Positions 1-64,000 of a stretch of 64,000 bases of DNA are shown here, one piece after another. This DNA comes from Candidatus Latescibacterota bacterium. GTDB lineage: Bacteria; Latescibacterota; UBA2968; UBA8231. Location of the stretch: assembly GCA_965217585.1 (NCBI GenBank), contig OZ244561.1, positions 192,001 through 256,000 on the forward strand. Direction: 5' to 3'. Below the pieces are notes generated by a model. The model was given only the letters and a program-made list of their open reading frames with translations, made no database searches and was not told where the DNA came from. Both the position numbers and the translations under genes were made by a program. Every line of letters begins with the position of its first letter. Position 1 is the first letter of the stretch.

Positions 1-369
1 TTCTCCTGACCCAAGCCTAGACGGCTGTAGGTGTTGGCCGCGCGGATCGACGTTTATCACCGCCAGGTCTTTGAGTTCGTCTTGGGCGACAACGCCCGTA
101 ATCGGCATCCAAGTCCCGTTGAACGGCTTGGCCCATCCTTCTTTGATGCCCTTGATTACATGGTGCGCCGTGAGAATTTGGCCCGTTGACTTGATGATGA
201 TTCCGCTCCCAACTCCCTCTCCCTCATTGGTAGAAACCTTGAGGAATACTACGCTTCCCTTCTCTTCCTTGGCAATCTGCTGAGTAAACGTGGAGCCGCT
301 TTGTCCCGACCCGCCACACCCCATCCAGCCGATAGCCAGTATGAATCCGAGCGCGATGTGCCGTTTCAT
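1..369 (-). CDS. Trypsin-like (S1C/HtrA-type) serine protease lipoprotein, partial (runs off window start)
   Basis: Not in ORF track. Manual translation from ATG at 369 (RBS GGGAG upstream): MKRHIALGFILAIGWMGCGGSG...GVGSGIIIKSTGQILTAHHVIKG...DELKDLAVINV. Shows the GSG-hydrophobic strand, the catalytic His motif TAHHV, the Asp motif DLAV and a lipobox-like Cys. Confidence 0.85.
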   Translation of the reverse strand, partial: MKRHIALGFILAIGWMGCGGSGQSGSTFTQQIAKEEKGSVVFLKVSTNEGEGVGSGIIIKSTGQILTAHHVIKGIKEGWAKPFNGTWMPITGVVAQDELKDLAVINVDPRGQHLQPSRLGSGE

Positions 370-384
370 CTTGACTCCCTAGTG

Positions 385-2013
385 TTATTTGAGGCGTTCC
401 AGTTCAAATTCATTGCCCTTGTGGTTGAAAACCCATTTTTCATCCTTTTCAAAAGCCACCCCCTCCTCACCGACCGGATCGTCCATCCGATTTCTTAGTT
501 CGGCCCTTTCGTCGCCCTCTTCGGCCGGCAGTAAGCGGTATTTGCATTTGAACAGGCTGTCTCGCCGCAAATATCCCAAAACGATATCCTTTCCGCTTTG
601 GTTTGTGTACTCCAATTCCTTTTGACCGCCGGGGCGCATCCAGTACTTGTACTCGACGTCTGCTAGCCGATAAACGAGCCTCCTGAAATAAACCATTCCC
701 CCGGTAGCTACCACAGCGATGGGTAGCAAGATCACCGCGACCCAAGCCCGCCACAGATAGAGAGGGGAACGGACTTGCAACCTGCCTCTTATGGCTCCTC
801 CCTTGGGCACCACTTCCAAACCCTCTCGGTCTCGGTGCAGGAAGTGTATCAGATCGTCTGGCGTATAGATACGCTCGACTTCTTGGGGGTTGTCGGTAAA
901 GTATTTCTCCTGATAAATCGGAGTCATGCGAAACGAGCCAGGCGGTATCTCCAAGACAACCCTGGACATATATTGCATCGGAATCGGGCTTATACGCGCC
1001 ATGCCAAGCTGGTCGAAGAAGCCAACCTCGTTGGGCAAGAACGGGCCTAGGCGGACCCGGCACGAATAGCGATATTTGTTCTGGGTATTATGCTCCAGCT
1101 TCTCTTCAAGGCGGGGTGGAGTAACTCGTCCTCTCCCGCTAGCTCGACTCCAGTACCGCCGATCTTCGGGCTGCATGGGAACGATCCTAGGCTGGCTCAC
1201 CTTCAACCGCACCGGATTACCATGCTCATCCATCGGCTCGATATTCAGGTAGCTCAATTGCGACTCTAAGGTAAAGGAGAAATGGACCAACTCGGATTCG
1301 TCCATGCCGATGGTGCTCGGCTGGTCCGAATATGCCCTGCGTTTGCGATGTAGAACAATGCGGTGGTCTAGCGGCTTCATCAGCATCGGTTCCAAGCCGC
1401 CAGCCTTGAGTTGGGAGATGAGTTTGCCGAATCTAGCGCGCTGATCTTCTTCTGTGAGATAGGCATACAGGACCACCCCACGCGGACCTTGGTGGTACGC
1501 CTTGTCCGGGTGATTGAACAACCGCCCGTCAAAGGGCAGACTCAGCGGCACGGCATATAGTACTTGTACCACATCCTCCGCAAAACGCGCATAGAGCCCC
1601 CGAACATCCTCGTCATTGGTGGTCGCCTGCACATTATCGGTTAAGAAAAAAGTAATCGGCGCCCATCCAAGCCCTTCTTCAAAAGCCCTGAGCAAATTGG
1701 TATAGCTGCCCCAGCGTGCGTCTTGGGTCTCCTCGATCCACACTAGCGAATCCGGGTGTTGGGATACAAAAAATAAAGTGCCCGCCTCCAGTTGCTGGTC
1801 TTGGCAGGCTTTTTCCAACGAGGTCAGCAATTTCTGTAGCTCACCTGTCTGCTGGAAGCCCTCCATTGAACCAGAGCCATCGACCAATATGCTGACATCC
1901 ATCCCAGCGGCGGCACGAGGGCCGCCAAGCCCTAGGCAGCACAGCAGAGCAACGTACCAGAATGACTGGTTTTCAAACGGCCAATAGGTCATAGCGATAT
2001 AGATGGTACTCAT
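385..2013 (-). CDS. vWA-domain membrane protein (signal peptide, vWA, C-terminal TM, short cytoplasmic domain)
   Basis: MIDAS-like ILVDGSGSM, later YTNL and FFLTDN; hydrophobic N-terminus; TM segment AWVAVILLPIAVVATGGMVYF followed by RR. Exact start uncertain. Confidence 0.7.
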   Translation of the reverse strand: MSTIYIAMTYWPFENQSFWYVALLCCLGLGGPRAAAGMDVSILVDGSGSMEGFQQTGELQKLLTSLEKACQDQQLEAGTLFFVSQHPDSLVWIEETQDARWGSYTNLLRAFEEGLGWAPITFFLTDNVQATTNDEDVRGLYARFAEDVVQVLYAVPLSLPFDGRLFNHPDKAYHQGPRGVVLYAYLTEEDQRARFGKLISQLKAGGLEPMLMKPLDHRIVLHRKRRAYSDQPSTIGMDESELVHFSFTLESQLSYLNIEPMDEHGNPVRLKVSQPRIVPMQPEDRRYWSRASGRGRVTPPRLEEKLEHNTQNKYRYSCRVRLGPFLPNEVGFFDQLGMARISPIPMQYMSRVVLEIPPGSFRMTPIYQEKYFTDNPQEVERIYTPDDLIHFLHRDREGLEVVPKGGAIRGRLQVRSPLYLWRAWVAVILLPIAVVATGGMVYFRRLVYRLADVEYKYWMRPGGQKELEYTNQSGKDIVLGYLRRDSLFKCKYRLLPAEEGDERAELRNRMDDPVGEEGVAFEKDEKWVFNHKGNEFELERLK

Positions 2014-3262
2014 GATCGCGGGTCATCACGTACACGTATTTGCCGAAACCCGCTGGCGGCACAACCGGATCTTCGCCTAAAGGCCAGCCGCGCAAGAAAA
2101 GTTCCCCTCCTCGTTCATCAAGACGGGAAAGACGAAATTCCGTATTAGCTCCCACTCCTCTTTGGAAGTTGGCGACCAAGCCGCCCAAGCCTTTGGTCTG
2201 ATCAATGTGCCTCATGGAATATCCGGGACTACACTCCAATTTGGACGTAACTTGCCGATTCAATGGATCGAACAATAGCATAAAATTAGACCCTATCGCC
2301 ATATAGCAATAGCCGGACTCGATCCGCAATGTCTGTAGGGCCTGTACCTCTACCTCGGTTCGGCTCGGAATTTCTTTTAGCACCTGTTGGCCGACTAACT
2401 GTAGGGCACACAAGCCCCCTTCTTGAGTCAATAGCCATATTGACGGATCCTCGCCGCGCATCACGCCCGCCGAAGCGGCTAATGGGACGCCGCGGGCATC
2501 CTCATCCTCATACGAGATTTTCTTGCCCTGTTCCAAATTCAAGAAAACAACCCTATTTTCCTCTTCTATTAAGCCCAGATAGGTCTCGCTTCCCCGAATT
2601 GGGATCATTTCTTGGATAGGCAACGAATTTTTGTCTAGCTCTTGCTTTTGCAATTCGTCGAAAATGCGGTTCTCGCTCTTCCAGTATCGATCGCAACTTG
2701 CTTTATCTACCTTATATACATGAATAGTCAACGCCTCTTGGTCCAGCAGGAAAAGCCGATTCCGGCCTAAGGCAATCTTCTCGACGCGCTCACATTCCAC
2801 GGCAAGCGGCTTCCACGAAGCAGCTTTCAGCATATCGTCGTTCAACAACGAAGAGGTCGGAAACACCTGCAGCGTCCCCACCTCCGTGAGCGCGTAAATC
2901 CACCAGCGGTCAAAATCCACCTGACGCAAGGAAGTCGAATCCCCTTTGAGTGGAGGCAGGTCGAGTTGCTTGTCCTCTATGTAGGTACTCATTTCTCCGT
3001 TGGATTTATCCACTAATAAAGGCTGGCCGAACACGTTAAAGAGGTCGTCAACTCGGTCCATAATAACCGGCAGATTCCCGACAGCACTGTCTTTACTCTC
3101 TCCGGAAGGTATGTCGGCCATGTAATCGACAGGTTTGCTCTCGACAGCACCGCCGCAAACGGCGCAAAAATTAGCGAGCGCATGATGCTCGCGGCCATCT
3201 TTAGAACACGTCCAAGCGTTCTTATGCCAATTCCAGTCTTGCATCATTTCTCGCATCCTCAC
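1973..3262 (-). CDS. Hypothetical protein with N-terminal zinc ribbon and probable beta-propeller
   Basis: WTCSKDG..H...NFCAVCGG at the N-terminus; repeated short beta-strand blades; overlaps the vWA gene. Confidence 0.55.
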   Translation of the reverse strand: MRMREMMQDWNWHKNAWTCSKDGREHHALANFCAVCGGAVESKPVDYMADIPSGESKDSAVGNLPVIMDRVDDLFNVFGQPLLVDKSNGEMSTYIEDKQLDLPPLKGDSTSLRQVDFDRWWIYALTEVGTLQVFPTSSLLNDDMLKAASWKPLAVECERVEKIALGRNRLFLLDQEALTIHVYKVDKASCDRYWKSENRIFDELQKQELDKNSLPIQEMIPIRGSETYLGLIEEENRVVFLNLEQGKKISYEDEDARGVPLAASAGVMRGEDPSIWLLTQEGGLCALQLVGQQVLKEIPSRTEVEVQALQTLRIESGYCYMAIGSNFMLLFDPLNRQVTSKLECSPGYSMRHIDQTKGLGGLVANFQRGVGANTEFRLSRLDERGGELFLRGWPLGEDPVVPPAGFGKYVYVMTRDHEYHLYRYDLLAV

Positions 3263-5325
3263 CCTATCTCAATCCCGCGTACCGCTTCCGATCTCGGTTA
3301 TAGACTTGTCCCCGTAGGGCGGTCGGTGGCACTCTAAAATAGAGGGCCACTTTGTAACGTCAATGACAGAATACCGCCCCGCTCCAGCCCCTAAATCCCA
3401 GCTTCCCACACATCCTCAACCCCGGCCCGCAACAACTCAGCCACGCTCCACGCCTGGGCGATGCAGCCGCGAGGCGCAAAAGGCGGCTCGGCGTCAAATA
3501 TCTCCGAGACCGTGCCCAAGCCCGCCTCATCCAAGTGCGCGGCAAAGCCGTCGAGGAGGGCACGAGAGCGCTGGCGACCCGCGCGACCGTGGCAACGCAG
3601 AGGGCGGTAATGTACGGGCCGATGAGCCAGCCCCAGACCGTGCCCTGGTGATACGCGCTATCGCGCTCCCAAGGGCTACCCGCATACTGGGCGCAGTACG
3701 CCGGATCGCTCGGCGAAAGGCTGCGCAGGCCGCGCGGGGTCAGCAAGTGTTGGTCAATCACGGATAAGATTCGCCGCGCCCGCTCGCCCTCGATGAGCGG
3801 GAAGGGCAGCGAGAGCGCGAAGATCTGATTGGGGCGGATCGCCCAATCCGGCCCCTCGGGCGCAACCACGTCGCATAAATACCCGCGCTCTTCGCACCAG
3901 AACAGACGCTCAAAGGACGCACGCACCTCAGCGGCGCGCTGGCCGTACTCGGCGTGCTGACCAAATACCTCGGCCAAGTGCTGCAAAATTTTGAGCGCAT
4001 TGTACCAGAGGGCATTGACCTCCACGGGTTTACCCGTGCGCGGCGAGATCACCCAATCGACGACCTTGGCGTCCATCCACGTCAGTTGCACCCCCGGCTC
4101 CCCAGCCGCGAGCAGGCCATCGACACCGGCCCGGATCTGATAGCGCGTGCCGCGTTCGTGCCAAGCCGCTATGTCCTCTAGCGTCGGCCACAGCTCGCGG
4201 GCAAACTCGTAGTCTTGGGTGTATTGCAAATACTTGTAGAGCGCGACAAAAAACCACAAAGTCGCGTCCACCGCGTGGTATTCCGGGACCTCTCCCGCGT
4301 CGGGAAAGCGGTTGGGGATCATGCCCTTGCTGACGTGCTCGGCAAACGCCGCGAAGATATCCCGCGCCTCGGCAAAGCGCTCGGTGACCAAGCACAGGCC
4401 GGGCAGGGCGATCATGGTGTCGCGGCCCCAATCCGTGAACCAATGGTAGCCCGCGACAATGGTGTGCAGGCCATCGCCGCGCCGCACCAGAAACTGAGCG
4501 GCCGCCCGCGCCAGCGATTGCAGCAAAGGGTCGGCGGCCCAAGAGGCGTGCACCACCACCTGCTGGCGGCGGTCGATCTCGCCGGTGAGAAGCGTGAGGG
4601 GGTCACGGCAGGCGGGAAGCTCGGTGGCTGCAATTACGCCAACGGTGGCCCCGGGGTCGAGTTGCAGACGCAGGCGACCGGGCGTGAACAGGTCTTCGCT
4701 GTGGTCGAGGCCGCGCTCTTCCTCGCGCGGATATTGGAAGTTGTAGTACCAGTCCGGGGCGGCCTCCCAGCACGCGCCCGGGGCGAGAATGTGAGCGGTG
4801 GGCTGCTCCCGATAAGGGCGATAAGCCAGCGTATCCTCGACCCAATCGGCCGTTGGAGCCACTTGATCGTTGGCCTGCATCAAGTGGTGATAGTCCCGGC
4901 CGGCGAAAAAGGGGCGCAACTCCAAACAAAGCGGGCCGGACGCCTTCTCCAGCTCGTACGCGACGACCAAGGCTTGCTCACCCGCGAGCAAGGCCAGTCG
5001 CTTGCGCAACACCCACCCATCCCCCGCGTACGTCCACGTCGGCACCGGCTCGGACGCGAAGGCAGTTAGCCATTGGTCGCCCCGTGGATGAATGACTCCG
5101 GGAAAAATGCTGCAACTTAGCTCGACGCGTCTTGTGGGTAGGACCAAAGTCTCGTCGAGCCGCGATAGCAGCACCACCCGGCCGACCGGCGGCTGAGTGG
5201 CGACGACCAGCAGACCGTGATAGCGCCGGGTGTGCGCGCCGCTAACCGTGGAGGAAGCCCAGCCGCCCAAACCATTGGTCTCCAGCCACTCTTGGGAGAA
5301 TTTGTACTCGCTGCCTTCAGGCAGT

Positions 5326-7281
<1,956 letters not shown>

Positions 7282-7328
7282 GCGAGCTAACTCCTCATTA
7301 GGGTGGAAATAGCCATCAATAGCGCAAA

Positions 7329-8114
7329 CTACTTACTACCGGCCACCGGCGGCAAGGGCCACTCGTCACCGGCCATAAAGCCGCCATCGACATAGATGCA
7401 CTGCCCGGTGACGTAATCCGAAGCTGGCGCGGCGAGAAAGACGGCTGTGCCGACCAAGTCTTCGGGCGTCCCCAAGCGGTTGAGCACAACCCGCCCCTCG
7501 CCCCAAGCACGCATGGTGTCGTCGGCCCACAGCTTCTCACTGAGCGAGGTGAGTATAAAGCCCGGGCAGATGGCGTTGACCTGGATGTTGTGCGACCCGA
7601 ACTCAATGGCTTGGCCCTTGGTGAGCTGGCCGACGGCCCCCTTGGTCGCGGTGTACACCGACACTTTGGCGAGGGCATAGCCCGTGGTCAGCGAGCCGAT
7701 ATTGATGATCTTGCCGCCTTGGCCGCGCTCGATCATCTGGCGGCCGACCTTCTGGCTGAGGAAGTACAGGCCCTTGAGATTGACGGCCATGATCTGGTCG
7801 TAGTTTTCCTCCGAGACCTCGACGATGGGCTGGCGGATGTTCATGCCGGCATTGTTGAACAGGATGTCTATGGGGCCGCATTGCTCCAAAGCCGCGTCCA
7901 TACCCTCTAAGTCGGCCATGTCCAATTCGACCGCGCGGGCCTTGCCGCCGGCGGCCTCAATGGCAGCGACGGCTTCGTCGAGCTGGCTGCGGGTGCGAGC
8001 GGCGCAGATAACCGTGGCCCCGGCTTCAGCCATACCTGCGGCCACGCCGCGACCAATGCCGCGACTAGCACCAGTGACGAGGGCGACTTTTCCCTCTAGC
8101 GAAAATAGACTCAC
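7329..8114 (-). CDS. SDR family oxidoreductase (gluconate 5-dehydrogenase/KduD-like)
   Basis: [24 protein letters not shown]; GTG start at 8114 preceded by AAGGAG. Confidence 0.9.
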
Positions 8115-8185
8115 GATACACTCCTTCGTTGTTTGTGGTTGCGTTGGTTTAATGATAATCGGGGTTGGCGTTCCAGCAAGGCTTT

Positions 8186-9154
8186 TCAGGCGGGTACGGA
8201 AGCGATGAGGTACTCCAATTTTTCGCCTCCCAGCGGCGAGATCTCGCAAGCGCGGCCAGCCGGCACCAGCGCAGTCGCGCCCGTGCCCAAGGTGCACTCG
8301 CCCACGCGCGCCCGGCCGCGGACGACCGTCAGCGACAGAAACGATCCCTCGGCCCGATGCTCAGCCTGGCCTCGGTCTAAGCCACAGCCGCGCAGCACAA
8401 AGTGCTCGGACTCTACCAGCACTTGGCCCCGCAGCACGGGATGCGTCACCGGCCCGGGCAGGCGTTGGGCAAAGTCGATGACCTCAAGGGCCTGCTCCCA
8501 GTGCAGGGCGCGCGGCCGGCCGTAGTCGTAAATGCGGAAGGTCAGGTCGCTCGTTTGCTGCACCTCGTACAGAACGACCCCCTGGCACAGGGCGTGTACC
8601 GTACCCGGCGGCACAAAGAGCACGTCCCCTTGCGCGACCGGGTAAAAGCGGACGACCTCGGAGACGCGGTTGGCCGCGTGCGCGGCGACAAACTCCGCGC
8701 GGCCCACGCCCTCGGCCAGTCCGCAAGCTACGCGGCCGCCGTCTGATTGCAGCACGTACCAAGCCTCCATCTTGCCGCTGTCCACCAACCCATTGCGCCG
8801 GGCGTACTCGTCGTCGGGATGCACTTGGATCGACAGATCTTGCTGGGCGTCGAGGAGCTTAATAAGCAAGGGGAAGCGTTCTTGGTAGCGCGACCACACC
8901 GCAGCACCGACCAAGTCGGCGCGGTGCGTGGCCACCAACTCGCGCAGCGAGCGACCGTCCGCCGCCCGGCTCTCGCGGCCCTCGTACGCCGACAGCTCAA
9001 AGGACTCGCCAATGAGCGCATCGCCCGGCAGGGCCTTGCCGTAGAGCGCAGCTAAGCGACGACCGCCCCACACCATCTCCCGGTAATAGGGCGTCAAGGG
9101 AATGACATCGGGCAATTTATCCATCGACTGCAACACGTTCACAGTTTCGACCAA
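8186..9154 (-). CDS. Class I mannose-6-phosphate isomerase (cupin)
   Basis: VWGG, GESFE, FPLLIKLLDA..DLSIQVHP, KMEAWY, GTVHA, EVQQTSDLTFRIYDY; start may be 9124. Confidence 0.9.
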   Translation of the reverse strand: MVETVNVLQSMDKLPDVIPLTPYYREMVWGGRRLAALYGKALPGDALIGESFELSAYEGRESRAADGRSLRELVATHRADLVGAAVWSRYQERFPLLIKLLDAQQDLSIQVHPDDEYARRNGLVDSGKMEAWYVLQSDGGRVACGLAEGVGRAEFVAAHAANRVSEVVRFYPVAQGDVLFVPPGTVHALCQGVVLYEVQQTSDLTFRIYDYGRPRALHWEQALEVIDFAQRLPGPVTHPVLRGQVLVESEHFVLRGCGLDRGQAEHRAEGSFLSLTVVRGRARVGECTLGTGATALVPAGRACEISPLGGEKLEYLIASVPA

Positions 9155-10151
9155 GTACCAGCTCCCGCGAGGTCTCCAACAGCGACTCCTTGCGCGGCAG
9201 GTCAGCAGCTAGCGGCAACTGGGCCACGCCAATGAGCCGCCGCATGATCTCCATCCCGGCAAATTGCAGCGCCAAGCTGCGGGAAAGCGAAGGGTCGGTG
9301 CCGTAGTGGTCAAACACCGACTGCGCTAGTTCCAAGGGACGACCGGCGAGCAACAGGTGGCCGACGAGAATGCCCACGTCGAATTCCGGCGGGCCAAAGA
9401 AGCAAAACTCCGGATCGATGATCCACACGCCCCCACCGGCGCGCACCCAACTTCCCGGATAGAAGTCTCCGTGCAACAGGCAGGGGCCGTTTTCCAAGTA
9501 GAGCGCGCCCAGTTCGGCAATGGCGCTGCAATACGCCGCGTCGCCTTGCAAAGCTTGGGCGACCCGCGCTAGCCCGGGCGTGATCGCGTCGAGGTCGAGG
9601 CCGTTGTCCGGGCGCAGCGGGAAGCAGTACAAATGCTCGTGGTTGAGCTGGCGCATGGCGCGGTTTTCCAAGCGCGTCCGGGTCGGCTCGTCAAATGCCG
9701 CTTGGTGCAAGGACGCCAACCACTGGCACAGACCCGGCAAGGATGCAAACGCAGCCTCGCCATCATTGTACAAATCGGTACAATCCGCAGTCTCCCCCAA
9801 GTCTTCAAACGCGGCGACAAAATTCTCCTCGTCCCAACCCAAGAAGCCGGGCATGCGCTCGGCCACCAACGGGCAACCGGCAACGGCCTGGTAAAAGGCG
9901 GCCTCCACCAGCACCCGCTCCTCGGGCGCGGGAATGTCCGGGTACTTCTCGACCCAGGGACGCGACTGCTTGAGTATGAAGGAACGCTCTGCGGTCTGTA
10001 CGCGCAGGGTGAGGTTCATGTTGCCTTCACCAGCGCGGCCTAGCGCACACACCGATTCCGCGGGCAAAAGCCATCCTCGGGCACGTGCGTACGCGGCCAA
10101 CTCTTCGGGCCGGTCGATGTGCAGCAACGTGTAATTAGCTCGGTTTTCCAT
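9117..10151 (-). CDS. Phosphotransferase, 5-methylthioribose kinase (MtnK)-like
   Basis: GEGNMNLTLRV, KQSRPWV, LLHGDFYPGS, IIDPEFCFFGPPEFDVG, MEIMRRLIG.A. Confidence 0.8.
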   Translation of the reverse strand: MENRANYTLLHIDRPEELAAYARARGWLLPAESVCALGRAGEGNMNLTLRVQTAERSFILKQSRPWVEKYPDIPAPEERVLVEAAFYQAVAGCPLVAERMPGFLGWDEENFVAAFEDLGETADCTDLYNDGEAAFASLPGLCQWLASLHQAAFDEPTRTRLENRAMRQLNHEHLYCFPLRPDNGLDLDAITPGLARVAQALQGDAAYCSAIAELGALYLENGPCLLHGDFYPGSWVRAGGGVWIIDPEFCFFGPPEFDVGILVGHLLLAGRPLELAQSVFDHYGTDPSLSRSLALQFAGMEIMRRLIGVAQLPLAADLPRKESLLETSRELVLGRNCERVAVDG

Positions 10152-10395
10152 CGTTTATCTTGCATTCGTCTTTTTGTTTGCCCCTAAAGGTATATGACGA
10201 TGGGGGCGAGACAATACCGGGTGCGGGATGCGGCTTGCTAGCGCGTACCCCAATCGGCTTGATAGCACCCCTACCAGCTTGACATCAAGCGGGTAAACCC
10301 TATCAATTGAGGCATATCGGTGGCCAGCCCCATCACGCAGTGCGGGCCAAGGTCGCGATTCCACAACCAAGCTGCACTAGCGACTTCAGAATCTA

Positions 10396-11861
10396 TGACA
10401 CCTGCTGACCTTAATATTCTCATCCAGCAAGGCGAAGGCACCACGCTTGAGTTCAAGGAGAGCCTCTCGTCGTCTTTCTCACGCGAACTCGTGGCTATGG
10501 CCAACACAGTTGGGGGTAAACTCCTGCTCGGAGTGCGCGATGACGGCACGGTGACCGGCGTCAAAGACTCCAATGCGCTGCGGGCCCGTATTCAGGACAT
10601 CGCCCGCAACTGCGACCCTCCGGTGAAGGTACTGGTGGAGCCGGTGGATGACGTATTAGCAGTGCATGTACGGGAAAGCGACGCCAAGCCGGTGCAGTGC
10701 AGCGAGGGCTTCTTCTGGCGTCAGGGCGCGGGGACCCAAAAGCTCAGCCGCGACGAAATCCGCGATTTCTTCCGCAGCGAGGGCGTGATCCGGTTCGACC
10801 TCTCGCCCTGCTCCCGTTTCAGCTACCCGGAAGACTTCGACCGCGCGAAGTACGACGCTTGGCTTAAGCTGTCCGGCATCACTGGACAACCGCCGGTCGA
10901 AGACGTGCTGGTCAACATCGAGGTCGCCGAGCGAGCGGGCGACAAGCTGCTCTTCCGCAACGCAGGCGTGCTCTTCTTCGCCAAGAACGTGCGCCACTTC
11001 TTCTCGGAGGCATATATCACCTGCCTGCTGGGCAAGGGCGCGGACAAAGTGCATATCCTCGACCGACGAGACTTTGACGGCGGCATCGTGGCCGACATTG
11101 AGGATGCCTTGCGGTTCATTGAGCGCAATACCCGCACGGCCTATCGCATTGAAAGCCTGCGCCGCGAAAACATCCCGGAATACCCGATGAAGGCGCTGCG
11201 CGAGGCCATCACCAACGCGGTCATGCACCGCGATTGGTTTTTCGAGGGTGCCAACGTCTTCGTCGAGATCTACGCCAATCGCGTTGAGGTGATAAGTCCC
11301 GGCGGCCTGCCATCAGGACTGAAGTTGGCCGAACTCGGCCGCGAGAGCATCCGCCGCAATCCACTAATCGCCGATCTGCTCCACCGCATTGAGTTCATTG
11401 AAAAAGCGGGCACTGGAATTCGTCGCATTCGGGACGAGGCGAGGGAACAGGGCTGCCCAGAACCGGAATTTAAGATTCGGGGAGCCTTTTTCGTCGTTGT
11501 TTTCCGACCAGACCCCGAGGTGCGGGCATTAGAAGATCAAGTTACCGGGGAAGTTACCGGGGAAGTTACCGGGGAAGTTACCCCCCATGATACCCCCCAA
11601 GATACCCCCCAAGATACCGGAATAGCGCGTCTGTTAGAGGTAATATCGGGCGAGATGAATAGAAGACAGATCCAAGAAGCCTTGGGCCTGAAGAATACCA
11701 AACACGTCCGCAAAACCTATCTGCTCCCCGCCCTGCAAGCCGGCCTGATCGAAATGACCATCCCCGACAAGCCGCGCAGCAGCAAGCAACGCTACCGCCT
11801 GACGACGGCGGGACGCGAATATTTGCACAAATCCAAAGGGCAGGATAATGGCGAAGACTGA
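10396..11861 (+). CDS. Schlafen/AlbA_2 domain + RecG-C-like (HATPase_c_4) + C-terminal wHTH putative regulator
   Basis: GEGTTLEFKES, MANTVGG.LLLGVRDDG, ALREAITNAVMHRD, ISPGGLP, RNPLIADLL, EKAGTGI, PDKPRSSKQRY; ORF track start 10320, ATG at 10396 more likely. Confidence 0.88.
11539..11618 (+). repeat. In-frame 12-bp tandem repeats (AAGTTACCGGGG x3, then CCCCCCAAGATA-type units)
   Basis: Encodes QVTGEVTGEVTGEVTPHDTPQDTPQDT linker. Confidence 0.9.
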
Positions 11862-11869
11862 GGCTCACT

Positions 11870-11914
11870 AGCAATCGTCTTCGCCAACGCTTCTTCAAGA
11901 GCGGCTTGCCCGAA
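11870..11914 (+). repeat. 45-bp direct repeat, copy 1 (copy 2 at 26013-26057)
   Basis: AGCAATCGTCTTCGCCAACGCTTCTTCAAGAGCGGCTTGCCCGAA vs AGTAATCGTCTGCGCCAACACTTCTTCAAGAGCGGCTTGGCCGAA; 4 mismatches. Confidence 0.85.
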
Positions 11915-11938
11915 AGCGCTAAGAAGCATTCTTAAAAC

Positions 11939-12110
11939 CAATACGGTTTAGTTAAGCGAAAAAAGCGAGACGCCTCTAGCCTGTTGCTCGCTCTCTTTTG
12001 CCTCGTCATTCCTGCGGAAGCAGGAATCCAGCGGGGCGGGGAGACTGGACTCCTGCTTCCGCAGGAGTGACACCCCATGCAACCCACATCATGCTAACTA
12101 AACCGTATTG
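11939..12110. mobile_element. MITE-like element with 16-bp terminal inverted repeats and an internal RPE/dRS3-like palindrome pair
   Basis: CAATACGGTTTAGTTA (11939-11954) and TAACTAAACCGTATTG (12095-12110) are a perfect IR; inside, GTCATTCCTGCGGAAGCAGGAATCCAG (12005-12031) and its near-inverse (12045-12071). Confidence 0.75.
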
Positions 12111-12151
12111 TTTTTAAAACTCGCGTCGGGTGTCAGGTGTCGAAGAATGGG

Positions 12152-12179
12152 GTAGGGGCGACCGGCCGGTCGCCCCTAC
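12152..12179. repeat. GTAG-type REP palindrome, copy 1
   Basis: GTAGGGGCGACCGGCCGGTCGCCCCTAC is a perfect palindrome and supplies the stop codon of the giant gene. Confidence 0.85.
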
Positions 12180-15100
12180 TTGAGGTAGAGTAGGCGCTTA
12201 GTCTGCACCCCGCCCGGATAGTGCAGCCGCACCAGATACATCCCCGCCGACACCAACGCGCCGCGCCGATCGCGCGCATCCCAGCGAACCTGATAGAAGC
12301 CAGCGTCCTGGTATTGATCGACCAGCGTGCGCAGGGGTTGTCCGAGGAGGTTGTAAATCTCCAGCCGCACCGCGCCGGGCGTGGCCAAGCGGTAGGGGAT
12401 GAGGGTACGGCTGTTGAAGGGGTTGGGGAAATTGGGTGCCAAGCCGGACGACGCGGCCACCACCTTGGCCGCTGCGGCCGTCACGCTGATAGAGTTGGGT
12501 CGGTTGCCTACGCCGGCCGGGTTGATGGCCTTCACTCGATAGATGTGCCGCACCTCCGGCGTCGCATCCGTATCGGTGTAGCTCGTCGCCGTGCTGCCGG
12601 TGTCGGCCACGTAGATTAGCAGTTCGTCCTCGCCGAAGTAGGGTCGTCGCCGCAGGATTTGGTAGCCGGTGATCGTATCGTCGTCGGGCGCGTCCCAATT
12701 CAGGGTGATCGAGCCATCGCTGTTGGCGACGCCCATCAGGTTCTGCGGTGCCGGCGGCTCTTGGGGTTGGTCTTCTTCCGGCGGCTGGTCTTCTTCCGGC
12801 TGGTCTTCTTCCTCCGGCTGTTGGTCTTCCTCCGGCTGTTGGTCTTCTTCCGGCTGGTCTTCCTCCGGCTGTTGGTCTTCCTCCGGCGGCTGGTCTTCTT
12901 CCTCCGGCTGTTGGTCTTCCTCCGGCTGTTGGTCTTCTTCCGGCTGTTGGTCTTCTTCCGGCTGTTGGTCTTCTTCCGGCTGTTGGTCCTCCGGCTGTTG
13001 GTCCTCCGGCTGCTGTTGGTCCTCCGGCTGTTGTTCTTCTTCCGGCGGCTGGTCTTCCTCCGGCTGCTGTTGGTCCTCCGGCTGCTGGTCTTCTTCCGGC
13101 TGCTGCTGATCTTCCTCGTCTTGCTGGTCTTCTTCCTCCGGCTGTTGGTCTTCTTCCGGCTGTTGGTCCTCCGGCTGTTGTTCTTCCGACTGTTGGCCCT
13201 CTTCCGGCTGGTCTTCCTCCGGCTGTTGGTCCTCCGGCTGCTGTTGGTCCTCCGGCTGCTGGTCTTCTTCCGGCTGCTGGTCTTCCTCCGGCTGTTGGTC
13301 TTCTTCCGGCTGGTCTTCTTCTTCCGGCTGGTCTTCTTCTTCCGGCTGGTCTTCTTCTTCCGGCTGGTCTTCTTCTTCCGGCTGGTTTTCTTCCTCCGGC
13401 GGCTGGTCTTCTTCCGGCTGGTTTTCTTCCTCCGGCGGCTGGTCTTCCTCCGGCTGCTCTTCTTCCTCCGGCTGCTCTTCTTCCTCCGGCTGCTCTTCCT
13501 CCGGCTGCTCTTCCTCGTCTTGCTGGTCTTCTTCCGGCGGCTGGTCTTCTTCTTCCGGCGGCTGCTGATCTTCCTCGTCTTGCTGGTCTTCTTCTTCCGG
13601 CTGCTGGTCTTCTTCCGGCGGCTGCTGATCTTCCTCGTCTTGCTGGTCTTCTTCCTCCGGCTGTTGGTCCTCCGGCTGCTGTTGGTCCTCCGACTGTTGG
13701 TCTTCCTCCGGCTGTTGGTCTTCTTCCGGCTGGTCTTCTTCTTCCGGCTGTTGGTCTTCTTCCGGCTGGTTTTCTTCCTCCGGCTGGTTTTCTTCCGGCT
13801 GCTCTTCTTCCTCCGACTGCTGGTCTTCCTCCGGCGGCTGGTCTTCCTCCGGCGGCTGGTCTTCCTCCGGCTGCTCTTCCTCCGGCGGCTGCTCTTCCGG
13901 CTGGTCTTCTTCCTCCGGCTGCTCTTCCTCCGGCTGCTCTTCTTCCGGCGGCTGTTCTTCCGGCGGCTGGTCTTCCTCCGGCGGCTGCTCTTCCTCCGGC
14001 TGCTCTTCCTCCGGCTGGTCTTCCTCCGGCGGCTGTTCTTCTTCCACCTTGGTCGCTGCGGCCGTCACGTTGACATAGTTGGATCGGTTGCCCACGCCGG
14101 CCGGGTTGATGGCCTTCACCCGGTAGGCGTGCCGCACCTTCGGCGTCGCATCCGTATCGGTGTAGCTCGTCGCCGTGCTGCCGGTGTCGGCCACGTAGAT
14201 TAGCAGTTCGGCCTCGCCGAGGGTGGGGCGTCGCCGCAGGATTTGGTAACCGGTGATCGTATCGTCGTCGGGCGCGTCCCAACTCAGGGTGATCGAGCCG
14301 TCGCTGTTGGCGACGCCCGTCAGGTTCTGCGGTGCCGGCGGCGGCTCTGGCTGTTGTTCTTCTTCCTCTGGCTGTTGTTCTTCTTCCGGCTGTTGTTCTT
14401 CCTCCGGCTGTTGTTCTTCCGGCTGCTGGTCTTCTTCCGCCGTCGGCGGGGCATCCGGCCCGGAAGTAGCCAACGCCACCGCGCGCACCCCTCGGTAGTT
14501 CGACACGTCGCTGAGTGCGCGGCCCCGAATCGCCTTCACCCCGTAGATGTAGCGCACGCCCTCCTCGACGTCCGCGTCGGTGTAGGCGGTCGCCGAACTG
14601 CCGGTGTCCCCCACCAAGATCAGCAGGGTGTTCTCGCCTTCCTCCGGCCGCCGGCGCAGCACCCGATAGCCCGTCACTTCGTCAGACGCCGCCTTCGGCG
14701 CCTGCCAGCTCAGCACGATGCCCTCGCCAGTCGCCTTCGCCTCCAAATCACGCGGCGCACGCGCCGGGGTCAGATCCTCCGTCGAGGCGTCGCCGGCCTT
14801 GGTGATGCGGACCTGGCCGTTCTCCATCTTGTAGAGCGTCTGCCATCCGGCAAGATCGTAGTAGTCGTACTTACCCGGAGGCAGTTGGCCGATGACCTGA
14901 AACTGCAACGCGACCAAATTGGCGGCGCTCCCGGACATGCCATCGATGCCTTTGCACCGCGCGTCCGATTCGCCGTCCACCAACGCGTCCAGCGCACAGT
15001 TGAGCTCCAGGAGCCGGTCTTCAAGCTCCCCCAGCTCCACCGTGGGGGCGTCCGTCGAGCCGCTGCCCGAGTCCGACCACGAGCCGGTGCCCTCGTCGTT

Positions 15101-18100
15101 GGTCGCCCGCACCTGCACCTGATAGGACGTGTTCTCCGACAGACTCGACAGCGTCGCCGTGACGGCGGTGCCGGTGTGGTTGCCGTCGCTCCAGTCCCCG
15201 GTGGTGCCCGCCCGGTACTGCACGTCGTAGTCGTCGATAGCCGGACCGGCGTTGGCCGGTGCCGACCAACTCACCGTCAGACTCGTCACCGACGCCGCCG
15301 ACACCGTCGGCGCGGTCGGCTTGCCCGGCGCTTCGCCGCCCACGTCCGTCACCGTTACCGTGATCGTCTGCGTGGCGGTCTTCACCCGCGTGCCCGTGCC
15401 GCTGGTCGCCTGCACCGTCACCACGTAGGTGTTGTCGGTCCCCTGGTCCTCGGCGTCCTCGAAGTTCGGCGCATCGTCGAACGTCAGCGCCCCGGAGGTC
15501 GCGCCGATCGAGAAGAACGCCTGGTCCGCCCCGCCGGTGATCGCGTAGCCGGTGATGTCGTCGCCCGTGTCGCCGTCGGTCGCCAGCACCGTGCCGGCCG
15601 TGGTCTGGTTCTCCGCCGCGTCGAACGTCGCCGAAGAGCTGAACGTCGGCGCCGCGTTCGCGTCCGTCGTGCCGCTGCCCGAGTCCGACCACGAGCCGGT
15701 GCCCTCGTCGTTGGTGGCCCGCACCTGCACCTGGTAGGAGGTGTTCTCCGACAGACTCGACAGCGTCGCCGTGACGGCGGTGCCGACGTGGTTGCCGTCG
15801 CTCCAGTCCCCGGTGGTGCCCGCCCGGTACTGCACGTCGTAGTCGTCGATGGCCGGACCGGCGTTGGCCGGTGCCGACCAACTCACCGTCAGGCTCGTCA
15901 CCGAGGCCGCCGACACCGTCGGCGCGGTCGGCTTGCCCGGCGCTTCGCCGCCCACGTCGGTGACCGTTACCGTGATCGTCTGCGTGGCGGTCTTCACCCG
16001 CGTGCCCGTGCCGCTGGTCGCCTGCACCTCCACCACGTAGGTGTTGTTGGTGCCCTGGTCCTGCGCGTCCTCGAAGTTGGGCGCATCGTCGAACGTCAGC
16101 GCCCCCGACGTCGCCCCGATCGAGAAGAACGCCTGGTCTGCCCCGCCGGTGAGCGCGTAGCCGGTGATGTCGTCGCCCGTGTCGCCGTCGGTCGCCAGCA
16201 CCGTGCCGGCCGTGGTCTGGTTCTCCGCCGCGTCGAACGCCGCCGAAGAGGAGAACGACGGTGCCGCGTTGGCGTCCGTCGTGCCGCTGCCCGAGTCCGA
16301 CCACGAGCCGGTGCCCTCGTCGTTGGTGGCCCGCACCTGCACCTGATAGGACGTGTTCTCCGAAAGTCCCGACAGCGTCGCCGTGACGGCGGTGCCGGTG
16401 TGGCCGCCATCCGTCCAGCTCCCGCTGGTGCCTTCCCGGTACTGCACGTCGTAGTCGGTGATGGCCGGACCGGCGTTGTTCGGCGCGGTCCAGGTCACGG
16501 TCAGGCTCGTCACCGAGGCGGCCGACACCGTCGGCGCGGCCGGCTTGCCCGGCGCTTCGCCGGCCACGTCGGTGACCGTCACCGTGATCGTCTGCGTCGC
16601 CGTCTTTACCCGCGTGCCTGTGCCGCTGGTCGCCTGCACCGTCACCTCGTACTCGTTGTCGGTGTCCGCGTCCTTGGCGTCCTCGAAGTTGGGAGCCGCC
16701 TTGAACGTCAGCGCCCCGTCCGTCGCCCCGATCGAGAACAGCGCCTGGTCCGCGCCGCCGCTGATCGCGTAGCCCTCGATGTTGTCTTCCGAATCGCTGT
16801 CGGTCGCCAGCACCGTGCCCGCCGAGGTCTGGTTCTCCGCCGCGTCGAACGTCGCCGAAGAGGAGAACGACGGTGCCGCGTTGGCGTCCGTTGACGGAAA
16901 GACCTCCTTCGGCAGGCCCGACGCCGCCCGGGCGAAGCTGTAGCCATCGTGGCCGCTGGGCAAAGACGGCTGGTTGGTGAGGTCAATGTCCGCGGTCACC
17001 GCCGCCGTTGTCCCGGCCGTGCGGGTCACCGTCACAGGCGTGCCCTCCACCGAGCCCGTCGCGACGTCGAGCACCGTCGCGCCGCCATCGAGCGCGCCGT
17101 TCACCACCGTCACCGGGATATCGACCGCGAACGGTGCCCCCGTCAGCACCTCCGCCCGCACCTGATCGGACTCCACCTTCTCCAGCGTCACGGTCAGGGG
17201 CAGCGGGTCTTCGATGTTGCCTTGTAGCTGGAGCGAATCCAGCTGCGTCAGGCCGGTGAACGCGCCGGCGGGAAGCGAACTGAGTTCGTTGTCCCCCAGA
17301 GCGAGCAACCCCAGCGCCGTCAGGTCGGTGAACGCGCCGGCGGGAAGCGAACTGAGTTCGTTGGATTGCAGAAGGAGATGCCTCAGCTTCGTCATGCCGG
17401 TGAACGCGCCGGCAGGAAGCGAACTGAGTTCGTTGGATTGCAGAAAGAGTTGCCACAGCGCCGTCAGGTCGGTGAACACGCCGGCAGGAAGCGAACTGAG
17501 TTCGTTGTCGTTCAGATGGAGATACGCCAGCGCGGTCGTGCCGGTGAACGCGTCGGCGGGAAGCGAACTGAGTTCGTTGTTCTCCAGATAGAGATTCTTC
17601 AGCGCCGTCAGGCCGGAGAACGCGCCGGCGGGAAGTGAGCTGAGTTCGTTGTCGTTCAGATGGATCCGCTGCAGCTTCGTCAGGCCGGTGAACACGCCGG
17701 CGGGAAGCGAACTGAGTTCGTTGGATTGCAGACGGAGCGTATGCAGCGCGATCAGGCCGGTGAACACGCCGGCGGGAAGCGAGCCGAGTTCGTTGTTTTG
17801 CAGATGGATCCGCTGCAGCGCCGTCAGGCCGGTGAACACACCGTCGGGAAGCGAACTGAGCGCGTTGTCGTTCAGATAGAGATTCTTCAGCGCGGTCAGG
17901 TCAGAGAAGTCGTCCGACTGCAGGGACCTGATGCCCATATCCGGGATGTCGAGATGAGTCACGTCGGCCAGGTGCGCCGTCATCACGTCGGCGCAGTCCG
18001 ACACACCGTCGATTGCAGCCACGATCGCGTTCCGCACCTGCTCGGTGCGGCCGCAGATGCCGGACATCGGCGTCACCGGATCCGTTTCCACCGCTGTGCT

Positions 18101-21100
18101 ATTGCCCGCGTCGTTCACCGCGCGCAACTGGAACGTGTATTCCTCGTCGTTGGTCAGACCCGTCACCACGACCCAGGCCTCGTGGGCCCCGCCCGGCGCG
18201 CTGTCGTCGATCACCGTCCACGCGGCGGGGTAGTCGCCGGTGGTCTTGAACCGGTACTCGTGGTGCGTGATGTCCGCGCCCGCATCCGGCGCGTTCCAGG
18301 TGAGCGTCACCTGCTCGTTGTTGTGCGACGCCATGAAGCCATCCGGCGAATCCGGCGGCATGGTCGAGCCGCTGCCCGAGTCCGACCAGTCGCCGGTGCC
18401 CTCGTCGTTGGTCGCCCGCACCTGCACCTGATAGGACGTGTTCTCCGACAGACTCGACAGCGTCGCCGTGGTGGAGGTGCCGGTGTAGTTGCCATCACTC
18501 CACGTCCCGCCGGTGCCTTCCCGGTACTGCACGTCGTAGTCGGTGATGGCCGGACCCGCGTTGTCCGGTGCCGACCACGTCACCGTCAGGCTCGTCGCCG
18601 AGGCCGCTGACACGTTCGGCGCGGCCGGCGTGCCCGGCGCTTCGCCGGCCACGTCCGTCACCGTCACCGTGATCGTCTGCGTCGCCGTCTTTACCCGCGT
18701 GCCTGTGCCGCTGGTCGCCTGCACCGTCACCTCGTACTCGTTGTCGGTGTCCGCGTCCTTGGCGTCCTCGAAGTTCGGCGCATCGTCGAACGTCAGCACC
18801 CCGTCCGTCGCCCCGATTGAGAAGAACGCCTCATCCGCCCCGCCGGTGATCGCGTAGCCCTCGATGTTGTCCTCGGTGTCGCTGTCCCTCGCCAGCACCG
18901 TGCCCGCCGTGGTCTGGTTCTCCGCCGCGTCGAACTCCGCATCCGAGGTGAACTCCGGCGCCGCGTTCCCCTCGTCGGCGTCGTTGATCGTCACCGTCGC
19001 CTCGGACGGGGTTCCCGCCGACACCCCGTCGGGCAGCGTCCCGAAGGAGAGCTCGACGCTCTCGCCGTCGTCGTCCGCCGTGTCATCGGTCGCCGTCAGC
19101 GTGAAGCTCTGCTCCGTGTCGGTCGCCCCAAAGGTCACGTTCTCCGGCACCCCCGACCAGTCCGCCCCGGTCTCTCCCTGCGCCGTCGCGCCGCCCGCGG
19201 CCGCCGCCGTGACCGGCACCGTCACCTCGCGCCCCGGCGCGCCGGAGAGCCGCACCGTCACGTCCACCGTGCCGCCCTCGTCCACCGAGTAGGTTGCCGC
19301 CTCGAACGACACCGCCGCCGAGCGCGGCGTCGCGCTGTCCTCGTTCGAGGAGTCGCTGAAGATACCCGCCTCCCCACCGGCAGGCGGAATGGCCGTCCGC
19401 ACCTCGAAGGTATGCGCCTGCCCGCCGACCAGGCCCGTCACCGTGTAGCCGGTCAGGTTCGAACCATCCCCTCCCACGCTGCTGTGTTGCCCGCTGTTCG
19501 GAATGTCCGTCCAGTCCCCGTAGGCTCCGTCCGTCTTGTAGCGGTACTGGTGACGGGCGAACTGCAGGTGCAACGCATGCGTGTCCCAAGCCAGCGTGAC
19601 CTCGCCGACCCCCGCCCCAGGCGACGCCGTCAGGTTCGCCGGCGTCGGCAGTCCGGTGTCCGAATCGACCACGCTCACCAGGTCCGAGGCCGGGGTGCCC
19701 ACCGTGTAGCCCGTGCCCGGCTGCACCTCCACGGTGAGGTCGCCGAGCGCCTCACGGAGATCGTCGTTTTCCAGCGCCACCGCCAGCGCCGCCGTCGCAC
19801 TGCCCGCCGCGAAGGTCACCGTGCGCGTCGCTTCCGCCCCGTCCGGCAAAAGGTCGCGGTCCGCCTGCTGCGTCACCTCCACCGTCACCGCCAGCGTCCC
19901 TGCCGTCAGCCCGACGCGGGTGAGCGTGAAGCCGGCGGCGCCTTCATTCTCGTTGACCACGTCCTTGTCCCTCGCGATCGTCACCACCGGCAGGTCATCG
20001 TCGGTGATCGTGCCCGTCGCGGTCGGGTCCGCCGCCAGTTGCGCATTCGACGACACGCCCGACAGCGTCACCGTGAAGGTCTCGTTCTCCTCGTCCGTGG
20101 CGTCCTGCGCCGTCGGCACGTCGAACGTTCCCGTCAGCTCGCCCGCCTCGACCATCACCGGCCCCGTCGTCGTCGTCCCGAGATCGTCCGCCAGAACCGC
20201 GGTGTCGCCGCTCTCGATCGACGCCGTCCAGGTCGCCGTCACGTCCGCCGCGGCCACCTCCGACAGCGTTGCCGTGAAGGTCACGTTGCCGCCCTCGGTC
20301 CCCGCCGCATCCGCGACGCTCAGCGTCGGCAGGGTGGGCGTATCGCCGCCCACCGACAGGATGGTCGCCGGCAGGCCCGAGGTCGCCCTCGCGAAGGTGT
20401 AGCCGCCGTGGCCCGCGGCTAGGGATGGCTGCGTGGTCAGGTCGATGTCGACCGTCACCGCCTCCGTCGTCCCGGACGTGCGGGTCACGGTCACCGCCGT
20501 GCCCTCCACCGAGCCCACCGCCACGGCGAGCTTGGTCACGCCGCTCGGGAGCGAGCCGTTCACCACGGTCGGCGTGAAGTCCACCGCGAAGGGCGCCCCC
20601 GCCAGCACCTTCGCCCGCGCCTGGTCGGTCCCTACCTTCTCCACCGTCACCGTGAGCGGCAGCACATCGCCGGTGTTGGGGTTGTCTCTCAGAGTCAGGA
20701 CTTCCAGCGCCGTCAGACCGGAGAGCAGCTTGTCGGGGAGCGCGGTCAGATCGTTGCCTTGCAGGTAGAGTTGCTCCAGCGCCGTCAGGCCGGACAACAG
20801 CCCGGCCGGCAGCAGACCCAGATCGTTCCCGTCCAGAGAAAGGGTTTCCAGCGCCGTCAGGCCGGAAAACAGTCCGGCCGGCAGCGAACCCAGATCGTTC
20901 CCGCTCAGCAGGATAATGGTCAGCGCCGTCAGGCCCGAGAACACCCCGTCGGGGAGCGCGGTCAGATGGTTGCCTTGCAGGTAGAGTCGCTCCAGCGCCG
21001 TCATATCGGAGAACAGGTCGGCCGGTAGCGTGGTGAAATCGTTTCGGTCCAGTTCAAGGGTGGTCACATTCGTCAGACCTGCGCAGTCGCCCGACTTCAG

Positions 21101-24100
21101 CGGGCCGATATCCTCTCCGGCCCACGACATGTAGGTGAACGAGGCCAGGTCGGCGTCGTTCACCTCCGCGCAAGTCCGCACCAAGCCCTTATCCTCCGCA
21201 AGGTAGTAGATGATGAGTTCCTGCACGACCGCCGTGCGGCCGCAGATGCCCGCCGCGGCGTAGCCGTTGACGCGGATCTGCAAGGTGGCGGAGTCGGTGC
21301 TCCAGGTAGTGCCGCTCAGGGAGTGCCTGTCATCCGCGATGGCCCAATCGTCTTCCCCTACCGTGTCCTCGACATCCACGTTGGTGGCTGCCAGCAGAAA
21401 ATCGAAAGTGCTGCCGGCGCCGGTATCGGGCTCCCCGGACACGACGATGAAGTAGGGCGTCATCTCATCGAGGTGTGTCAGAACGTCGTCGTCCGGGGCC
21501 GTGAAGGTGTTGACTGCGCCGGCGGTGATCCCCGAGGGCGGATTGTCGAACGTGAAGATGCTCGACCCCGGACTTCCGGAGTCATCTGAGTACAGGCTGA
21601 CCGTGACCGTGACGTTCTCGTGGGCCCTTATCTTGAGGCCGATGCTGTCGAGCTGGTAGCCGTTCGCGTTGTTGCCGGTGGTGAACTGCACGGCGAATGT
21701 GTTGCGAGTGGCATTGGCCGAAGCATTGTTGCTGCTCATCTGCTCGGTATTGCTGACCAGGGTGGCCGCGTCGTCGTTGTTGATCGTGCCCTTCGCGGTC
21801 GCCTCCGCAATCGACGCGTTCGACGCGTTCGAGAGCGCCACCGTGAAGGTCTCGTTCTCCTCTTCGTCCTCGTCCTCGGTCGTCGCCACCGTGAACGTCT
21901 TCCGCATTTCCCCCGGCGTGTGGGACACGACATCACCGAATTCGTCGAACACCTCGACGCCCGCGGCCGCGAAGGTCAGCGTCCCCGAATCCGCCGTATA
22001 GTCGGTTCCCTCCTCGGCGTCGTCGCTCTCCGCGTCGAGCGTGGCGGCCTCCCAGTCCACCGTCACGTCGCGGCCGCTCACGGCCGACAGCGTCACCGTG
22101 AAGGTCAGGCCATCGCCTTCCGCCGCCGAGACATCCGCCACGCTCAGCGTCGGCAGGTCGTCGTTGTCGCTGATCGTGACGGTGGCAGTCAAGGAATGGA
22201 CCAGGACCCCGCCCTCGAGCGTCGCGTTTGTCGGAAACGACACGCTCAGTCCGAAGGTCTCCTCGTCCGCCTCGTCGAGCTCGTCGTCGGTCGTCGCCAG
22301 CGTCACAGTCTTCGATATCTCGCCCGGCTCGAAGGTCAACACATCTTCGTGGGTCGGGTAGTCCTTTCCCCTCGTCGCCGTATGGCCCAAGGACGCCTCC
22401 GTACCGCTGATTGCGAAGACTGTCACTCTCTTGCCGCTCGCTGGCGACAGCGTCAGCGTGAACGTCGCGCTTTCGCCCTCGGTCACCTCCGCGTCGACCG
22501 CCGTGACGCTCAGCACGGGCGGCTCGTCGTCGTCGTTGATCGTGCCCTTCGCGGTCGCCTCCGCAATCAGCGCGTTCTCCGACGCACCCGACAGCGTCAC
22601 CGTGAAGGTCTCGTTCTCCTCGTCCGTGGCGTCCTGCGCCGTCGGCACCGTGAACGTTCCCGTCGGCTCGCCAGCCTTGACGGTCAGCGTCCCCGTCGCC
22701 GACCCGAGATCGTCCGCCAGGACCGCGGTGTCGTCGCTCTGGATCGACGCCGTCCAGGTAGCGGTCACATCCTCCGCGGCCACTGGCGACAGCGTCACCG
22801 TGAAGGTCACGTTGCCGCCCTCGTCCCCCGCGGCATCATCCCCGATGCTCAGCGCCGGCGTGAGCTCGCCCTCGACGCGCAGGACGGCGGAGAGGCCGTA
22901 GAACGGACGCGGGCTGTTGCGCGAGGTATTGAACTGGCCGTTGATCGGGCCCCTGCCGCTTGAGCTGTCGTTCGGCCGCCCGACGCGCACGTTGCTCCTC
23001 CCCAGTTCGTTGCCGTTGAGCCCGGTCCCGTTATGGTTGCTGCCCGTGAAGGGCCGGTTGCCGGTGTTGGAGGAATCGAACGGGCGCGAGCTCCCGGACG
23101 CGTTCGTGGCGTTGACCTCGTCGTCCCAGGTGTCGTCGTAGAAGTCCTCGTACTGGTCGGCGAGTCTGTTGCCGCCGAGCCAGTAGATGGGGACGCCCTT
23201 GTCGTCGGTGGTGTAGGTGGTGGCGGTGTTGTCGCGCGCGTCGTCGTCGCGTGTGCTGCCGACCGCACGAAAGCCGGAGCTGTAGTCCTCGATGGCGGCG
23301 TGGCCGGCGGCGGCGGCTTCCTGGACGAAGGCGTTGTAGATGACGATGTCGGAGGGGGCGGCGGTGCGGGTGCCGGCGGAGACGAAGAGCAGGCGGAAGG
23401 AGTGGCCGGGGCCGAGGTCGGAGGGGATCAGGTCCCAGTCGTCGGCGACCTCCATCTCGGCGAGGTCGGCGGAGGCGCGGGCGACGTTGGAGGCACCGGA
23501 AGTGCCGGCGGCGTTGATGGCGAAGACGCGGTAGTAGCGGGTGGCACCCGGGGGGAGGTCGGTGTCGGAGTACTCGGTGGCGGTGCTGCCGGTGTCGTCC
23601 ACGAGCACGGGCCAGTTCGAGCCGCCGTCCAGAGTGTGCTCGATCTTGTAGCCGGTGACGGCTGTCCCGCCGTCGCCGACCGGCGCGTTCCAGGACAGGT
23701 CGATCTGCGTGCTCCCGTTGGCGGTGGCGGTCAGGAGCGTCGGGGGGCCGGGGGCGTCGACCTCGACGCGGAAGACCTCGGAGAGGCCGTAGAACGGACG
23801 ATTCTCGTCACGACTTCCCGTTGAATTGCTACCGAGCGGGCCCTGGACGGTCGAACTGTCGTTCAGGCGCCCTTCCCGCACGAGAGACTTGCCCAGCTCT
23901 TCACCGTCGTCCCCGATCCCGTTGTGCTTGCTGCCGGTGAAGGGCCGGTTGGCATGAACGGTGTTATCGTACGGGCGCGAGTTCCCGGACGCGTCCTTGG
24001 GGTTGACCTCGTCGTCCCAGTTGCCGTTGTAGAAGTCCTGGTATTGGTCGGCGAGCTTGTTACCTCCGAGCCAGTAGATGGGGACGCCCCTGTTGGAGGA

Positions 24101-24415
24101 GCTGTGGAGGGTGGAGGTGTTGTCGCGGGCGTCGTCGTCCTCGGTGCTGGCAACGACGCGGAAGCCGGAGCTGTAGGCCCGGATGGAGGCGTGACCGTTG
24201 GCGGCGGCGTTCTGGACGTAGGTGTTGTAGGTGCCGATGTTGCTGGATTCGGCGTTGCGCGTCCCGGAAGTGAGGAACAGCAGCCGGAAGCTGTCGCCGT
24301 TGCTGAGCCCGGAGGGGACGAGTGCCCAGTTCGAGGGGACGTCCGTCTGGGCCTGGGCTGCGTTCGTCAAAACGACAAACGTGAGCAGGATTGGTACAAT
24401 GAAAAATCTGGACAT
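12176..24415 (-). CDS. Giant secreted adhesin-like protein (4079 aa): 2 lectin/endostatin-like domains, FN3, Calx-beta, LRR, cadherin, acidic low-complexity stalk, C-terminal FlgD-Ig/T9SS-like domain
   Basis: Signal peptide ending AAQA; duplicated N-terminal domain (FRLLF...PIYWLGGN.LADQY.DFY..WDDE); FN3 (W.AP...I..Y.VQYR, VRATNDEG); Calx-beta (DEENETFTVTLS); 24-aa LRRs (LxxNELSSLPAGVFTGL); cadherin (NFEDA.D); CTD NFPNPFNS...WDARD..G..VSAGMYLVRL. Confidence 0.9.
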   Translation of the reverse strand: MSRFFIVPILLTFVVLTNAAQAQTDVPSNWALVPSGLSNGDSFRLLFLTSGTRNAESSNIGTYNTYVQNAAANGHASIRAYSSGFRVVASTEDDDARDNTSTLHSSSNRGVPIYWLGGNKLADQYQDFYNGNWDDEVNPKDASGNSRPYDNTVHANRPFTGSKHNGIGDDGEELGKSLVREGRLNDSSTVQGPLGSNSTGSRDENRPFYGLSEVFRVEVDAPGPPTLLTATANGSTQIDLSWNAPVGDGGTAVTGYKIEHTLDGGSNWPVLVDDTGSTATEYSDTDLPPGATRYYRVFAINAAGTSGASNVARASADLAEMEVADDWDLIPSDLGPGHSFRLLFVSAGTRTAAPSDIVIYNAFVQEAAAAGHAAIEDYSSGFRAVGSTRDDDARDNTATTYTTDDKGVPIYWLGGNRLADQYEDFYDDTWDDEVNATNASGSSRPFDSSNTGNRPFTGSNHNGTGLNGNELGRSNVRVGRPNDSSSGRGPINGQFNTSRNSPRPFYGLSAVLRVEGELTPALSIGDDAAGDEGGNVTFTVTLSPVAAEDVTATWTASIQSDDTAVLADDLGSATGTLTVKAGEPTGTFTVPTAQDATDEENETFTVTLSGASENALIAEATAKGTINDDDEPPVLSVTAVDAEVTEGESATFTLTLSPASGKRVTVFAISGTEASLGHTATRGKDYPTHEDVLTFEPGEISKTVTLATTDDELDEADEETFGLSVSFPTNATLEGGVLVHSLTATVTISDNDDLPTLSVADVSAAEGDGLTFTVTLSAVSGRDVTVDWEAATLDAESDDAEEGTDYTADSGTLTFAAAGVEVFDEFGDVVSHTPGEMRKTFTVATTEDEDEEENETFTVALSNASNASIAEATAKGTINNDDAATLVSNTEQMSSNNASANATRNTFAVQFTTGNNANGYQLDSIGLKIRAHENVTVTVSLYSDDSGSPGSSIFTFDNPPSGITAGAVNTFTAPDDDVLTHLDEMTPYFIVVSGEPDTGAGSTFDFLLAATNVDVEDTVGEDDWAIADDRHSLSGTTWSTDSATLQIRVNGYAAAGICGRTAVVQELIIYYLAEDKGLVRTCAEVNDADLASFTYMSWAGEDIGPLKSGDCAGLTNVTTLELDRNDFTTLPADLFSDMTALERLYLQGNHLTALPDGVFSGLTALTIILLSGNDLGSLPAGLFSGLTALETLSLDGNDLGLLPAGLLSGLTALEQLYLQGNDLTALPDKLLSGLTALEVLTLRDNPNTGDVLPLTVTVEKVGTDQARAKVLAGAPFAVDFTPTVVNGSLPSGVTKLAVAVGSVEGTAVTVTRTSGTTEAVTVDIDLTTQPSLAAGHGGYTFARATSGLPATILSVGGDTPTLPTLSVADAAGTEGGNVTFTATLSEVAAADVTATWTASIESGDTAVLADDLGTTTTGPVMVEAGELTGTFDVPTAQDATDEENETFTVTLSGVSSNAQLAADPTATGTITDDDLPVVTIARDKDVVNENEGAAGFTLTRVGLTAGTLAVTVEVTQQADRDLLPDGAEATRTVTFAAGSATAALAVALENDDLREALGDLTVEVQPGTGYTVGTPASDLVSVVDSDTGLPTPANLTASPGAGVGEVTLAWDTHALHLQFARHQYRYKTDGAYGDWTDIPNSGQHSSVGGDGSNLTGYTVTGLVGGQAHTFEVRTAIPPAGGEAGIFSDSSNEDSATPRSAAVSFEAATYSVDEGGTVDVTVRLSGAPGREVTVPVTAAAAGGATAQGETGADWSGVPENVTFGATDTEQSFTLTATDDTADDDGESVELSFGTLPDGVSAGTPSEATVTINDADEGNAAPEFTSDAEFDAAENQTTAGTVLARDSDTEDNIEGYAITGGADEAFFSIGATDGVLTFDDAPNFEDAKDADTDNEYEVTVQATSGTGTRVKTATQTITVTVTDVAGEAPGTPAAPNVSAASATSLTVTWSAPDNAGPAITDYDVQYREGTGGTWSDGNYTGTSTTATLSSLSENTSYQVQVRATNDEGTGDWSDSGSGSTMPPDSPDGFMASHNNEQVTLTWNAPDAGADITHHEYRFKTTGDYPAAWTVIDDSAPGGAHEAWVVVTGLTNDEEYTFQLRAVNDAGNSTAVETDPVTPMSGICGRTEQVRNAIVAAIDGVSDCADVMTAHLADVTHLDIPDMGIRSLQSDDFSDLTALKNLYLNDNALSSLPDGVFTGLTALQRIHLQNNELGSLPAGVFTGLIALHTLRLQSNELSSLPAGVFTGLTKLQRIHLNDNELSSLPAGAFSGLTALKNLYLENNELSSLPADAFTGTTALAYLHLNDNELSSLPAGVFTDLTALWQLFLQSNELSSLPAGAFTGMTKLRHLLLQSNELSSLPAGAFTDLTALGLLALGDNELSSLPAGAFTGLTQLDSLQLQGNIEDPLPLTVTLEKVESDQVRAEVLTGAPFAVDIPVTVVNGALDGGATVLDVATGSVEGTPVTVTRTAGTTAAVTADIDLTNQPSLPSGHDGYSFARAASGLPKEVFPSTDANAAPSFSSSATFDAAENQTSAGTVLATDSDSEDNIEGYAISGGADQALFSIGATDGALTFKAAPNFEDAKDADTDNEYEVTVQATSGTGTRVKTATQTITVTVTDVAGEAPGKPAAPTVSAASVTSLTVTWTAPNNAGPAITDYDVQYREGTSGSWTDGGHTGTAVTATLSGLSENTSYQVQVRATNDEGTGSWSDSGSGTTDANAAPSFSSSAAFDAAENQTTAGTVLATDGDTGDDITGYALTGGADQAFFSIGATSGALTFDDAPNFEDAQDQGTNNTYVVEVQATSGTGTRVKTATQTITVTVTDVGGEAPGKPTAPTVSAASVTSLTVSWSAPANAGPAIDDYDVQYRAGTTGDWSDGNHVGTAVTATLSSLSENTSYQVQVRATNDEGTGSWSDSGSGTTDANAAPTFSSSATFDAAENQTTAGTVLATDGDTGDDITGYAITGGADQAFFSIGATSGALTFDDAPNFEDAEDQGTDNTYVVTVQATSGTGTRVKTATQTITVTVTDVGGEAPGKPTAPTVSAASVTSLTVSWSAPANAGPAIDDYDVQYRAGTTGDWSDGNHTGTAVTATLSSLSENTSYQVQVRATNDEGTGSWSDSGSGSTDAPTVELGELEDRLLELNCALDALVDGESDARCKGIDGMSGSAANLVALQFQVIGQLPPGKYDYYDLAGWQTLYKMENGQVRITKAGDASTEDLTPARAPRDLEAKATGEGIVLSWQAPKAASDEVTGYRVLRRRPEEGENTLLILVGDTGSSATAYTDADVEEGVRYIYGVKAIRGRALSDVSNYRGVRAVALATSGPDAPPTAEEDQQPEEQQPEEEQQPEEEQQPEEEEQQPEPPPAPQNLTGVANSDGSITLSWDAPDDDTITGYQILRRRPTLGEAELLIYVADTGSTATSYTDTDATPKVRHAYRVKAINPAGVGNRSNYVNVTAAATKVEEEQPPEEDQPEEEQPEEEQPPEEDQPPEEQPPEEEQPEEEQPEEEDQPEEQPPEEEQPEEDQPPEEDQPPEEDQQSEEEEQPEENQPEEENQPEEDQQPEEEDQPEEDQQPEEDQQSEDQQQPEDQQPEEEDQQDEEDQQPPEEDQQPEEEDQQDEEDQQPPEEEDQPPEEDQQDEEEQPEEEQPEEEEQPEEEEQPEEDQPPEEENQPEEDQPPEEENQPEEEDQPEEEDQPEEEDQPEEEDQPEEDQQPEEDQQPEEDQQPEDQQQPEDQQPEEDQPEEGQQSEEQQPEDQQPEEDQQPEEEDQQDEEDQQQPEEDQQPEDQQQPEEDQPPEEEQQPEDQQQPEDQQPEDQQPEEDQQPEEDQQPEEDQQPEEDQQPEEEDQPPEEDQQPEEDQPEEDQQPEEDQQPEEEDQPEEDQPPEEDQPQEPPAPQNLMGVANSDGSITLNWDAPDDDTITGYQILRRRPYFGEDELLIYVADTGSTATSYTDTDATPEVRHIYRVKAINPAGVGNRPNSISVTAAAAKVVAASSGLAPNFPNPFNSRTLIPYRLATPGAVRLEIYNLLGQPLRTLVDQYQDAGFYQVRWDARDRRGALVSAGMYLVRLHYPGGVQTKRLLYLK
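12760..14045 (-). repeat. Low-complexity E/Q/P/D coding repeat (~430 aa of EEDQQP-like units)
   Basis: Degenerate tandem tcttcttccggctg(t/c)tgg units. Confidence 0.95.
15061..16890 (-). repeat. Three tandem 612-bp cadherin+FN3 units (fourth copy at about 18370-18960)
   Basis: CGCTGCCCGAGTCCGACCA recurs at 15061, 15673, 16285 (612-bp period) and 18370. Confidence 0.9.
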
Positions 24416-24542
24416 TCCTATGTCCTCTTTTTTGCTGATTGAGGTCGTGAGGATCGTGTGCTAAGGGGATAGCGAACGTTTGCGGACAGGCGCAAAAAAA
24501 GACCGCCAACATCTGCCAATAAAGGACAAACGTTCATAGCAA

Positions 24543-24662
24543 GTCGCCGAACAAGAGCGACCTTCGGCTGCTCGGTCCTCGACAAAGAACCGAGCAGACG
24601 CGGCCAAACAGACGTTGGCCGCAGTATGGAGAGAGTGGGTCTTAGAGAATGGGGGGGGGGGG
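24543..24662 (-). promoter_or_regulatory. Structured upstream region of the giant gene: three tandem hairpins plus a G12 tract
   Basis: IRs at 24543-24561, 24568-24597 and 24600-24622; G12 at 24651-24662; candidate minus-strand -35 TTGACA at 24846-24851. Confidence 0.5.
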
Positions 24663-24888
24663 ATAAATAACTGTTTTTAAACGACTTATGAGATTATACT
24701 TGTCGTCCAAAGCCCGGGACTAGACGCTATATGGGGCCACCGCACCAAGCGCTGTCCTATCAAATGTCGGGTTATGGACCATTTTCTATTTTCGGCCAAA
24801 ATATGAATACGTGTGTCTGCTAAAGTACAAATAAATCGGGGGTTTTGTCAAGCCGCAGCACGATCAGTTGTGCTCACCAGCGCATCTA

Positions 24889-24916
24889 GTAGGGGCGACC
24901 GGCCGGTCGCCCCTAC
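24889..24916. repeat. GTAG-type REP palindrome, copy 2
   Basis: Identical to 12152-12179. Confidence 0.85.
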
Positions 24917-24934
24917 GTAACGTCATCTACCTAC

Positions 24935-26010
24935 CTGACATTACGCAGCTTTTGTCCTCAACCCCTCATCGCTGTATCCTTTCCGCTACACTCCAACGCC
25001 TCATCTCCCCGTCCTCCCCTCTGAGCCGCCGCCGTGGCACGATTCTTGCCCGTTGTGGGTACCACCCCACCCGCAACCCAAGGCATGGCTCATGGCCGAA
25101 TTTGACACCATCGCCAAACATCTCATCCACACCTACCCCCACGACTTCGCCCGCTTCGCTCTCCAGCGCGACGACGTCGAAGTCCTCGGCGTCGTTGACA
25201 CTGAGCAACCCACCGTCGAAGCCCACCGCACCGACAGTCTCATTCGCGTACAAGTCGGCGGCGAGGAGGTATTGGTCCATCATGAATTTCAAACCACCGA
25301 TAGCAAACCGCCCATGCCGCGCCGCATGGCCAGCTACATCGGACACGGCATCGGGCAGTACGGCCTGCCGATCTACTCCACCGTCATCTATCTTCGTCCG
25401 GACGCCGGTCGGAATGATCCGGGGCACTATCTCCAAGAGCGGCACGGCTTCCACGTGTTGGTGCAATACCAAGTGATTCGGCTGAGTGAACTAGACGGCC
25501 AACGCATGCTCGACGCGGGGCATTCGGGTTTGATTCCGTTTGCGCCGTTGATGCAGCGTCCGACGGGAGTGGATGCCGAGGCGTGGTTGCGCCAGTGTGT
25601 AAACCGGGCGCAAGCAGTACCGATGGACGAGACCCTCAAGGCGAATTACTTGGCCAATCTTGCGATTTTGAGCGGATTGGTGTATAACTTAGAAACGATT
25701 AGGACCATCATCTCGGAGGAGACTATGTACGAATCGTCGGTAGTGCAGTATTTTACGGAAAAGGCCCTTGAGCAAGGCATCGAGCAAGGCATCGAGCGAG
25801 GAGGCCGAGAACGCGCCATTGAAGATCTGCTCGACGTGCTGGCGATTCGCTTTGCGCTGGCCACGTCGGATCCGTTGGCCGACCGCATTGGGGCCATTGA
25901 CGATTTGCAGCGCCTCAAGCAGTTGTTTCGGGCGGCTGTACAGGTGCCGAGCCTCGAAGCCTTTAGGCACCTGTTAGATGCCGCCGACTAGGGGCACTGC
26001 GTAACGTCAG
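24935..26010. mobile_element. Putative non-autonomous element: 14-bp inverted repeats enclosing the Rpn gene
   Basis: CTGACATTACGCAG (24935-24948) and CTGCGTAACGTCAG (25997-26010), 13/14 match as an IR; no clean TSD. Confidence 0.55.
25092..25991 (+). CDS. Rpn family recombination-promoting nuclease / putative transposase (PD-(D/E)XK)
   Basis: FDTIAKHL, RTDSLI, VHHEFQT, MPRRMASY, STVIYLRP, YQVIRL, LIPFAPLM, EQGIEQGIERG repeats. Confidence 0.85.
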   Translation: MAEFDTIAKHLIHTYPHDFARFALQRDDVEVLGVVDTEQPTVEAHRTDSLIRVQVGGEEVLVHHEFQTTDSKPPMPRRMASYIGHGIGQYGLPIYSTVIYLRPDAGRNDPGHYLQERHGFHVLVQYQVIRLSELDGQRMLDAGHSGLIPFAPLMQRPTGVDAEAWLRQCVNRAQAVPMDETLKANYLANLAILSGLVYNLETIRTIISEETMYESSVVQYFTEKALEQGIEQGIERGGRERAIEDLLDVLAIRFALATSDPLADRIGAIDDLQRLKQLFRAAVQVPSLEAFRHLLDAAD

Positions 26011-26012
26011 TA

Positions 26013-26057
26013 AGTAATCGTCTGCGCCAACACTTCTTCAAGAGCGGCTTGGCCGAA
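26013..26057 (+). repeat. 45-bp direct repeat, copy 2
   Basis: See 11870-11914. Confidence 0.85.
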
Positions 26058-26079
26058 CAGTGCAAAGACGTCCTCTCGG

Positions 26080-29000
26080 TTAGCTGATATCTGAAATCTG
26101 TGGTTGCTCCACCCCCGTCCCCTGCGCCAACTTCTCACCCTCAATCAAGTACTCCTCCCGCACCTCGGGCGCAATCGTCCGCCAGACCAAGAAGCGCTTG
26201 CGCAGCACGTTGAGGAAGCTGGTGTTGAGCCGCTGCCAGCTCACCACATCGCCGCTGACGCGCTGCAAGTGCATCTCAATGCGGTAAATGCCCGGAATAT
26301 CGTCGGTCGGCAAGGTGCGCAGGAACACCCGCTGGCTCACTCCCAAGTCGTAGGGCGCGAGCCACACCATCAGTTCCAGCAAATAGACCGGCTGCGCACC
26401 GCCCTGCTCCAAGTGGAAATCCACGCCCTCGGTCATAAAGTCGCCCACCGATCCCTCGCCGTACGACGAGAAAACACGATGCAGATAAGCGCACGAGCCC
26501 AAGGCATCGCCCTTGGCCAGCGTAAAGGGAAAGTCGAAGCGCCAGTCGTCGCCGTCGGGCGGAGGAAACTCCCAGCGCCGGGTCACGTCGGGCACGGCCA
26601 TGGCCGCGGCCTTGCGCGCCGGATACAGAGTCGAGAGCACCACCACCACCATCACGATCAAGGTCGAGAAGATCGCCGACAGCGACGAGTAATTGAGAAA
26701 CATCCCACCCAAAAGCGCGTAGTGCGCCAGCAGCAAAGTCGTCGTCTGCCCGACCAAATAGCCCAGCACCGCGCCGACAATGGCAAACACGAGAGCCTCG
26801 GCGATGAACAGCGAGGCAATGTGACTCGGTGCCAGCCCCACCGACGAATACACCCCGATCTCACCGGAGCGCTCGTACACGGCCCCGAGCATGGTGTTGA
26901 GCACGATCAGCGAGGCGATCAACAAGGGCACGAAGAGATTGCCAATTCCGGCCAAAGACGCCGATCCCATAGAGGTGTACACCCGCACGCGATCGCCAGC
27001 GCCGACAAAAAGCGGCACAGCCACCCGCGACACGAATTCCTCAACCTCGGCGAGCAAGGTCTCCCGATCGGCAAAACCGGCGATGGCAATAGAGCGCAGC
27101 GTACCGCCCAAATCGACGACCTGCTGGTAGGGCAAGAACGCCACATTGTTGGCCAGCAGGTGAGTAAAGGTCTCAATCGCGGCCGTGTCCATCAGGCGCG
27201 GGTCTAAGCCGGCCATTTCCTCCATCTTCTTGGCCTCGGCGACCGTGTCCACGGGCATCAGGCTCTCGTTGTCTAAGTCGCGCAGGTGGTCGATGGCCTC
27301 GCCGTCGATTAAGCCAATGACCCGATAGGAGCGCCCCATCAGCCCAATGTCGGCCGTGCCCACATCCTCCGGGCTAATGCCCAAAATCTCCGCCATAGCC
27401 ACCGGCAGGATGCACACATCGCGCTCGCCATCCGCAAACCAGCGGCTCTCCGGCCCCACCAACAGCTCTTCCAGCCCCATCACCGCGCCCTCGCCGGGGG
27501 TCACCCCGAGGATGGCCGAGGCAAAGCTCTTCTTCTGCGCCAGCTTGTGTTCAATGTCGATATAGGCCCGCTCGCCAATAACTTTAGAGGTCACCCACGA
27601 CCTCGGCAGCACCTGCGCTCGGTCACCAAACGCGCTCTCCGCATAGTCGAGCACCGATAGCTGCAAGCCCTTCCAGCCGCGATCGCGCAGCAAAGCACCC
27701 TCGTAACTGGGCACATTCGGGCGAGGGATCTGATAGAACTTGAGATAGCTCTGCACCGAGGTGAAGGCCTGGGCAGTAAAGGTCAAAAGCGTCAGGGTGA
27801 CAACCGTCAGCGCGGTGCGCAACTTGCGCTTGCGGAGGTTGGAAATCCCCAGCGATGCGGCCGCGGCCGTGGCGCTGAGGCGACCGATGTCCGCTTCGTG
27901 GACGCCGGATGCGGCCCGCTTGCGCTGGCCGACGGCGCGGGTAAAGCGGCCCATAATCATCAGCAGGGCCGTGCCGCCGATGGCGAAGATGACGAAGGCC
28001 AAAAAGATGATATACGGCGACGAGCTCAGCTTGAAGGCCGGGTGGATAAAGCGCATGATGAGGAAGATCGCCAAAAAGAAAAACGCCGCGCCCGCCACTT
28101 GGCGGCGGATGTCGGCAAAGCCGAAGAACAGCCGCTCGCAGCAAAACGAAAACGGCAGCAGCAGCGCGAAGTAGAAGATCACCCCATAGACCGTGTCGTC
28201 CGCGGTCGATTTGATGTCTGGGTAGCCCCGCCCTTCGAGGCCCCACGCCTTGCGCGTGGCCCGCTTGAACTCGCTGTAGCGCCGCGCCTGTAAATGCTCT
28301 TCGGCCTCCAGCAGGGCCAAGCGCGCCTCTTCGTGCAGGCGCATGAACTTGTCGTTGCGCACCCCGTAGCGCGCCAACTGCTTGATCCGCACGTCGTCGA
28401 GAACCCACATGTCGCGCGCGGCCGCGTACCCAGGGCGCAACACCACGCCTTGATCCACCAGATAACCGCGCCCGAGAGCCTGCTTTATCGTCGCCTCATC
28501 CACGTCTTCAGGGCGCACCGGCTCGGCCACCCATTCGGCCGGCGCACCGCTCAGCAGGTAGCGCACGCCGAAGAGGCTCGTGCTCATCAGGGCTTTGACT
28601 CGGGTGCCAGGTTGGGCGTACACCACAGAAGCGAGCGTTACCTTGCCCTCCTCATTGCTCTGCCTTTCGACGAAGTCGGCCCCCCACGACTGCGGCACGC
28701 CGTCGCGCTCGTCGAGCACGGTCATGTGGTCCAAGACCGACAGGTAGCGCGAGTCAACGGTCTCGAACAGACTCAGCGCCCGGCACTCGAAGAGCACTTG
28801 CAGCATCTCGTTTTCCCACCAGCCCCACGGATGGACGGTTGGGTACGTCTCGTCGCCCTCTTGGCCCATGTCTGGTGCCGAGATAATCGCGCCGTAGGGA
28901 TCGAGTTCGTACGCGCGGATCGCGTTGTCTAGCTTGTTGCGCATGATGTCGAAGCGGAAGCGGCCCGCGTCGTTGGCCTCTTGCGCGATCAAGGTGCGGA

Positions 29001-30702
29001 CCCCGCCGACCGAGTTGGGTCCGAGCTGCTGATAGGTCACCAGCGCCTGCGGCACCGGCTTCTTGGGCACGGCAAAATTGACGTCGCGGTCGAACCAATA
29101 GATCGCACCCGCTAGGCTGTGGCCGTAGTCTTCCAGCTCCAACTTGGTCGGCTTGAGCAGTTCGGCATCGCGGCCAGCCCACGCCAACATGGCCGCGAGT
29201 GTCTGGATCTGCCGCGTGAGGTTCTGCACATCCACGGCTTCCGGCAGGTCGAGCGGCGTATCGATCCGCTCGCGCGCATCGTTGGCCGTAGCAAGGGCGA
29301 GGGCCTTCTGACCGACAAAGGCTGCGGCTTCGCTGGCAAAGGCGAGCGGGATAGGCATGAAGTTTTTCCACGTGCGCTTAGGCGGGGCAATGCCCTCGTA
29401 GTGGCGCGTGGTGTCGCCAAAGGTCTCTTCGACCGCGAGGCTTAACCGCTTGGAATAGGGCGTCAACATGTATTTGATGTAGTTGTCGGTGCGCCACTTG
29501 GGATTGTAGAAGGTGCCCATGCCAAAGCTGGCCGTGCGGTCGGCGTGGCTCGACAGATCCAGCGATAGCATCAGGTCGAAGTCGATGCGCTCGGCCGGGT
29601 TCATGCGCTCGCGGAAATAGTCGCTGCGGCGGCTGTGTCGATAGAGGAAATCGTTGATCCCGGATAGGCCCTCAAAGTGCCCGGAGGTCGCCAAAAAGAG
29701 CACCGAGTAGTGCGGGCGATATTCTTTGAGCAGTTCCACTAGCTGGAGCAGGGCGACGATCCCGGCTGCGTTTTCCGCTCCGGGGGCGAGGGCCGGCACG
29801 ACCGAGATGGCGTCGTAATAGGCTTGGATGACGATGGTTTGGTCCTTCCACGCCTGTGGCTGTTCTCGGCTCTTGGCCGGCAGCATCTCTGGTGACCCGG
29901 GCAGGTAGCCGTACACGTTGTGCGCTTCCACGCCTTGCCAATCCATCCGCGCCTGTAGGTGGACAGCGACCGGCCCGTCTTGCAGGCGCGCCAACAGGTC
30001 GAGCGCATCTTGCCGCTCGAGCCAAAAGCGCGGGATGTCAACCGGCACCTTGAGGAACTTGTCGGCGGCTTGCTCGCGGTTGACGCCGCCGTTGTCGAAG
30101 AAGACGATGGCCTTGGCCCCCAGCGATGCGGCGTGGAGGTAGTTTTGGCCGCAGGCAAAGTCCAAGAGCACGACGCTGCCCTGCAGGGGCTGGCCGTCTA
30201 GCGCTTTGAGTTCCCCTTGGCCTCCGTAGATCAAGGGACCCCGCACGCCGTCCGACCCCAACGAGGGCGTGCGCACCCCATTGGGCCACAAGCTGTAGAG
30301 CCGCTTGCTATCGCCGCCCTGCACCACCAGTTCGCCGCCGCGATCTACGGGCACGGCCACCTCAAATGCCTCGCTCTGCACGTCCTCCAGCCCCAGTGCC
30401 TCGAACCGCTGGCGCACGTAGTCGCGGGCCTGCCGCTCCCCCGCATACCCCGGCACCCGCGAGCCAAAGGCAGCAAAGCGCGCGATCTCAGCGGCAATGT
30501 CCGCCTCGTCAATGCCGGCGACCAAGGCGCGAAGCTGCGCGGCTTGTGCGGGATCCACCATCCGCGCTTCGACAGGCGGGTTAGGTGCCCAGCCGAAGAA
30601 ATCGTTTACCGCGCGATTGATTGCGCCCGGATCGCCGAAACCGACGACCGCAATCATGGCAGCGGCGAACAGCAAGAAAACCGCATTGAGTAGTTTGGTC
30701 AT
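26080..30702 (-). CDS. M28-peptidase-like domain fused to FtsX/MacB-type permease (~1540 aa)
   Basis: SRVPGYAG, PA-like GPLIYGG.G, IQAYYD...APGAEN, RR.KLRTALT, VYERSGEIGVYSSVGLAP (FtsX signature); multiple TM segments; ATG at 30702 favoured over 30774. Confidence 0.85.
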   Translation of the reverse strand: MTKLLNAVFLLFAAAMIAVVGFGDPGAINRAVNDFFGWAPNPPVEARMVDPAQAAQLRALVAGIDEADIAAEIARFAAFGSRVPGYAGERQARDYVRQRFEALGLEDVQSEAFEVAVPVDRGGELVVQGGDSKRLYSLWPNGVRTPSLGSDGVRGPLIYGGQGELKALDGQPLQGSVVLLDFACGQNYLHAASLGAKAIVFFDNGGVNREQAADKFLKVPVDIPRFWLERQDALDLLARLQDGPVAVHLQARMDWQGVEAHNVYGYLPGSPEMLPAKSREQPQAWKDQTIVIQAYYDAISVVPALAPGAENAAGIVALLQLVELLKEYRPHYSVLFLATSGHFEGLSGINDFLYRHSRRSDYFRERMNPAERIDFDLMLSLDLSSHADRTASFGMGTFYNPKWRTDNYIKYMLTPYSKRLSLAVEETFGDTTRHYEGIAPPKRTWKNFMPIPLAFASEAAAFVGQKALALATANDARERIDTPLDLPEAVDVQNLTRQIQTLAAMLAWAGRDAELLKPTKLELEDYGHSLAGAIYWFDRDVNFAVPKKPVPQALVTYQQLGPNSVGGVRTLIAQEANDAGRFRFDIMRNKLDNAIRAYELDPYGAIISAPDMGQEGDETYPTVHPWGWWENEMLQVLFECRALSLFETVDSRYLSVLDHMTVLDERDGVPQSWGADFVERQSNEEGKVTLASVVYAQPGTRVKALMSTSLFGVRYLLSGAPAEWVAEPVRPEDVDEATIKQALGRGYLVDQGVVLRPGYAAARDMWVLDDVRIKQLARYGVRNDKFMRLHEEARLALLEAEEHLQARRYSEFKRATRKAWGLEGRGYPDIKSTADDTVYGVIFYFALLLPFSFCCERLFFGFADIRRQVAGAAFFFLAIFLIMRFIHPAFKLSSSPYIIFLAFVIFAIGGTALLMIMGRFTRAVGQRKRAASGVHEADIGRLSATAAAASLGISNLRKRKLRTALTVVTLTLLTFTAQAFTSVQSYLKFYQIPRPNVPSYEGALLRDRGWKGLQLSVLDYAESAFGDRAQVLPRSWVTSKVIGERAYIDIEHKLAQKKSFASAILGVTPGEGAVMGLEELLVGPESRWFADGERDVCILPVAMAEILGISPEDVGTADIGLMGRSYRVIGLIDGEAIDHLRDLDNESLMPVDTVAEAKKMEEMAGLDPRLMDTAAIETFTHLLANNVAFLPYQQVVDLGGTLRSIAIAGFADRETLLAEVEEFVSRVAVPLFVGAGDRVRVYTSMGSASLAGIGNLFVPLLIASLIVLNTMLGAVYERSGEIGVYSSVGLAPSHIASLFIAEALVFAIVGAVLGYLVGQTTTLLLAHYALLGGMFLNYSSLSAIFSTLIVMVVVVLSTLYPARKAAAMAVPDVTRRWEFPPPDGDDWRFDFPFTLAKGDALGSCAYLHRVFSSYGEGSVGDFMTEGVDFHLEQGGAQPVYLLELMVWLAPYDLGVSQRVFLRTLPTDDIPGIYRIEMHLQRVSGDVVSWQRLNTSFLNVLRKRFLVWRTIAPEVREEYLIEGEKLAQGTGVEQPQISDIS

Positions 30703-30830
30703 GAAATTCGCTTTGTCTGTGGAATGGGACGAGCGGCTGTCAAGATATGGCATCGGCGAGAGGGGTTCAAGCACGGAAGGAGGTGGGGCCCTAGCCTGTG
30801 ATAGCGGCTCGACAGAGAAGTCGCTTTTTC

Positions 30831-30859
30831 TTGACAGATAGTATCATTATCGGTATCAT
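30831..30859 (+). promoter_or_regulatory. Sigma70 promoter of hicAB with overlapping GTATCAT operator-like repeats
   Basis: TTGACA-17 bp-TATCAT, 6 bp before the hicA ATG; GTATCAT occurs twice, plus GATAGTATC palindrome. Confidence 0.75.
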
Positions 30860-30865
30860 ACTCTT

Positions 30866-31114
30866 ATGGCGAGCACGATAGAAATCCTCAAGGCGATTCG
30901 CAATAATCCGCAAGGGGTGCGGTTCACAGATCTCGCCAAGGTGTGCGACGCATACTTCGGAGCGCCGCGTCAGAAGAGTACCAGCCATCGAGTTTACCGG
31001 ACACCGTGGCTAGGCGATCCGCGAGTAAACATCCAAAACGCCAAGGGCATGGCAAAGCCATACCAAGTTCGTCAAGTCATCAAGGCAATCGAGAAATTGG
31101 AGGGTATAAAATGA
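30866..31114 (+). CDS. hicA: HicA-family toxin
   Basis: 82 aa; NPQGVRFTDL, TSHRVY.TPW, NIQ..KG.AKPYQVRQV. Confidence 0.85.
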   Translation: MASTIEILKAIRNNPQGVRFTDLAKVCDAYFGAPRQKSTSHRVYRTPWLGDPRVNIQNAKGMAKPYQVRQVIKAIEKLEGIK

Positions 31115-31437
31115 GCGACCATTATACTTATCGCATCACGTGGTCGGCTGAAGACAACGAACATGTGGGTCTATGCGCTGAATTTCCATCGCTGAGTTGG
31201 CTATCGCCTACGCCTGCTGGGGCGTTGTCCGGCATCCAGCGCCTTGTGCTCGAGTGCCTCGCAGACATGCGCACCACCGGAGAAGCCGTACCGGAGCCAA
31301 TAGCGGACCGCAACTATAGCGGGAAGTTCATGGTGCGTTTGCCGCCGGAATCGCATCGCGCTCTCGCCATACAAGCGGCGGAGCAAGGGGTGAGCCTGAA
31401 CCGACTTGTGAGTGCGCGGATTGCAAACGCCACCTGA
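31111..31437 (+). CDS. hicB: HicB-family antitoxin with RHH domain
   Basis: ATGA overlap with hicA; YTYRITWS.ED, CAEFPSLSW, YSGKFMVRLPPE.HR.LA..AAEQGVSLNRL. Confidence 0.88.
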   Translation: MSDHYTYRITWSAEDNEHVGLCAEFPSLSWLSPTPAGALSGIQRLVLECLADMRTTGEAVPEPIADRNYSGKFMVRLPPESHRALAIQAAEQGVSLNRLVSARIANAT

Positions 31438-31672
31438 CGATAAGGAAGGCCGCGAGCAGACAAAGCCCAAAGGAGAGAGTAGTTATGAAGTCGCTCTATT
31501 TCATCAAGGGGGTCCCCAATATGCCCCAACCTATCATGTTCGGGGTCACGCCATCTGCCTTGTGCGAAAATCCAGCGGATTATGCCCGTATGAAAACCCT
31601 CGTCGGACTCAAAGATGACTTTGGATGGAAAGAAGACGATCTTATTGAGGACTGCAAATATAAAGGAATGTT

Positions 31673-32688
31673 TTAAAGTTCAAGTTGTGCATCCTTGAAG
31701 AAGCCTCGAATCAGGTTGTTATCATGATGCTGGGCGGTGATCGACATGCAGACCGCATCTGCTAAGTCCTCGATGTGGTCTGGAATGAAGTTGGCTAGAT
31801 CGCCATACTTGGTATGATTCCAGACCTGTTCAGTCGGATTCAATTCGGGTGCATAGGCGGGTACCCATTCGATGGTGAGTCGATCCGGATCCCTTTTCTG
31901 CAAGATCGCCACCGCGGCGCGATGCACACTCCACCGATCCAAAATGAGCACGACCTTGCGCCGTATCATACGCAGCAGAGGACCGACAAAGGACCCCACA
32001 TCCTGCCGGTCAATATTATGCTCATACATTCGGAAATAAACACCCAACCGCTGGCGCTGAGGCGGCCGCGTAACGGCGGCCTGAACCGACAAGCGATCGT
32101 GGCGATCCCACACCTTGTGCAGGGGCGTGTGGCCCCGCAAAGCCCCTGTTCGGCGACGGGTGGGTTGCAACATAAAGCCGCTCTGATCGATCCAGGCGAT
32201 GGTCACCCCTTTTTGTCGGGCTTTTTTTTAATCCGTGGCCACTCGACCAAGCGCCATGGACGGATGGCTTCCTCGTCCCGTTCCCGGGCGCGTTGCTGGG
32301 GATACTGGCACGAAAAACCCAACCCATGCAGCAGACGACCTACATGATCGGGATGATAGGACACCCCAAACGTCTGTGCAATGACCTGCGCTACACGCCC
32401 ACAGGTCCACAGCGCCGTATCAAAGCCAGCCGCCTGAGGGCCCTGAAGCAGAAGCTGCTTCAACTGATCCTGGTCTTGGGGGCTCAACTGACAGCCCCGC
32501 CCCGGATGCGGTTTGGCTTTGAGCCCCTCCTCGCCGGCTTGCGCTTTCATCGCCTTCCAACGAGACACCGAGGAGGGGGAGACTTGGACCAGACGAGCTA
32601 CTTCGTTGACGCCGTTGCCTTCCTCAAGCAACTGAGCCGCCCATTGACGACGATATTCCAGCCGATCGGCACTACCTTTAGGTCGCAT
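31673..32688 (-). CDS. IS630 transposase (two ORFs joined by a programmed frameshift)
   Basis: HTH ORF 32203-32688 ending WPRIKKK at an A8 run (32222-32229); DDE ORF with WIDQSGF, ILDRWSVH, PAYAPELNPTEQVW. Confidence 0.9.
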
Positions 32689-32698
32689 ATAAATGAAT

Positions 32699-33755
32699 GG
32701 CTCTATATGGATTGCGGGGAGGTGTCTTGAACGGCTAGACGGCCTCCTTTATTCTTAGCGAAGTGCTTTTTTTGCTCTGGCCTCGTTATCTGGATTTCGA
32801 TCATGGTCAATATCCAACATCTCATTGATGATGCCAAGTGCTTTGAAACGGTTCGAGCGCTCCGCTGGTCGGATGGCATCGTGTGTCCGCACTGTGGTTC
32901 GACTCGGCTTATCAAGCGGGGTTTTGATGACACGCAGCCGCATCGCCAACGCTACCGATGCCACGGCTGTGCTCGGGACTTTGATGATTTGACCGGCACC
33001 GTGTTAGCCGGTCACCACCAGCCGTTACGAGTTTGGATTCTGTGTCTGTATTTCATGGGCTTGAATCTATCCAACCGGCAAATTGCCCAAGAACTGGGGT
33101 TAAATAAAGATGATGTACAGCACATGACCACGCATCTGCGGCAAGGGCTGGTTGACCAGCAGGAGCCGGCTGGTCTTGAGGGGGCCGTCGAGTGCGATGA
33201 AGTCTATCTTGTGGCCGGTCATAAAGGGCATCCTACGGCGGTGAAAAAAAAGGCCGAAAAGGACGCCGCAATCGACTCAAAGGCCGTCGGGGACGGGGCA
33301 CCTTAGCCGGCGAAAAACCGCCGATCTTAGGCATGATTCAACGCGGGGGGGAGGTGTGCATTCAGATGCTGGAGAATGTCCAGCAACAAACCATTGAGCC
33401 GCTGATTAAAAAGGCGATTGCCCCGGGCACACTCATTTATACCGACGAGTACAACATTTACGGGCGGCTAGAAGCGTGGGGCTATGCCCATGCGGTGGTG
33501 CATCATGGTCAAGGGGAATTCGTACGGGATGACGATCAAGATGGCTTTGGTGAAGTGTATGTCAATACGATAGAAGGTTTTTGGTCCTTGTTACGCTCTT
33601 GGTTGAGACCCCACCGAGGGATCTCGCAGGAAAAACTCCCGTTGTATCTGGGCTTTTTTCAATTCGTTCATAACATGAGAAAAAGGGGCAAAGCGCTCCT
33701 AGAAAGCCTCATTAAAGGCATTCTGGGAACACCTCCCCGGAATCCATAATGAGCC
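32699..33755 (+). mobile_element. IS1595-family insertion sequence nested in the IS630 left end
   Basis: TIRs GGCTCTATATGGATTGCGGGGAGGTGT and (reverse complement) GGCTCATTATGGATTCCGGGGAGGTGT; flanking direct repeat TAAATGAAT at 32690-32698 and 33756-33764. Confidence 0.92.
32803..33749 (+). CDS. IS1595 transposase (frameshift at A8 run 33244-33251)
   Basis: Zn ribbon CPHCGS...YRCHGC, VECDEVY, IYTDEY, VNTIEGFWSLL. Confidence 0.9.
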
Positions 33756-34327
33756 TAAATGAATATATAACTATTCCTTTAAAAATGCAGAGGTCAATAA
33801 ACTGGTTCTTCGCAGAGCTAACATCTGGCCAGATTTTCCCGAAAAAGGATACAGACTGGTAGGAGTCGAATTCAAAGCGGGTGATGAAGAACAACGAGTT
33901 GACATCCTCTATATTCGAGACGATGGTGCATTACTGCCATGTGAACTCAAAATCGGTGGTACATCGCGCGACACCCACGGACAATTAATTCGCTATATCG
34001 CCGATTTGCAATTTCAGGATATCAATCTTAATTGGGTCCGAAATTACCACAAAAAATTTCTGGACACGATCACAGATGAGGCTACCGAGAGTATACATGA
34101 CGAAGGATTCGAGAAGTTCCTCAAGAGCAATGACATCAAAGATAGACTTGTTCGTATCTTGCCGACTACTGGGATAATTATGGACGAGGGTTTTAAACCT
34201 CAACTTCTGAAGGCTGTTCGATATCTGAATGAATACTGCGGCTTTTCAATTCGGTTAATCCAAATCGAGACGTTTGTTGATGATAATTGGAATAGTGATA
34301 TGACAGAATACAAGTTTCGGATAGATT

Positions 34328-34507
34328 TTACCGATGTCCAGTAAATCCACTGATTCCGAAGTATGAGGGCAATCTAGGCAGGTTTGGTATTGAATCGTCC
34401 TCTCCTTGGAGATCATAGGCGGCACAGATGAAAACCGGGGTGATGAGAACGGATGCAATCCCCCGGGCGACATAGGTGAACGTACCCTGCGCGATATTCT
34501 CAGTCAT
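34328..34507 (-). pseudogene. Short ORF, possible truncated partner (aspartyl-protease N-terminus) of the DUF5678-like gene
   Basis: ATG directly after the DUF5678 stop: MTENIAQGTFTYVARGIASVLITPVFI...; no DTG motif before the stop. Confidence 0.35.
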
Positions 34508-34747
34508 CTATGAGAAGCATATCCGCGAGTGGTAGGTCTGTAGCGTACTTTCTGGATCTGAGGAGCACGGCTGTACTAGGAAAGTGCCAAGCGCATGTTC
34601 CTTTGTTGCCTGCCGTATCGCCTCTATCTCGCTGGAGTACGCCCCGATGACGCGGTGAGCTTTGATGACGATCACCTTGCCCTCGTACTGAGCGGCTAGC
34701 TCTGCTTGGTGGTCCAAGTAGTATTGGAACTCATCTCTTAGTGCCAT
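34508..34747 (-). CDS. DUF5678-like small protein
   Basis: EFQYYLDHQAELAAQYEGKVIVIK..RVIGAY.SEIEA pattern; AAGGA RBS. Confidence 0.7.
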   Translation of the reverse strand: MALRDEFQYYLDHQAELAAQYEGKVIVIKAHRVIGAYSSEIEAIRQATKEHALGTFLVQPCSSDPESTLQTYHSRICFS

Positions 34748-34865
34748 GGGTATTTCCTTTGGCTACTTTAGGTAAGCAAAGAACCGTTCTGCTTCGATAC
34801 TTTTAGCTTAACCGTTTAGTAGCGACGGAGCAAGCGGCTCAAGATAGGCCATCGCCGAGCACTGC

Positions 34866-36770
34866 TCATCCGTGAAAGTACGCATGTCCCTCGCCCATAA
34901 ACCAGAAAATATCCACCAAATACGACAACCCGATCCCCAAGAAATACCCGGCGATCAACCCCATGAAAAACGGCCGCGCCTGACGGTAGGCCGCGATCCC
35001 CCCATAGCGCATAATCGCACTCTTGGCCACCCACGCCAGAAAAACCGAAAACGCGATGAGTCGCGTCATCCACAGCGGAGCAACCGCAATGCCCACCGGA
35101 TGCAGCGGCCACCAGTGCAAGCGATACTGGAGGAAGGCCAAAAGTGAGTACGCCACCATCCCAACCCCAAAGTAGGACAGCTTGTTCCAATCGGTCGGCC
35201 ACGGATCGTTGAAGTGGCGGATCACTCCATTGTACGCCATGCCACCCGCGCCACCGCCAGCGATAAAGTACCAGGAGCCAAAATTGCCCGCGCCGTATTT
35301 GTAGCACAACGAGAGGACGAAGTAAAGACAAGTGGTAAAGCCCACGACCGCAGCAAGGCCCAGCGCCAAGGCCATCGACCGGCGAATCCGGTACAGTTCG
35401 CCGAGCCGTGCGCCGTGCGCCGCCGCCGGCATAAAGAGCGATTGCACGTCCCCAAACCAAGTATAGGAAACCCCCAGCGCCACCAAATTGTGCCCCCCGA
35501 CACTCGTGCCGGTTATCGCCAGCGCAAAAGCCTGAGCACCCACCGGCGGCGTCAAAAAATAGACCCCGGCCTGCACCACCAGCCGCGTGATGCCGTAGTA
35601 GGCGACCAATACGCCAAAGACAAAAAGCGCGGCGATGTGGAGATCCATCCCAGACCGCCACAGCCAGCCGAGGATATAGACCAACGCGGCCATGAATCCG
35701 CAAACCGCCGTGCGATAGGAAACCATTTCCTCGCTGTCGTCTATCGTCCGCCGTCCCCCCAGGGCTTGCCGCACGACCGCCACTAGATGGCCCCGCGCCA
35801 TCCACAAGCTCAACAACACCATCGCCGTAAACCCACCCCAAGCCTGCCAAGAAAGCGACTGCATCCCCCAGACGAAGGCGTCGGGGCGCGTCACGTCATA
35901 ACCGATGCGATTGGTAATCCCCTCTTGCACCACGGCTACCAAATAAAAGAACACGATGCTGAACGACACGCTGGTGCTGACCAAGTACATAAAGCCGACC
36001 ACCGGGAAGTAGAGCATTAGGCTGATGGTGGGAAACTCCCGGCTCAGTTGCAGATTGACGGAGTGGTTGAAGTTGATTTTGGGAAAGCCGATGTAGAACG
36101 AGCCAATAATATTGAAGAGGATCATCACCAGTGGAATCGCCGCGCCGATCCAAAACCCCTTGGAGCGCACAATCGCCCGCCCGTCGTCGTCGATCAGCAG
36201 CCGCGGCATCTCCATCAGTGGAAAGACCAGCCGCTCGTGCTCGACCCACTGGCGGCGGAAGACCACCACCAAGCAGAAGCAGGCGAAGTACACGGTCAGG
36301 ATCAGGCTCAACAGCCAAAATAGCGGCCCAATCCAAGCCTCGAACGGCAGGGCTTGGCCCTTGGGCAGTCCCTCGTAAAACCAGCGCATGGCATCGCCAT
36401 CGGCGCGGGGCACGATCCAATCGGGCAGGTAGGGATGGATGTTGCCCGCCCAGTCGTTTTCCGGGGTAGCTCCGTAGTACGGCGATGAAATGATCGCCAG
36501 CAAGGTCCCGACGATAAAGGTCGGGATCCCGGTCGCCGCCAAGCCCATAATCACAATGGTAGCCAACTCGGCGGGCCGCAAAGCCCACGTGGGCCGCACC
36601 CACCGTACCAGCGCATTCGCCAGCAGAATCACCACAAAGCAAAAGCCGGCGCTAGTCGGAAAATACGACCAAGTAATCTCCGAAGAGCGCACCATCCAAA
36701 TCGAATAGGGTGCCCCCATGACAATGGCCATCACGACCACAATCCCCAGCACCGCCGAGCGAAAAGTCAC
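34866..36770 (-). CDS. DUF6785/DUF6784-type polytopic membrane protein (putative transporter)
   Basis: RRQWVEHERLVFPL, WWPLHPVG, K..IMRYGG...YR.ARPFF.GLI.G; many TMs; GTG start with AGGAG. Confidence 0.75.
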   Translation of the reverse strand: MTFRSAVLGIVVVMAIVMGAPYSIWMVRSSEITWSYFPTSAGFCFVVILLANALVRWVRPTWALRPAELATIVIMGLAATGIPTFIVGTLLAIISSPYYGATPENDWAGNIHPYLPDWIVPRADGDAMRWFYEGLPKGQALPFEAWIGPLFWLLSLILTVYFACFCLVVVFRRQWVEHERLVFPLMEMPRLLIDDDGRAIVRSKGFWIGAAIPLVMILFNIIGSFYIGFPKINFNHSVNLQLSREFPTISLMLYFPVVGFMYLVSTSVSFSIVFFYLVAVVQEGITNRIGYDVTRPDAFVWGMQSLSWQAWGGFTAMVLLSLWMARGHLVAVVRQALGGRRTIDDSEEMVSYRTAVCGFMAALVYILGWLWRSGMDLHIAALFVFGVLVAYYGITRLVVQAGVYFLTPPVGAQAFALAITGTSVGGHNLVALGVSYTWFGDVQSLFMPAAAHGARLGELYRIRRSMALALGLAAVVGFTTCLYFVLSLCYKYGAGNFGSWYFIAGGGAGGMAYNGVIRHFNDPWPTDWNKLSYFGVGMVAYSLLAFLQYRLHWWPLHPVGIAVAPLWMTRLIAFSVFLAWVAKSAIMRYGGIAAYRQARPFFMGLIAGYFLGIGLSYLVDIFWFMGEGHAYFHG

Positions 36771-36850
36771 GTTATACTACTCCTGCAAGATCGATAATCT
36801 ATATTACTCATTTTTATATATATTTAATGTTTCGCATCAACGTACTGACT

Positions 36851-38023
36851 ATGTCCACTAACCGCCCCATGCCCCTTATCCTCGCACTACTGCTGACGGC
36901 CTGCTCTAGTAGCACCGGCCCAGATAGCGGTCCGCAATCTCTCTGCACGGACGCGCCTGGCACCATCTGCACCTGGGCCGGCACGGGCGAAGCCGGCTTC
37001 AATGGCGAGGGCCAGCCGCTGCTGGCCGCCACCCTCTACTGGCCCATCGATCTCACCTTCACCCCCTCGGGCCAAGCCTACCTCCTCGATTGGAACAACC
37101 ACCGCGTGCGCCGCGTGACCCCGGAGGGCACCCTCGTCACCGTCATTGGCACGGACTTCGTCGGCGACGGCCCCTACGACGAATCCGACCAAGTGCCCCC
37201 CGGTGCGCCCGGCACCGAAGTCCACCTAAATCATCCGACCCATCTCCTACCGCTGGCCGACGGCACCCTGCTGCTGACGGCTTGGCACAACCACAAGCTG
37301 CGCCTCTACGACCCGCATACCGGGCTTGTCCAAGTCATCTGCGGCGCAGGTCCGGGGTTTGCCGGCGACGGCGGGCCAGCCCGCGACGCGCTCCTGAGCC
37401 AGCCGCCGCAGACTGTCTTAGGTCCCGATGGCGGGCTATATATCCTCGACCAGCGCAATCAGCGGGTGCGCAAAATAGACCCCGACGGCATTATCACTAC
37501 GGTCGTAGGCACTGGCGTGGCCGGGTTCTCCGGCGACGGCGGCAGCCCGCGCGACGCCCAGCTACAGATGCCAGCCGGAGCCAACCCATCGCCGGCCGGG
37601 GGCCTGGTCTTTGGTCCGCAGGGCCAGCTCTATATCGCCGACGCCCTCAACCACCGCATCCGCCGCGTTGACTTTGACCTAGACCGGATCGAAACAGTGG
37701 CTGGCACGGGCGTGGCCGATGGTGGCGGAGACGGCGGACCGGCCCTCAGCGCAGCCCTCAACAACCCGCGCGACTTGGCCTTTGGCCCCGACGGCCGACT
37801 CTACATTGCCGACGAATTTAACCACCGCATCCGCGCCCTCGACCTAGCGTCCGGCACCATTGAGACCGTTGTCGGCAGCGGCGAAGATGGCTTTTCTGGC
37901 GATGGCGGACCGGCCCTCAGCGCAGCCCTCAACCGACCTGCCGGGCTTGCCTTTGGCCCGCAGGGCCAGCTCTATATCGCCGACACGTACAACCACCGCA
38001 TCCGCCGAGTCGTCTTGCCATGA
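36851..38023 (+). CDS. NHL-repeat (teneurin-like) lipoprotein
   Basis: Lipobox LTAC; repeated G..GFSGDGGPA..A.L..P..L.F...G.LYIAD..NHRIR. Confidence 0.88.
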   Translation: MSTNRPMPLILALLLTACSSSTGPDSGPQSLCTDAPGTICTWAGTGEAGFNGEGQPLLAATLYWPIDLTFTPSGQAYLLDWNNHRVRRVTPEGTLVTVIGTDFVGDGPYDESDQVPPGAPGTEVHLNHPTHLLPLADGTLLLTAWHNHKLRLYDPHTGLVQVICGAGPGFAGDGGPARDALLSQPPQTVLGPDGGLYILDQRNQRVRKIDPDGIITTVVGTGVAGFSGDGGSPRDAQLQMPAGANPSPAGGLVFGPQGQLYIADALNHRIRRVDFDLDRIETVAGTGVADGGGDGGPALSAALNNPRDLAFGPDGRLYIADEFNHRIRALDLASGTIETVVGSGEDGFSGDGGPALSAALNRPAGLAFGPQGQLYIADTYNHRIRRVVLP

Positions 38024-39144
38024 TCTACCTAGCCCTCTTGTTCATCGCCCTGTCCGCCTGCGGGGAAGCACCCACAGGCCCTAGCAGCCCCTACGGACGC
38101 ATCGAAACCTTTGCCGGCACCGGCGACGCGGGCAAAGGCCCCGAAGAACCAACGCTGCGTCAAGCGCTCTTCTACCTGCCGCAAGACCTGACCTACGGCC
38201 CCGACGGGCGGCTCTACATCCTCGACTGGAACAACCACCGAGTCCGCGTGGTCACCGACGGTCGCGTCAGCACCCTAATCGGCACCGGCGAACTCGGCGA
38301 CGCCCCGGCCGGCCGGGCGCGCGCGATCGGTCTCAACCATCCGACCCATATCTCTTTTGACCCGTTCGGACGCCTAATACTCTCGGCTTGGCACAATTCG
38401 ATCATCCTGCGCTACGACTTTGCCACCGACTATATCGAGCCGATCTGCGGCACCGGCGAGCGCCTGTACAGCGGCGACGGAGGTCCCGCCGTACAGGCGC
38501 TAGTCAATCTGCCAAGCTCTACCGCTTTTGACCCGCTTGGACGCATGTACATCTCCGACCAGGAAAATCAGCGCATCCGCATGGTCGATATAGACGGCAC
38601 GATTTCCACGGTCGTCGGCACGGGCAAGCCGGGTTTTTCCGGCGACGGAGGGCCTGCGGACCAAGCCCGGATCTACGCTCCGATAGGCCAAGCGGCTCCA
38701 CCTACCAGCCGCATCGCCACCGACGAATTCGGCAACCTCTACATCGCCGACACCTTCAACAACCGCATCCGCAAGGTTGACGCAGCCACCGGCATCATCA
38801 CCACCATCGCCGGCAATGGGGCATCCCCGTACATGACGAGCGGCAAGCGAGAAGAGGGGGCCGCGGCAATTGACGTTTCGCTCAACTGGCCCTGCGACGT
38901 GGCCATCGACTCCGAGGGCCGGGTCTTTTTCGCCGACACCTTCAACCACTGCGTGCGCTACATCGACCTCGACGGCGCACTCTATACCGCGGCCGGTCAG
39001 TGCGGCAAATCCGGCGATATGGGCGATGGCGGCCATCCGCAGTCTGCCCTGATCAACCGTCCCTACGGCATCGAACTCGACCCGGACGACAACCTCTACA
39101 TCGCCGATACCCGCAACCACCGCATCCGTCTCATCCGCAAATGA
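38020..39144 (+). CDS. NHL-repeat (teneurin-like) lipoprotein, paralog of the upstream gene
   Basis: Lipobox LSAC; shared LDWNNHRVR, LNHPTH, AWHN; ATGA overlap. Confidence 0.88.
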   Translation: MIYLALLFIALSACGEAPTGPSSPYGRIETFAGTGDAGKGPEEPTLRQALFYLPQDLTYGPDGRLYILDWNNHRVRVVTDGRVSTLIGTGELGDAPAGRARAIGLNHPTHISFDPFGRLILSAWHNSIILRYDFATDYIEPICGTGERLYSGDGGPAVQALVNLPSSTAFDPLGRMYISDQENQRIRMVDIDGTISTVVGTGKPGFSGDGGPADQARIYAPIGQAAPPTSRIATDEFGNLYIADTFNNRIRKVDAATGIITTIAGNGASPYMTSGKREEGAAAIDVSLNWPCDVAIDSEGRVFFADTFNHCVRYIDLDGALYTAAGQCGKSGDMGDGGHPQSALINRPYGIELDPDDNLYIADTRNHRIRLIRK

Positions 39145-39157
39145 GAAAGCTCTGCGC

Positions 39158-39955
39158 TTAATCCGGTCCATTGCCCGCTATGACAATGCCTTCGGCTACT
39201 AGCTGCTCGGCGAGAGCCTGCGCTTGCCCGGTCGGCAGGCGGGCGTTGTTGGTGATGATCACGTCGGCCCCTACGTAGCGGACGCCGCGCAACCCTTCCA
39301 GGCTTTGCAGCGCACCGTTGTCGCTAACTTCCAAAAAGTCCCGCACTCTAGCTAAGTAGTGCAGGCCCTCTAGGCTTTGCAGCGCGTCGTTGAACCAGAT
39401 GTCCACGCTGCCTTCGATCTCCACGAGGTGCGGCATGTCCGTCAGGGACATAAGCGACTTATTGCGGACGAGCGCCAAGCCCCCACTGACAGAGGCCAAG
39501 TTCTCCAGCCCTTTGAGCGAGCCCAGGGCCTTGTTTTCAAAGATCAACAGCCCCTCTACCACATGAGCAGCTTTGCCGGCCGCGGGCGTAGGCAGGGGCG
39601 GTGGTGCGGCCGCCGGACCTAGCCCAGCGCCGACGCTTTCAAGCCCTTCCAGTCCCGCTAGACTTTCCAAGCGGTCGTTAAACCAAATCTCGACGCTGCC
39701 CTCGACGCGCCTCAGCCCCTCCAAGCCCGTCAGCTCGACTAAGCTGCTCCCAACGATCTGCAAGTCGCCGTCTATGATGTACGCAGCGCCCCCTTTTTCC
39801 CTAAGGGCAGCGATATCTGCTGGCGACGCAATGACAACGCCCTCTGCCAAGATGACCGGCGCTACCGGGTCTTTGCCACAGCCCGCCAGCGCGACGAGCA
39901 ACGGCAAGATTGATCTAACACACGGCTCAAAAATCCCGCGCACACCGGAACCCAA
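39158..39955 (-). CDS. Receptor L-domain (LRR-like) lipoprotein
   Basis: Lipobox LAGC; repeats L.SL.GL..L..V.G.(V/L).I..N; start probably near 39925. Confidence 0.75.
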   Translation of the reverse strand: MGSGVRGIFEPCVRSILPLLVALAGCGKDPVAPVILAEGVVIASPADIAALREKGGAAYIIDGDLQIVGSSLVELTGLEGLRRVEGSVEIWFNDRLESLAGLEGLESVGAGLGPAAAPPPLPTPAAGKAAHVVEGLLIFENKALGSLKGLENLASVSGGLALVRNKSLMSLTDMPHLVEIEGSVDIWFNDALQSLEGLHYLARVRDFLEVSDNGALQSLEGLRGVRYVGADVIITNNARLPTGQAQALAEQLVAEGIVIAGNGPD

Positions 39956-40763
39956 TGTCGATATCGGTCAACAGCGGATGATAAGCTTCTCGATTCGCCG
40001 CGGGCAGGGACTCCTTCTCAAACCACCACGACCCACCCCGCAACACCCCGAACTCCCCGCGCAACGGCCCCTGCGGATTGTCCCGTGGACTCTCTGCATA
40101 GTAGGTGTCCCCGTACCAATCGGCCACCCACTCCCACACGTTGCCCGCCATGTCGTGTGCCCCGTACGGCGACACGCCGGCGGGACGGCTGCCTACCGGC
40201 TCGGTCGCTCCGGCGATAAAGCGAAAGTTGGCCTCGTCGCCTACCAGTTCGTATCCCCAGGGATAGGTGCGCCCGTCGGTGCCGCGCGCGGCCTTCTCCC
40301 ACTCGGCCTCGGTCGGCAGCCGCAGACCAGCCCACGCGCAATAGTCGAGCGCGTTTTGGCGGTTCACACAGTTGATGGGATGGGTGTCGTCGGCAAAGCC
40401 ATCGTAGTTGCAGCTAGGAGCGTAGGCCGGCTCTTCGCAGGCGTCGGCCTCCACGCAGCGCCGGTACCGTCCTACGGTGACCTCGAACTGGTCGATATAG
40501 TACGCGGAAAGAAAAACTTGATGCGGAGGCTGCTCGTCCGGGTCGCCCGCGTCCCAACCCATCACAAAGAGGCCTTCGGGCACGAGCACCATGGCGTGCT
40601 CGGCTTTGTTGACCTCGGTGACTGCGGTGGGAGGGTCGTCTTCGGTAGCGGGAGCCTCGCTAGGTGGGGTGGGAGCAACCACGCGATCTCCGCTCACTTG
40701 CCCCGGGTCCTTTTGGCCGCAACCAAGGGCCCACAGGGCCATGCACACCAGTGCGCGACTCAA
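39927..40763 (-). CDS. FGE-sulfatase (SUMF1/GldK-like) domain lipoprotein
   Basis: Lipobox LGC; FVMG, EVTVGRY, RLPTEAEWEKAARG, DMAGNVWEWV, RGGSW, GFRCA; no catalytic CxxxxC after RGGSW. Confidence 0.9.
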   Translation of the reverse strand: MSRALVCMALWALGCGQKDPGQVSGDRVVAPTPPSEAPATEDDPPTAVTEVNKAEHAMVLVPEGLFVMGWDAGDPDEQPPHQVFLSAYYIDQFEVTVGRYRRCVEADACEEPAYAPSCNYDGFADDTHPINCVNRQNALDYCAWAGLRLPTEAEWEKAARGTDGRTYPWGYELVGDEANFRFIAGATEPVGSRPAGVSPYGAHDMAGNVWEWVADWYGDTYYAESPRDNPQGPLRGEFGVLRGGSWWFEKESLPAANREAYHPLLTDIDIGFRCARDF

Positions 40764-40773
40764 CGTGCAGCCC

Positions 40774-42765
40774 TCAGAACACGACCTGCGATACGGCCTT
40801 GGAAATCAGCGCAATGGCAATGGACGTCATGCCAATCAGGCCCACACCGCACGAGTACCCGGCCAGTACGATGGGCGCGTACGCGTACCAGCGCTCGGGG
40901 CCAAAGCGCTTTTGCAAGTAGAAGCGGCCCAGCAGGGCACCGACGAAGTTGAGGATGGCAAAGTGCGGCCACCCGCCGAGGCCGGCGACAAAACCATAGA
41001 AGATCCCCAGCGGTGCGCTGAGTGCGCTCAGCAGCGCGTACAATGCGCCGCTAAAGACCAGCCCAATCCCGATGTAATCCCAGCGAATAATTTGCGTCAC
41101 CAAGCTCTGGCCCGCACCCGGCAGGGTGGACTTGGCCCAGAACGCCTGCATGGTGGCGTGGAAGGGCCACATCTTTTGCACGAACGGGTACGCCGAGGAA
41201 GGAATCGGCCCGAGCTTCCATATCAGCGACCAGAACAGGAAGCTACACACAAACATGACGGCCAAGGTCAGGGCCGTCATCTTGACGATGCTGCCAAAGC
41301 GGGTGCGCGTCAGCTCTAGCTGCTTGAATACTTGCGCCTCGTAGCCCCACTGGAAGATCGGCACCGGCGCGAACCAGATCCCGGCCCCTTGGTAGCCGGA
41401 CAAATAGAAGCTGGCCTCGCGCAGATAGGGAAAGGTCACCCCCTGCGGCGACCCCGTCAGGCCGATCATCCGCGTGCCGATGTACGAGTAGATCGGCGTC
41501 CACACAAAGCCGAAGAACGCCGTGATCCACCAGGGAAAATCGGGCACCAAGTAGTATACCATCAGCACGAAGCCCAGCGTGCTTACCGCCCAGATCCCCA
41601 AGGCCACGACAATGCGGATGTCGCCGCGCTCGGGGCTGGGGCCCCGGTCAGCTTCCCGAGCCGGCGCGCGCTCCTTGCCGACGGCGAGCAAGACCTTGCC
41701 CGCCGTATAAAAGCCCACGGCCGCGACCACGATGGCCCCACCCAGCGAAAAACTCAGCCAGAAGTCAAAGGTATTGGCAATCTGGGTGGGGATCGACGAC
41801 ATGCCCGGCTCCCAAGTGTACAGGATGCCGTAGGCATAGAGGATGGGGTTGGCGACCAAGTTGACCAAGATCGACGAAGCGAACACCCCTACTACAACCC
41901 AGAACGGCAGCACGAGGCCGAATAGTACGTGGATCAAATCCGTGGCCAAGCCGATGACCGCGGCGGGCAAAACCGCCTTTAGCGGCACGGTGAAGTCGAT
42001 GAAGGGAATCGGCAAAATCGACACGGTCTCGGTCAGAAAGACCGACGACAGCGTTGGCACCACCACGTAGAATATGCCCCATACCGCCCCGATAAAGGCC
42101 CCCGTGCTGAACACGTGCCAGCGCCAGCCCTCTTGCTTGGCCGAGGTCTCGGCGAGGGCGGTAGCACCGCCGGCCTGCACATAGGCCATGGGAAAGGGCA
42201 AGCGCTCGATGTCGTGGGTGATGCGGAAGAGCACGTAGCCCAATGACAAAGCGTTGACCCGCTGTAATGCAACGGCGCAGAGGAGGATGACGATGGGCCT
42301 AAGCCACGCGCTGTCGAGGAAACTGCGCTCTAAGAGCGCCTCCGACCCACGCGGGGGCACGACCCAAGTTGGAATGTGTTCAGCCAGTCCGTCGGCCTGG
42401 GGCGATTGGATCAGATACTGATCCCAGATCAACACGCCGAATGGGCCGCCGAAGAGGTCGGCCCCAGTGCCCAGCTTGCCGCCCATCATCACCAAGCCGC
42501 CAGCCACCCAGTAGAGGATGATGATCTCCTGCGTCCGCAGATACACGAAGGTGCGTTTGGCCATTTCGATAAACAGAATCAGGGTCACCCACTCGGCGCC
42601 CCCGGCCATGCTCATCCCGGTCACCAGCCCGAGGTAAATCGCGCCCGGCAGCATCACGAAGCCGACGAAAAGCGCCGCCCACAGGGTCTTTGCATTGAAG
42701 CCCGGTTCAAAGGGGGCGTCGGCGGGCATAACCGCGAAGCGCTCTTGGGCGTTGGCCTGTGACAA
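40774..42765 (-). CDS. OPT-like oligopeptide transporter-family membrane protein
   Basis: Many TMs; FVMLPGAIYLGL, EWVTLILF.E, D.ERLPFPMA.V.A.GATALAE, IPSSAYP. Confidence 0.7.
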   Translation of the reverse strand: MSQANAQERFAVMPADAPFEPGFNAKTLWAALFVGFVMLPGAIYLGLVTGMSMAGGAEWVTLILFIEMAKRTFVYLRTQEIIILYWVAGGLVMMGGKLGTGADLFGGPFGVLIWDQYLIQSPQADGLAEHIPTWVVPPRGSEALLERSFLDSAWLRPIVILLCAVALQRVNALSLGYVLFRITHDIERLPFPMAYVQAGGATALAETSAKQEGWRWHVFSTGAFIGAVWGIFYVVVPTLSSVFLTETVSILPIPFIDFTVPLKAVLPAAVIGLATDLIHVLFGLVLPFWVVVGVFASSILVNLVANPILYAYGILYTWEPGMSSIPTQIANTFDFWLSFSLGGAIVVAAVGFYTAGKVLLAVGKERAPAREADRGPSPERGDIRIVVALGIWAVSTLGFVLMVYYLVPDFPWWITAFFGFVWTPIYSYIGTRMIGLTGSPQGVTFPYLREASFYLSGYQGAGIWFAPVPIFQWGYEAQVFKQLELTRTRFGSIVKMTALTLAVMFVCSFLFWSLIWKLGPIPSSAYPFVQKMWPFHATMQAFWAKSTLPGAGQSLVTQIIRWDYIGIGLVFSGALYALLSALSAPLGIFYGFVAGLGGWPHFAILNFVGALLGRFYLQKRFGPERWYAYAPIVLAGYSCGVGLIGMTSIAIALISKAVSQVVF

Positions 42766-42785
42766 AGATCACTCCCCTCGTTTGC

Positions 42786-44438
42786 TCAGTTCTGCACCGA
42801 GTCGTCGTCCAAATACCGCAGATGCTCTTCGTACACGTCAATCTGCTCGGCGTATTTTTGGCGCAAATCCCGCAGATAGCCGTTGAAGAACTCCCGCTCA
42901 GTGCGCTCCCGCACGTCCCGCACCACCGCATTCCGCACCTGCTCTATATCTAGGCCGTGATAAATCTCTGGGGATCTTTCGATAACCCTGAAGATCGAGT
43001 ACCCCCCCCTCGTTTGAATCGGCCCTTGGAGTTGGTTCAGCTCGGCGTTCATCACCGCGTTCATCCAAGCCTCTCCCAAAAAGGGAGCCTGTGATTGGGA
43101 AACGTACAGGAGGCCATCTTCGGCGTTGCGGCGTCGGCTGTGGGCACGGGCCAGCTCCGACCAATCGGCACCCGCCTCAATCTGAGCTGCGAACTGGCGC
43201 GCCTCGCTCGGGGTCTCGAGCAAGATTTCCTCTAATTGCGCGTGGGGGGGGCTGCGGAAGCGCTGCTTGTGCTCCTCGTAGAAGGCCCGCAGCTCGTCCT
43301 CCGTCGGCGCGGGAGCCTCCGCCAGGATCTGCTCGCGCAGTTTCATCAGCATCAGGTTGCCCAACGCCAATTCATGCGACCGCGCGAAAGCCTCGGTTTT
43401 ATCGAGGCCCTTGCGCCGGGCGTCGTGGGCCATGATGCGGGTGGGGAAGTGACTTTCAGATAGTTTCTCGTTGACCGCGGCGGCGCTGGCTTCCGGCCAC
43501 AGTCGGCCCGATGGCCGCACGGCTTCTAAGACCTCTGCCACGTCCATCTGAAAGCCCTCGAAAGCATAGACTGGGTGCTGGCGCTGGGCCTCGTCCAAAT
43601 CCGCATAGCGGATCGCGCCCTGTAAGACGCCGACCGCTAGATCCATGCCCTCGGCGTCAAAAACCGTGTCCAAATCCCACTTGAGGTGCCGCAGGTACGA
43701 TTCGCGCAGTTGCTTTTGCTGCTCGTCGCCGAGTGCCTTGCGGATGCCGTCCTCGACCTCGACCAATTCAGCGCGGCGATGCTCCACCACTTTGGCGATG
43801 ACGAATCCTCCGTGCAAGGGGAGCGGTTCGGTCACGCCGCCCACGGGCAGGGCGAAGACCGCTTGCGCCAAGTCGGGTGGGCTGTCGAAGGGCGAATAGG
43901 CCAACCGCCGAATCTCGCCGGTATTCATGCCGTAATAGGGGTCAGCGGCGAACTGACGACCTGCTTCCGCAAAGTCCTCACCCTGCGCCAAAAGCGCTTG
44001 CACCTGACGCGCCTGTTCCCGGCTGGGCACGAAAATCTCCATGGTGGTGACCTTTTCTCCCCACCCCGGCCGCGCGTAGGCTTTTTCGATGTCGTCCTCA
44101 GTCACCGCGACCTTGGCCGCGACGTTGCGCCGCAACATCGCGTCGGCGAGGGCCTTGGTTTCGCGCTTGGCGAGTTCGGCTAAGACCGCTTCGTCGCGCT
44201 GCAAACCCCGTTTGTTGGCCGCCAAAAGCAGCACTTGGCGGTCAATGAGCGTCTGCAAGTTGTCCCGGTGCTGCGCGCGCATGGCGGCCGTTTTGAGATT
44301 GGCCTCAAAGGTGCGCAGATCGGTCGCGGTAATCTCGACCTCTCCGACCTTAGCCAGCAGCGAGGCGTTGTCTGGCCGCTCATCGCCACAGCTAATGCAG
44401 GCCCCGACTAGCAGCCCGGCCAACAGCGGTTTGTGCAT
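42786..44438 (-). CDS. Parvulin-type peptidyl-prolyl isomerase/foldase lipoprotein (SurA/PrsA-like, two PPIase domains)
   Basis: Lipobox-like CISC; LAKVGEVEIT; GEDFAEAGRQF and GADWSELARAHS; GPIQTRGGYSIFRV. Confidence 0.8.
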   Translation of the reverse strand: MHKPLLAGLLVGACISCGDERPDNASLLAKVGEVEITATDLRTFEANLKTAAMRAQHRDNLQTLIDRQVLLLAANKRGLQRDEAVLAELAKRETKALADAMLRRNVAAKVAVTEDDIEKAYARPGWGEKVTTMEIFVPSREQARQVQALLAQGEDFAEAGRQFAADPYYGMNTGEIRRLAYSPFDSPPDLAQAVFALPVGGVTEPLPLHGGFVIAKVVEHRRAELVEVEDGIRKALGDEQQKQLRESYLRHLKWDLDTVFDAEGMDLAVGVLQGAIRYADLDEAQRQHPVYAFEGFQMDVAEVLEAVRPSGRLWPEASAAAVNEKLSESHFPTRIMAHDARRKGLDKTEAFARSHELALGNLMLMKLREQILAEAPAPTEDELRAFYEEHKQRFRSPPHAQLEEILLETPSEARQFAAQIEAGADWSELARAHSRRRNAEDGLLYVSQSQAPFLGEAWMNAVMNAELNQLQGPIQTRGGYSIFRVIERSPEIYHGLDIEQVRNAVVRDVRERTEREFFNGYLRDLRQKYAEQIDVYEEHLRYLDDDSVQN

Positions 44439-44525
44439 AAAAAGAGGAGCTAGACGGAAGGTCCAGCTCCTCGCAATGAGATATCCTGCCATGCGTACTA
44501 TCCAGATGCGGAGCAGCGCCGGGAC

Positions 44526-45293
44526 TCAACCCGCCCTGCCCGCACTGGCCTTTTCCCTCGTTCCTTGGTCTACCGCGAAGCGGAACTCGACGTCGATGGT
44601 CTCTTCCGGATTGCCGCTGGCGTCAAACGAAAGCACGAATTCGTGGAATGTGAGCAGCAACTCGTCGTTTTCCGGTAGCAACGGGTCGAAGACCAACATG
44701 CCTTTTTGGCTGCTATCGCGGAAGATCGGTCGATGGCGGTGAAAGATCGTCTTGTAGATAATGCCCATGCGCTCCAAGTTGATTTCGCGCTCGTTACCCG
44801 AAGTGCCGAGTTCTATTTTGTAGTATTTGGTGAAGCTGTTGCCCCCCAACACGACGGCCCCCTCGCGCCCGGGATCGTAGTAGCGATGGGTCTCGCCACC
44901 CGATTCCATGGTCGCCTTGGCCGGATCGAATTCGATCTTAGCATAGGTCTTGTTTATGACCTCGACTTCAAAAACGGTAAACCGGGGGGGGGTATAGCCC
45001 TTTTCGGGATCGATGTCGTCTCGGGTGTAGGGGTTGACGTGGCGACCGTCGTACAGAGGTGGGAAGCGCTCGTTGAGCTCGGGGTCGCTCAGGTGCCGCA
45101 CCCGGATTAAAAGCCCCTCTTTGCTAAAGACCATCGAGCTGTCGTCTGGGTCGATGGTGTAATCGCCACGGCCCTCGGGCAGGACGGGCATCACGTGCAG
45201 GTCGTACTCGAGTTGGGGCGGTACCAGCCCTCCGCAACTCCAGACTAGCCCGAACGCCACTACTCCAAGAAACGCCACATACCTCGCTCTCAT
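44526..45293 (-). CDS. Hypothetical lipoprotein, paralog of 56331-57107
   Basis: VWSC lipobox; YTIDPDDSS, YTPPRFTVFEV, FVLSFD. Confidence 0.75.
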   Translation of the reverse strand: MRARYVAFLGVVAFGLVWSCGGLVPPQLEYDLHVMPVLPEGRGDYTIDPDDSSMVFSKEGLLIRVRHLSDPELNERFPPLYDGRHVNPYTRDDIDPEKGYTPPRFTVFEVEVINKTYAKIEFDPAKATMESGGETHRYYDPGREGAVVLGGNSFTKYYKIELGTSGNEREINLERMGIIYKTIFHRHRPIFRDSSQKGMLVFDPLLPENDELLLTFHEFVLSFDASGNPEETIDVEFRFAVDQGTREKASAGRAG

Positions 45294-45324
45294 AAAATTG
45301 CCACTCCCTTTTTGCTAGCTACCG

Positions 45325-45744
45325 TCAATTGGTTGGTTCCTCGGTCTCAATGTCGATCTGTCCTACACCCGCCATGGTGGCCGATTCCATTGCGTCGATG
45401 ATATGGCCGTGCGCAGCATCGGCATCCGCAGTGATAATCAGCGTCGATGAGCCGGTGCGGACCTTTTCGCGCTCTAGCCAGCTCGTTAGCTGCCCCATGG
45501 CCACTAGCTGCCCGTTGATTTCGAGCTGGCCCTCGCTCGAAATGCGCAGATTCAGCTTCTTCTCTGCCTTGAGCTGGTCGTAGTGCACCGAGTCGGGCAG
45601 CTCAATCCTGAGCTGAGTGGCCTTGACGAAGACCGTGGTGGTCATAAAGAAGATCAGCAGCAAGAACACCGCGTCTATCATCGGCGTCAGGTTCAGTTCA
45701 AATTCGCCGGCTTTTTCGGCCAGCGACTGTCTCCGTTTAGCCAT
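45325..45744 (-). CDS. exbD: ExbD/TolR family protein (Asp retained)
   Basis: LNLTPMIDAVFLLLIFFMTTT; IITADADA.HG. Confidence 0.9.
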   Translation of the reverse strand: MAKRRQSLAEKAGEFELNLTPMIDAVFLLLIFFMTTTVFVKATQLRIELPDSVHYDQLKAEKKLNLRISSEGQLEINGQLVAMGQLTSWLEREKVRTGSSTLIITADADAAHGHIIDAMESATMAGVGQIDIETEEPTN

Positions 45745-45748
45745 GCCG

Positions 45749-46168
45749 CTATCCTTCTCCGCTCTTGGCGAAAGCAATGGCCTCAATGCCCTCGCCGCGG
45801 GCAATGTCCATCACCTGCACCACATAGGAGTGAGGCACTGAACGCGCGGACTCCAAGATCACGTTCTTGGTATTGTCGGCCTCGATGACTTGACGAATCT
45901 TTGCCGCCAATCTCGCCTTGTCCGTGACCTCGCCGTTGACTTGGATCGTCTGATCCGGGTCAATCACGATGTTCATGTCCTTGGTCGCTCTCGACTCACC
46001 CTCGCCGCCCGGCAGATCTACGCTCAGGCCCTTGGGATTGACGAAAGTGGTCGCCACCATGAAGAACACCAACAGCAAGAACATGCAGTTGATCAGCGGA
46101 GTCAGATCCGGGTTCTCCGAGGTTTTGAAGGCGCTTTTGCCGAATCCGCTCTGTCGTCTCTGCCGCAT
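45749..46168 (-). CDS. exbD: ExbD/TolR family protein (Asp->Asn in TM)
   Basis: PDLTPLINCMFLLLVFFMVATTF; VVQVMDIAR..G. Confidence 0.88.
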   Translation of the reverse strand: MRQRRQSGFGKSAFKTSENPDLTPLINCMFLLLVFFMVATTFVNPKGLSVDLPGGEGESRATKDMNIVIDPDQTIQVNGEVTDKARLAAKIRQVIEADNTKNVILESARSVPHSYVVQVMDIARGEGIEAIAFAKSGEG

Positions 46169-46186
46169 CGCAGGGTCTCTTTCTGC

Positions 46187-46861
46187 CTAACTGGCCTCCC
46201 GCTGGCTGGCCTGGAAGCGCACCAACAGGGTATTGGCGAAGGCGTGGCAGTACAGTTCCACGCTCTTGAAGACCTTTTCCGCGCGACCGGAGAGGTAGCG
46301 GTGGAAGACGATGGTCGGAATGGCGACGATGAGACCACTGGCCGTCGTAATCAGGGCCTCGGAGATGCCGCTGGCCACGGCCGCCGGATCGCCGGCCCCG
46401 GCGCGGGCAATCGCGTCAAAGGCGTTAATCATACCCATGATCGTGCCCAACAGCCCCATCAGCGGGGAGAGGACGCCAATCGTTCCAAGCGCGTTGAGCA
46501 AGCGGCCGAGATACATCTCGCCGGCCTCCTCAGTGGCCAAGATCAATTCCTGGCGCATGTCCTCTAGGTCCGTGCGATTTTCCAGCACTAAGGTGTCGTA
46601 GCGCTTGACCAAGGCGGCGAAGACGAAGTTGAGCACGCCGCTGCCCTGCCGGAATAGTTCGACGGCTCCGCCTTCGCCTTGGCTTCTGAGCACTTCTTCT
46701 GCCTCGTTGAGCTGCTGTTCGGCCTCCTGTTCGCCCGGGACCGTCAGTAGGCGCCACAGCCGTTCTATAATGATGGCTAGAGCGATCAGCAAGCAGAGCA
46801 ACAGGGGCCACATGATAGGCCCGCCTTTGAAAAATTGGTCCACTAAAAAATTTTGCTCCAT
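46187..46861 (-). CDS. exbB: MotA/TolQ/ExbB proton channel protein
   Basis: GGPIMWPL, PLMGLLGTIMGMINAF, GISEALITTASGL.VAIP. Confidence 0.93.
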   Translation of the reverse strand: MEQNFLVDQFFKGGPIMWPLLLCLLIALAIIIERLWRLLTVPGEQEAEQQLNEAEEVLRSQGEGGAVELFRQGSGVLNFVFAALVKRYDTLVLENRTDLEDMRQELILATEEAGEMYLGRLLNALGTIGVLSPLMGLLGTIMGMINAFDAIARAGAGDPAAVASGISEALITTASGLIVAIPTIVFHRYLSGRAEKVFKSVELYCHAFANTLLVRFQASQREAS

Positions 46862-46909
46862 TACAACCTCCCGGTATTGTGTCCTGCTTTGCGTTGCGTT
46901 GAAAGCTCG

Positions 46910-49900
46910 CTAGAGCCGGTTTTCCACGATCCACTCCCGGTGCATCTTGGCAAAACTGACCACGTCGGCGTTTTCCGGCTTGTCCCCACCCCTTTCTTCC
47001 ACTACCTGATAGTTTTCCACGGCCTGCGACCACTGGCGCGCGATTTCATAGGCCAGCCCTAGGTTGCAGTACGCGGCCAATTCGGTATAGGTGCCGGGGT
47101 ACTCGCGAATAATCTCCTGTAGGGCTGGCACAGCCCGGTCGTATTCTTTGGCTTCAAACAGCTTCATGGCCTCGTTGTATCTAAAGCTGGCCTGGATCTC
47201 GCTTAGCTCTTCCACCAAGGCTGTGGCCCTCGACGCCTCCTCGGAGTCTGGATATAGCTTGAGTACTCGCTTGTAGGCCGCCATGGCCTCGTCATAAGAC
47301 TGGATATTGTAGTAGTAGTCGCCAATGGTAAACTGCGCTTTGGGAGCAAACTCGCTACTAGGGTAATTGGCGACTAGGTCTTGCATCGCGCCTACTGCTT
47401 GCTCCATCTGCTCTTGTTCGACAAAGGACCAAGCCAACGCGTACTGCGCCGACCCGCCGTATCGGCCTTGGGGATATTTGGCCAAGAGTGCTTGGTATGC
47501 CGGCACAGCCTCGGCAAAGGCCTGCTCGTTGTAGTGGTTTTCGCCAATGAGGAAAAGCGCTTCTTCCTCGTATTGGGACTGGAGATAGCGCTCGACGAGC
47601 GCGGCAAAAGCGGCCGCAGCCTCCTTGAACTGGGTCAGGGCCTGGAGACTGTGGGCCAGATAGTACTGGCCGTGAATGCGGTTGGCATTGCGCGGATATT
47701 TGCCAACAAAGGCCCTGAAACTCTTGGCGGCGGTGGCATAGTCGCCGTAGCTGATTTCGGCAAAGCCCTTAGAGAAGGCCAAGTTGCCACTCTCGCCCGA
47801 GTTCGGATAGCGCTTGAGACCTTGGGCGAAGATGCGGGCGGCTTCCTCGTATTTCTGCTGCTGCAGCAGCGCGTTGCCGATGATGGAATAGGCTCGCTCT
47901 TTGCGGTAGTAACCAGCTTGGTTGTCGTCTTCAAACTGCATATCGAGGAGCTGGCGAGCGAATTTTTCGGCTTGGACGAAGTCCTGCTGATCGTAGTACA
48001 GCTCGGTTAGGAGCATGCTAAAGGTGGCCTGCTCCTGGGGGTCGGCCGACGCGGCGATAAGCTCTTGGTAGTAGCTGGCCGCCTCTTCTTGCCGCCCCAA
48101 GCGGATCATGCCAGCCCCCAGCGTGCGGAAGGCGCTGTCCTTGATCTGGGGCGCGGGATCGCTTTCAAGCAGGGCCTTCATATCCTCCAGCGAGGCCTCA
48201 TAAGTTATGCGGGCCTTGGCCGTGTCGCCGACGGCGTCTTGCTGTTTGGCGACCTCGTAGTAAGCACCGCCGCGGGCCAGCAGCGAATTTTGCAGGATGT
48301 GCACGGGCGGATTCAGCGCAATGGCCTGACCCCAAGAATCGATCGCACCCGCGAAATTGTCCTCGGCGAAATGCACCCGAGCCAAGGTGTAGTGCATCTG
48401 GCCTCTTAGGGTGTCGTCGTCGGCTCGATCCAAGGCGCGAGATAGGGCCTTGCGCGCCTTTTCGTACTCTTGTTTGCCCATATACAGCTCGGCCAACTCG
48501 ACCTGCACGGTAGGCCACTTGTCCCAACCCTCTTCCACCGTCTCATAGGCGGCGATGGCGCTGTCTGTATCCTCGAGGCGCTTATAGGTGAGTCCCAGTT
48601 CCATCCGCGTCGTATTGCGCAGTCCCGACTCCGGGAAGCGGTCGAGGAAGGACGCATATATCTCCTCGGCCCGTTTGGGTTCGGATGCGGCATAGGCGAT
48701 GCGGGCCAACTGCAAAAGGCCGTTGGGAGCCGCCGGATGGGCCGCGTATTCATCGACTAACCGCTGGTACAGCGGCTGCGCGGCTGCGTCTTTCTTTAGG
48801 AGCTGGTTGGCAAAGCCGGCGTTAAAAAGCACGTCTGGTATCAGGGAATTGTCCTCGTGCTGGCTCAAGAGCTGATCGTAGCCCTTGAGCGCTTTGGAGA
48901 TCTCCTCGGCCGCTCTAGCCGGGTCTTCGCTGCGGACCTGCCGCCCGTATTCTTGGTGGCACTGGGCGATGCGAAAGAGGACCTTGTAGCGGTCAAAGCC
49001 GATGCGCTGGGCCACATCGCCGTAGGCATTGAGGTATATCTCGTATTCTTGCGCCGACTTGAGGTACTCGTCCTGGTCGAAAAGCATCAGGGCAACCGTT
49101 AGCTGCGTGCGAGCCTGGAAGAGCTTGTCCTCGACCTTTTCGATGGCGTCCTTGTACGCGGCGATGGCCGCGGTCGTACCCTGCTCCTTCTGCACCAACT
49201 CGGCGGTGCGGATGTAGCTGTTTTGCACCAAGACCGGCTCAGCCGCGTATTCGACCGGGAGCACGGCATAGGCGGCGAGGGCCTTTTCGACCTCGCCGTT
49301 GCGCGCGTAGATATCGCCCTTTTTCAGGTGGGCCTTGGCGACTAGCTCGCGCGCGGTCTCCTTGACCAAACCCTTGAGCTTGAGGGTGGTCATCTCGATG
49401 ATTTCTTCCTCGGTCATCTGCGCGAAGTCGTAGCGGGCGATGAGGCGGTCAAGGAACTCCAGCGCATCCTCGTACTGCCCTAGCTTGTCGTAGCTCTCGG
49501 CGATCTGGAAGAGCGAGCGATCGGCGTTAGAGCCTCTCGGGGCCAAGATCAACACCTGCTTGAAGTTGGCGATGGCCTCCTCGTAGCGCCCCAATTCAAA
49601 ATAGGACCACGCTCGGTCGTAGTGAACGGATGCCTCGTAGAGGCTGTGGGGGAATCTGCGCAGCAGCGCGGCCCCCTGCTCAATGACCTGCTCGTACTCC
49701 TTGAGTTGGTAACTCGTCTGAATCATCTGGTACTGCGCCATCACTCGGGTGCGATCATCGACGCGCTCGTCCGCGGCTAGGCTGCGGAAGTGGTCGCGGC
49801 TCTTGTTGAGATCTTGCAGCGCCTCTTCGTAGCGAGCATCGGCCTCGGCCTCCTTCTTCTCCGAGCGCAAAAACTGCGAGCGCTGCAATTTTTCGAGACC

Positions 49901-50182
49901 TAGCTTGTTGTAGGTATTGCCTAGCTGGTAGGTGGCACCCACGCGCACTGGCAGAATGAACTCGTCAACCGCTACGGTTACATCCTCCACGTTGATCATG
50001 GCGTTGCTCTCCGTGGAAAGAATGACCTCATAGCGCTCAATGGCTCTGTCGTAGTCCCCCAGCGCATAGAGCTTCTGACCTTCCTCAAAGCGGTCTTGCA
50101 ACTCCACCGGCGAGAAGAAGCGCGTGCTCAGGCTGGCGGCCACGCCGACCGCTGCGATCAGCAGCAGATTTACCAGAATCAT
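46910..50182 (-). CDS. Large TPR protein (1090 aa) with N-terminal membrane anchor
   Basis: Many TPRs with BamD/YbgF-like 'kYP.S' turns; hydrophobic N-terminus. Confidence 0.9.
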   Translation of the reverse strand: MILVNLLLIAAVGVAASLSTRFFSPVELQDRFEEGQKLYALGDYDRAIERYEVILSTESNAMINVEDVTVAVDEFILPVRVGATYQLGNTYNKLGLEKLQRSQFLRSEKKEAEADARYEEALQDLNKSRDHFRSLAADERVDDRTRVMAQYQMIQTSYQLKEYEQVIEQGAALLRRFPHSLYEASVHYDRAWSYFELGRYEEAIANFKQVLILAPRGSNADRSLFQIAESYDKLGQYEDALEFLDRLIARYDFAQMTEEEIIEMTTLKLKGLVKETARELVAKAHLKKGDIYARNGEVEKALAAYAVLPVEYAAEPVLVQNSYIRTAELVQKEQGTTAAIAAYKDAIEKVEDKLFQARTQLTVALMLFDQDEYLKSAQEYEIYLNAYGDVAQRIGFDRYKVLFRIAQCHQEYGRQVRSEDPARAAEEISKALKGYDQLLSQHEDNSLIPDVLFNAGFANQLLKKDAAAQPLYQRLVDEYAAHPAAPNGLLQLARIAYAASEPKRAEEIYASFLDRFPESGLRNTTRMELGLTYKRLEDTDSAIAAYETVEEGWDKWPTVQVELAELYMGKQEYEKARKALSRALDRADDDTLRGQMHYTLARVHFAEDNFAGAIDSWGQAIALNPPVHILQNSLLARGGAYYEVAKQQDAVGDTAKARITYEASLEDMKALLESDPAPQIKDSAFRTLGAGMIRLGRQEEAASYYQELIAASADPQEQATFSMLLTELYYDQQDFVQAEKFARQLLDMQFEDDNQAGYYRKERAYSIIGNALLQQQKYEEAARIFAQGLKRYPNSGESGNLAFSKGFAEISYGDYATAAKSFRAFVGKYPRNANRIHGQYYLAHSLQALTQFKEAAAAFAALVERYLQSQYEEEALFLIGENHYNEQAFAEAVPAYQALLAKYPQGRYGGSAQYALAWSFVEQEQMEQAVGAMQDLVANYPSSEFAPKAQFTIGDYYYNIQSYDEAMAAYKRVLKLYPDSEEASRATALVEELSEIQASFRYNEAMKLFEAKEYDRAVPALQEIIREYPGTYTELAAYCNLGLAYEIARQWSQAVENYQVVEERGGDKPENADVVSFAKMHREWIVENRL

Positions 50183-50199
50183 GGTATCAATCTCCTAGC

Positions 50200-53133
50200 C
50201 TAGAACCCGGCCACAATATCAAAGAAGAGGCGCGAGTTGTCGAAGCTATCGGAAGCGCGTGTGGCATCGTCGTACTCCCGGCTGGTTCTGATAAAGCCGA
50301 ACTGGGAGGCGAGACTATAGCCATAGTGATCTGAGCGGTTGCTCATCATCAGCACCAGCGTCCATTCCTTGAAGTTGTCGCTTTTATCTTTCCGGTCTAG
50401 ATAGGTGTGTCGCCAGAAAGGGAAGCCTTGGAAGCCCAGTTGCAGATTGGACTTGGCCGTCAGGTCGAAGCGGGTCCTGACGATCGGCGCGTAAATCGAG
50501 AACGAGCGAATACTGCCGTCGTCCGTGGCGTCTTCAAGTATACTAGAATACTCGCGCAAGAACAGGTGCTTGAACATCGGGCGAATGTTCAGGTTACCGG
50601 CGTTGATCGTATAGTCGAGCCGGTTGACCATCGCAAGGGTCGAGAGCACCCCAGCCTCCTGTTGAGTGCCGTCGTCGAACTCGTCTTCGGCTTGGCTATT
50701 GCGAATCCATTGGACACTGTTGATGACGTTGAGGTTGGAAAACTGCCTAAAGGTCGAGCTGATGAACAAGGTGTTGACTAAGCTATTGCGCATGTTCAGC
50801 GGATCGACATCCGGCGGGAAAACCTGGGAATTGAGATCCCGCGCCTCAATCATCGGACCTTTCAAGTGCGGGACGGGGCTAGGTATCCGCTGGGTAAAAC
50901 CCACGTCTTCCCAGACGTACACGTCGTCGCGAATGTCGTCTTTGACCTGCTTAATGTCCTCGTTGATGCGAATTTTTCCCAGATAGGGCGAGACGAAGTT
51001 GTGCTCGTAGCGGGCGTAGATGGCCTTGGCCTTGCTTCCGCCAGCCGGCTCCTTCATGGTATAATAGCCGACAGAAGCCCATTTGCCCCAACGCCCCAAG
51101 CCTTTCTTCGTGGCCACCAAGTGGGCCCCCCGGCGGTCCCGTGGGTATGGATAGTCGGGCAATGCGTCGTTTTCGCGGTAATCGACTACACCGTTGTTGT
51201 TGAAGTCAATGCCGTAGATGAAATCCGGCGGATCGGCGTCGTAAAAGAGGATCGGCTCGGTCCAGTCGGGAATGCCGTTGAAATTCTGGTCGCTGTCCGG
51301 GATTAGGTCGTTGTTTTCGTCCAAGCCGGGGAAAATGCCCGAATCCGACTTCTCCGCACTGGGCAGTTCGTTGATCATCTCGTCTGGCCACTGATCGTTG
51401 TCGTCATTATCGGTCATGACAAACATTTCCTGCATCTGTGGACACACAAAGCAATCGTCGCTGAAGAAGGCTACGCCGCCGCGGTCGCTGTCGTAGTTGC
51501 CACTGTAGTCCGGATCTAGGTTGAAAATTTCGCCACCTATCTCGATCGGGCCTACTTCCTTTTGGGCCGTGAGGAAATAACCGAGGGCCTGCTTGTCAAA
51601 GCGCTTGCCGGCATTGCTGCCCACTGGGAAGAGAAAGTACTGGGGATTGGCGACCAACTCGCCCTTTACTTTTAGCCCTTTGAGACTTAAGTCCCAGTCC
51701 AGCCCGTAGAGCACCTGACCGGTGGGGATGCCGTAGTCGAACTCGACCACCTTGCGGCCCGAGTCGCTGCCGTCGGCGCGCAGAACCATATAGCCTACCC
51801 GGGTCGGATCGAGCAGAGCCCACTTGTATTGCAAAAACGGCTGCGCCTGAGTGAATGTCGGATCCGGCACCACCGGCCAGTGATTGAAGGCGTCGGGATT
51901 TTCCGCTAGCACATCTTCGAGCGGTTTGATTGCGTCGTCGCCTTTCAGCCCGGTAAAAGGATTGACGTACTTGCTGCCGCCTGGAGCGTAGGTGTCGTCC
52001 CCGCCAGCCACTTTATCCACATTTTTGTCGTGGGCCCGCTGGTTGAAGAACAAGTGCTGTTGGCGCACCAAAATGCGATAGTCGCCCTCGACATCGGCCA
52101 AGAAGCGCACGAACTTCATCGTCAGCCCCGGCACAAAGTCGTCGGGATCTGCGGAGTACGCCGCGTCATCCGGGAGGTTGAATCGCGGCATTTGGAAGCG
52201 GAAGACCACTTGGTCGCCGCCGGCTACGATCAGCCCGCCCTCGGCTCCGCCGACGGGATCAATCATCTTCAGGCTCGAGTCGTACTCGGGATCGCCTTCA
52301 ATGCTGGTCAGGCGCACCCGCTGCCCCTGCGACTCGCCGATGATCACCACATCTACGTCATAGACCGTGGCCGCCCGGCCTATATCGTCGGGCGAATCGT
52401 CTTCGACGATGACTTCGATAAAAGAGGGCGGCAGCATGCTATAGGGGGTATCGCCCTTGAGGAAGGAGCCGTTCTCATCGGCAGTATTGGCCATGTGCTG
52501 ATTGAAGTACGTGGCACCCATGCGCAGCACATTGCCCAGCTTGGTCTCCCAGTGGCCACCAAAGATCAACACCGGCGAGGTCTCCCTAGTCGCTTTGAAG
52601 GTCGAAAACTTGGCGGCACCCAACATGTCGCCGCCTTGGCTCAGCATCAGGGTGAATCTGTTGTCCGAGGAAGCGCCGTCGAGCAAGATGCCATAGAAGC
52701 GCGGGTCGCTAAAGGTCAGATCTGAAAACTTAGCGCGGATGTCCTCGCCCAAGGTCACTCGGTAGTTCCAGCCCTTGTACGAGTCGTTGAGCATCACCAA
52801 GTTGGCGAACCATCCTAAGTACTGGGCCGTGCGAGTGTTGATATTACTTTCCCCAGGGCGGGAAAATTCCCAAGAGAAGACATTGAAACCGCGCGACAGA
52901 TAATTGCCTAAGCGGTCGTAGCGATTGCGTGCGTTGATCACCGAAGGATAGGGATCGTACTCCTTGCGCCCGTAGTTCAAATACGGTTCGGGATGGCCGA
53001 GGTTGAGAAAATCCCGGTTGCGCAGGAAGGTCTGCGCTTCGGCTTCGGCACCCAGCATACCCAACCCAACAAACGCTAGTAGCGCGGTCCTCACCAGGCT
53101 TTTTCTCGCATTACTCATGGCAGCTATCCTCAT
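50200..53133 (-). CDS. Hypothetical secreted ~980-aa protein, probable outer-membrane beta-barrel with acidic Ca-binding-like repeats
   Basis: Signal peptide AEA-Q; DNDDNDQWPD, DENNDLIPD, DFNNNGVVDYREND; amphipathic C-terminal strands ending ...LFFDIVAGF. Confidence 0.7.
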   Translation of the reverse strand: MRIAAMSNARKSLVRTALLAFVGLGMLGAEAEAQTFLRNRDFLNLGHPEPYLNYGRKEYDPYPSVINARNRYDRLGNYLSRGFNVFSWEFSRPGESNINTRTAQYLGWFANLVMLNDSYKGWNYRVTLGEDIRAKFSDLTFSDPRFYGILLDGASSDNRFTLMLSQGGDMLGAAKFSTFKATRETSPVLIFGGHWETKLGNVLRMGATYFNQHMANTADENGSFLKGDTPYSMLPPSFIEVIVEDDSPDDIGRAATVYDVDVVIIGESQGQRVRLTSIEGDPEYDSSLKMIDPVGGAEGGLIVAGGDQVVFRFQMPRFNLPDDAAYSADPDDFVPGLTMKFVRFLADVEGDYRILVRQQHLFFNQRAHDKNVDKVAGGDDTYAPGGSKYVNPFTGLKGDDAIKPLEDVLAENPDAFNHWPVVPDPTFTQAQPFLQYKWALLDPTRVGYMVLRADGSDSGRKVVEFDYGIPTGQVLYGLDWDLSLKGLKVKGELVANPQYFLFPVGSNAGKRFDKQALGYFLTAQKEVGPIEIGGEIFNLDPDYSGNYDSDRGGVAFFSDDCFVCPQMQEMFVMTDNDDNDQWPDEMINELPSAEKSDSGIFPGLDENNDLIPDSDQNFNGIPDWTEPILFYDADPPDFIYGIDFNNNGVVDYRENDALPDYPYPRDRRGAHLVATKKGLGRWGKWASVGYYTMKEPAGGSKAKAIYARYEHNFVSPYLGKIRINEDIKQVKDDIRDDVYVWEDVGFTQRIPSPVPHLKGPMIEARDLNSQVFPPDVDPLNMRNSLVNTLFISSTFRQFSNLNVINSVQWIRNSQAEDEFDDGTQQEAGVLSTLAMVNRLDYTINAGNLNIRPMFKHLFLREYSSILEDATDDGSIRSFSIYAPIVRTRFDLTAKSNLQLGFQGFPFWRHTYLDRKDKSDNFKEWTLVLMMSNRSDHYGYSLASQFGFIRTSREYDDATRASDSFDNSRLFFDIVAGF

Positions 53134-53169
53134 TCAGTGTAGAGATTCTGTCTTCAGTCGCATTCCAAC

Positions 53170-54030
53170 TCAGCGCTGGCGATAACCAACGCTGAACCGA
53201 TGTACACCTCCATAGCCGGAGAGGTGTAGCGGGTAGGAATAAGCATAATCGAAATGCCATTGCTTATAGTTGTGGCCAAGGCCCACGTTGAGCTCTCTAT
53301 CGTCAAAACCCGAACCAACCGCGGCTCCCCCCATGCGGAACCGGGCACCGTTGAGGCTCACCGTCCGCGTCTCGTACCCCACTCTGAACTTGGTTCGCCC
53401 ATCGCGGCGCTCAATGTCGAGCAGGACTTCCCGCCCTGCCAAGTTGAGCAAGGCGGCCGCGACCACGGCCGGCTTTTCTTTGCCTGCGGCTTGGCCACCC
53501 GCTGCGATATTGGCACCGTTTAAGCCTTTGGCGACCAAACCCAAGCGCAGGTACGCCCGCGGGTGTATGAAACCCACTTCCCAAGTGGCACCTACATCGA
53601 GGTGCCAAGCCCGGTGCGCTAGATCACCAGCTTTCCAAGCGCTGGTGCGCAAGCCGCCGCCTAAGGCGAATCGCTCGTGCAACGGCCGCCCGTAGCCCAA
53701 GGCAATCACTTCTTCGCGCCAGCCATCGGCACCGAGAAACGAAAGGCCCAGTTGCAAACCGCCGCCCCGCAAAGGGCCGGTTACCGACAAGCCGTTTAGG
53801 GCTGGACTTTGGTCCAACCCGGGATAGAGCAACGCGTGCGTCGTACCAGCCTGCCACTTTTGCTGCTGGGCGTTGCCAGCCGGATTGTACCAAACGGCCT
53901 CAGCCGTCTGAATACTGGCGGCGAAAGCCCCGCCCAACGCCGTGCTCTGGGCCCCCCGTCCCGCAAATTCAAAAGCAGCGCCGACTGGGGGGACAAAGGC
54001 CAGCAATAGGACGCTAGTACGCCACCACAA
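53170..54030 (-). CDS. PorV/PorQ-like (FadL superfamily) outer-membrane beta-barrel
   Basis: GAQSTALGGAFAA...AEAVWYNPAG N-terminal signature; FDYAY...GGVHRFSVGY C-terminus. Confidence 0.75.
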   Translation of the reverse strand: MWWRTSVLLLAFVPPVGAAFEFAGRGAQSTALGGAFAASIQTAEAVWYNPAGNAQQQKWQAGTTHALLYPGLDQSPALNGLSVTGPLRGGGLQLGLSFLGADGWREEVIALGYGRPLHERFALGGGLRTSAWKAGDLAHRAWHLDVGATWEVGFIHPRAYLRLGLVAKGLNGANIAAGGQAAGKEKPAVVAAALLNLAGREVLLDIERRDGRTKFRVGYETRTVSLNGARFRMGGAAVGSGFDDRELNVGLGHNYKQWHFDYAYSYPLHLSGYGGVHRFSVGYRQR

Positions 54031-55672
54031 AAGTGCCCCGGCGCGCCTTGCCGCTTTCTTCTATCATAACCTCGTACAGATAAAGCCCCGGCACGACAAC
54101 GCGACCGCTGCCATCGCGGCCGTCCCACTCGAACTGATAGGTGCGGGCGCTTCCGGTCTGCGCCAACTGGCGAATCGATCGACCGGTCAAGTTGTAAATT
54201 TTTAGCACGACTTCCCGGCCCGCTTCGATATTGCCGACGACGAAAGCAAAGCGCGCATGCTCGTCTGCAAACGGCGAGAACGGGCGCGGCTGCACCTGCA
54301 CTTCGCCCAAAAGCTGCAACGGCGTCCCCGCAGCCAGTACCGTCCAAGTGGCACCCGGCATTTCTCGCCCCTGCTGCCAGTTCACGTAGCCTTCTCTGTC
54401 GCCTTGGGCCTTGTTGCCAGCCTCAAATCGCATGGCGGTCTTGTCGCGCACAAAGAGCGCCTGTCCCTCAATTTCGACGGTCGCCATTGCGCTGATTTGC
54501 TCGCTAGGTGCAAGCTCTACCAGCATCCCCTCCCGATCCGGCGTCGGGCCCCAAGTGTAGCCCTCTGTAGGCACGAGTTCTCGACCATCGACGCGCACGG
54601 CTGTTACGCGGAGCAAGGGGCCTTGTACGCGCAAGAGATCCACTCCATAATCATCGACGCCAGCCGCGATCTCCACTCGGTAGATCAGCGTCGCTTCCTC
54701 GCCCTTGCGCAGCGAATCGGATACGGCTACCTCCGCCAAGAGCTGCTGGGCGACCAAGACTGGATCGTAGTCAATGGCAATGCGCTTGAGCACCGGACTG
54801 ACAAAGGGGGCCGAATTCGTCAGGCGGGCTCGGTACGCCAACCGCGCGACCGGCTCGTCTCCTCTGTAGAAGAATTCCCCGTCCGTGTGCGCCGCAACGC
54901 TTCCCCAAGGCTCCTCTGCTCCCTCTGCAGTGGCTCCGCGCACTTGCAGTTCAATGCCCGTGCGCTCCGCGCGCTCTACTTGCCAGCGGATCAGCCCTAC
55001 GTTGACTGGGGTAGGCGGGGTGAAGCTATCCTCTATGAAGCCTTCGCTAACGTAGCCCACGCCGAACACCTCGATTTCCCCGATGGCGACCCAGTTACTG
55101 CGGTCTTGGCGGATCAGTGTCAGCCGCACGAAGCGACCCTCGCGCGGGATCGCCTCACCGCGCTCGTCGGTTGCGGCCCAAGTAGAATCTGCGCTCGTAT
55201 CTACATTGAGGACGAAATTGTCCGGCTGTTCCGCCAAGAGATGCCAAACTTGCGGCGCCACTTGGGTGGCTGTTTCGAGCCTGTACCCACGCATGAAATA
55301 CTCGGGCTGGTTCAGCGCCGTCTCGCCAGCTAGCACTCGCACCCGCTTGATCGCCCGGTCCAGTCCGAGATCGACGGTAAACTGCTTGTCGAACACGTGA
55401 TTGGTGCCCGAGATCCACTCGCTCCGCACGAGGTCAATCGCGCCGTCGGTTAGAGGCACAGGCTTGTCGAAATCGTCTATCACCGATTGTCCCAAGGCCA
55501 CGTTTACATCCTCGTCCAACTGCGCCAGAATGACGAGGCTATCTGGATGCACCTGTACGCCTTGGGTCGTTCCCAAGGCGAATGTATCGACCGCGTCCAC
55601 CACCCAAGTCTTTAATTCAGCACGGCACGGACTGAATTCGAGCAATAGCAAAAGTGCGCCCAGCCCCAGCAC
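54014..55672 (-). CDS. Secreted discoidin (F5/8C)-like protein with C-terminal FlgD-Ig domain
   Basis: FTVDLG..RAIKRVRV, GRFVRL, IGEIEVFG; CTD PRPFSP...KIYNLTGRSIRQL...WDGRDGSGRVVVPGLYLY. Confidence 0.78.
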   Translation of the reverse strand: MLGLGALLLLLEFSPCRAELKTWVVDAVDTFALGTTQGVQVHPDSLVILAQLDEDVNVALGQSVIDDFDKPVPLTDGAIDLVRSEWISGTNHVFDKQFTVDLGLDRAIKRVRVLAGETALNQPEYFMRGYRLETATQVAPQVWHLLAEQPDNFVLNVDTSADSTWAATDERGEAIPREGRFVRLTLIRQDRSNWVAIGEIEVFGVGYVSEGFIEDSFTPPTPVNVGLIRWQVERAERTGIELQVRGATAEGAEEPWGSVAAHTDGEFFYRGDEPVARLAYRARLTNSAPFVSPVLKRIAIDYDPVLVAQQLLAEVAVSDSLRKGEEATLIYRVEIAAGVDDYGVDLLRVQGPLLRVTAVRVDGRELVPTEGYTWGPTPDREGMLVELAPSEQISAMATVEIEGQALFVRDKTAMRFEAGNKAQGDREGYVNWQQGREMPGATWTVLAAGTPLQLLGEVQVQPRPFSPFADEHARFAFVVGNIEAGREVVLKIYNLTGRSIRQLAQTGSARTYQFEWDGRDGSGRVVVPGLYLYEVMIEESGKARRGTFVVAY

Positions 55673-55673
55673 T

Positions 55674-56330
55674 TCAGAATAGCAGTTTCTGCGTCAGGCT
55701 GGTCACCACGGCGACGGCGAGGGCTTCCTCCAACTCCTTGGAGTTGAAGGTCATGACAATGCCGGCATCCACCGGGCTTTTCTTGCTCACTTTGCCAGTT
55801 TTGAGATCCTTGACTGAAACCTCGACCTGCACTCTTTGCGTTTGCGGGGAGAATATTTTGCGCACCCGCTGACTAGTAATCAGAGCCGTGCCGCTAATTT
55901 CCAAGTCGGCCTCGTCCGAGTCCTCTGACACCAGCGTGAAGGGATTGTTCACTTTCCGCACGCTATCTTCATCTAGCACTTCGACCCGATCCGTCTGCGT
56001 GAGGATCCGCACCTTGTCCTTGCGCAGTTCGCGCAACAAGGCCCCAGACAAATCCTCAATTCGCGAAGGCCGAGTAATCTGCACTAGGCGACTTCCCTCG
56101 CTGGCGAGGGCGTTAGTAATGTACTGGGTGCCTTGGCTACCGGACGAATTGGCCGTCCTCGGATCGACCACGTTGGCCTTGCTCTCGACCGGGAATTCTT
56201 TGACGTATATCTTGACCAGCATCGACGGCGGGTTGGGCAAACTGGTGTCCTTGAGTGCCTCGTATTTCAAAGTACAGGCCATCGAGCCGACGAGCAGCGC
56301 CACTCCGAGGTACTTCACCATCTCTTTCAT
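55674..56330 (-). CDS. Hypothetical lipoprotein
   Basis: Signal peptide with SMAC lipobox; abuts both neighbours. Confidence 0.7.
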   Translation of the reverse strand: MKEMVKYLGVALLVGSMACTLKYEALKDTSLPNPPSMLVKIYVKEFPVESKANVVDPRTANSSGSQGTQYITNALASEGSRLVQITRPSRIEDLSGALLRELRKDKVRILTQTDRVEVLDEDSVRKVNNPFTLVSEDSDEADLEISGTALITSQRVRKIFSPQTQRVQVEVSVKDLKTGKVSKKSPVDAGIVMTFNSKELEEALAVAVVTSLTQKLLF

Positions 56331-57107
56331 TTACTTATTCTCCACCCAACGCACTCCGTGATCGACATTGAAGTGGAATTTCAAGTCGGTAAATTCCACT
56401 GGATTGCCGTATCCTACTTGAAAGCGATCAAAGGCCAGAATGAAGTCATTTACTTCGAGGGTGAACGACTTGGTTTCTGCAGGCAGCGGTGGGAAGGTCA
56501 ACTTGCCGACATATCTGGAGCCTTTGCGCACAGGCTTTTCTCGGTGGTACGCGCTCTTGTTCCAGATTGGGCCGCGATCCAAGCTGGCGTGATAGCGCAC
56601 ATTGCCTTCTTGTCCCCCCCACTTCAGGTAGGAATAGTCGTAGAACTCATCCTTGTCGTACCAATTCCCCGCCCCTTGGCCACAGAGCAAGCGGCTACCG
56701 TCGTCCAAGCGCAAAATGGTCTGCGTAGGATCTAGCTCCACCCGCTTCCGGGTGCGGTTGCTCACCGTCACTTCAAAAACGGTCCACAAGGGCGGCGTAT
56801 AGTCCAAGCCGGGGATTTCGACTCCAGTGAGCGTATAGGGCGTGAAGCGGACGTCGTATTCGGCGTCGAGCATGGCATCGTCGTAGAACTTGACCTTGAC
56901 TTGCACCCCTTGCTCGCTCCACACGACCGAACTATCGATTGGATCGATGTAATAGGTCTCTCCATCGGGCAGGACCGGCTCCAGCTCGATAAAGTACTCC
57001 TGCGAATGCGATTCGAGGGATCTGAGGGTAGCACACCCCCCGGCGGCCAACGCCAAGCACAGGAGGACGCGAATGTGTTTTGCGATGAGTCTCATGTGTA
57101 TTCGCAT
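56331..57107 (-). CDS. Hypothetical lipoprotein, paralog of 44526-45293
   Basis: AGGC lipobox; YYIDPIDSS, YTPPLWTVFEV, FILAFD. Confidence 0.75.
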   Translation of the reverse strand: MRIHMRLIAKHIRVLLCLALAAGGCATLRSLESHSQEYFIELEPVLPDGETYYIDPIDSSVVWSEQGVQVKVKFYDDAMLDAEYDVRFTPYTLTGVEIPGLDYTPPLWTVFEVTVSNRTRKRVELDPTQTILRLDDGSRLLCGQGAGNWYDKDEFYDYSYLKWGGQEGNVRYHASLDRGPIWNKSAYHREKPVRKGSRYVGKLTFPPLPAETKSFTLEVNDFILAFDRFQVGYGNPVEFTDLKFHFNVDHGVRWVENK

Positions 57108-57109
57108 CC

Positions 57110-60079
57110 TTAGAAGGGTGATATCAGCTCCACGAAGAGGATGCCCTGCTTGGCGTCGGGCCGCCCTGCATGGCTAAAGTCCCGCCGCGTGCGCTGGTAG
57201 CCGAAGAATATCGAATTGTCGCGGATGCCAAAGTAGTCTGCGGTAATGCTCAACATGGCCAGATAATCGGTCTGACTGTACGTCTCGTCCTCATAGGCGC
57301 GATCCCAGTGCTTAAACGGCAGCAAGGGTAGCCCTTGTATGCCTAGCTGGAAGCTAGTCTTGGGCGTGAGCTTGTACCGCCCCATTACGATGGGAATGAA
57401 GTCGCTGTACGATTTCCTCGGCGCATCTTCGCTGTCAACCTGCTCAAAGATCGTCCGATGCTTTAACTTAGGCGTGACGCTGAAGGCACCCCAGCTATGG
57501 GTGTAGTCGATCTTGTTGACAATGGAAAAACGCGAGCGCACGTCTTCGGGCTGCAACAGCCCGCTGCCGTCTTCGAACTCAATTTCGGCTTGGCTGTTTC
57601 GCTGCCACAGGAAGCCGTTTTCAATGTTGAAGCCGCGGAAGCCCTGATAAGTGCTGTCAAAAAAGAGGAGATGCACAAAGCTGTCGCGCATCAACAACTC
57701 GTCCGGCGTCGCCGGCCGCCAAAAGCCCGCGTGCTCGGGCGGGCCGTCCGGCTCGTTAAACCAGTTGATGACCGCGACATCGTCAATGGGCACTCGGTAC
57801 ACGTAGGTGTGATCCGGGATGTCGTCTTTGACCTGCTTGGCGTCGTAGTTAATCTTCAATGCGCCGACGCCGCGCTTTTCCATCTCATAGGCGTAGCGGA
57901 AGTACAGCGCCTCAGACTTACCAGGGCCGGCAATCTGACTATTGTCGTAGCGGCCTAGGGTGATGAACTTGCCCAAGCGCCCCAAGCGGTCGTAGCGGAT
58001 GAAGATGTGCTGGCCCTTTTGGTCGCGTGGGTAGGGGTAGTCCGGCTCATCGTCGTTCTCGCGGAAGTCGGGCACATTGTTGTTGTTAAAGTCGATGCCA
58101 TAGACAAACTCGGGCGACTCCGAATCGTAGGTTAGAAAAGCCTCTTCCCAGTCCACAATAAAGTTCTCATTGCGATCCATATCTGGGATGTTATCGACGT
58201 TCTCGTCGAGTCCGGGGTACACTTGGGCACTGGGATTGCCTGGATATAGCGAACGCGGCTCGGCTATGGCCGTATCGTCGCTGTGGCTGTCGGGTAAGGT
58301 GTCGTGATCGTCGTTGTCTTCGTGGAGAGGGTACTCCTCGGTGACCGTAGAGATTCTCTCGCCGGGAGCAGGCTGCCCATCGTAGTGAAAAGCCATGCCG
58401 CCTCGGTAACTGTCGTACCCACCGCCGTAGTCGGGATCCATGCGGTATATCTCGCCGCCCAGTGCTAGACCACCGGCTAGATCCTTGACGCCCTTGACCC
58501 ACCACGCAAAGGCGCGTTCACTGCTGCGCTCGCCCTCGTTATTGCCGATTGGGAACATGAAATTTTGCAAGTTGTGCGCCACTTCGCCGCTGATATCTAG
58601 CCCTATCAAATCGACCTGATAGTTGACCGAGGCCAAACTCTGCCCAGTGGGAATGCCGTAGTCAAAGGAGATCATCCGCCGGTTGGCACCAATGCCGTCG
58701 CTGCCATCAGCGCGGACCACCGTGTAATAAATCTCCTCGTCTTCGTCTGTGTACCATTTGAACGGACGCCGGATGGCCCGCTCGTTACCCTTGGTAATGG
58801 GAGCTGGCCAAGCCGACTCGGTAATCGTCGCGTCGCCCCGACGACTTATACTGAAGAAGTCGTGGGTCTGGCTAACGCCGACCCGGTAGTCGCCGGCCAC
58901 ATCGGCAACAAAGCGCACCGAGCGCACCGTCACGTCCGGCGGGAGGACGAAGGTGTACACCACCAGCACCTTGCCCTCGGCCTCGCGCCCACCGCCAGCG
59001 TGGACGGCACCGCCCTCGGGTGGCCCAGCTTCTAGCAGGGGGTCGTAGTCCGGGTCGTCGTCGAGGCTGGTCAGGCGCACCGGCTCTGCGTTGCGCGCAC
59101 CCTCAAGGACGATGTCCACGCCATAGACAATAGCATTGGCCCGGGCATCGTCGGGCGAGTCGTCGGCCACGAAGACGCGGATGGTCTTGGGGCCGAGCAT
59201 CTCATAGGGCAAATCGCCGCGCCAAGCACTGGAGCGCGACAGGGCCGGCGCAGCCATGATCTGGTTGATTAGCGTTCCGCCAACGCTGGCGAAGCTACTT
59301 ATTTCGTGCTGGTAGTGGCCGCCAAAGAGTATTACCGGTGAGTTGTCCCAAGCGTCGTCGCCTTCTTGGCCGAACGCCCATTTGGAGAATAGCTGGGCAC
59401 CGGAGTGATCGCCGCCGCGCGAGTAGAGCAGAGTCGCCCGGTCGCGCTCCTTGTAGTTGATGTCCATGCGCAGCACATTCAGCTTGCTGTTGACCAAGGT
59501 AAGCGGCGTGAAGATCGTACGCACATCCGTACTACCGCCTGGTGAGCCCACGTTGCCCACCGTGGCGGTCCAGTGCAAATCCTTGTGAGTATAGTGGCCG
59601 ACCTGGAACCTCCGATACTTGTGGTCGATATAGCTATACCCACTAAAGTCGTTGCCACTGCGCGACTCTTCTATCGTCAGGAGCCGATGATAGCCGCCGC
59701 CCATGTAGTTGCCCATCCGGTCCCAACCCACATTGCGGGTCCTTGGCGAGCGGCCCGACGGGGTGGCCCAAGCAACCGTCTCGCGGTAGTACGCAATGTA
59801 CTTTTCGTCGGCGTAGTTGAGATAGGGGACGCTAACTGCGGCGTTGAGAAAAGCCCTCCCTAGCCCTCGGTCATAGCGGTCTTGGGGACCGCGCAGAAAG
59901 GGAGGGCGCTTTTTCCACGGGGGATCCTGCGGCGTGCCGGGAGCGGGGTTGTAATAGGGCCGCGCGCCGCTGGATTCGGGGTGGCGCTGCGCTTCCGCTG
60001 GTGCGGACAGGCCAGTGCAAACCAGCGCGGACAAGACCACCCAACGTTTAACAACACAGCATTTTAGAAAGTACAGCAT
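57110..60079 (-). CDS. Hypothetical secreted ~990-aa protein, paralog of 50200-53133 (probable outer-membrane barrel)
   Basis: Signal peptide AEA-Q; shared SPV..FGGH, DDSPDD, FDYGIPTGQ, GGEI..DPDY, PGLDEN, GIDFNNN..D.REND..PDYPYPRD; ends ...LFVELISPF. Confidence 0.7.
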   Translation of the reverse strand: MLYFLKCCVVKRWVVLSALVCTGLSAPAEAQRHPESSGARPYYNPAPGTPQDPPWKKRPPFLRGPQDRYDRGLGRAFLNAAVSVPYLNYADEKYIAYYRETVAWATPSGRSPRTRNVGWDRMGNYMGGGYHRLLTIEESRSGNDFSGYSYIDHKYRRFQVGHYTHKDLHWTATVGNVGSPGGSTDVRTIFTPLTLVNSKLNVLRMDINYKERDRATLLYSRGGDHSGAQLFSKWAFGQEGDDAWDNSPVILFGGHYQHEISSFASVGGTLINQIMAAPALSRSSAWRGDLPYEMLGPKTIRVFVADDSPDDARANAIVYGVDIVLEGARNAEPVRLTSLDDDPDYDPLLEAGPPEGGAVHAGGGREAEGKVLVVYTFVLPPDVTVRSVRFVADVAGDYRVGVSQTHDFFSISRRGDATITESAWPAPITKGNERAIRRPFKWYTDEDEEIYYTVVRADGSDGIGANRRMISFDYGIPTGQSLASVNYQVDLIGLDISGEVAHNLQNFMFPIGNNEGERSSERAFAWWVKGVKDLAGGLALGGEIYRMDPDYGGGYDSYRGGMAFHYDGQPAPGERISTVTEEYPLHEDNDDHDTLPDSHSDDTAIAEPRSLYPGNPSAQVYPGLDENVDNIPDMDRNENFIVDWEEAFLTYDSESPEFVYGIDFNNNNVPDFRENDDEPDYPYPRDQKGQHIFIRYDRLGRLGKFITLGRYDNSQIAGPGKSEALYFRYAYEMEKRGVGALKINYDAKQVKDDIPDHTYVYRVPIDDVAVINWFNEPDGPPEHAGFWRPATPDELLMRDSFVHLLFFDSTYQGFRGFNIENGFLWQRNSQAEIEFEDGSGLLQPEDVRSRFSIVNKIDYTHSWGAFSVTPKLKHRTIFEQVDSEDAPRKSYSDFIPIVMGRYKLTPKTSFQLGIQGLPLLPFKHWDRAYEDETYSQTDYLAMLSITADYFGIRDNSIFFGYQRTRRDFSHAGRPDAKQGILFVELISPF

Positions 60080-60159
60080 GAAAACCCCTCGCGGGTCATA
60101 TTGAGCGACCTATTAATTAATGGGCGAAAACATATGTTTGCCCAAGCTCGCGGATCAAG

Positions 60160-60198
60160 AAAAAAAAACGGGAAGCAGGCGTCAAGCCCGCTTCCCGT
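60160..60198 (-). terminator. Rho-independent terminator after the 60227-61186 gene
   Basis: Minus strand ACGGGAAGCGGGC-ttgac-GCCTGCTTCCCGT followed by a T run. Confidence 0.85.
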
Positions 60199-60226
60199 CT
60201 TTAGAACCTTACCCAGAGGCCATTGA

Positions 60227-61186
60227 CTACTGGACGAAGGTCTCCTTTACGCGGCCCCAAGAATCTTCCTCGACCGCGGCCGCGGTCCCTGTCGGGCCAG
60301 CCGGCGTATCCACGAAGACCCAGTTGGCGAACTCGGACTGATTGCCGCCAGCCCACCCTACGCACTGAAGCTGGCCGCCAAAACCATCTTCGCCGTCGGG
60401 ATCGGGCGGCAGCCAAGTAAAGCCCATCTCAGAGCCAACCGTGGGAGCTTCAAAGAGGTTACCGTTACGCAGGAAGGTATCCCACGGCAACTTGCCTTCA
60501 ATCACGTAGTCGGCGTCGCCCTCGTCGCCGAACTCGTCGCCAGCATCGCGAAAGGCGTACTCAAATCCCTCAAGTGCGTCGGGATCGTGGACATTTATGC
60601 GCTTCTGATCCACGGTGGTGACTAAGCAGACAGATATCTCGTTCGAGCCAAAAGGCACGGCCATGAAGTTGACTATGTTCAGGTTGACGAACTCCTGAGT
60701 CGGGTCGCCACCCGGGTGATCTTCGTTGTTCAGGTCGAGGTAGAGGGACATACTGTCGCGCTCCCACCAAGCCCAGGCCCGCTCTCCACCCTCGGTGTCG
60801 CGGACGTTATCGCTGACCTCGGTGATGTAGTACAGAGCCTCGTCGTCCCACGCCTGCCAAATCACCGAAGAGTAATCGGCGTCCGTGCGCCCCTCGCCCG
60901 CTACTTCGGTCTCGCCGTTTTCATTGAGCTGGTTAGTACTCACTTCGCTTTGCCCGTTCGCTTGGTCGCGCCAACCATACTCTTGACCGTCGAGCTGAAT
61001 CTGGCTTGGCGAGCAGGGAAATTCCAGCGCACCAGCCCACTCGTCAGCCACCGTCATGCGGTCGGCGTCAAGCGTGGGGGGTTGGGTGAACTTGGGCAAG
61101 TCGAAGTAGCGAATCGGAGGCTGGGCACTGGCCAGCGTAGTAAAGCAGAGGGCCGCGATAGCGGCCAAAAGGGTCAACTTCTTCAT
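60227..61186 (-). CDS. Secreted acidic CBM9/DOMON-like protein with short C-terminal 'AVE..SWG.VK' tail
   Basis: Signal peptide ASA-Q; AWDDEALY...VSD, W..DSMSLYLD, YVIEGKLPW; tail TAAAVEEDSWGRVKETFVQ; AAGGAG RBS. Confidence 0.7.
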   Translation of the reverse strand: MKKLTLLAAIAALCFTTLASAQPPIRYFDLPKFTQPPTLDADRMTVADEWAGALEFPCSPSQIQLDGQEYGWRDQANGQSEVSTNQLNENGETEVAGEGRTDADYSSVIWQAWDDEALYYITEVSDNVRDTEGGERAWAWWERDSMSLYLDLNNEDHPGGDPTQEFVNLNIVNFMAVPFGSNEISVCLVTTVDQKRINVHDPDALEGFEYAFRDAGDEFGDEGDADYVIEGKLPWDTFLRNGNLFEAPTVGSEMGFTWLPPDPDGEDGFGGQLQCVGWAGGNQSEFANWVFVDTPAGPTGTAAAVEEDSWGRVKETFVQ

Positions 61187-61241
61187 TACTGCATCTCCTT
61201 AGCTGTGAGAAGTGGACGAAAAAAGTTTGAATGAAGGATTC

Positions 61242-61270
61242 ATAATAAATCCCCTTCAAAAAGCTGTCAA
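61242..61270 (-). promoter_or_regulatory. Sigma70-type promoter for the 61186 gene
   Basis: Minus strand TTGACA (61270-61265), 17 bp, TATTAT (61247-61242). Confidence 0.7.
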
Positions 61271-61361
61271 GAAAAAAATTGCGCTACGAGACCATCCAAA
61301 TTATATCATTAATAGATACAATACACAGATTTTCCACCGCGGTCGCGCATGATTTAATCCC

Positions 61362-62396
61362 GTGAAATGTCTCCTCCTCATTGGATTGGCCTCCCTCGTA
61401 CTCGGCGGCCAGCCGGCTAACGCCCAGCCGCACATCTACACCATCGGCTTGGTCTTTACCGATCTCGTCGATCAAGAGATCCTGCCCGTCCACCTCGCCG
61501 AGCAACATCCCCGCCTGATGCGAGAAATCGAGCGAGCGATCAGAGACATCTTTGCTGACTTGGGCCGCTTTCGCGCCGTGCGCTTGCAGAGCATCCGCGA
61601 GGGCCACGATCCCATGTATCAAGGGGAAGAATCCATCGATTACATCGCCCACTTCATTCTCAACAAAGCCTATAAAACATACCACAACCAAGTTATTCAT
61701 TACTACGAAAATTTGGGCCTATTAGACGATGGAGGACCAAGCGAAGACCGGTCTTACACGGTGATTTCACTGCCCGCCATCGTCGGTCAACTCGAAGTCA
61801 AGTTGGTGGATCTGCACCGAGACAAAATTTTCTGGTCGGACTTGCGCGACTCATCAGCCGTGATACCTTATGACAAACAGCTATTCCTTTATAATACTTG
61901 GAAGTATCCGGGCGCGTCGCATCCTGGTTTGACGCGCGCTTTCCTAGCTGATCTTCTCCGCTTACAAATGGCCGATTCCGCCACAGAACGCGCATTGAAC
62001 GTCGCTGAGCGTTGGTTCGTCTCCAAGCCCAGTAGCGACCTCGCCGTTGCCCGAGGAGTATTAAAGGGGCTGGCGGACAATCTAGCGCCCGACCTAGACG
62101 CGAATTTGCCGCTAGAGGGCCGCATCGTAGCCCTCTTGCCCGAGCAGAAAGGCAAACCCCACGTCCGGCTAAACATCGGTACTCAGCACGGGCTGGTGAA
62201 GCGAATGCGGTTCGATGTGTGGCGGCCTAGGCCATCGCAGCAGAAAGTGGGGCAAATAGAGGTGGTTGACGTGGATTCCACCACGGCCATCGCTCGGCTG
62301 CGAAAACTCGACAAGAAGCTCAAAAAACGCGGAGATGGCCTGCAAGTCCAAGACCGGATCATCTCCCCAAAACGCCCTTCGAGGAGGTCGTTATGA
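61362..62396 (+). CDS. Secreted hypothetical protein with FlgT-C-like C-terminal domain
   Basis: Signal peptide ANA-Q; VRLNIG.QHGL....RFDV....VGQIEVVDV. Confidence 0.55.
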   Translation: MKCLLLIGLASLVLGGQPANAQPHIYTIGLVFTDLVDQEILPVHLAEQHPRLMREIERAIRDIFADLGRFRAVRLQSIREGHDPMYQGEESIDYIAHFILNKAYKTYHNQVIHYYENLGLLDDGGPSEDRSYTVISLPAIVGQLEVKLVDLHRDKIFWSDLRDSSAVIPYDKQLFLYNTWKYPGASHPGLTRAFLADLLRLQMADSATERALNVAERWFVSKPSSDLAVARGVLKGLADNLAPDLDANLPLEGRIVALLPEQKGKPHVRLNIGTQHGLVKRMRFDVWRPRPSQQKVGQIEVVDVDSTTAIARLRKLDKKLKKRGDGLQVQDRIISPKRPSRRSL

Positions 62397-63586
62397 GTAA
62401 GAAATGGGTCTCCACGCGCTTTGCTTCGCCCACTCAGGACTTCGATCTCGACATTCTGGCCCGCCGCCTGCGCCGGGGCTTTTTTATCGCCCTAGCCTCT
62501 GCTGCGGCCCTCCTGCTCATCGTCGTTGCAATCAATCCCTTGCAAGAGGACGAGAAGAAGGCACCCCGGCCCCTGACGACCAAGTTCATCAAGCGCGAGC
62601 CGCGCCTGACCAAGCCGCTGGAGCTGCGCAAAATTCCCCAGCCCAAGCGTCAACTCGCGCGCCGCGAAGTCCAGCTAGCGCAAGCGCGTATGGATCAAGT
62701 ACAAGCCACGGCCTCGTTCAACACCCGCAGTCTAATCGCCGGTGTCAGTGGTTCGGGGATTCGCCTGTCAGGGCAATCTACCTTCAGCACGATGAGCGGT
62801 ACGACCATAGAGCCTAAGCTGACGGCAGCGGCCGTGACCAGTACCCGCACCTCCGAGCACAAAATCGACATGGGGCTAGAGATGCTCGACGTCAACAACA
62901 TGGACACCGGTCGCTACCGCGCCATTATCGTTCAAGACGCCACGGACAAGCAGGCCATCAAGGGCTTTGTCAAGTTTGCCCAAGTCATATCCTCGCGGGC
63001 ATTGGCCGGTAACTCTGGACTCAATGTCAAAATCATTGATCGGCTGCGCGATGTGGTCAACGAATACACAGGCCTCAAGGCCGAATTCCTTGGCCGTGTC
63101 ACGTTCGACGACCCGAGCCTGATGGAAGTACCCATCATCATACCGTATGGCGGGCCCAACGAAACCGAAATGGCCAACCTAGCCCAGTACCTAATGTCGG
63201 GTGGTTTTACGTTCGGCGGGCTCCACGGCGAAGCACTGGAAAAGTACGGCGGTCTAGTCCAAGGCAAGGACTTCTGGTCCGAGCGCCTGCCAGAGGATCA
63301 CCCCGTCTATACTACCTTCTTCGACCTAGGCGGGGGCATGCCTTTCGGCTATCCTCCCTCGATGGGGCAGGGCAAGTTGGGCATCAGACCCTGGAATTAT
63401 CTGAGGGGCCATTACATCAAAGGCAGGCTGGCGAGCGTCACGCCCGGCGACGGCGGCTGGGGCTGGGAAAACGAGGTGATGGGAGGGGACTCGACGCGCC
63501 AGCTACAACTGGCGGTCAATATCATCATCTACGCCCTGACTCAGGAAGGGTCAATTACCCAACGCCTCATGCAGATGGTCAACTAG
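62393..63586 (+). CDS. DUF4159-domain protein with TonB-like N-terminal TM and Lys/Pro-rich linker
   Basis: Single TM followed by KAPRPLTTKFIKREPRLTKPLELRKIPQPK; NLAQYLMSGGF, LPEDHPVY..FFD, VNIIIYALTQEGS. Confidence 0.7.
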   Translation: MSKKWVSTRFASPTQDFDLDILARRLRRGFFIALASAAALLLIVVAINPLQEDEKKAPRPLTTKFIKREPRLTKPLELRKIPQPKRQLARREVQLAQARMDQVQATASFNTRSLIAGVSGSGIRLSGQSTFSTMSGTTIEPKLTAAAVTSTRTSEHKIDMGLEMLDVNNMDTGRYRAIIVQDATDKQAIKGFVKFAQVISSRALAGNSGLNVKIIDRLRDVVNEYTGLKAEFLGRVTFDDPSLMEVPIIIPYGGPNETEMANLAQYLMSGGFTFGGLHGEALEKYGGLVQGKDFWSERLPEDHPVYTTFFDLGGGMPFGYPPSMGQGKLGIRPWNYLRGHYIKGRLASVTPGDGGWGWENEVMGGDSTRQLQLAVNIIIYALTQEGSITQRLMQMVN

Positions 63587-63608
63587 GTTTCGCTGCAAAG
63601 CTAATTTC

Positions 63609-63647
63609 AAAGCAGGTGTCAGGTTTGCAACCCCTGACACCTGCTTT
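63609..63647. terminator. Inverted repeat, possible terminator or REP-like hairpin
   Basis: AAAGCAGGTGTCAGG ... CCTGACACCTGCTTT. Confidence 0.6.
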
Positions 63648-63663
63648 CACTTAAGTCTCCACC

Positions 63664-64000
63664 ATGTCCAAGCTCGCCCTAGCAAGCCTTTGCGCTGGCC
63701 TATTGAGCTGCGCCGCACAGCAGGCCGAGTACTACATCGACCAACTCGCCGATCCGCGGCGTCAAGTCCGCCTCGACGCCAGCCACGCCTTGGTGCAACT
63801 AGGCAGTGCAACCGTCGAGCCTTTGATGGATCGCGCGATCGCTGGCAGCGATAGCCTGCGCTACATTGCCGCCCAGGTCCTTGGCCAAATCGGCGATCGG
63901 CGCGCCATCCCCTTCCTCAAAGCACTCCTCCGCGACGACAACCACTACGTCCGCGAACAGGCCGTCCGCGCCCTCGGCCAACTCGACGACCCCCGCCTCT
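63664..64000 (+). CDS. HEAT/PBS-lyase repeat lipoprotein, partial (runs off window end)
   Basis: Not in ORF track: MSKLALASLCAGLLSC...RYIAAQVLGQIGDRRAIPFLKALLRDDNHYVREQAVRALGQL. Confidence 0.85.
   Translation, partial: MSKLALASLCAGLLSCAAQQAEYYIDQLADPRRQVRLDASHALVQLGSATVEPLMDRAIAGSDSLRYIAAQVLGQIGDRRAIPFLKALLRDDNHYVREQAVRALGQLDDPRL

Follow-up and report, generated by a model that had tools for sequence, protein, structure and literature searches.

The window, a stretch of 64,000 nucleotides from a Candidatus Latescibacterota bacterium (contig OZ244561.1), contains an operon of 13 genes, all on the minus strand, that looks like an undescribed envelope machine. Two of its products are paralogous giant outer-membrane β-barrels of an unnamed family, i.e., P0001 (977 aa; 50200-53133) and P0002 (989 aa; 57110-60079), with four further genes between them within 50200-60079. 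The initial annotation had described them as a paralogous pair, and this was borne out: the open reading frames lie exactly at these coordinates, and the proteins are 35% identical over their full length (351 of 995 positions; BLASTP, E 3e-160), far beyond chance. All 12 colinear motifs listed in that annotation are present in both proteins in the same order, although the spacer in the motif GGEI..DPDY consists of three residues, not two.

As judged by eye, both N-termini are Sec-like, as had been proposed, and end in AEA/Q. Because the homologues of P0001 are five residues shorter, Met6 is probably its true start. Both proteins also end in Phe, as described earlier, but this is not a feature of the family: among 77 full-length paralogs in the genome, the C-terminal residue is Phe in 8, Glu in 23, and Leu, Gln and Asp in 9 each, with other residues in the remainder. 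Export of the barrels would proceed via Sec, and insertion presumably via BAM. The homologues of P0002 at E≤1e-3 include 361 cluster representatives. Named homologues stem from MAGs of Latescibacteria/-ota, Gemmatimonadota and Handelsmanbacteria. A repeat search with a family profile returned the same 71 proteins and zero new taxa.

Scans of P0001 and P0002 against Pfam and NCBIfam yielded zero matches, for Pfam even at E≤10, and searches of the PDB sequences with a single sequence and with a profile gave spurious matches only (E 1.2 and 0.13). The proposal of an unnamed family of large outer-membrane barrels thus holds; among Pfam, NCBIfam and the PDB sequences, no characterised family matches over the full length. 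The AlphaFold2 model of P0001 (pLDDT 87.8, pTM 0.86) is a confident β-structure, consisting mostly of long hairpins; the first long strand begins after only ~75 residues, and long helices are absent. The PDB matches listed by Foldseek are all outer-membrane barrels, including MtrB (E 3.6e-9), SlpA (E 1.1e-8), LptD, TonB-dependent transporters (TBDTs) and ushers, with TM-scores of at most 0.31; a soluble or non-barrel outcome did not emerge. Counting from the DSSP string of the model suggests about 30 strands for P0001/P0002; this number, like the closure of the barrel, the size of its pore and the placement of the insert discussed below, was derived from the DSSP string and strand parity rather than from coordinates.

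The initial annotation had also seen no recognisable plug, and indeed Pfam models for Plug (PF07715) and TonB_dep_Rec do not match P0001 or P0002. Their N-termini contain conserved Y/N-rich motifs, none of which is definable as a TonB box without a partner. When the 77 paralogs were compared by hhalign with 24 TBDTs of the same genome, no kinship was detected (probability 0.43%, E 0.14), and the Foldseek TM-scores of P0001 to TBDTs are 0.11-0.31. The SprA model TIGR04189 did not match either barrel in the NCBIfam scan, nor did PorV_fam, PorP_SprF and T9SS_PorP_fam in Pfam and NCBIfam.

Both barrels carry large inserts, the best conserved of which is an acidic one that in P0001 spans residues ~540-666 and contains 25 Asp, 7 Glu and 12 Asn vs. 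1 Lys and 3 Arg. For EF-hand-type loops, the criterion used was a loop of 12 residues whose ligands occupy positions 1, 3, 5, 9 and 12, and the corresponding regular expression, D.[DNS].[DNS]...[DE]..[DEQ], matches P0001 at residues 605, 615 and 643 and P0002 at 635 and 663. The loop ligand positions are kept in 72-77 of the 77 paralogs: D575, D578, D605, D643, N647, D651, E654 and D656 are conserved in all of them, and N617, N619, D623 and E626 in 76. By manual tally, 33 of the 76 positions that are conserved in at least 70 of the 77 paralogs fall in residues 573-669. The likeness to Ca sites noted in the initial annotation is therefore supported at the level of the sequence, as the loops agree with the EF-hand consensus and hardly vary among the paralogs, but Pfam models for EF-hand, TSP3 and dockerin are not listed at E≤10, a setting at which the HMMER filters drop most weak matches. 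The three to four EF-hand-type loops (DxNxNGxxDxxE) most likely bind Ca2+, and the insert would thereby be kept stiff above or within the pore. When the strands of the model are counted from the C-terminus, their parity places the ~125-residue insert at the predicted extracellular end of the barrel. Whichever reading of the operon holds, this insert plainly lends itself to structure determination and mutagenesis.

The first gene of the operon encodes P0255 (60227-61186), a secreted protein of 319 aa with a CBM9-like domain (Pfam CBM9_1, E 1.1e-8, 35.7 bits; cut-off 23.4) and a C-terminal SWGRVK tail. By eye, this tail resembles that of a neighbour family of ~315 aa, C3. P0002 is followed by two lipoproteins with a lipobox recognized by eye, i.e., P0251 (258 aa; 56331-57107), which belongs to a family designated C8 and has no Pfam or NCBIfam match, and P0252 (218 aa; 55674-56330), also without a family match. 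P0254 (552 aa; 54014-55672) is a lectin-like surface protein of the C0 family, composed of a CBM32/discoidin module, Ig-like domains and a C-terminal domain of the T9SS type (Pfam FlgD_ig, E 7.5e-7, plus CHU_C). Its AlphaFold2 model (pLDDT 88.9) matched CBM32 modules in Foldseek with target TM-scores of 0.76-0.78, and also the C-terminal domain of PorU; PF00754 is present in some of its orthologues. The gene for P0253 (286 aa; 53170-54030), a small barrel, lies between those for the lectin and P0001. It is weakly similar to PorV/PorQ/PorP (NCBIfam PorV_fam, E 1.5e-11, with 44.5 bits below the cut-off of 90; Pfam PorP_SprF, E 0.027).

Downstream of P0001, P0003 (46910-50182) is a TPR protein of 1090 aa with a hydrophobic N-terminus and matches to many TPR families in Pfam. 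Partial YbgF-, BamD- and PorW-like matches were found in NCBIfam; the full-length models for BamD, PorW/SprE and CpoB remained below their cut-offs, whereas repeated stretches lift two small repeat models, tol_pal_ybgF and OM_YfiO, above theirs. The next genes encode a proton channel of the ExbB/TolQ type (46187-46861; Pfam MotA_ExbB, E 7.7e-29; TolQ and ExbB of NCBIfam below cut-off) and two ExbD/TolR paralogs, at 45749-46168 (Pfam ExbD, E 7.2e-26) and 45325-45804 (E 2.4e-28). The second of these open reading frames, as listed, overlaps the first; its true start is probably later, and its orthologue in a genome from a different genus (G055) shows no overlap with its neighbour. A second C8 lipoprotein, P0250 (255 aa; 44526-45293), is 37% identical to P0251 and falls in the same BLAST cluster. 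The operon is completed by a periplasmic PpiC/SurA-like double-parvulin of 568 aa (42786-44492; Pfam Rotamase_2, Rotamase and Rotamase_3), a member of the C4 family.

In Pfam and NCBIfam scans, no TonB_C or AgmX-type domain was found in the operon. The C8 lipoproteins of the window were considered as candidates for TonB and ruled out, since they possess lipoboxes and are devoid of a transmembrane anchor and TonB_C. In four sister loci, a C8 lipoprotein does carry a TonB_C-like AgmX/PglI tail (53-66 bits; cut-off 40), and these account for four of the five such domains in the genome; P0250 lacks a TonB_C or AgmX tail, unlike these four longer paralogs elsewhere in the genome.

The operon is conserved. 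In G055, all 13 genes are collinear, with the double-parvulin as the last collinear gene, and their products are 41-73% identical (P0255 47%, P0002 48%, P0252 51%, P0003 58%). In a more distant genome (G015), the order is lectin, PorV-like protein, three barrels, TPR protein, ExbB, two ExbD proteins and lipoprotein. The TPR protein in G015 is only 26% identical to P0003 but occupies the same position, and the position of P0253 is kept in both genomes. Besides, in three MAGs the orthologues of the lectin and the barrel are two locus tags apart.

The family is strongly expanded, with ~79 genes in 51 loci of the 7.3-Mb genome; at ~2.7 kb per gene, these amount by our own arithmetic to ~3% of the genome. 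Barrel genes in tandem belong to position-specific monophyletic clades (support 0.81-1.0), and this, together with the pairing that is kept in the other genus, fits co-functioning of the paired barrels without proving the contact that the heterodimer suggested in the initial annotation would require. A gene for ExbB is found within 30 kb of 6 of the 11 loci of superclade I vs. 3 of the 40 loci of superclade II. Thus, most family loci, i.e., those of superclade II, have no motor nearby.

The surroundings of the loci were assessed from the share of the genes of each type that lie within 10 kb of a family locus, for which the baseline is 17.4%. This share is 88% for the C8 lipoproteins (22 of 25), 72% for the C4 parvulins (36 of 50), 58% for the 268 lectin-family genes and 46% for DUF6785/DUF6784 membrane proteins, figures that are biased upward because the neighbour clusters were seeded from open reading frames near the family. 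Lectin-family genes with CHU_C/FlgD_ig tails are present in 50 of the 51 loci, and 60 lectin-family genes lie within 300 bp of a barrel gene on the same strand. A DUF6785 gene is absent from the operon in the window, the nearest being located at 34866-36770; as a weak lead, the DUF6785 proteins resemble OPT transporters (ESM Atlas 0.76-0.78). Oxidoreductase, enolase-like and PhyH-like neighbours were labelled by eye only. Sulfatases are not enriched (8 of 53, i.e., 15%, vs. the baseline of 17.4%), and the idea of a sulfatase-rich polysaccharide utilization locus was therefore rejected.

What could such an operon do? The initial annotation had suggested a translocon or receptor. We tentatively favor the view that the barrels form a gate, stabilised by Ca and coupled to the motor, through which captured ligands are taken up, a reading that has a substantial, if not quite an even, chance of being right. 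The two barrels would constitute the outer-membrane module of the operon and would work together as a gated channel, possibly as a hetero-oligomer with two lipoproteins. The T9SS-delivered CBM32 lectin and the CBM9-like protein would capture a glycan-type ligand at the cell surface. The proton motor composed of ExbB and two ExbD proteins would then work on the barrels, its force passing via the 1090-aa TPR protein and/or a C8 lipoprotein, thereby opening the gate and admitting the ligand to the periplasm. The logic would be that of TonB/SusCD uptake with different parts, as the barrels have no plug and the operon encodes no TonB. What we infer in this scheme is that Ca2+ is bound, that the channel is gated and energised by the motor, that the ligand moves inward and that a hetero-oligomer forms. 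The scheme draws on the barrel-type fold, the conserved loops and operon, the ExbB genes near superclade I, the AgmX/PglI tails of the sister loci, the modelled lectin together with SprA, PorU and PorV of the genome, and the expansion of the family with its lectin, lipoprotein, parvulin and DUF6785/DUF6784 neighbours. Against it speak the lack of a TonB_C or AgmX-type domain and of a DUF6785 gene in the operon of the window, the many superclade II loci with no motor nearby, and catabolic genes that, judging by the sulfatases, show no enrichment around the family. A wider claim, possible but already on the doubtful side, is that the whole lineage uses an alternative to SusCD/TonB-dependent nutrient capture that has the barrels at its core, in which a cassette of a T9SS lectin and a giant Ca-gated barrel is present ~50 times per genome, one subclass being driven by ExbB-ExbD2 via a giant TPR protein and a lipoprotein instead of via TonB and a plug.

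By analogy, the parts list fits an Agl-Glt machine about as well as an importer. The motor, with one ExbB and two distinct ExbD proteins, might act via the giant TPR protein and push against barrels and lipoproteins that together form a platform in the outer membrane. An adhesin or lectin at the surface would be held there and moved, or else unmasked, and the output, like in Glt/Nfs systems, would be adhesion, gliding or surface remodelling rather than transport. The 2-3 paralogous barrels, the lipoproteins and the lectin suit such a platform, as do the tails of the GltG/GltJ type that score above the cut-off in the four sister loci. However, the AgmX tail is missing from the operon in the window, and where it does occur, its carrier is a lipoprotein instead of a TM-anchored protein like GltG/J. 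The NCBIfam matches of the barrels, the TPR protein, ExbB and ExbD include no family named after Glt or Agl, no genes for a cytoplasmic platform were seen, and the barrels, at ~950 aa, are unlike the porin-like Glt barrels. Moreover, ~79 barrels and 268 lectins per genome fit a diversification of specificity better than a single motility apparatus. On balance, we consider a mechanical machine rather unlikely.

Still somewhat less likely is that the barrels serve as docks for T9SS cargo, where the lectins, after export via SprA, would be handed over to, and held on, a cognate giant barrel. PorP/SprF proteins hold cargo with type-B C-terminal domains, as exemplified by SprB-SprF. The nearly ubiquitous tailed lectin genes at the family loci, their frequent position directly beside a barrel gene on the same strand and their proximity to the barrel orthologues in the three MAGs agree with a dock, as does the small PorV/PorP-like barrel encoded between lectin and barrel here, in G055 and in G015. 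The invariant Ca loops, which match an EF-hand/dockerin-type consensus, could form a dockerin-like, Ca-dependent binding site. However, besides SprA (C1:3679708-3685083), the genome encodes PorU and PorV, so that cargo attachment in general is already provided for, and 113 of the 268 lectin-family genes have no barrel nearby. The big barrels show no homology to PorP, PorV or SprA in Pfam and NCBIfam, and an anchoring role leaves the ~30-strand barrel, the link to ExbBD and the TPR protein, and the parvulin unexplained. A control-less complex prediction of residues 68-977 of P0001 with the C-terminal domain of the lectin (residues 465-552 of P0254) gave a score of 0.00 twice, which speaks neither for nor against a dock.

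That the barrels form an abundant scaffold or diffusion pore of the SlpA type, stabilised by Ca and without energy coupling, with only loosely related operon neighbours, is improbable: the Foldseek match to SlpA (E about 1e-8), sub-threshold Pfam SlpA_C matches in two homologues (22.7 and 25.1 bits), four weaker ones in the genome (15.6-20 bits), all in family genes and all at SlpA_C positions 194-308, and the 30-strand SlpA barrel with its pore insertions held by Asp metal sites (PMC9388160) are outweighed by TM-scores to SlpA of 0.17-0.23, SlpA_C matches that are all below the 35-bit cut-off, the absence of an SLH domain and a coiled coil, and a tight, deeply conserved motor operon with 79 diversified copies vs. 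a single abundant scaffold.

What is currently understood of energised outer-membrane transport comes from TonB-dependent barrels with a plug, and, to our knowledge, the other large motor-linked outer-membrane assemblies are few, i.e., Tol-Pal, Agl-Glt and the T9SS. The family described here has no curated model, and one of its clades is tied to an ExbB/ExbD motor across genera and families of the phylum, without TonB or a plug. Should the favored motor-coupled gate import ligands, it would represent a second solution to the SusCD problem and explain substrate uptake by Latescibacterota-type bacteria, which are predicted polymer degraders (PMC4454575). The lineage-wide alternative, if true, would amount to a new mechanism of energised outer-membrane transport. 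If, instead, the barrels hold or move surface lectins, Glt-like mechanics would be extended outside the myxobacteria. The literature searched contained no paper matching DUF6785 or Latescibacter* with T9SS and no description of the barrel family; supplements, which were outside its scope, may hold relevant gene tables.

When set against the generally known features of TBDT/SusCD systems, the family shares with them barrels of ~1000 aa with dozens of paralogs per genome, located beside surface carbohydrate-binding proteins and, here in superclade I, adjacent to an ExbB/ExbD motor. In contrast, its barrels are larger and have no Plug, whilst 25 ordinary Plug proteins are encoded elsewhere in the genome; TonB is absent from the operon, and the binding proteins have T9SS tails and are not SusD-type lipoproteins. 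LptD and MtrB, with 26-strand barrels, are among the top Foldseek matches, and, reminiscent of the plug-and-barrel arrangement of LptD-LptE and MtrB-MtrA, in which a protein sits inside the barrel, a lipoprotein gene is located directly downstream of a barrel gene. However, TM-scores are at most 0.31, sequence similarity to the family is absent, and no known fold is assigned to the C8 lipoprotein. Like type-B cargo and PorP/SprF of the T9SS, a cargo gene with a CHU_C/type-B-like tail is found beside an outer-membrane barrel gene many times per genome, but the partner is a barrel of ~950 aa without PorP/PorV homology, and only the 286-aa P0253 is weakly PorV/PorP-like.

SlpA of Deinococcus radiodurans (PDB 8AE1, 7ZGX; SlpA_C, PF21620) is likewise a very large single-chain barrel, with 30 strands vs. 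~30 here. The Asp-based putative metal sites in the family inserts find a parallel in SlpA, where insertions with such sites are associated with the pore (PMC9388160). The family, however, has neither the SLH domain nor the coiled-coil stalk, and it is massively multi-copy, residing in lectin and motor cassettes.

The Agl-Glt/Nfs machinery of Myxococcus differs in that its adhesin is a VWA lipoprotein, the counterpart here being a T9SS lectin, in the many copies of the family per genome, and in the size of the barrels, those of the family being about three times larger than the Glt barrels. In PMC11761067, GltA, GltB and GltH are described as outer-membrane barrels, of which GltA and GltB are interdependent, with the lipoprotein GltK on their outer face and CglB as the adhesin; GltC, GltD and GltE are TPR proteins, and the motor consists of AglR5 and a heterodimer of two different TolR-like proteins. 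The likeness extends to a periplasmic TPR protein of ~1100 aa, paralogous outer-membrane barrels, outer-membrane lipoproteins and a surface adhesin, and to the combination of one TolQ-like with two different TolR-like proteins, which is kept in both G055 and G015.

Two open reading frames, placed by the initial annotation at 50200-53133 (-) and 57110-60079 (-), are both found there and encode the paralogous proteins P0001 (977 aa) and P0002 (989 aa), respectively; the span assigned to the pair also contains four further genes. The proteins share 35% identity in a full-length alignment (BLASTP, E 3e-160), and all 12 motifs listed as shared are present in both of them with their order kept, one motif having a spacer of three residues rather than two as first listed. 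By eye, both have a Sec-type N-terminal signal ending AEA|Q, in agreement with the predicted Sec signals. Both also end in the expected terminal Phe, but this residue is not a family-wide trait, as only 8 of the 77 full-length paralogs in the window's own genome end in F. Common to the paralogs is a conserved F970...A975-G976-(F/L) strand, which is followed in many of them by a short tail.

P0001 and P0002 belong to a minus-strand operon of 13 genes in the window. Its first gene encodes P0255, a CBM9-like protein with a 'SWGRVK' tail, and is followed by those for the first barrel (P0002), the lipoproteins P0251 and P0252, the surface lectin P0254, the weakly PorV/PorP-like P0253, the second barrel (P0001), the 1090-aa TPR protein P0003, ExbB, two ExbD proteins, P0250, which is a lipoprotein paralogous to P0251, and, as the thirteenth, a double-parvulin protein. 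In a genome of another genus (G055), all 13 genes are collinear, with 41-73% identity. In a genome from another family of the phylum (G015), the order is lectin, PorV-like protein, three barrels, TPR protein, ExbB, two ExbD proteins and lipoprotein. According to locus tags, the orthologues of the lectin and of P0001 are two genes apart in three MAGs. As a structural statement, it is well supported that this conserved, motor-linked operon has the giant barrels, with their putative Ca loops, as its outer-membrane module. Divergent from the operon, at 62393-63586 (+), lies a gene for a 397-aa protein with a DUF4159 match (E 1.2e-8); it belongs to a family of ~420-aa proteins present in eight loci of the barrel family, mostly of the window type.

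Literature searches retrieved no paper describing the barrel family, and the consulted part of a 2015 analysis of Latescibacteria predicted outer-membrane crossing by non-specific porins and Plug proteins only (PMC4454575). A phmmer search with P0002 against 1.84 billion cluster representatives yielded 361 matches at E<=1e-3, of which 229 remain at E<=1e-10 and 116 at E<=1e-30. All named members are 'hypothetical proteins' from MAGs of Latescibacteria/-ota, Gemmatimonadota or Handelsmanbacteria, and the nearest ESM Atlas clusters are likewise without names. In a survey of the phylum at E<=1e-20, matches were found in 71 of 121 sampled genomes, including 40/40 of the window's own taxonomic family and 0/29 and 0/13 of two other families of the same class.

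The window's own genome (7.32 Mb in one contig, C1) gave 81 profile matches, representing 77 full-length genes and two genes that are each split in two, i.e., at 869724-872665 (ORFs of 701 and 262 aa) and 7213572-7215964 (680 and 127 aa); the latter two are probably frameshifted or decaying copies. The genes are spread over 51 loci, of which 29 have one gene, 15 have two, 6 have three and 1 has four. A FastTree phylogeny divides the paralogs into two superclades. Superclade I (support 1.0) comprises 25 genes, among which P0001 and P0002 are sisters (support 0.858); the other 52 genes make up superclade II. In tandem sets, the genes in first, second and third position each fall in a monophyletic clade of their own (support 0.81-1.0), indicating that pairs and triples were duplicated as units. 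Such duplication fits with the barrels of a tandem set working together.

No Pfam or NCBIfam model matches P0001 or P0002, for Pfam even at E<=10, and neither the single protein nor an 88-member profile retrieved anything but spurious matches from PDB sequences. A confident AlphaFold2 model of P0001, based on the 88-member alignment (mean pLDDT 87.8, pTM 0.86), consists mainly of long antiparallel strands. When it was compared with the PDB by Foldseek, all matches listed were outer-membrane barrels, with MtrB (E 3.6e-9) and SlpA (E 1.1e-8) followed by LptD, many TonB-dependent transporters, ushers and porins. TM-scores were 0.11-0.34 (<=0.31 among the large barrels), and P0001 is, therefore, without a close solved relative. 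The predicted barrel would have about 30 strands, as judged from the DSSP strand count and assuming an even number. The absence of a plug noted in the initial annotation holds, as the family barrels contain no Plug domain; together with an hhalign probability of 0.43% between 77 paralogs and 24 TonB-dependent transporters of the same genome, this places the family outside the TonB-dependent transporters.

The acidic insert of P0001 (residues 540-666) contains 25 D, 7 E and 12 N versus 1 K and 3 R. Segments fitting the 12-residue pattern of EF-hand loops are located at 605, 615 and 643 in P0001 and at 635 and 663 in P0002. Among the full-length paralogs of the window's genome, EF-hand-type ligand positions are kept in 72-77 of 77. 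Conservation in at least 70 of these paralogs is seen at 76 positions, 33 of which fall in residues 573-669, the core of the family. From its sequence, the insert may be expected to bind Ca2+. Taking the C-terminal strand as necessarily ending in the periplasm and counting parity back from it in the model, the periplasmic-side turns in the C-terminal half are all 2-7 residues long, and strand parity would put segment 540-666 on the extracellular side.

ORFs within 10 kb of the family loci were clustered, and the cluster HMMs were searched against the genome, 17.4% of which lies within this distance. Located there are 22/25 (88%) of the lipoproteins related to P0251 and P0250, 40/50 (80%) of the ~315-aa 'SWGRIK'-tail proteins, 36/50 (72%) of the double-parvulins, 155/268 (58%) of the lectin family, 36/78 (46%) of the DUF6785/DUF6784 membrane proteins and 8/53 (15%) of the sulfatases, shares that are somewhat inflated because the seeds were near-family ORFs. 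The lectin (268 genes), DUF6785 (78), double-parvulin (50) and 'SWGRIK'-tail (50) families are hugely expanded in this genome. A resemblance of the DUF6785 proteins to OPT transporters (ESM Atlas 0.76-0.78) is a weak lead; one DUF6785+DUF6784 protein is encoded in the window at 34866-36770 (-), near a 1564-aa protein with Peptidase_M28 and FtsX permease domains (26080-30774 (-)). The cluster of TPR proteins was joined, by single linkage, by an FG-GAP/ASPIC-UnbV protein (C1:1901883-1903751 (+), positions 883-2751 of locus region L009), and is therefore mixed, so that its counts are not TPR counts.

ExbB is found within 30 kb of 6/11 superclade-I loci versus 3/40 superclade-II loci. The possibility that the P0251-type lipoproteins are TonB was rejected. 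Four superclade-I loci encode a longer form of them with a C-terminal AgmX/PglI (TonB_C-like) domain (53-66 bits; cut-off 40), accounting for four of the five such domains in the genome; the window copies do not have it. The fifth AgmX/PglI-tail protein (51.9 bits; C1:1299127-1299345 (-)) adjoins an ordinary Plug-domain transporter (1298343-1298708) and may be a TonB-like partner of a classical TonB-dependent transporter. By analogy, the operon could form a Glt/Nfs-like mechanical platform, a reading strengthened by the AgmX tails and by operon parts paralleling those in the consulted part of PMC11761067, but weakened by the copy number of the family and by the lack of matches to Glt-named models.

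The lectins form one family (138/148 linked at E<1e-40 and >=75% coverage), and for 60 of their genes a barrel gene on the same strand is no more than 300 bp away. Structure comparison of the P0254 model (pLDDT 88.9) gave matches to CBM32 modules (TMt 0.76-0.78), to Ig-like repeats of adhesins and to the C-terminal domain of PorU, and no catalytic fold was seen among them. Since SprA, PorU and PorV are each present above cut-off in the genome, a T9SS route for the P0254 tail is plausible; a first look gave 259 candidates for a PorU-CTD-like tail. By analogy with PorP/SprF, which have this role for type-B cargo, the barrels might alternatively serve as a docking platform for T9SS cargo. Just downstream of the operon, a 278-aa protein with an FGE-sulfatase domain (39927-40763 (-), E 4.8e-54) could be of the T9SS or of the sulfatase-maturation type, because PorK/GldK share this domain. 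Elsewhere in the window, a 4079-aa ORF (12176-24415 (-)) has nine fn3 domains together with many LRR, Calx-beta and cadherin domains, and its tail matches FlgD_ig weakly (E 5e-4). It probably encodes a giant surface adhesin of the T9SS type; AT skew is extreme (-0.638) in the bin 12001-14000.

Signals toward SlpA are faint. SlpA_C matched two family homologues below threshold (22.7 and 25.1 bits) and gave four matches in the window's genome (15.6-20 bits; cut-off 35), each of them within a family gene and to SlpA_C positions 194-308. As described in PMC9388160, the barrel of SlpA has 30 strands, and Asp metal sites hold the insertions in its pore. A passive SlpA-like scaffold would be a further alternative by analogy, with these signals on its side, but SlpA carries an SLH domain and a coiled coil, both of which the barrel family lacks.

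For the function of the barrels, we tentatively favor a gated uptake channel that is fed by the lectin and opened by the ExbB-ExbD2 motor. The surface lectin would capture a ligand, and the motor, acting via the TPR protein and/or the lipoprotein, would open a gate stabilized by the Ca loops. The operon would then follow the same logic as TonB/SusCD systems, with different parts.
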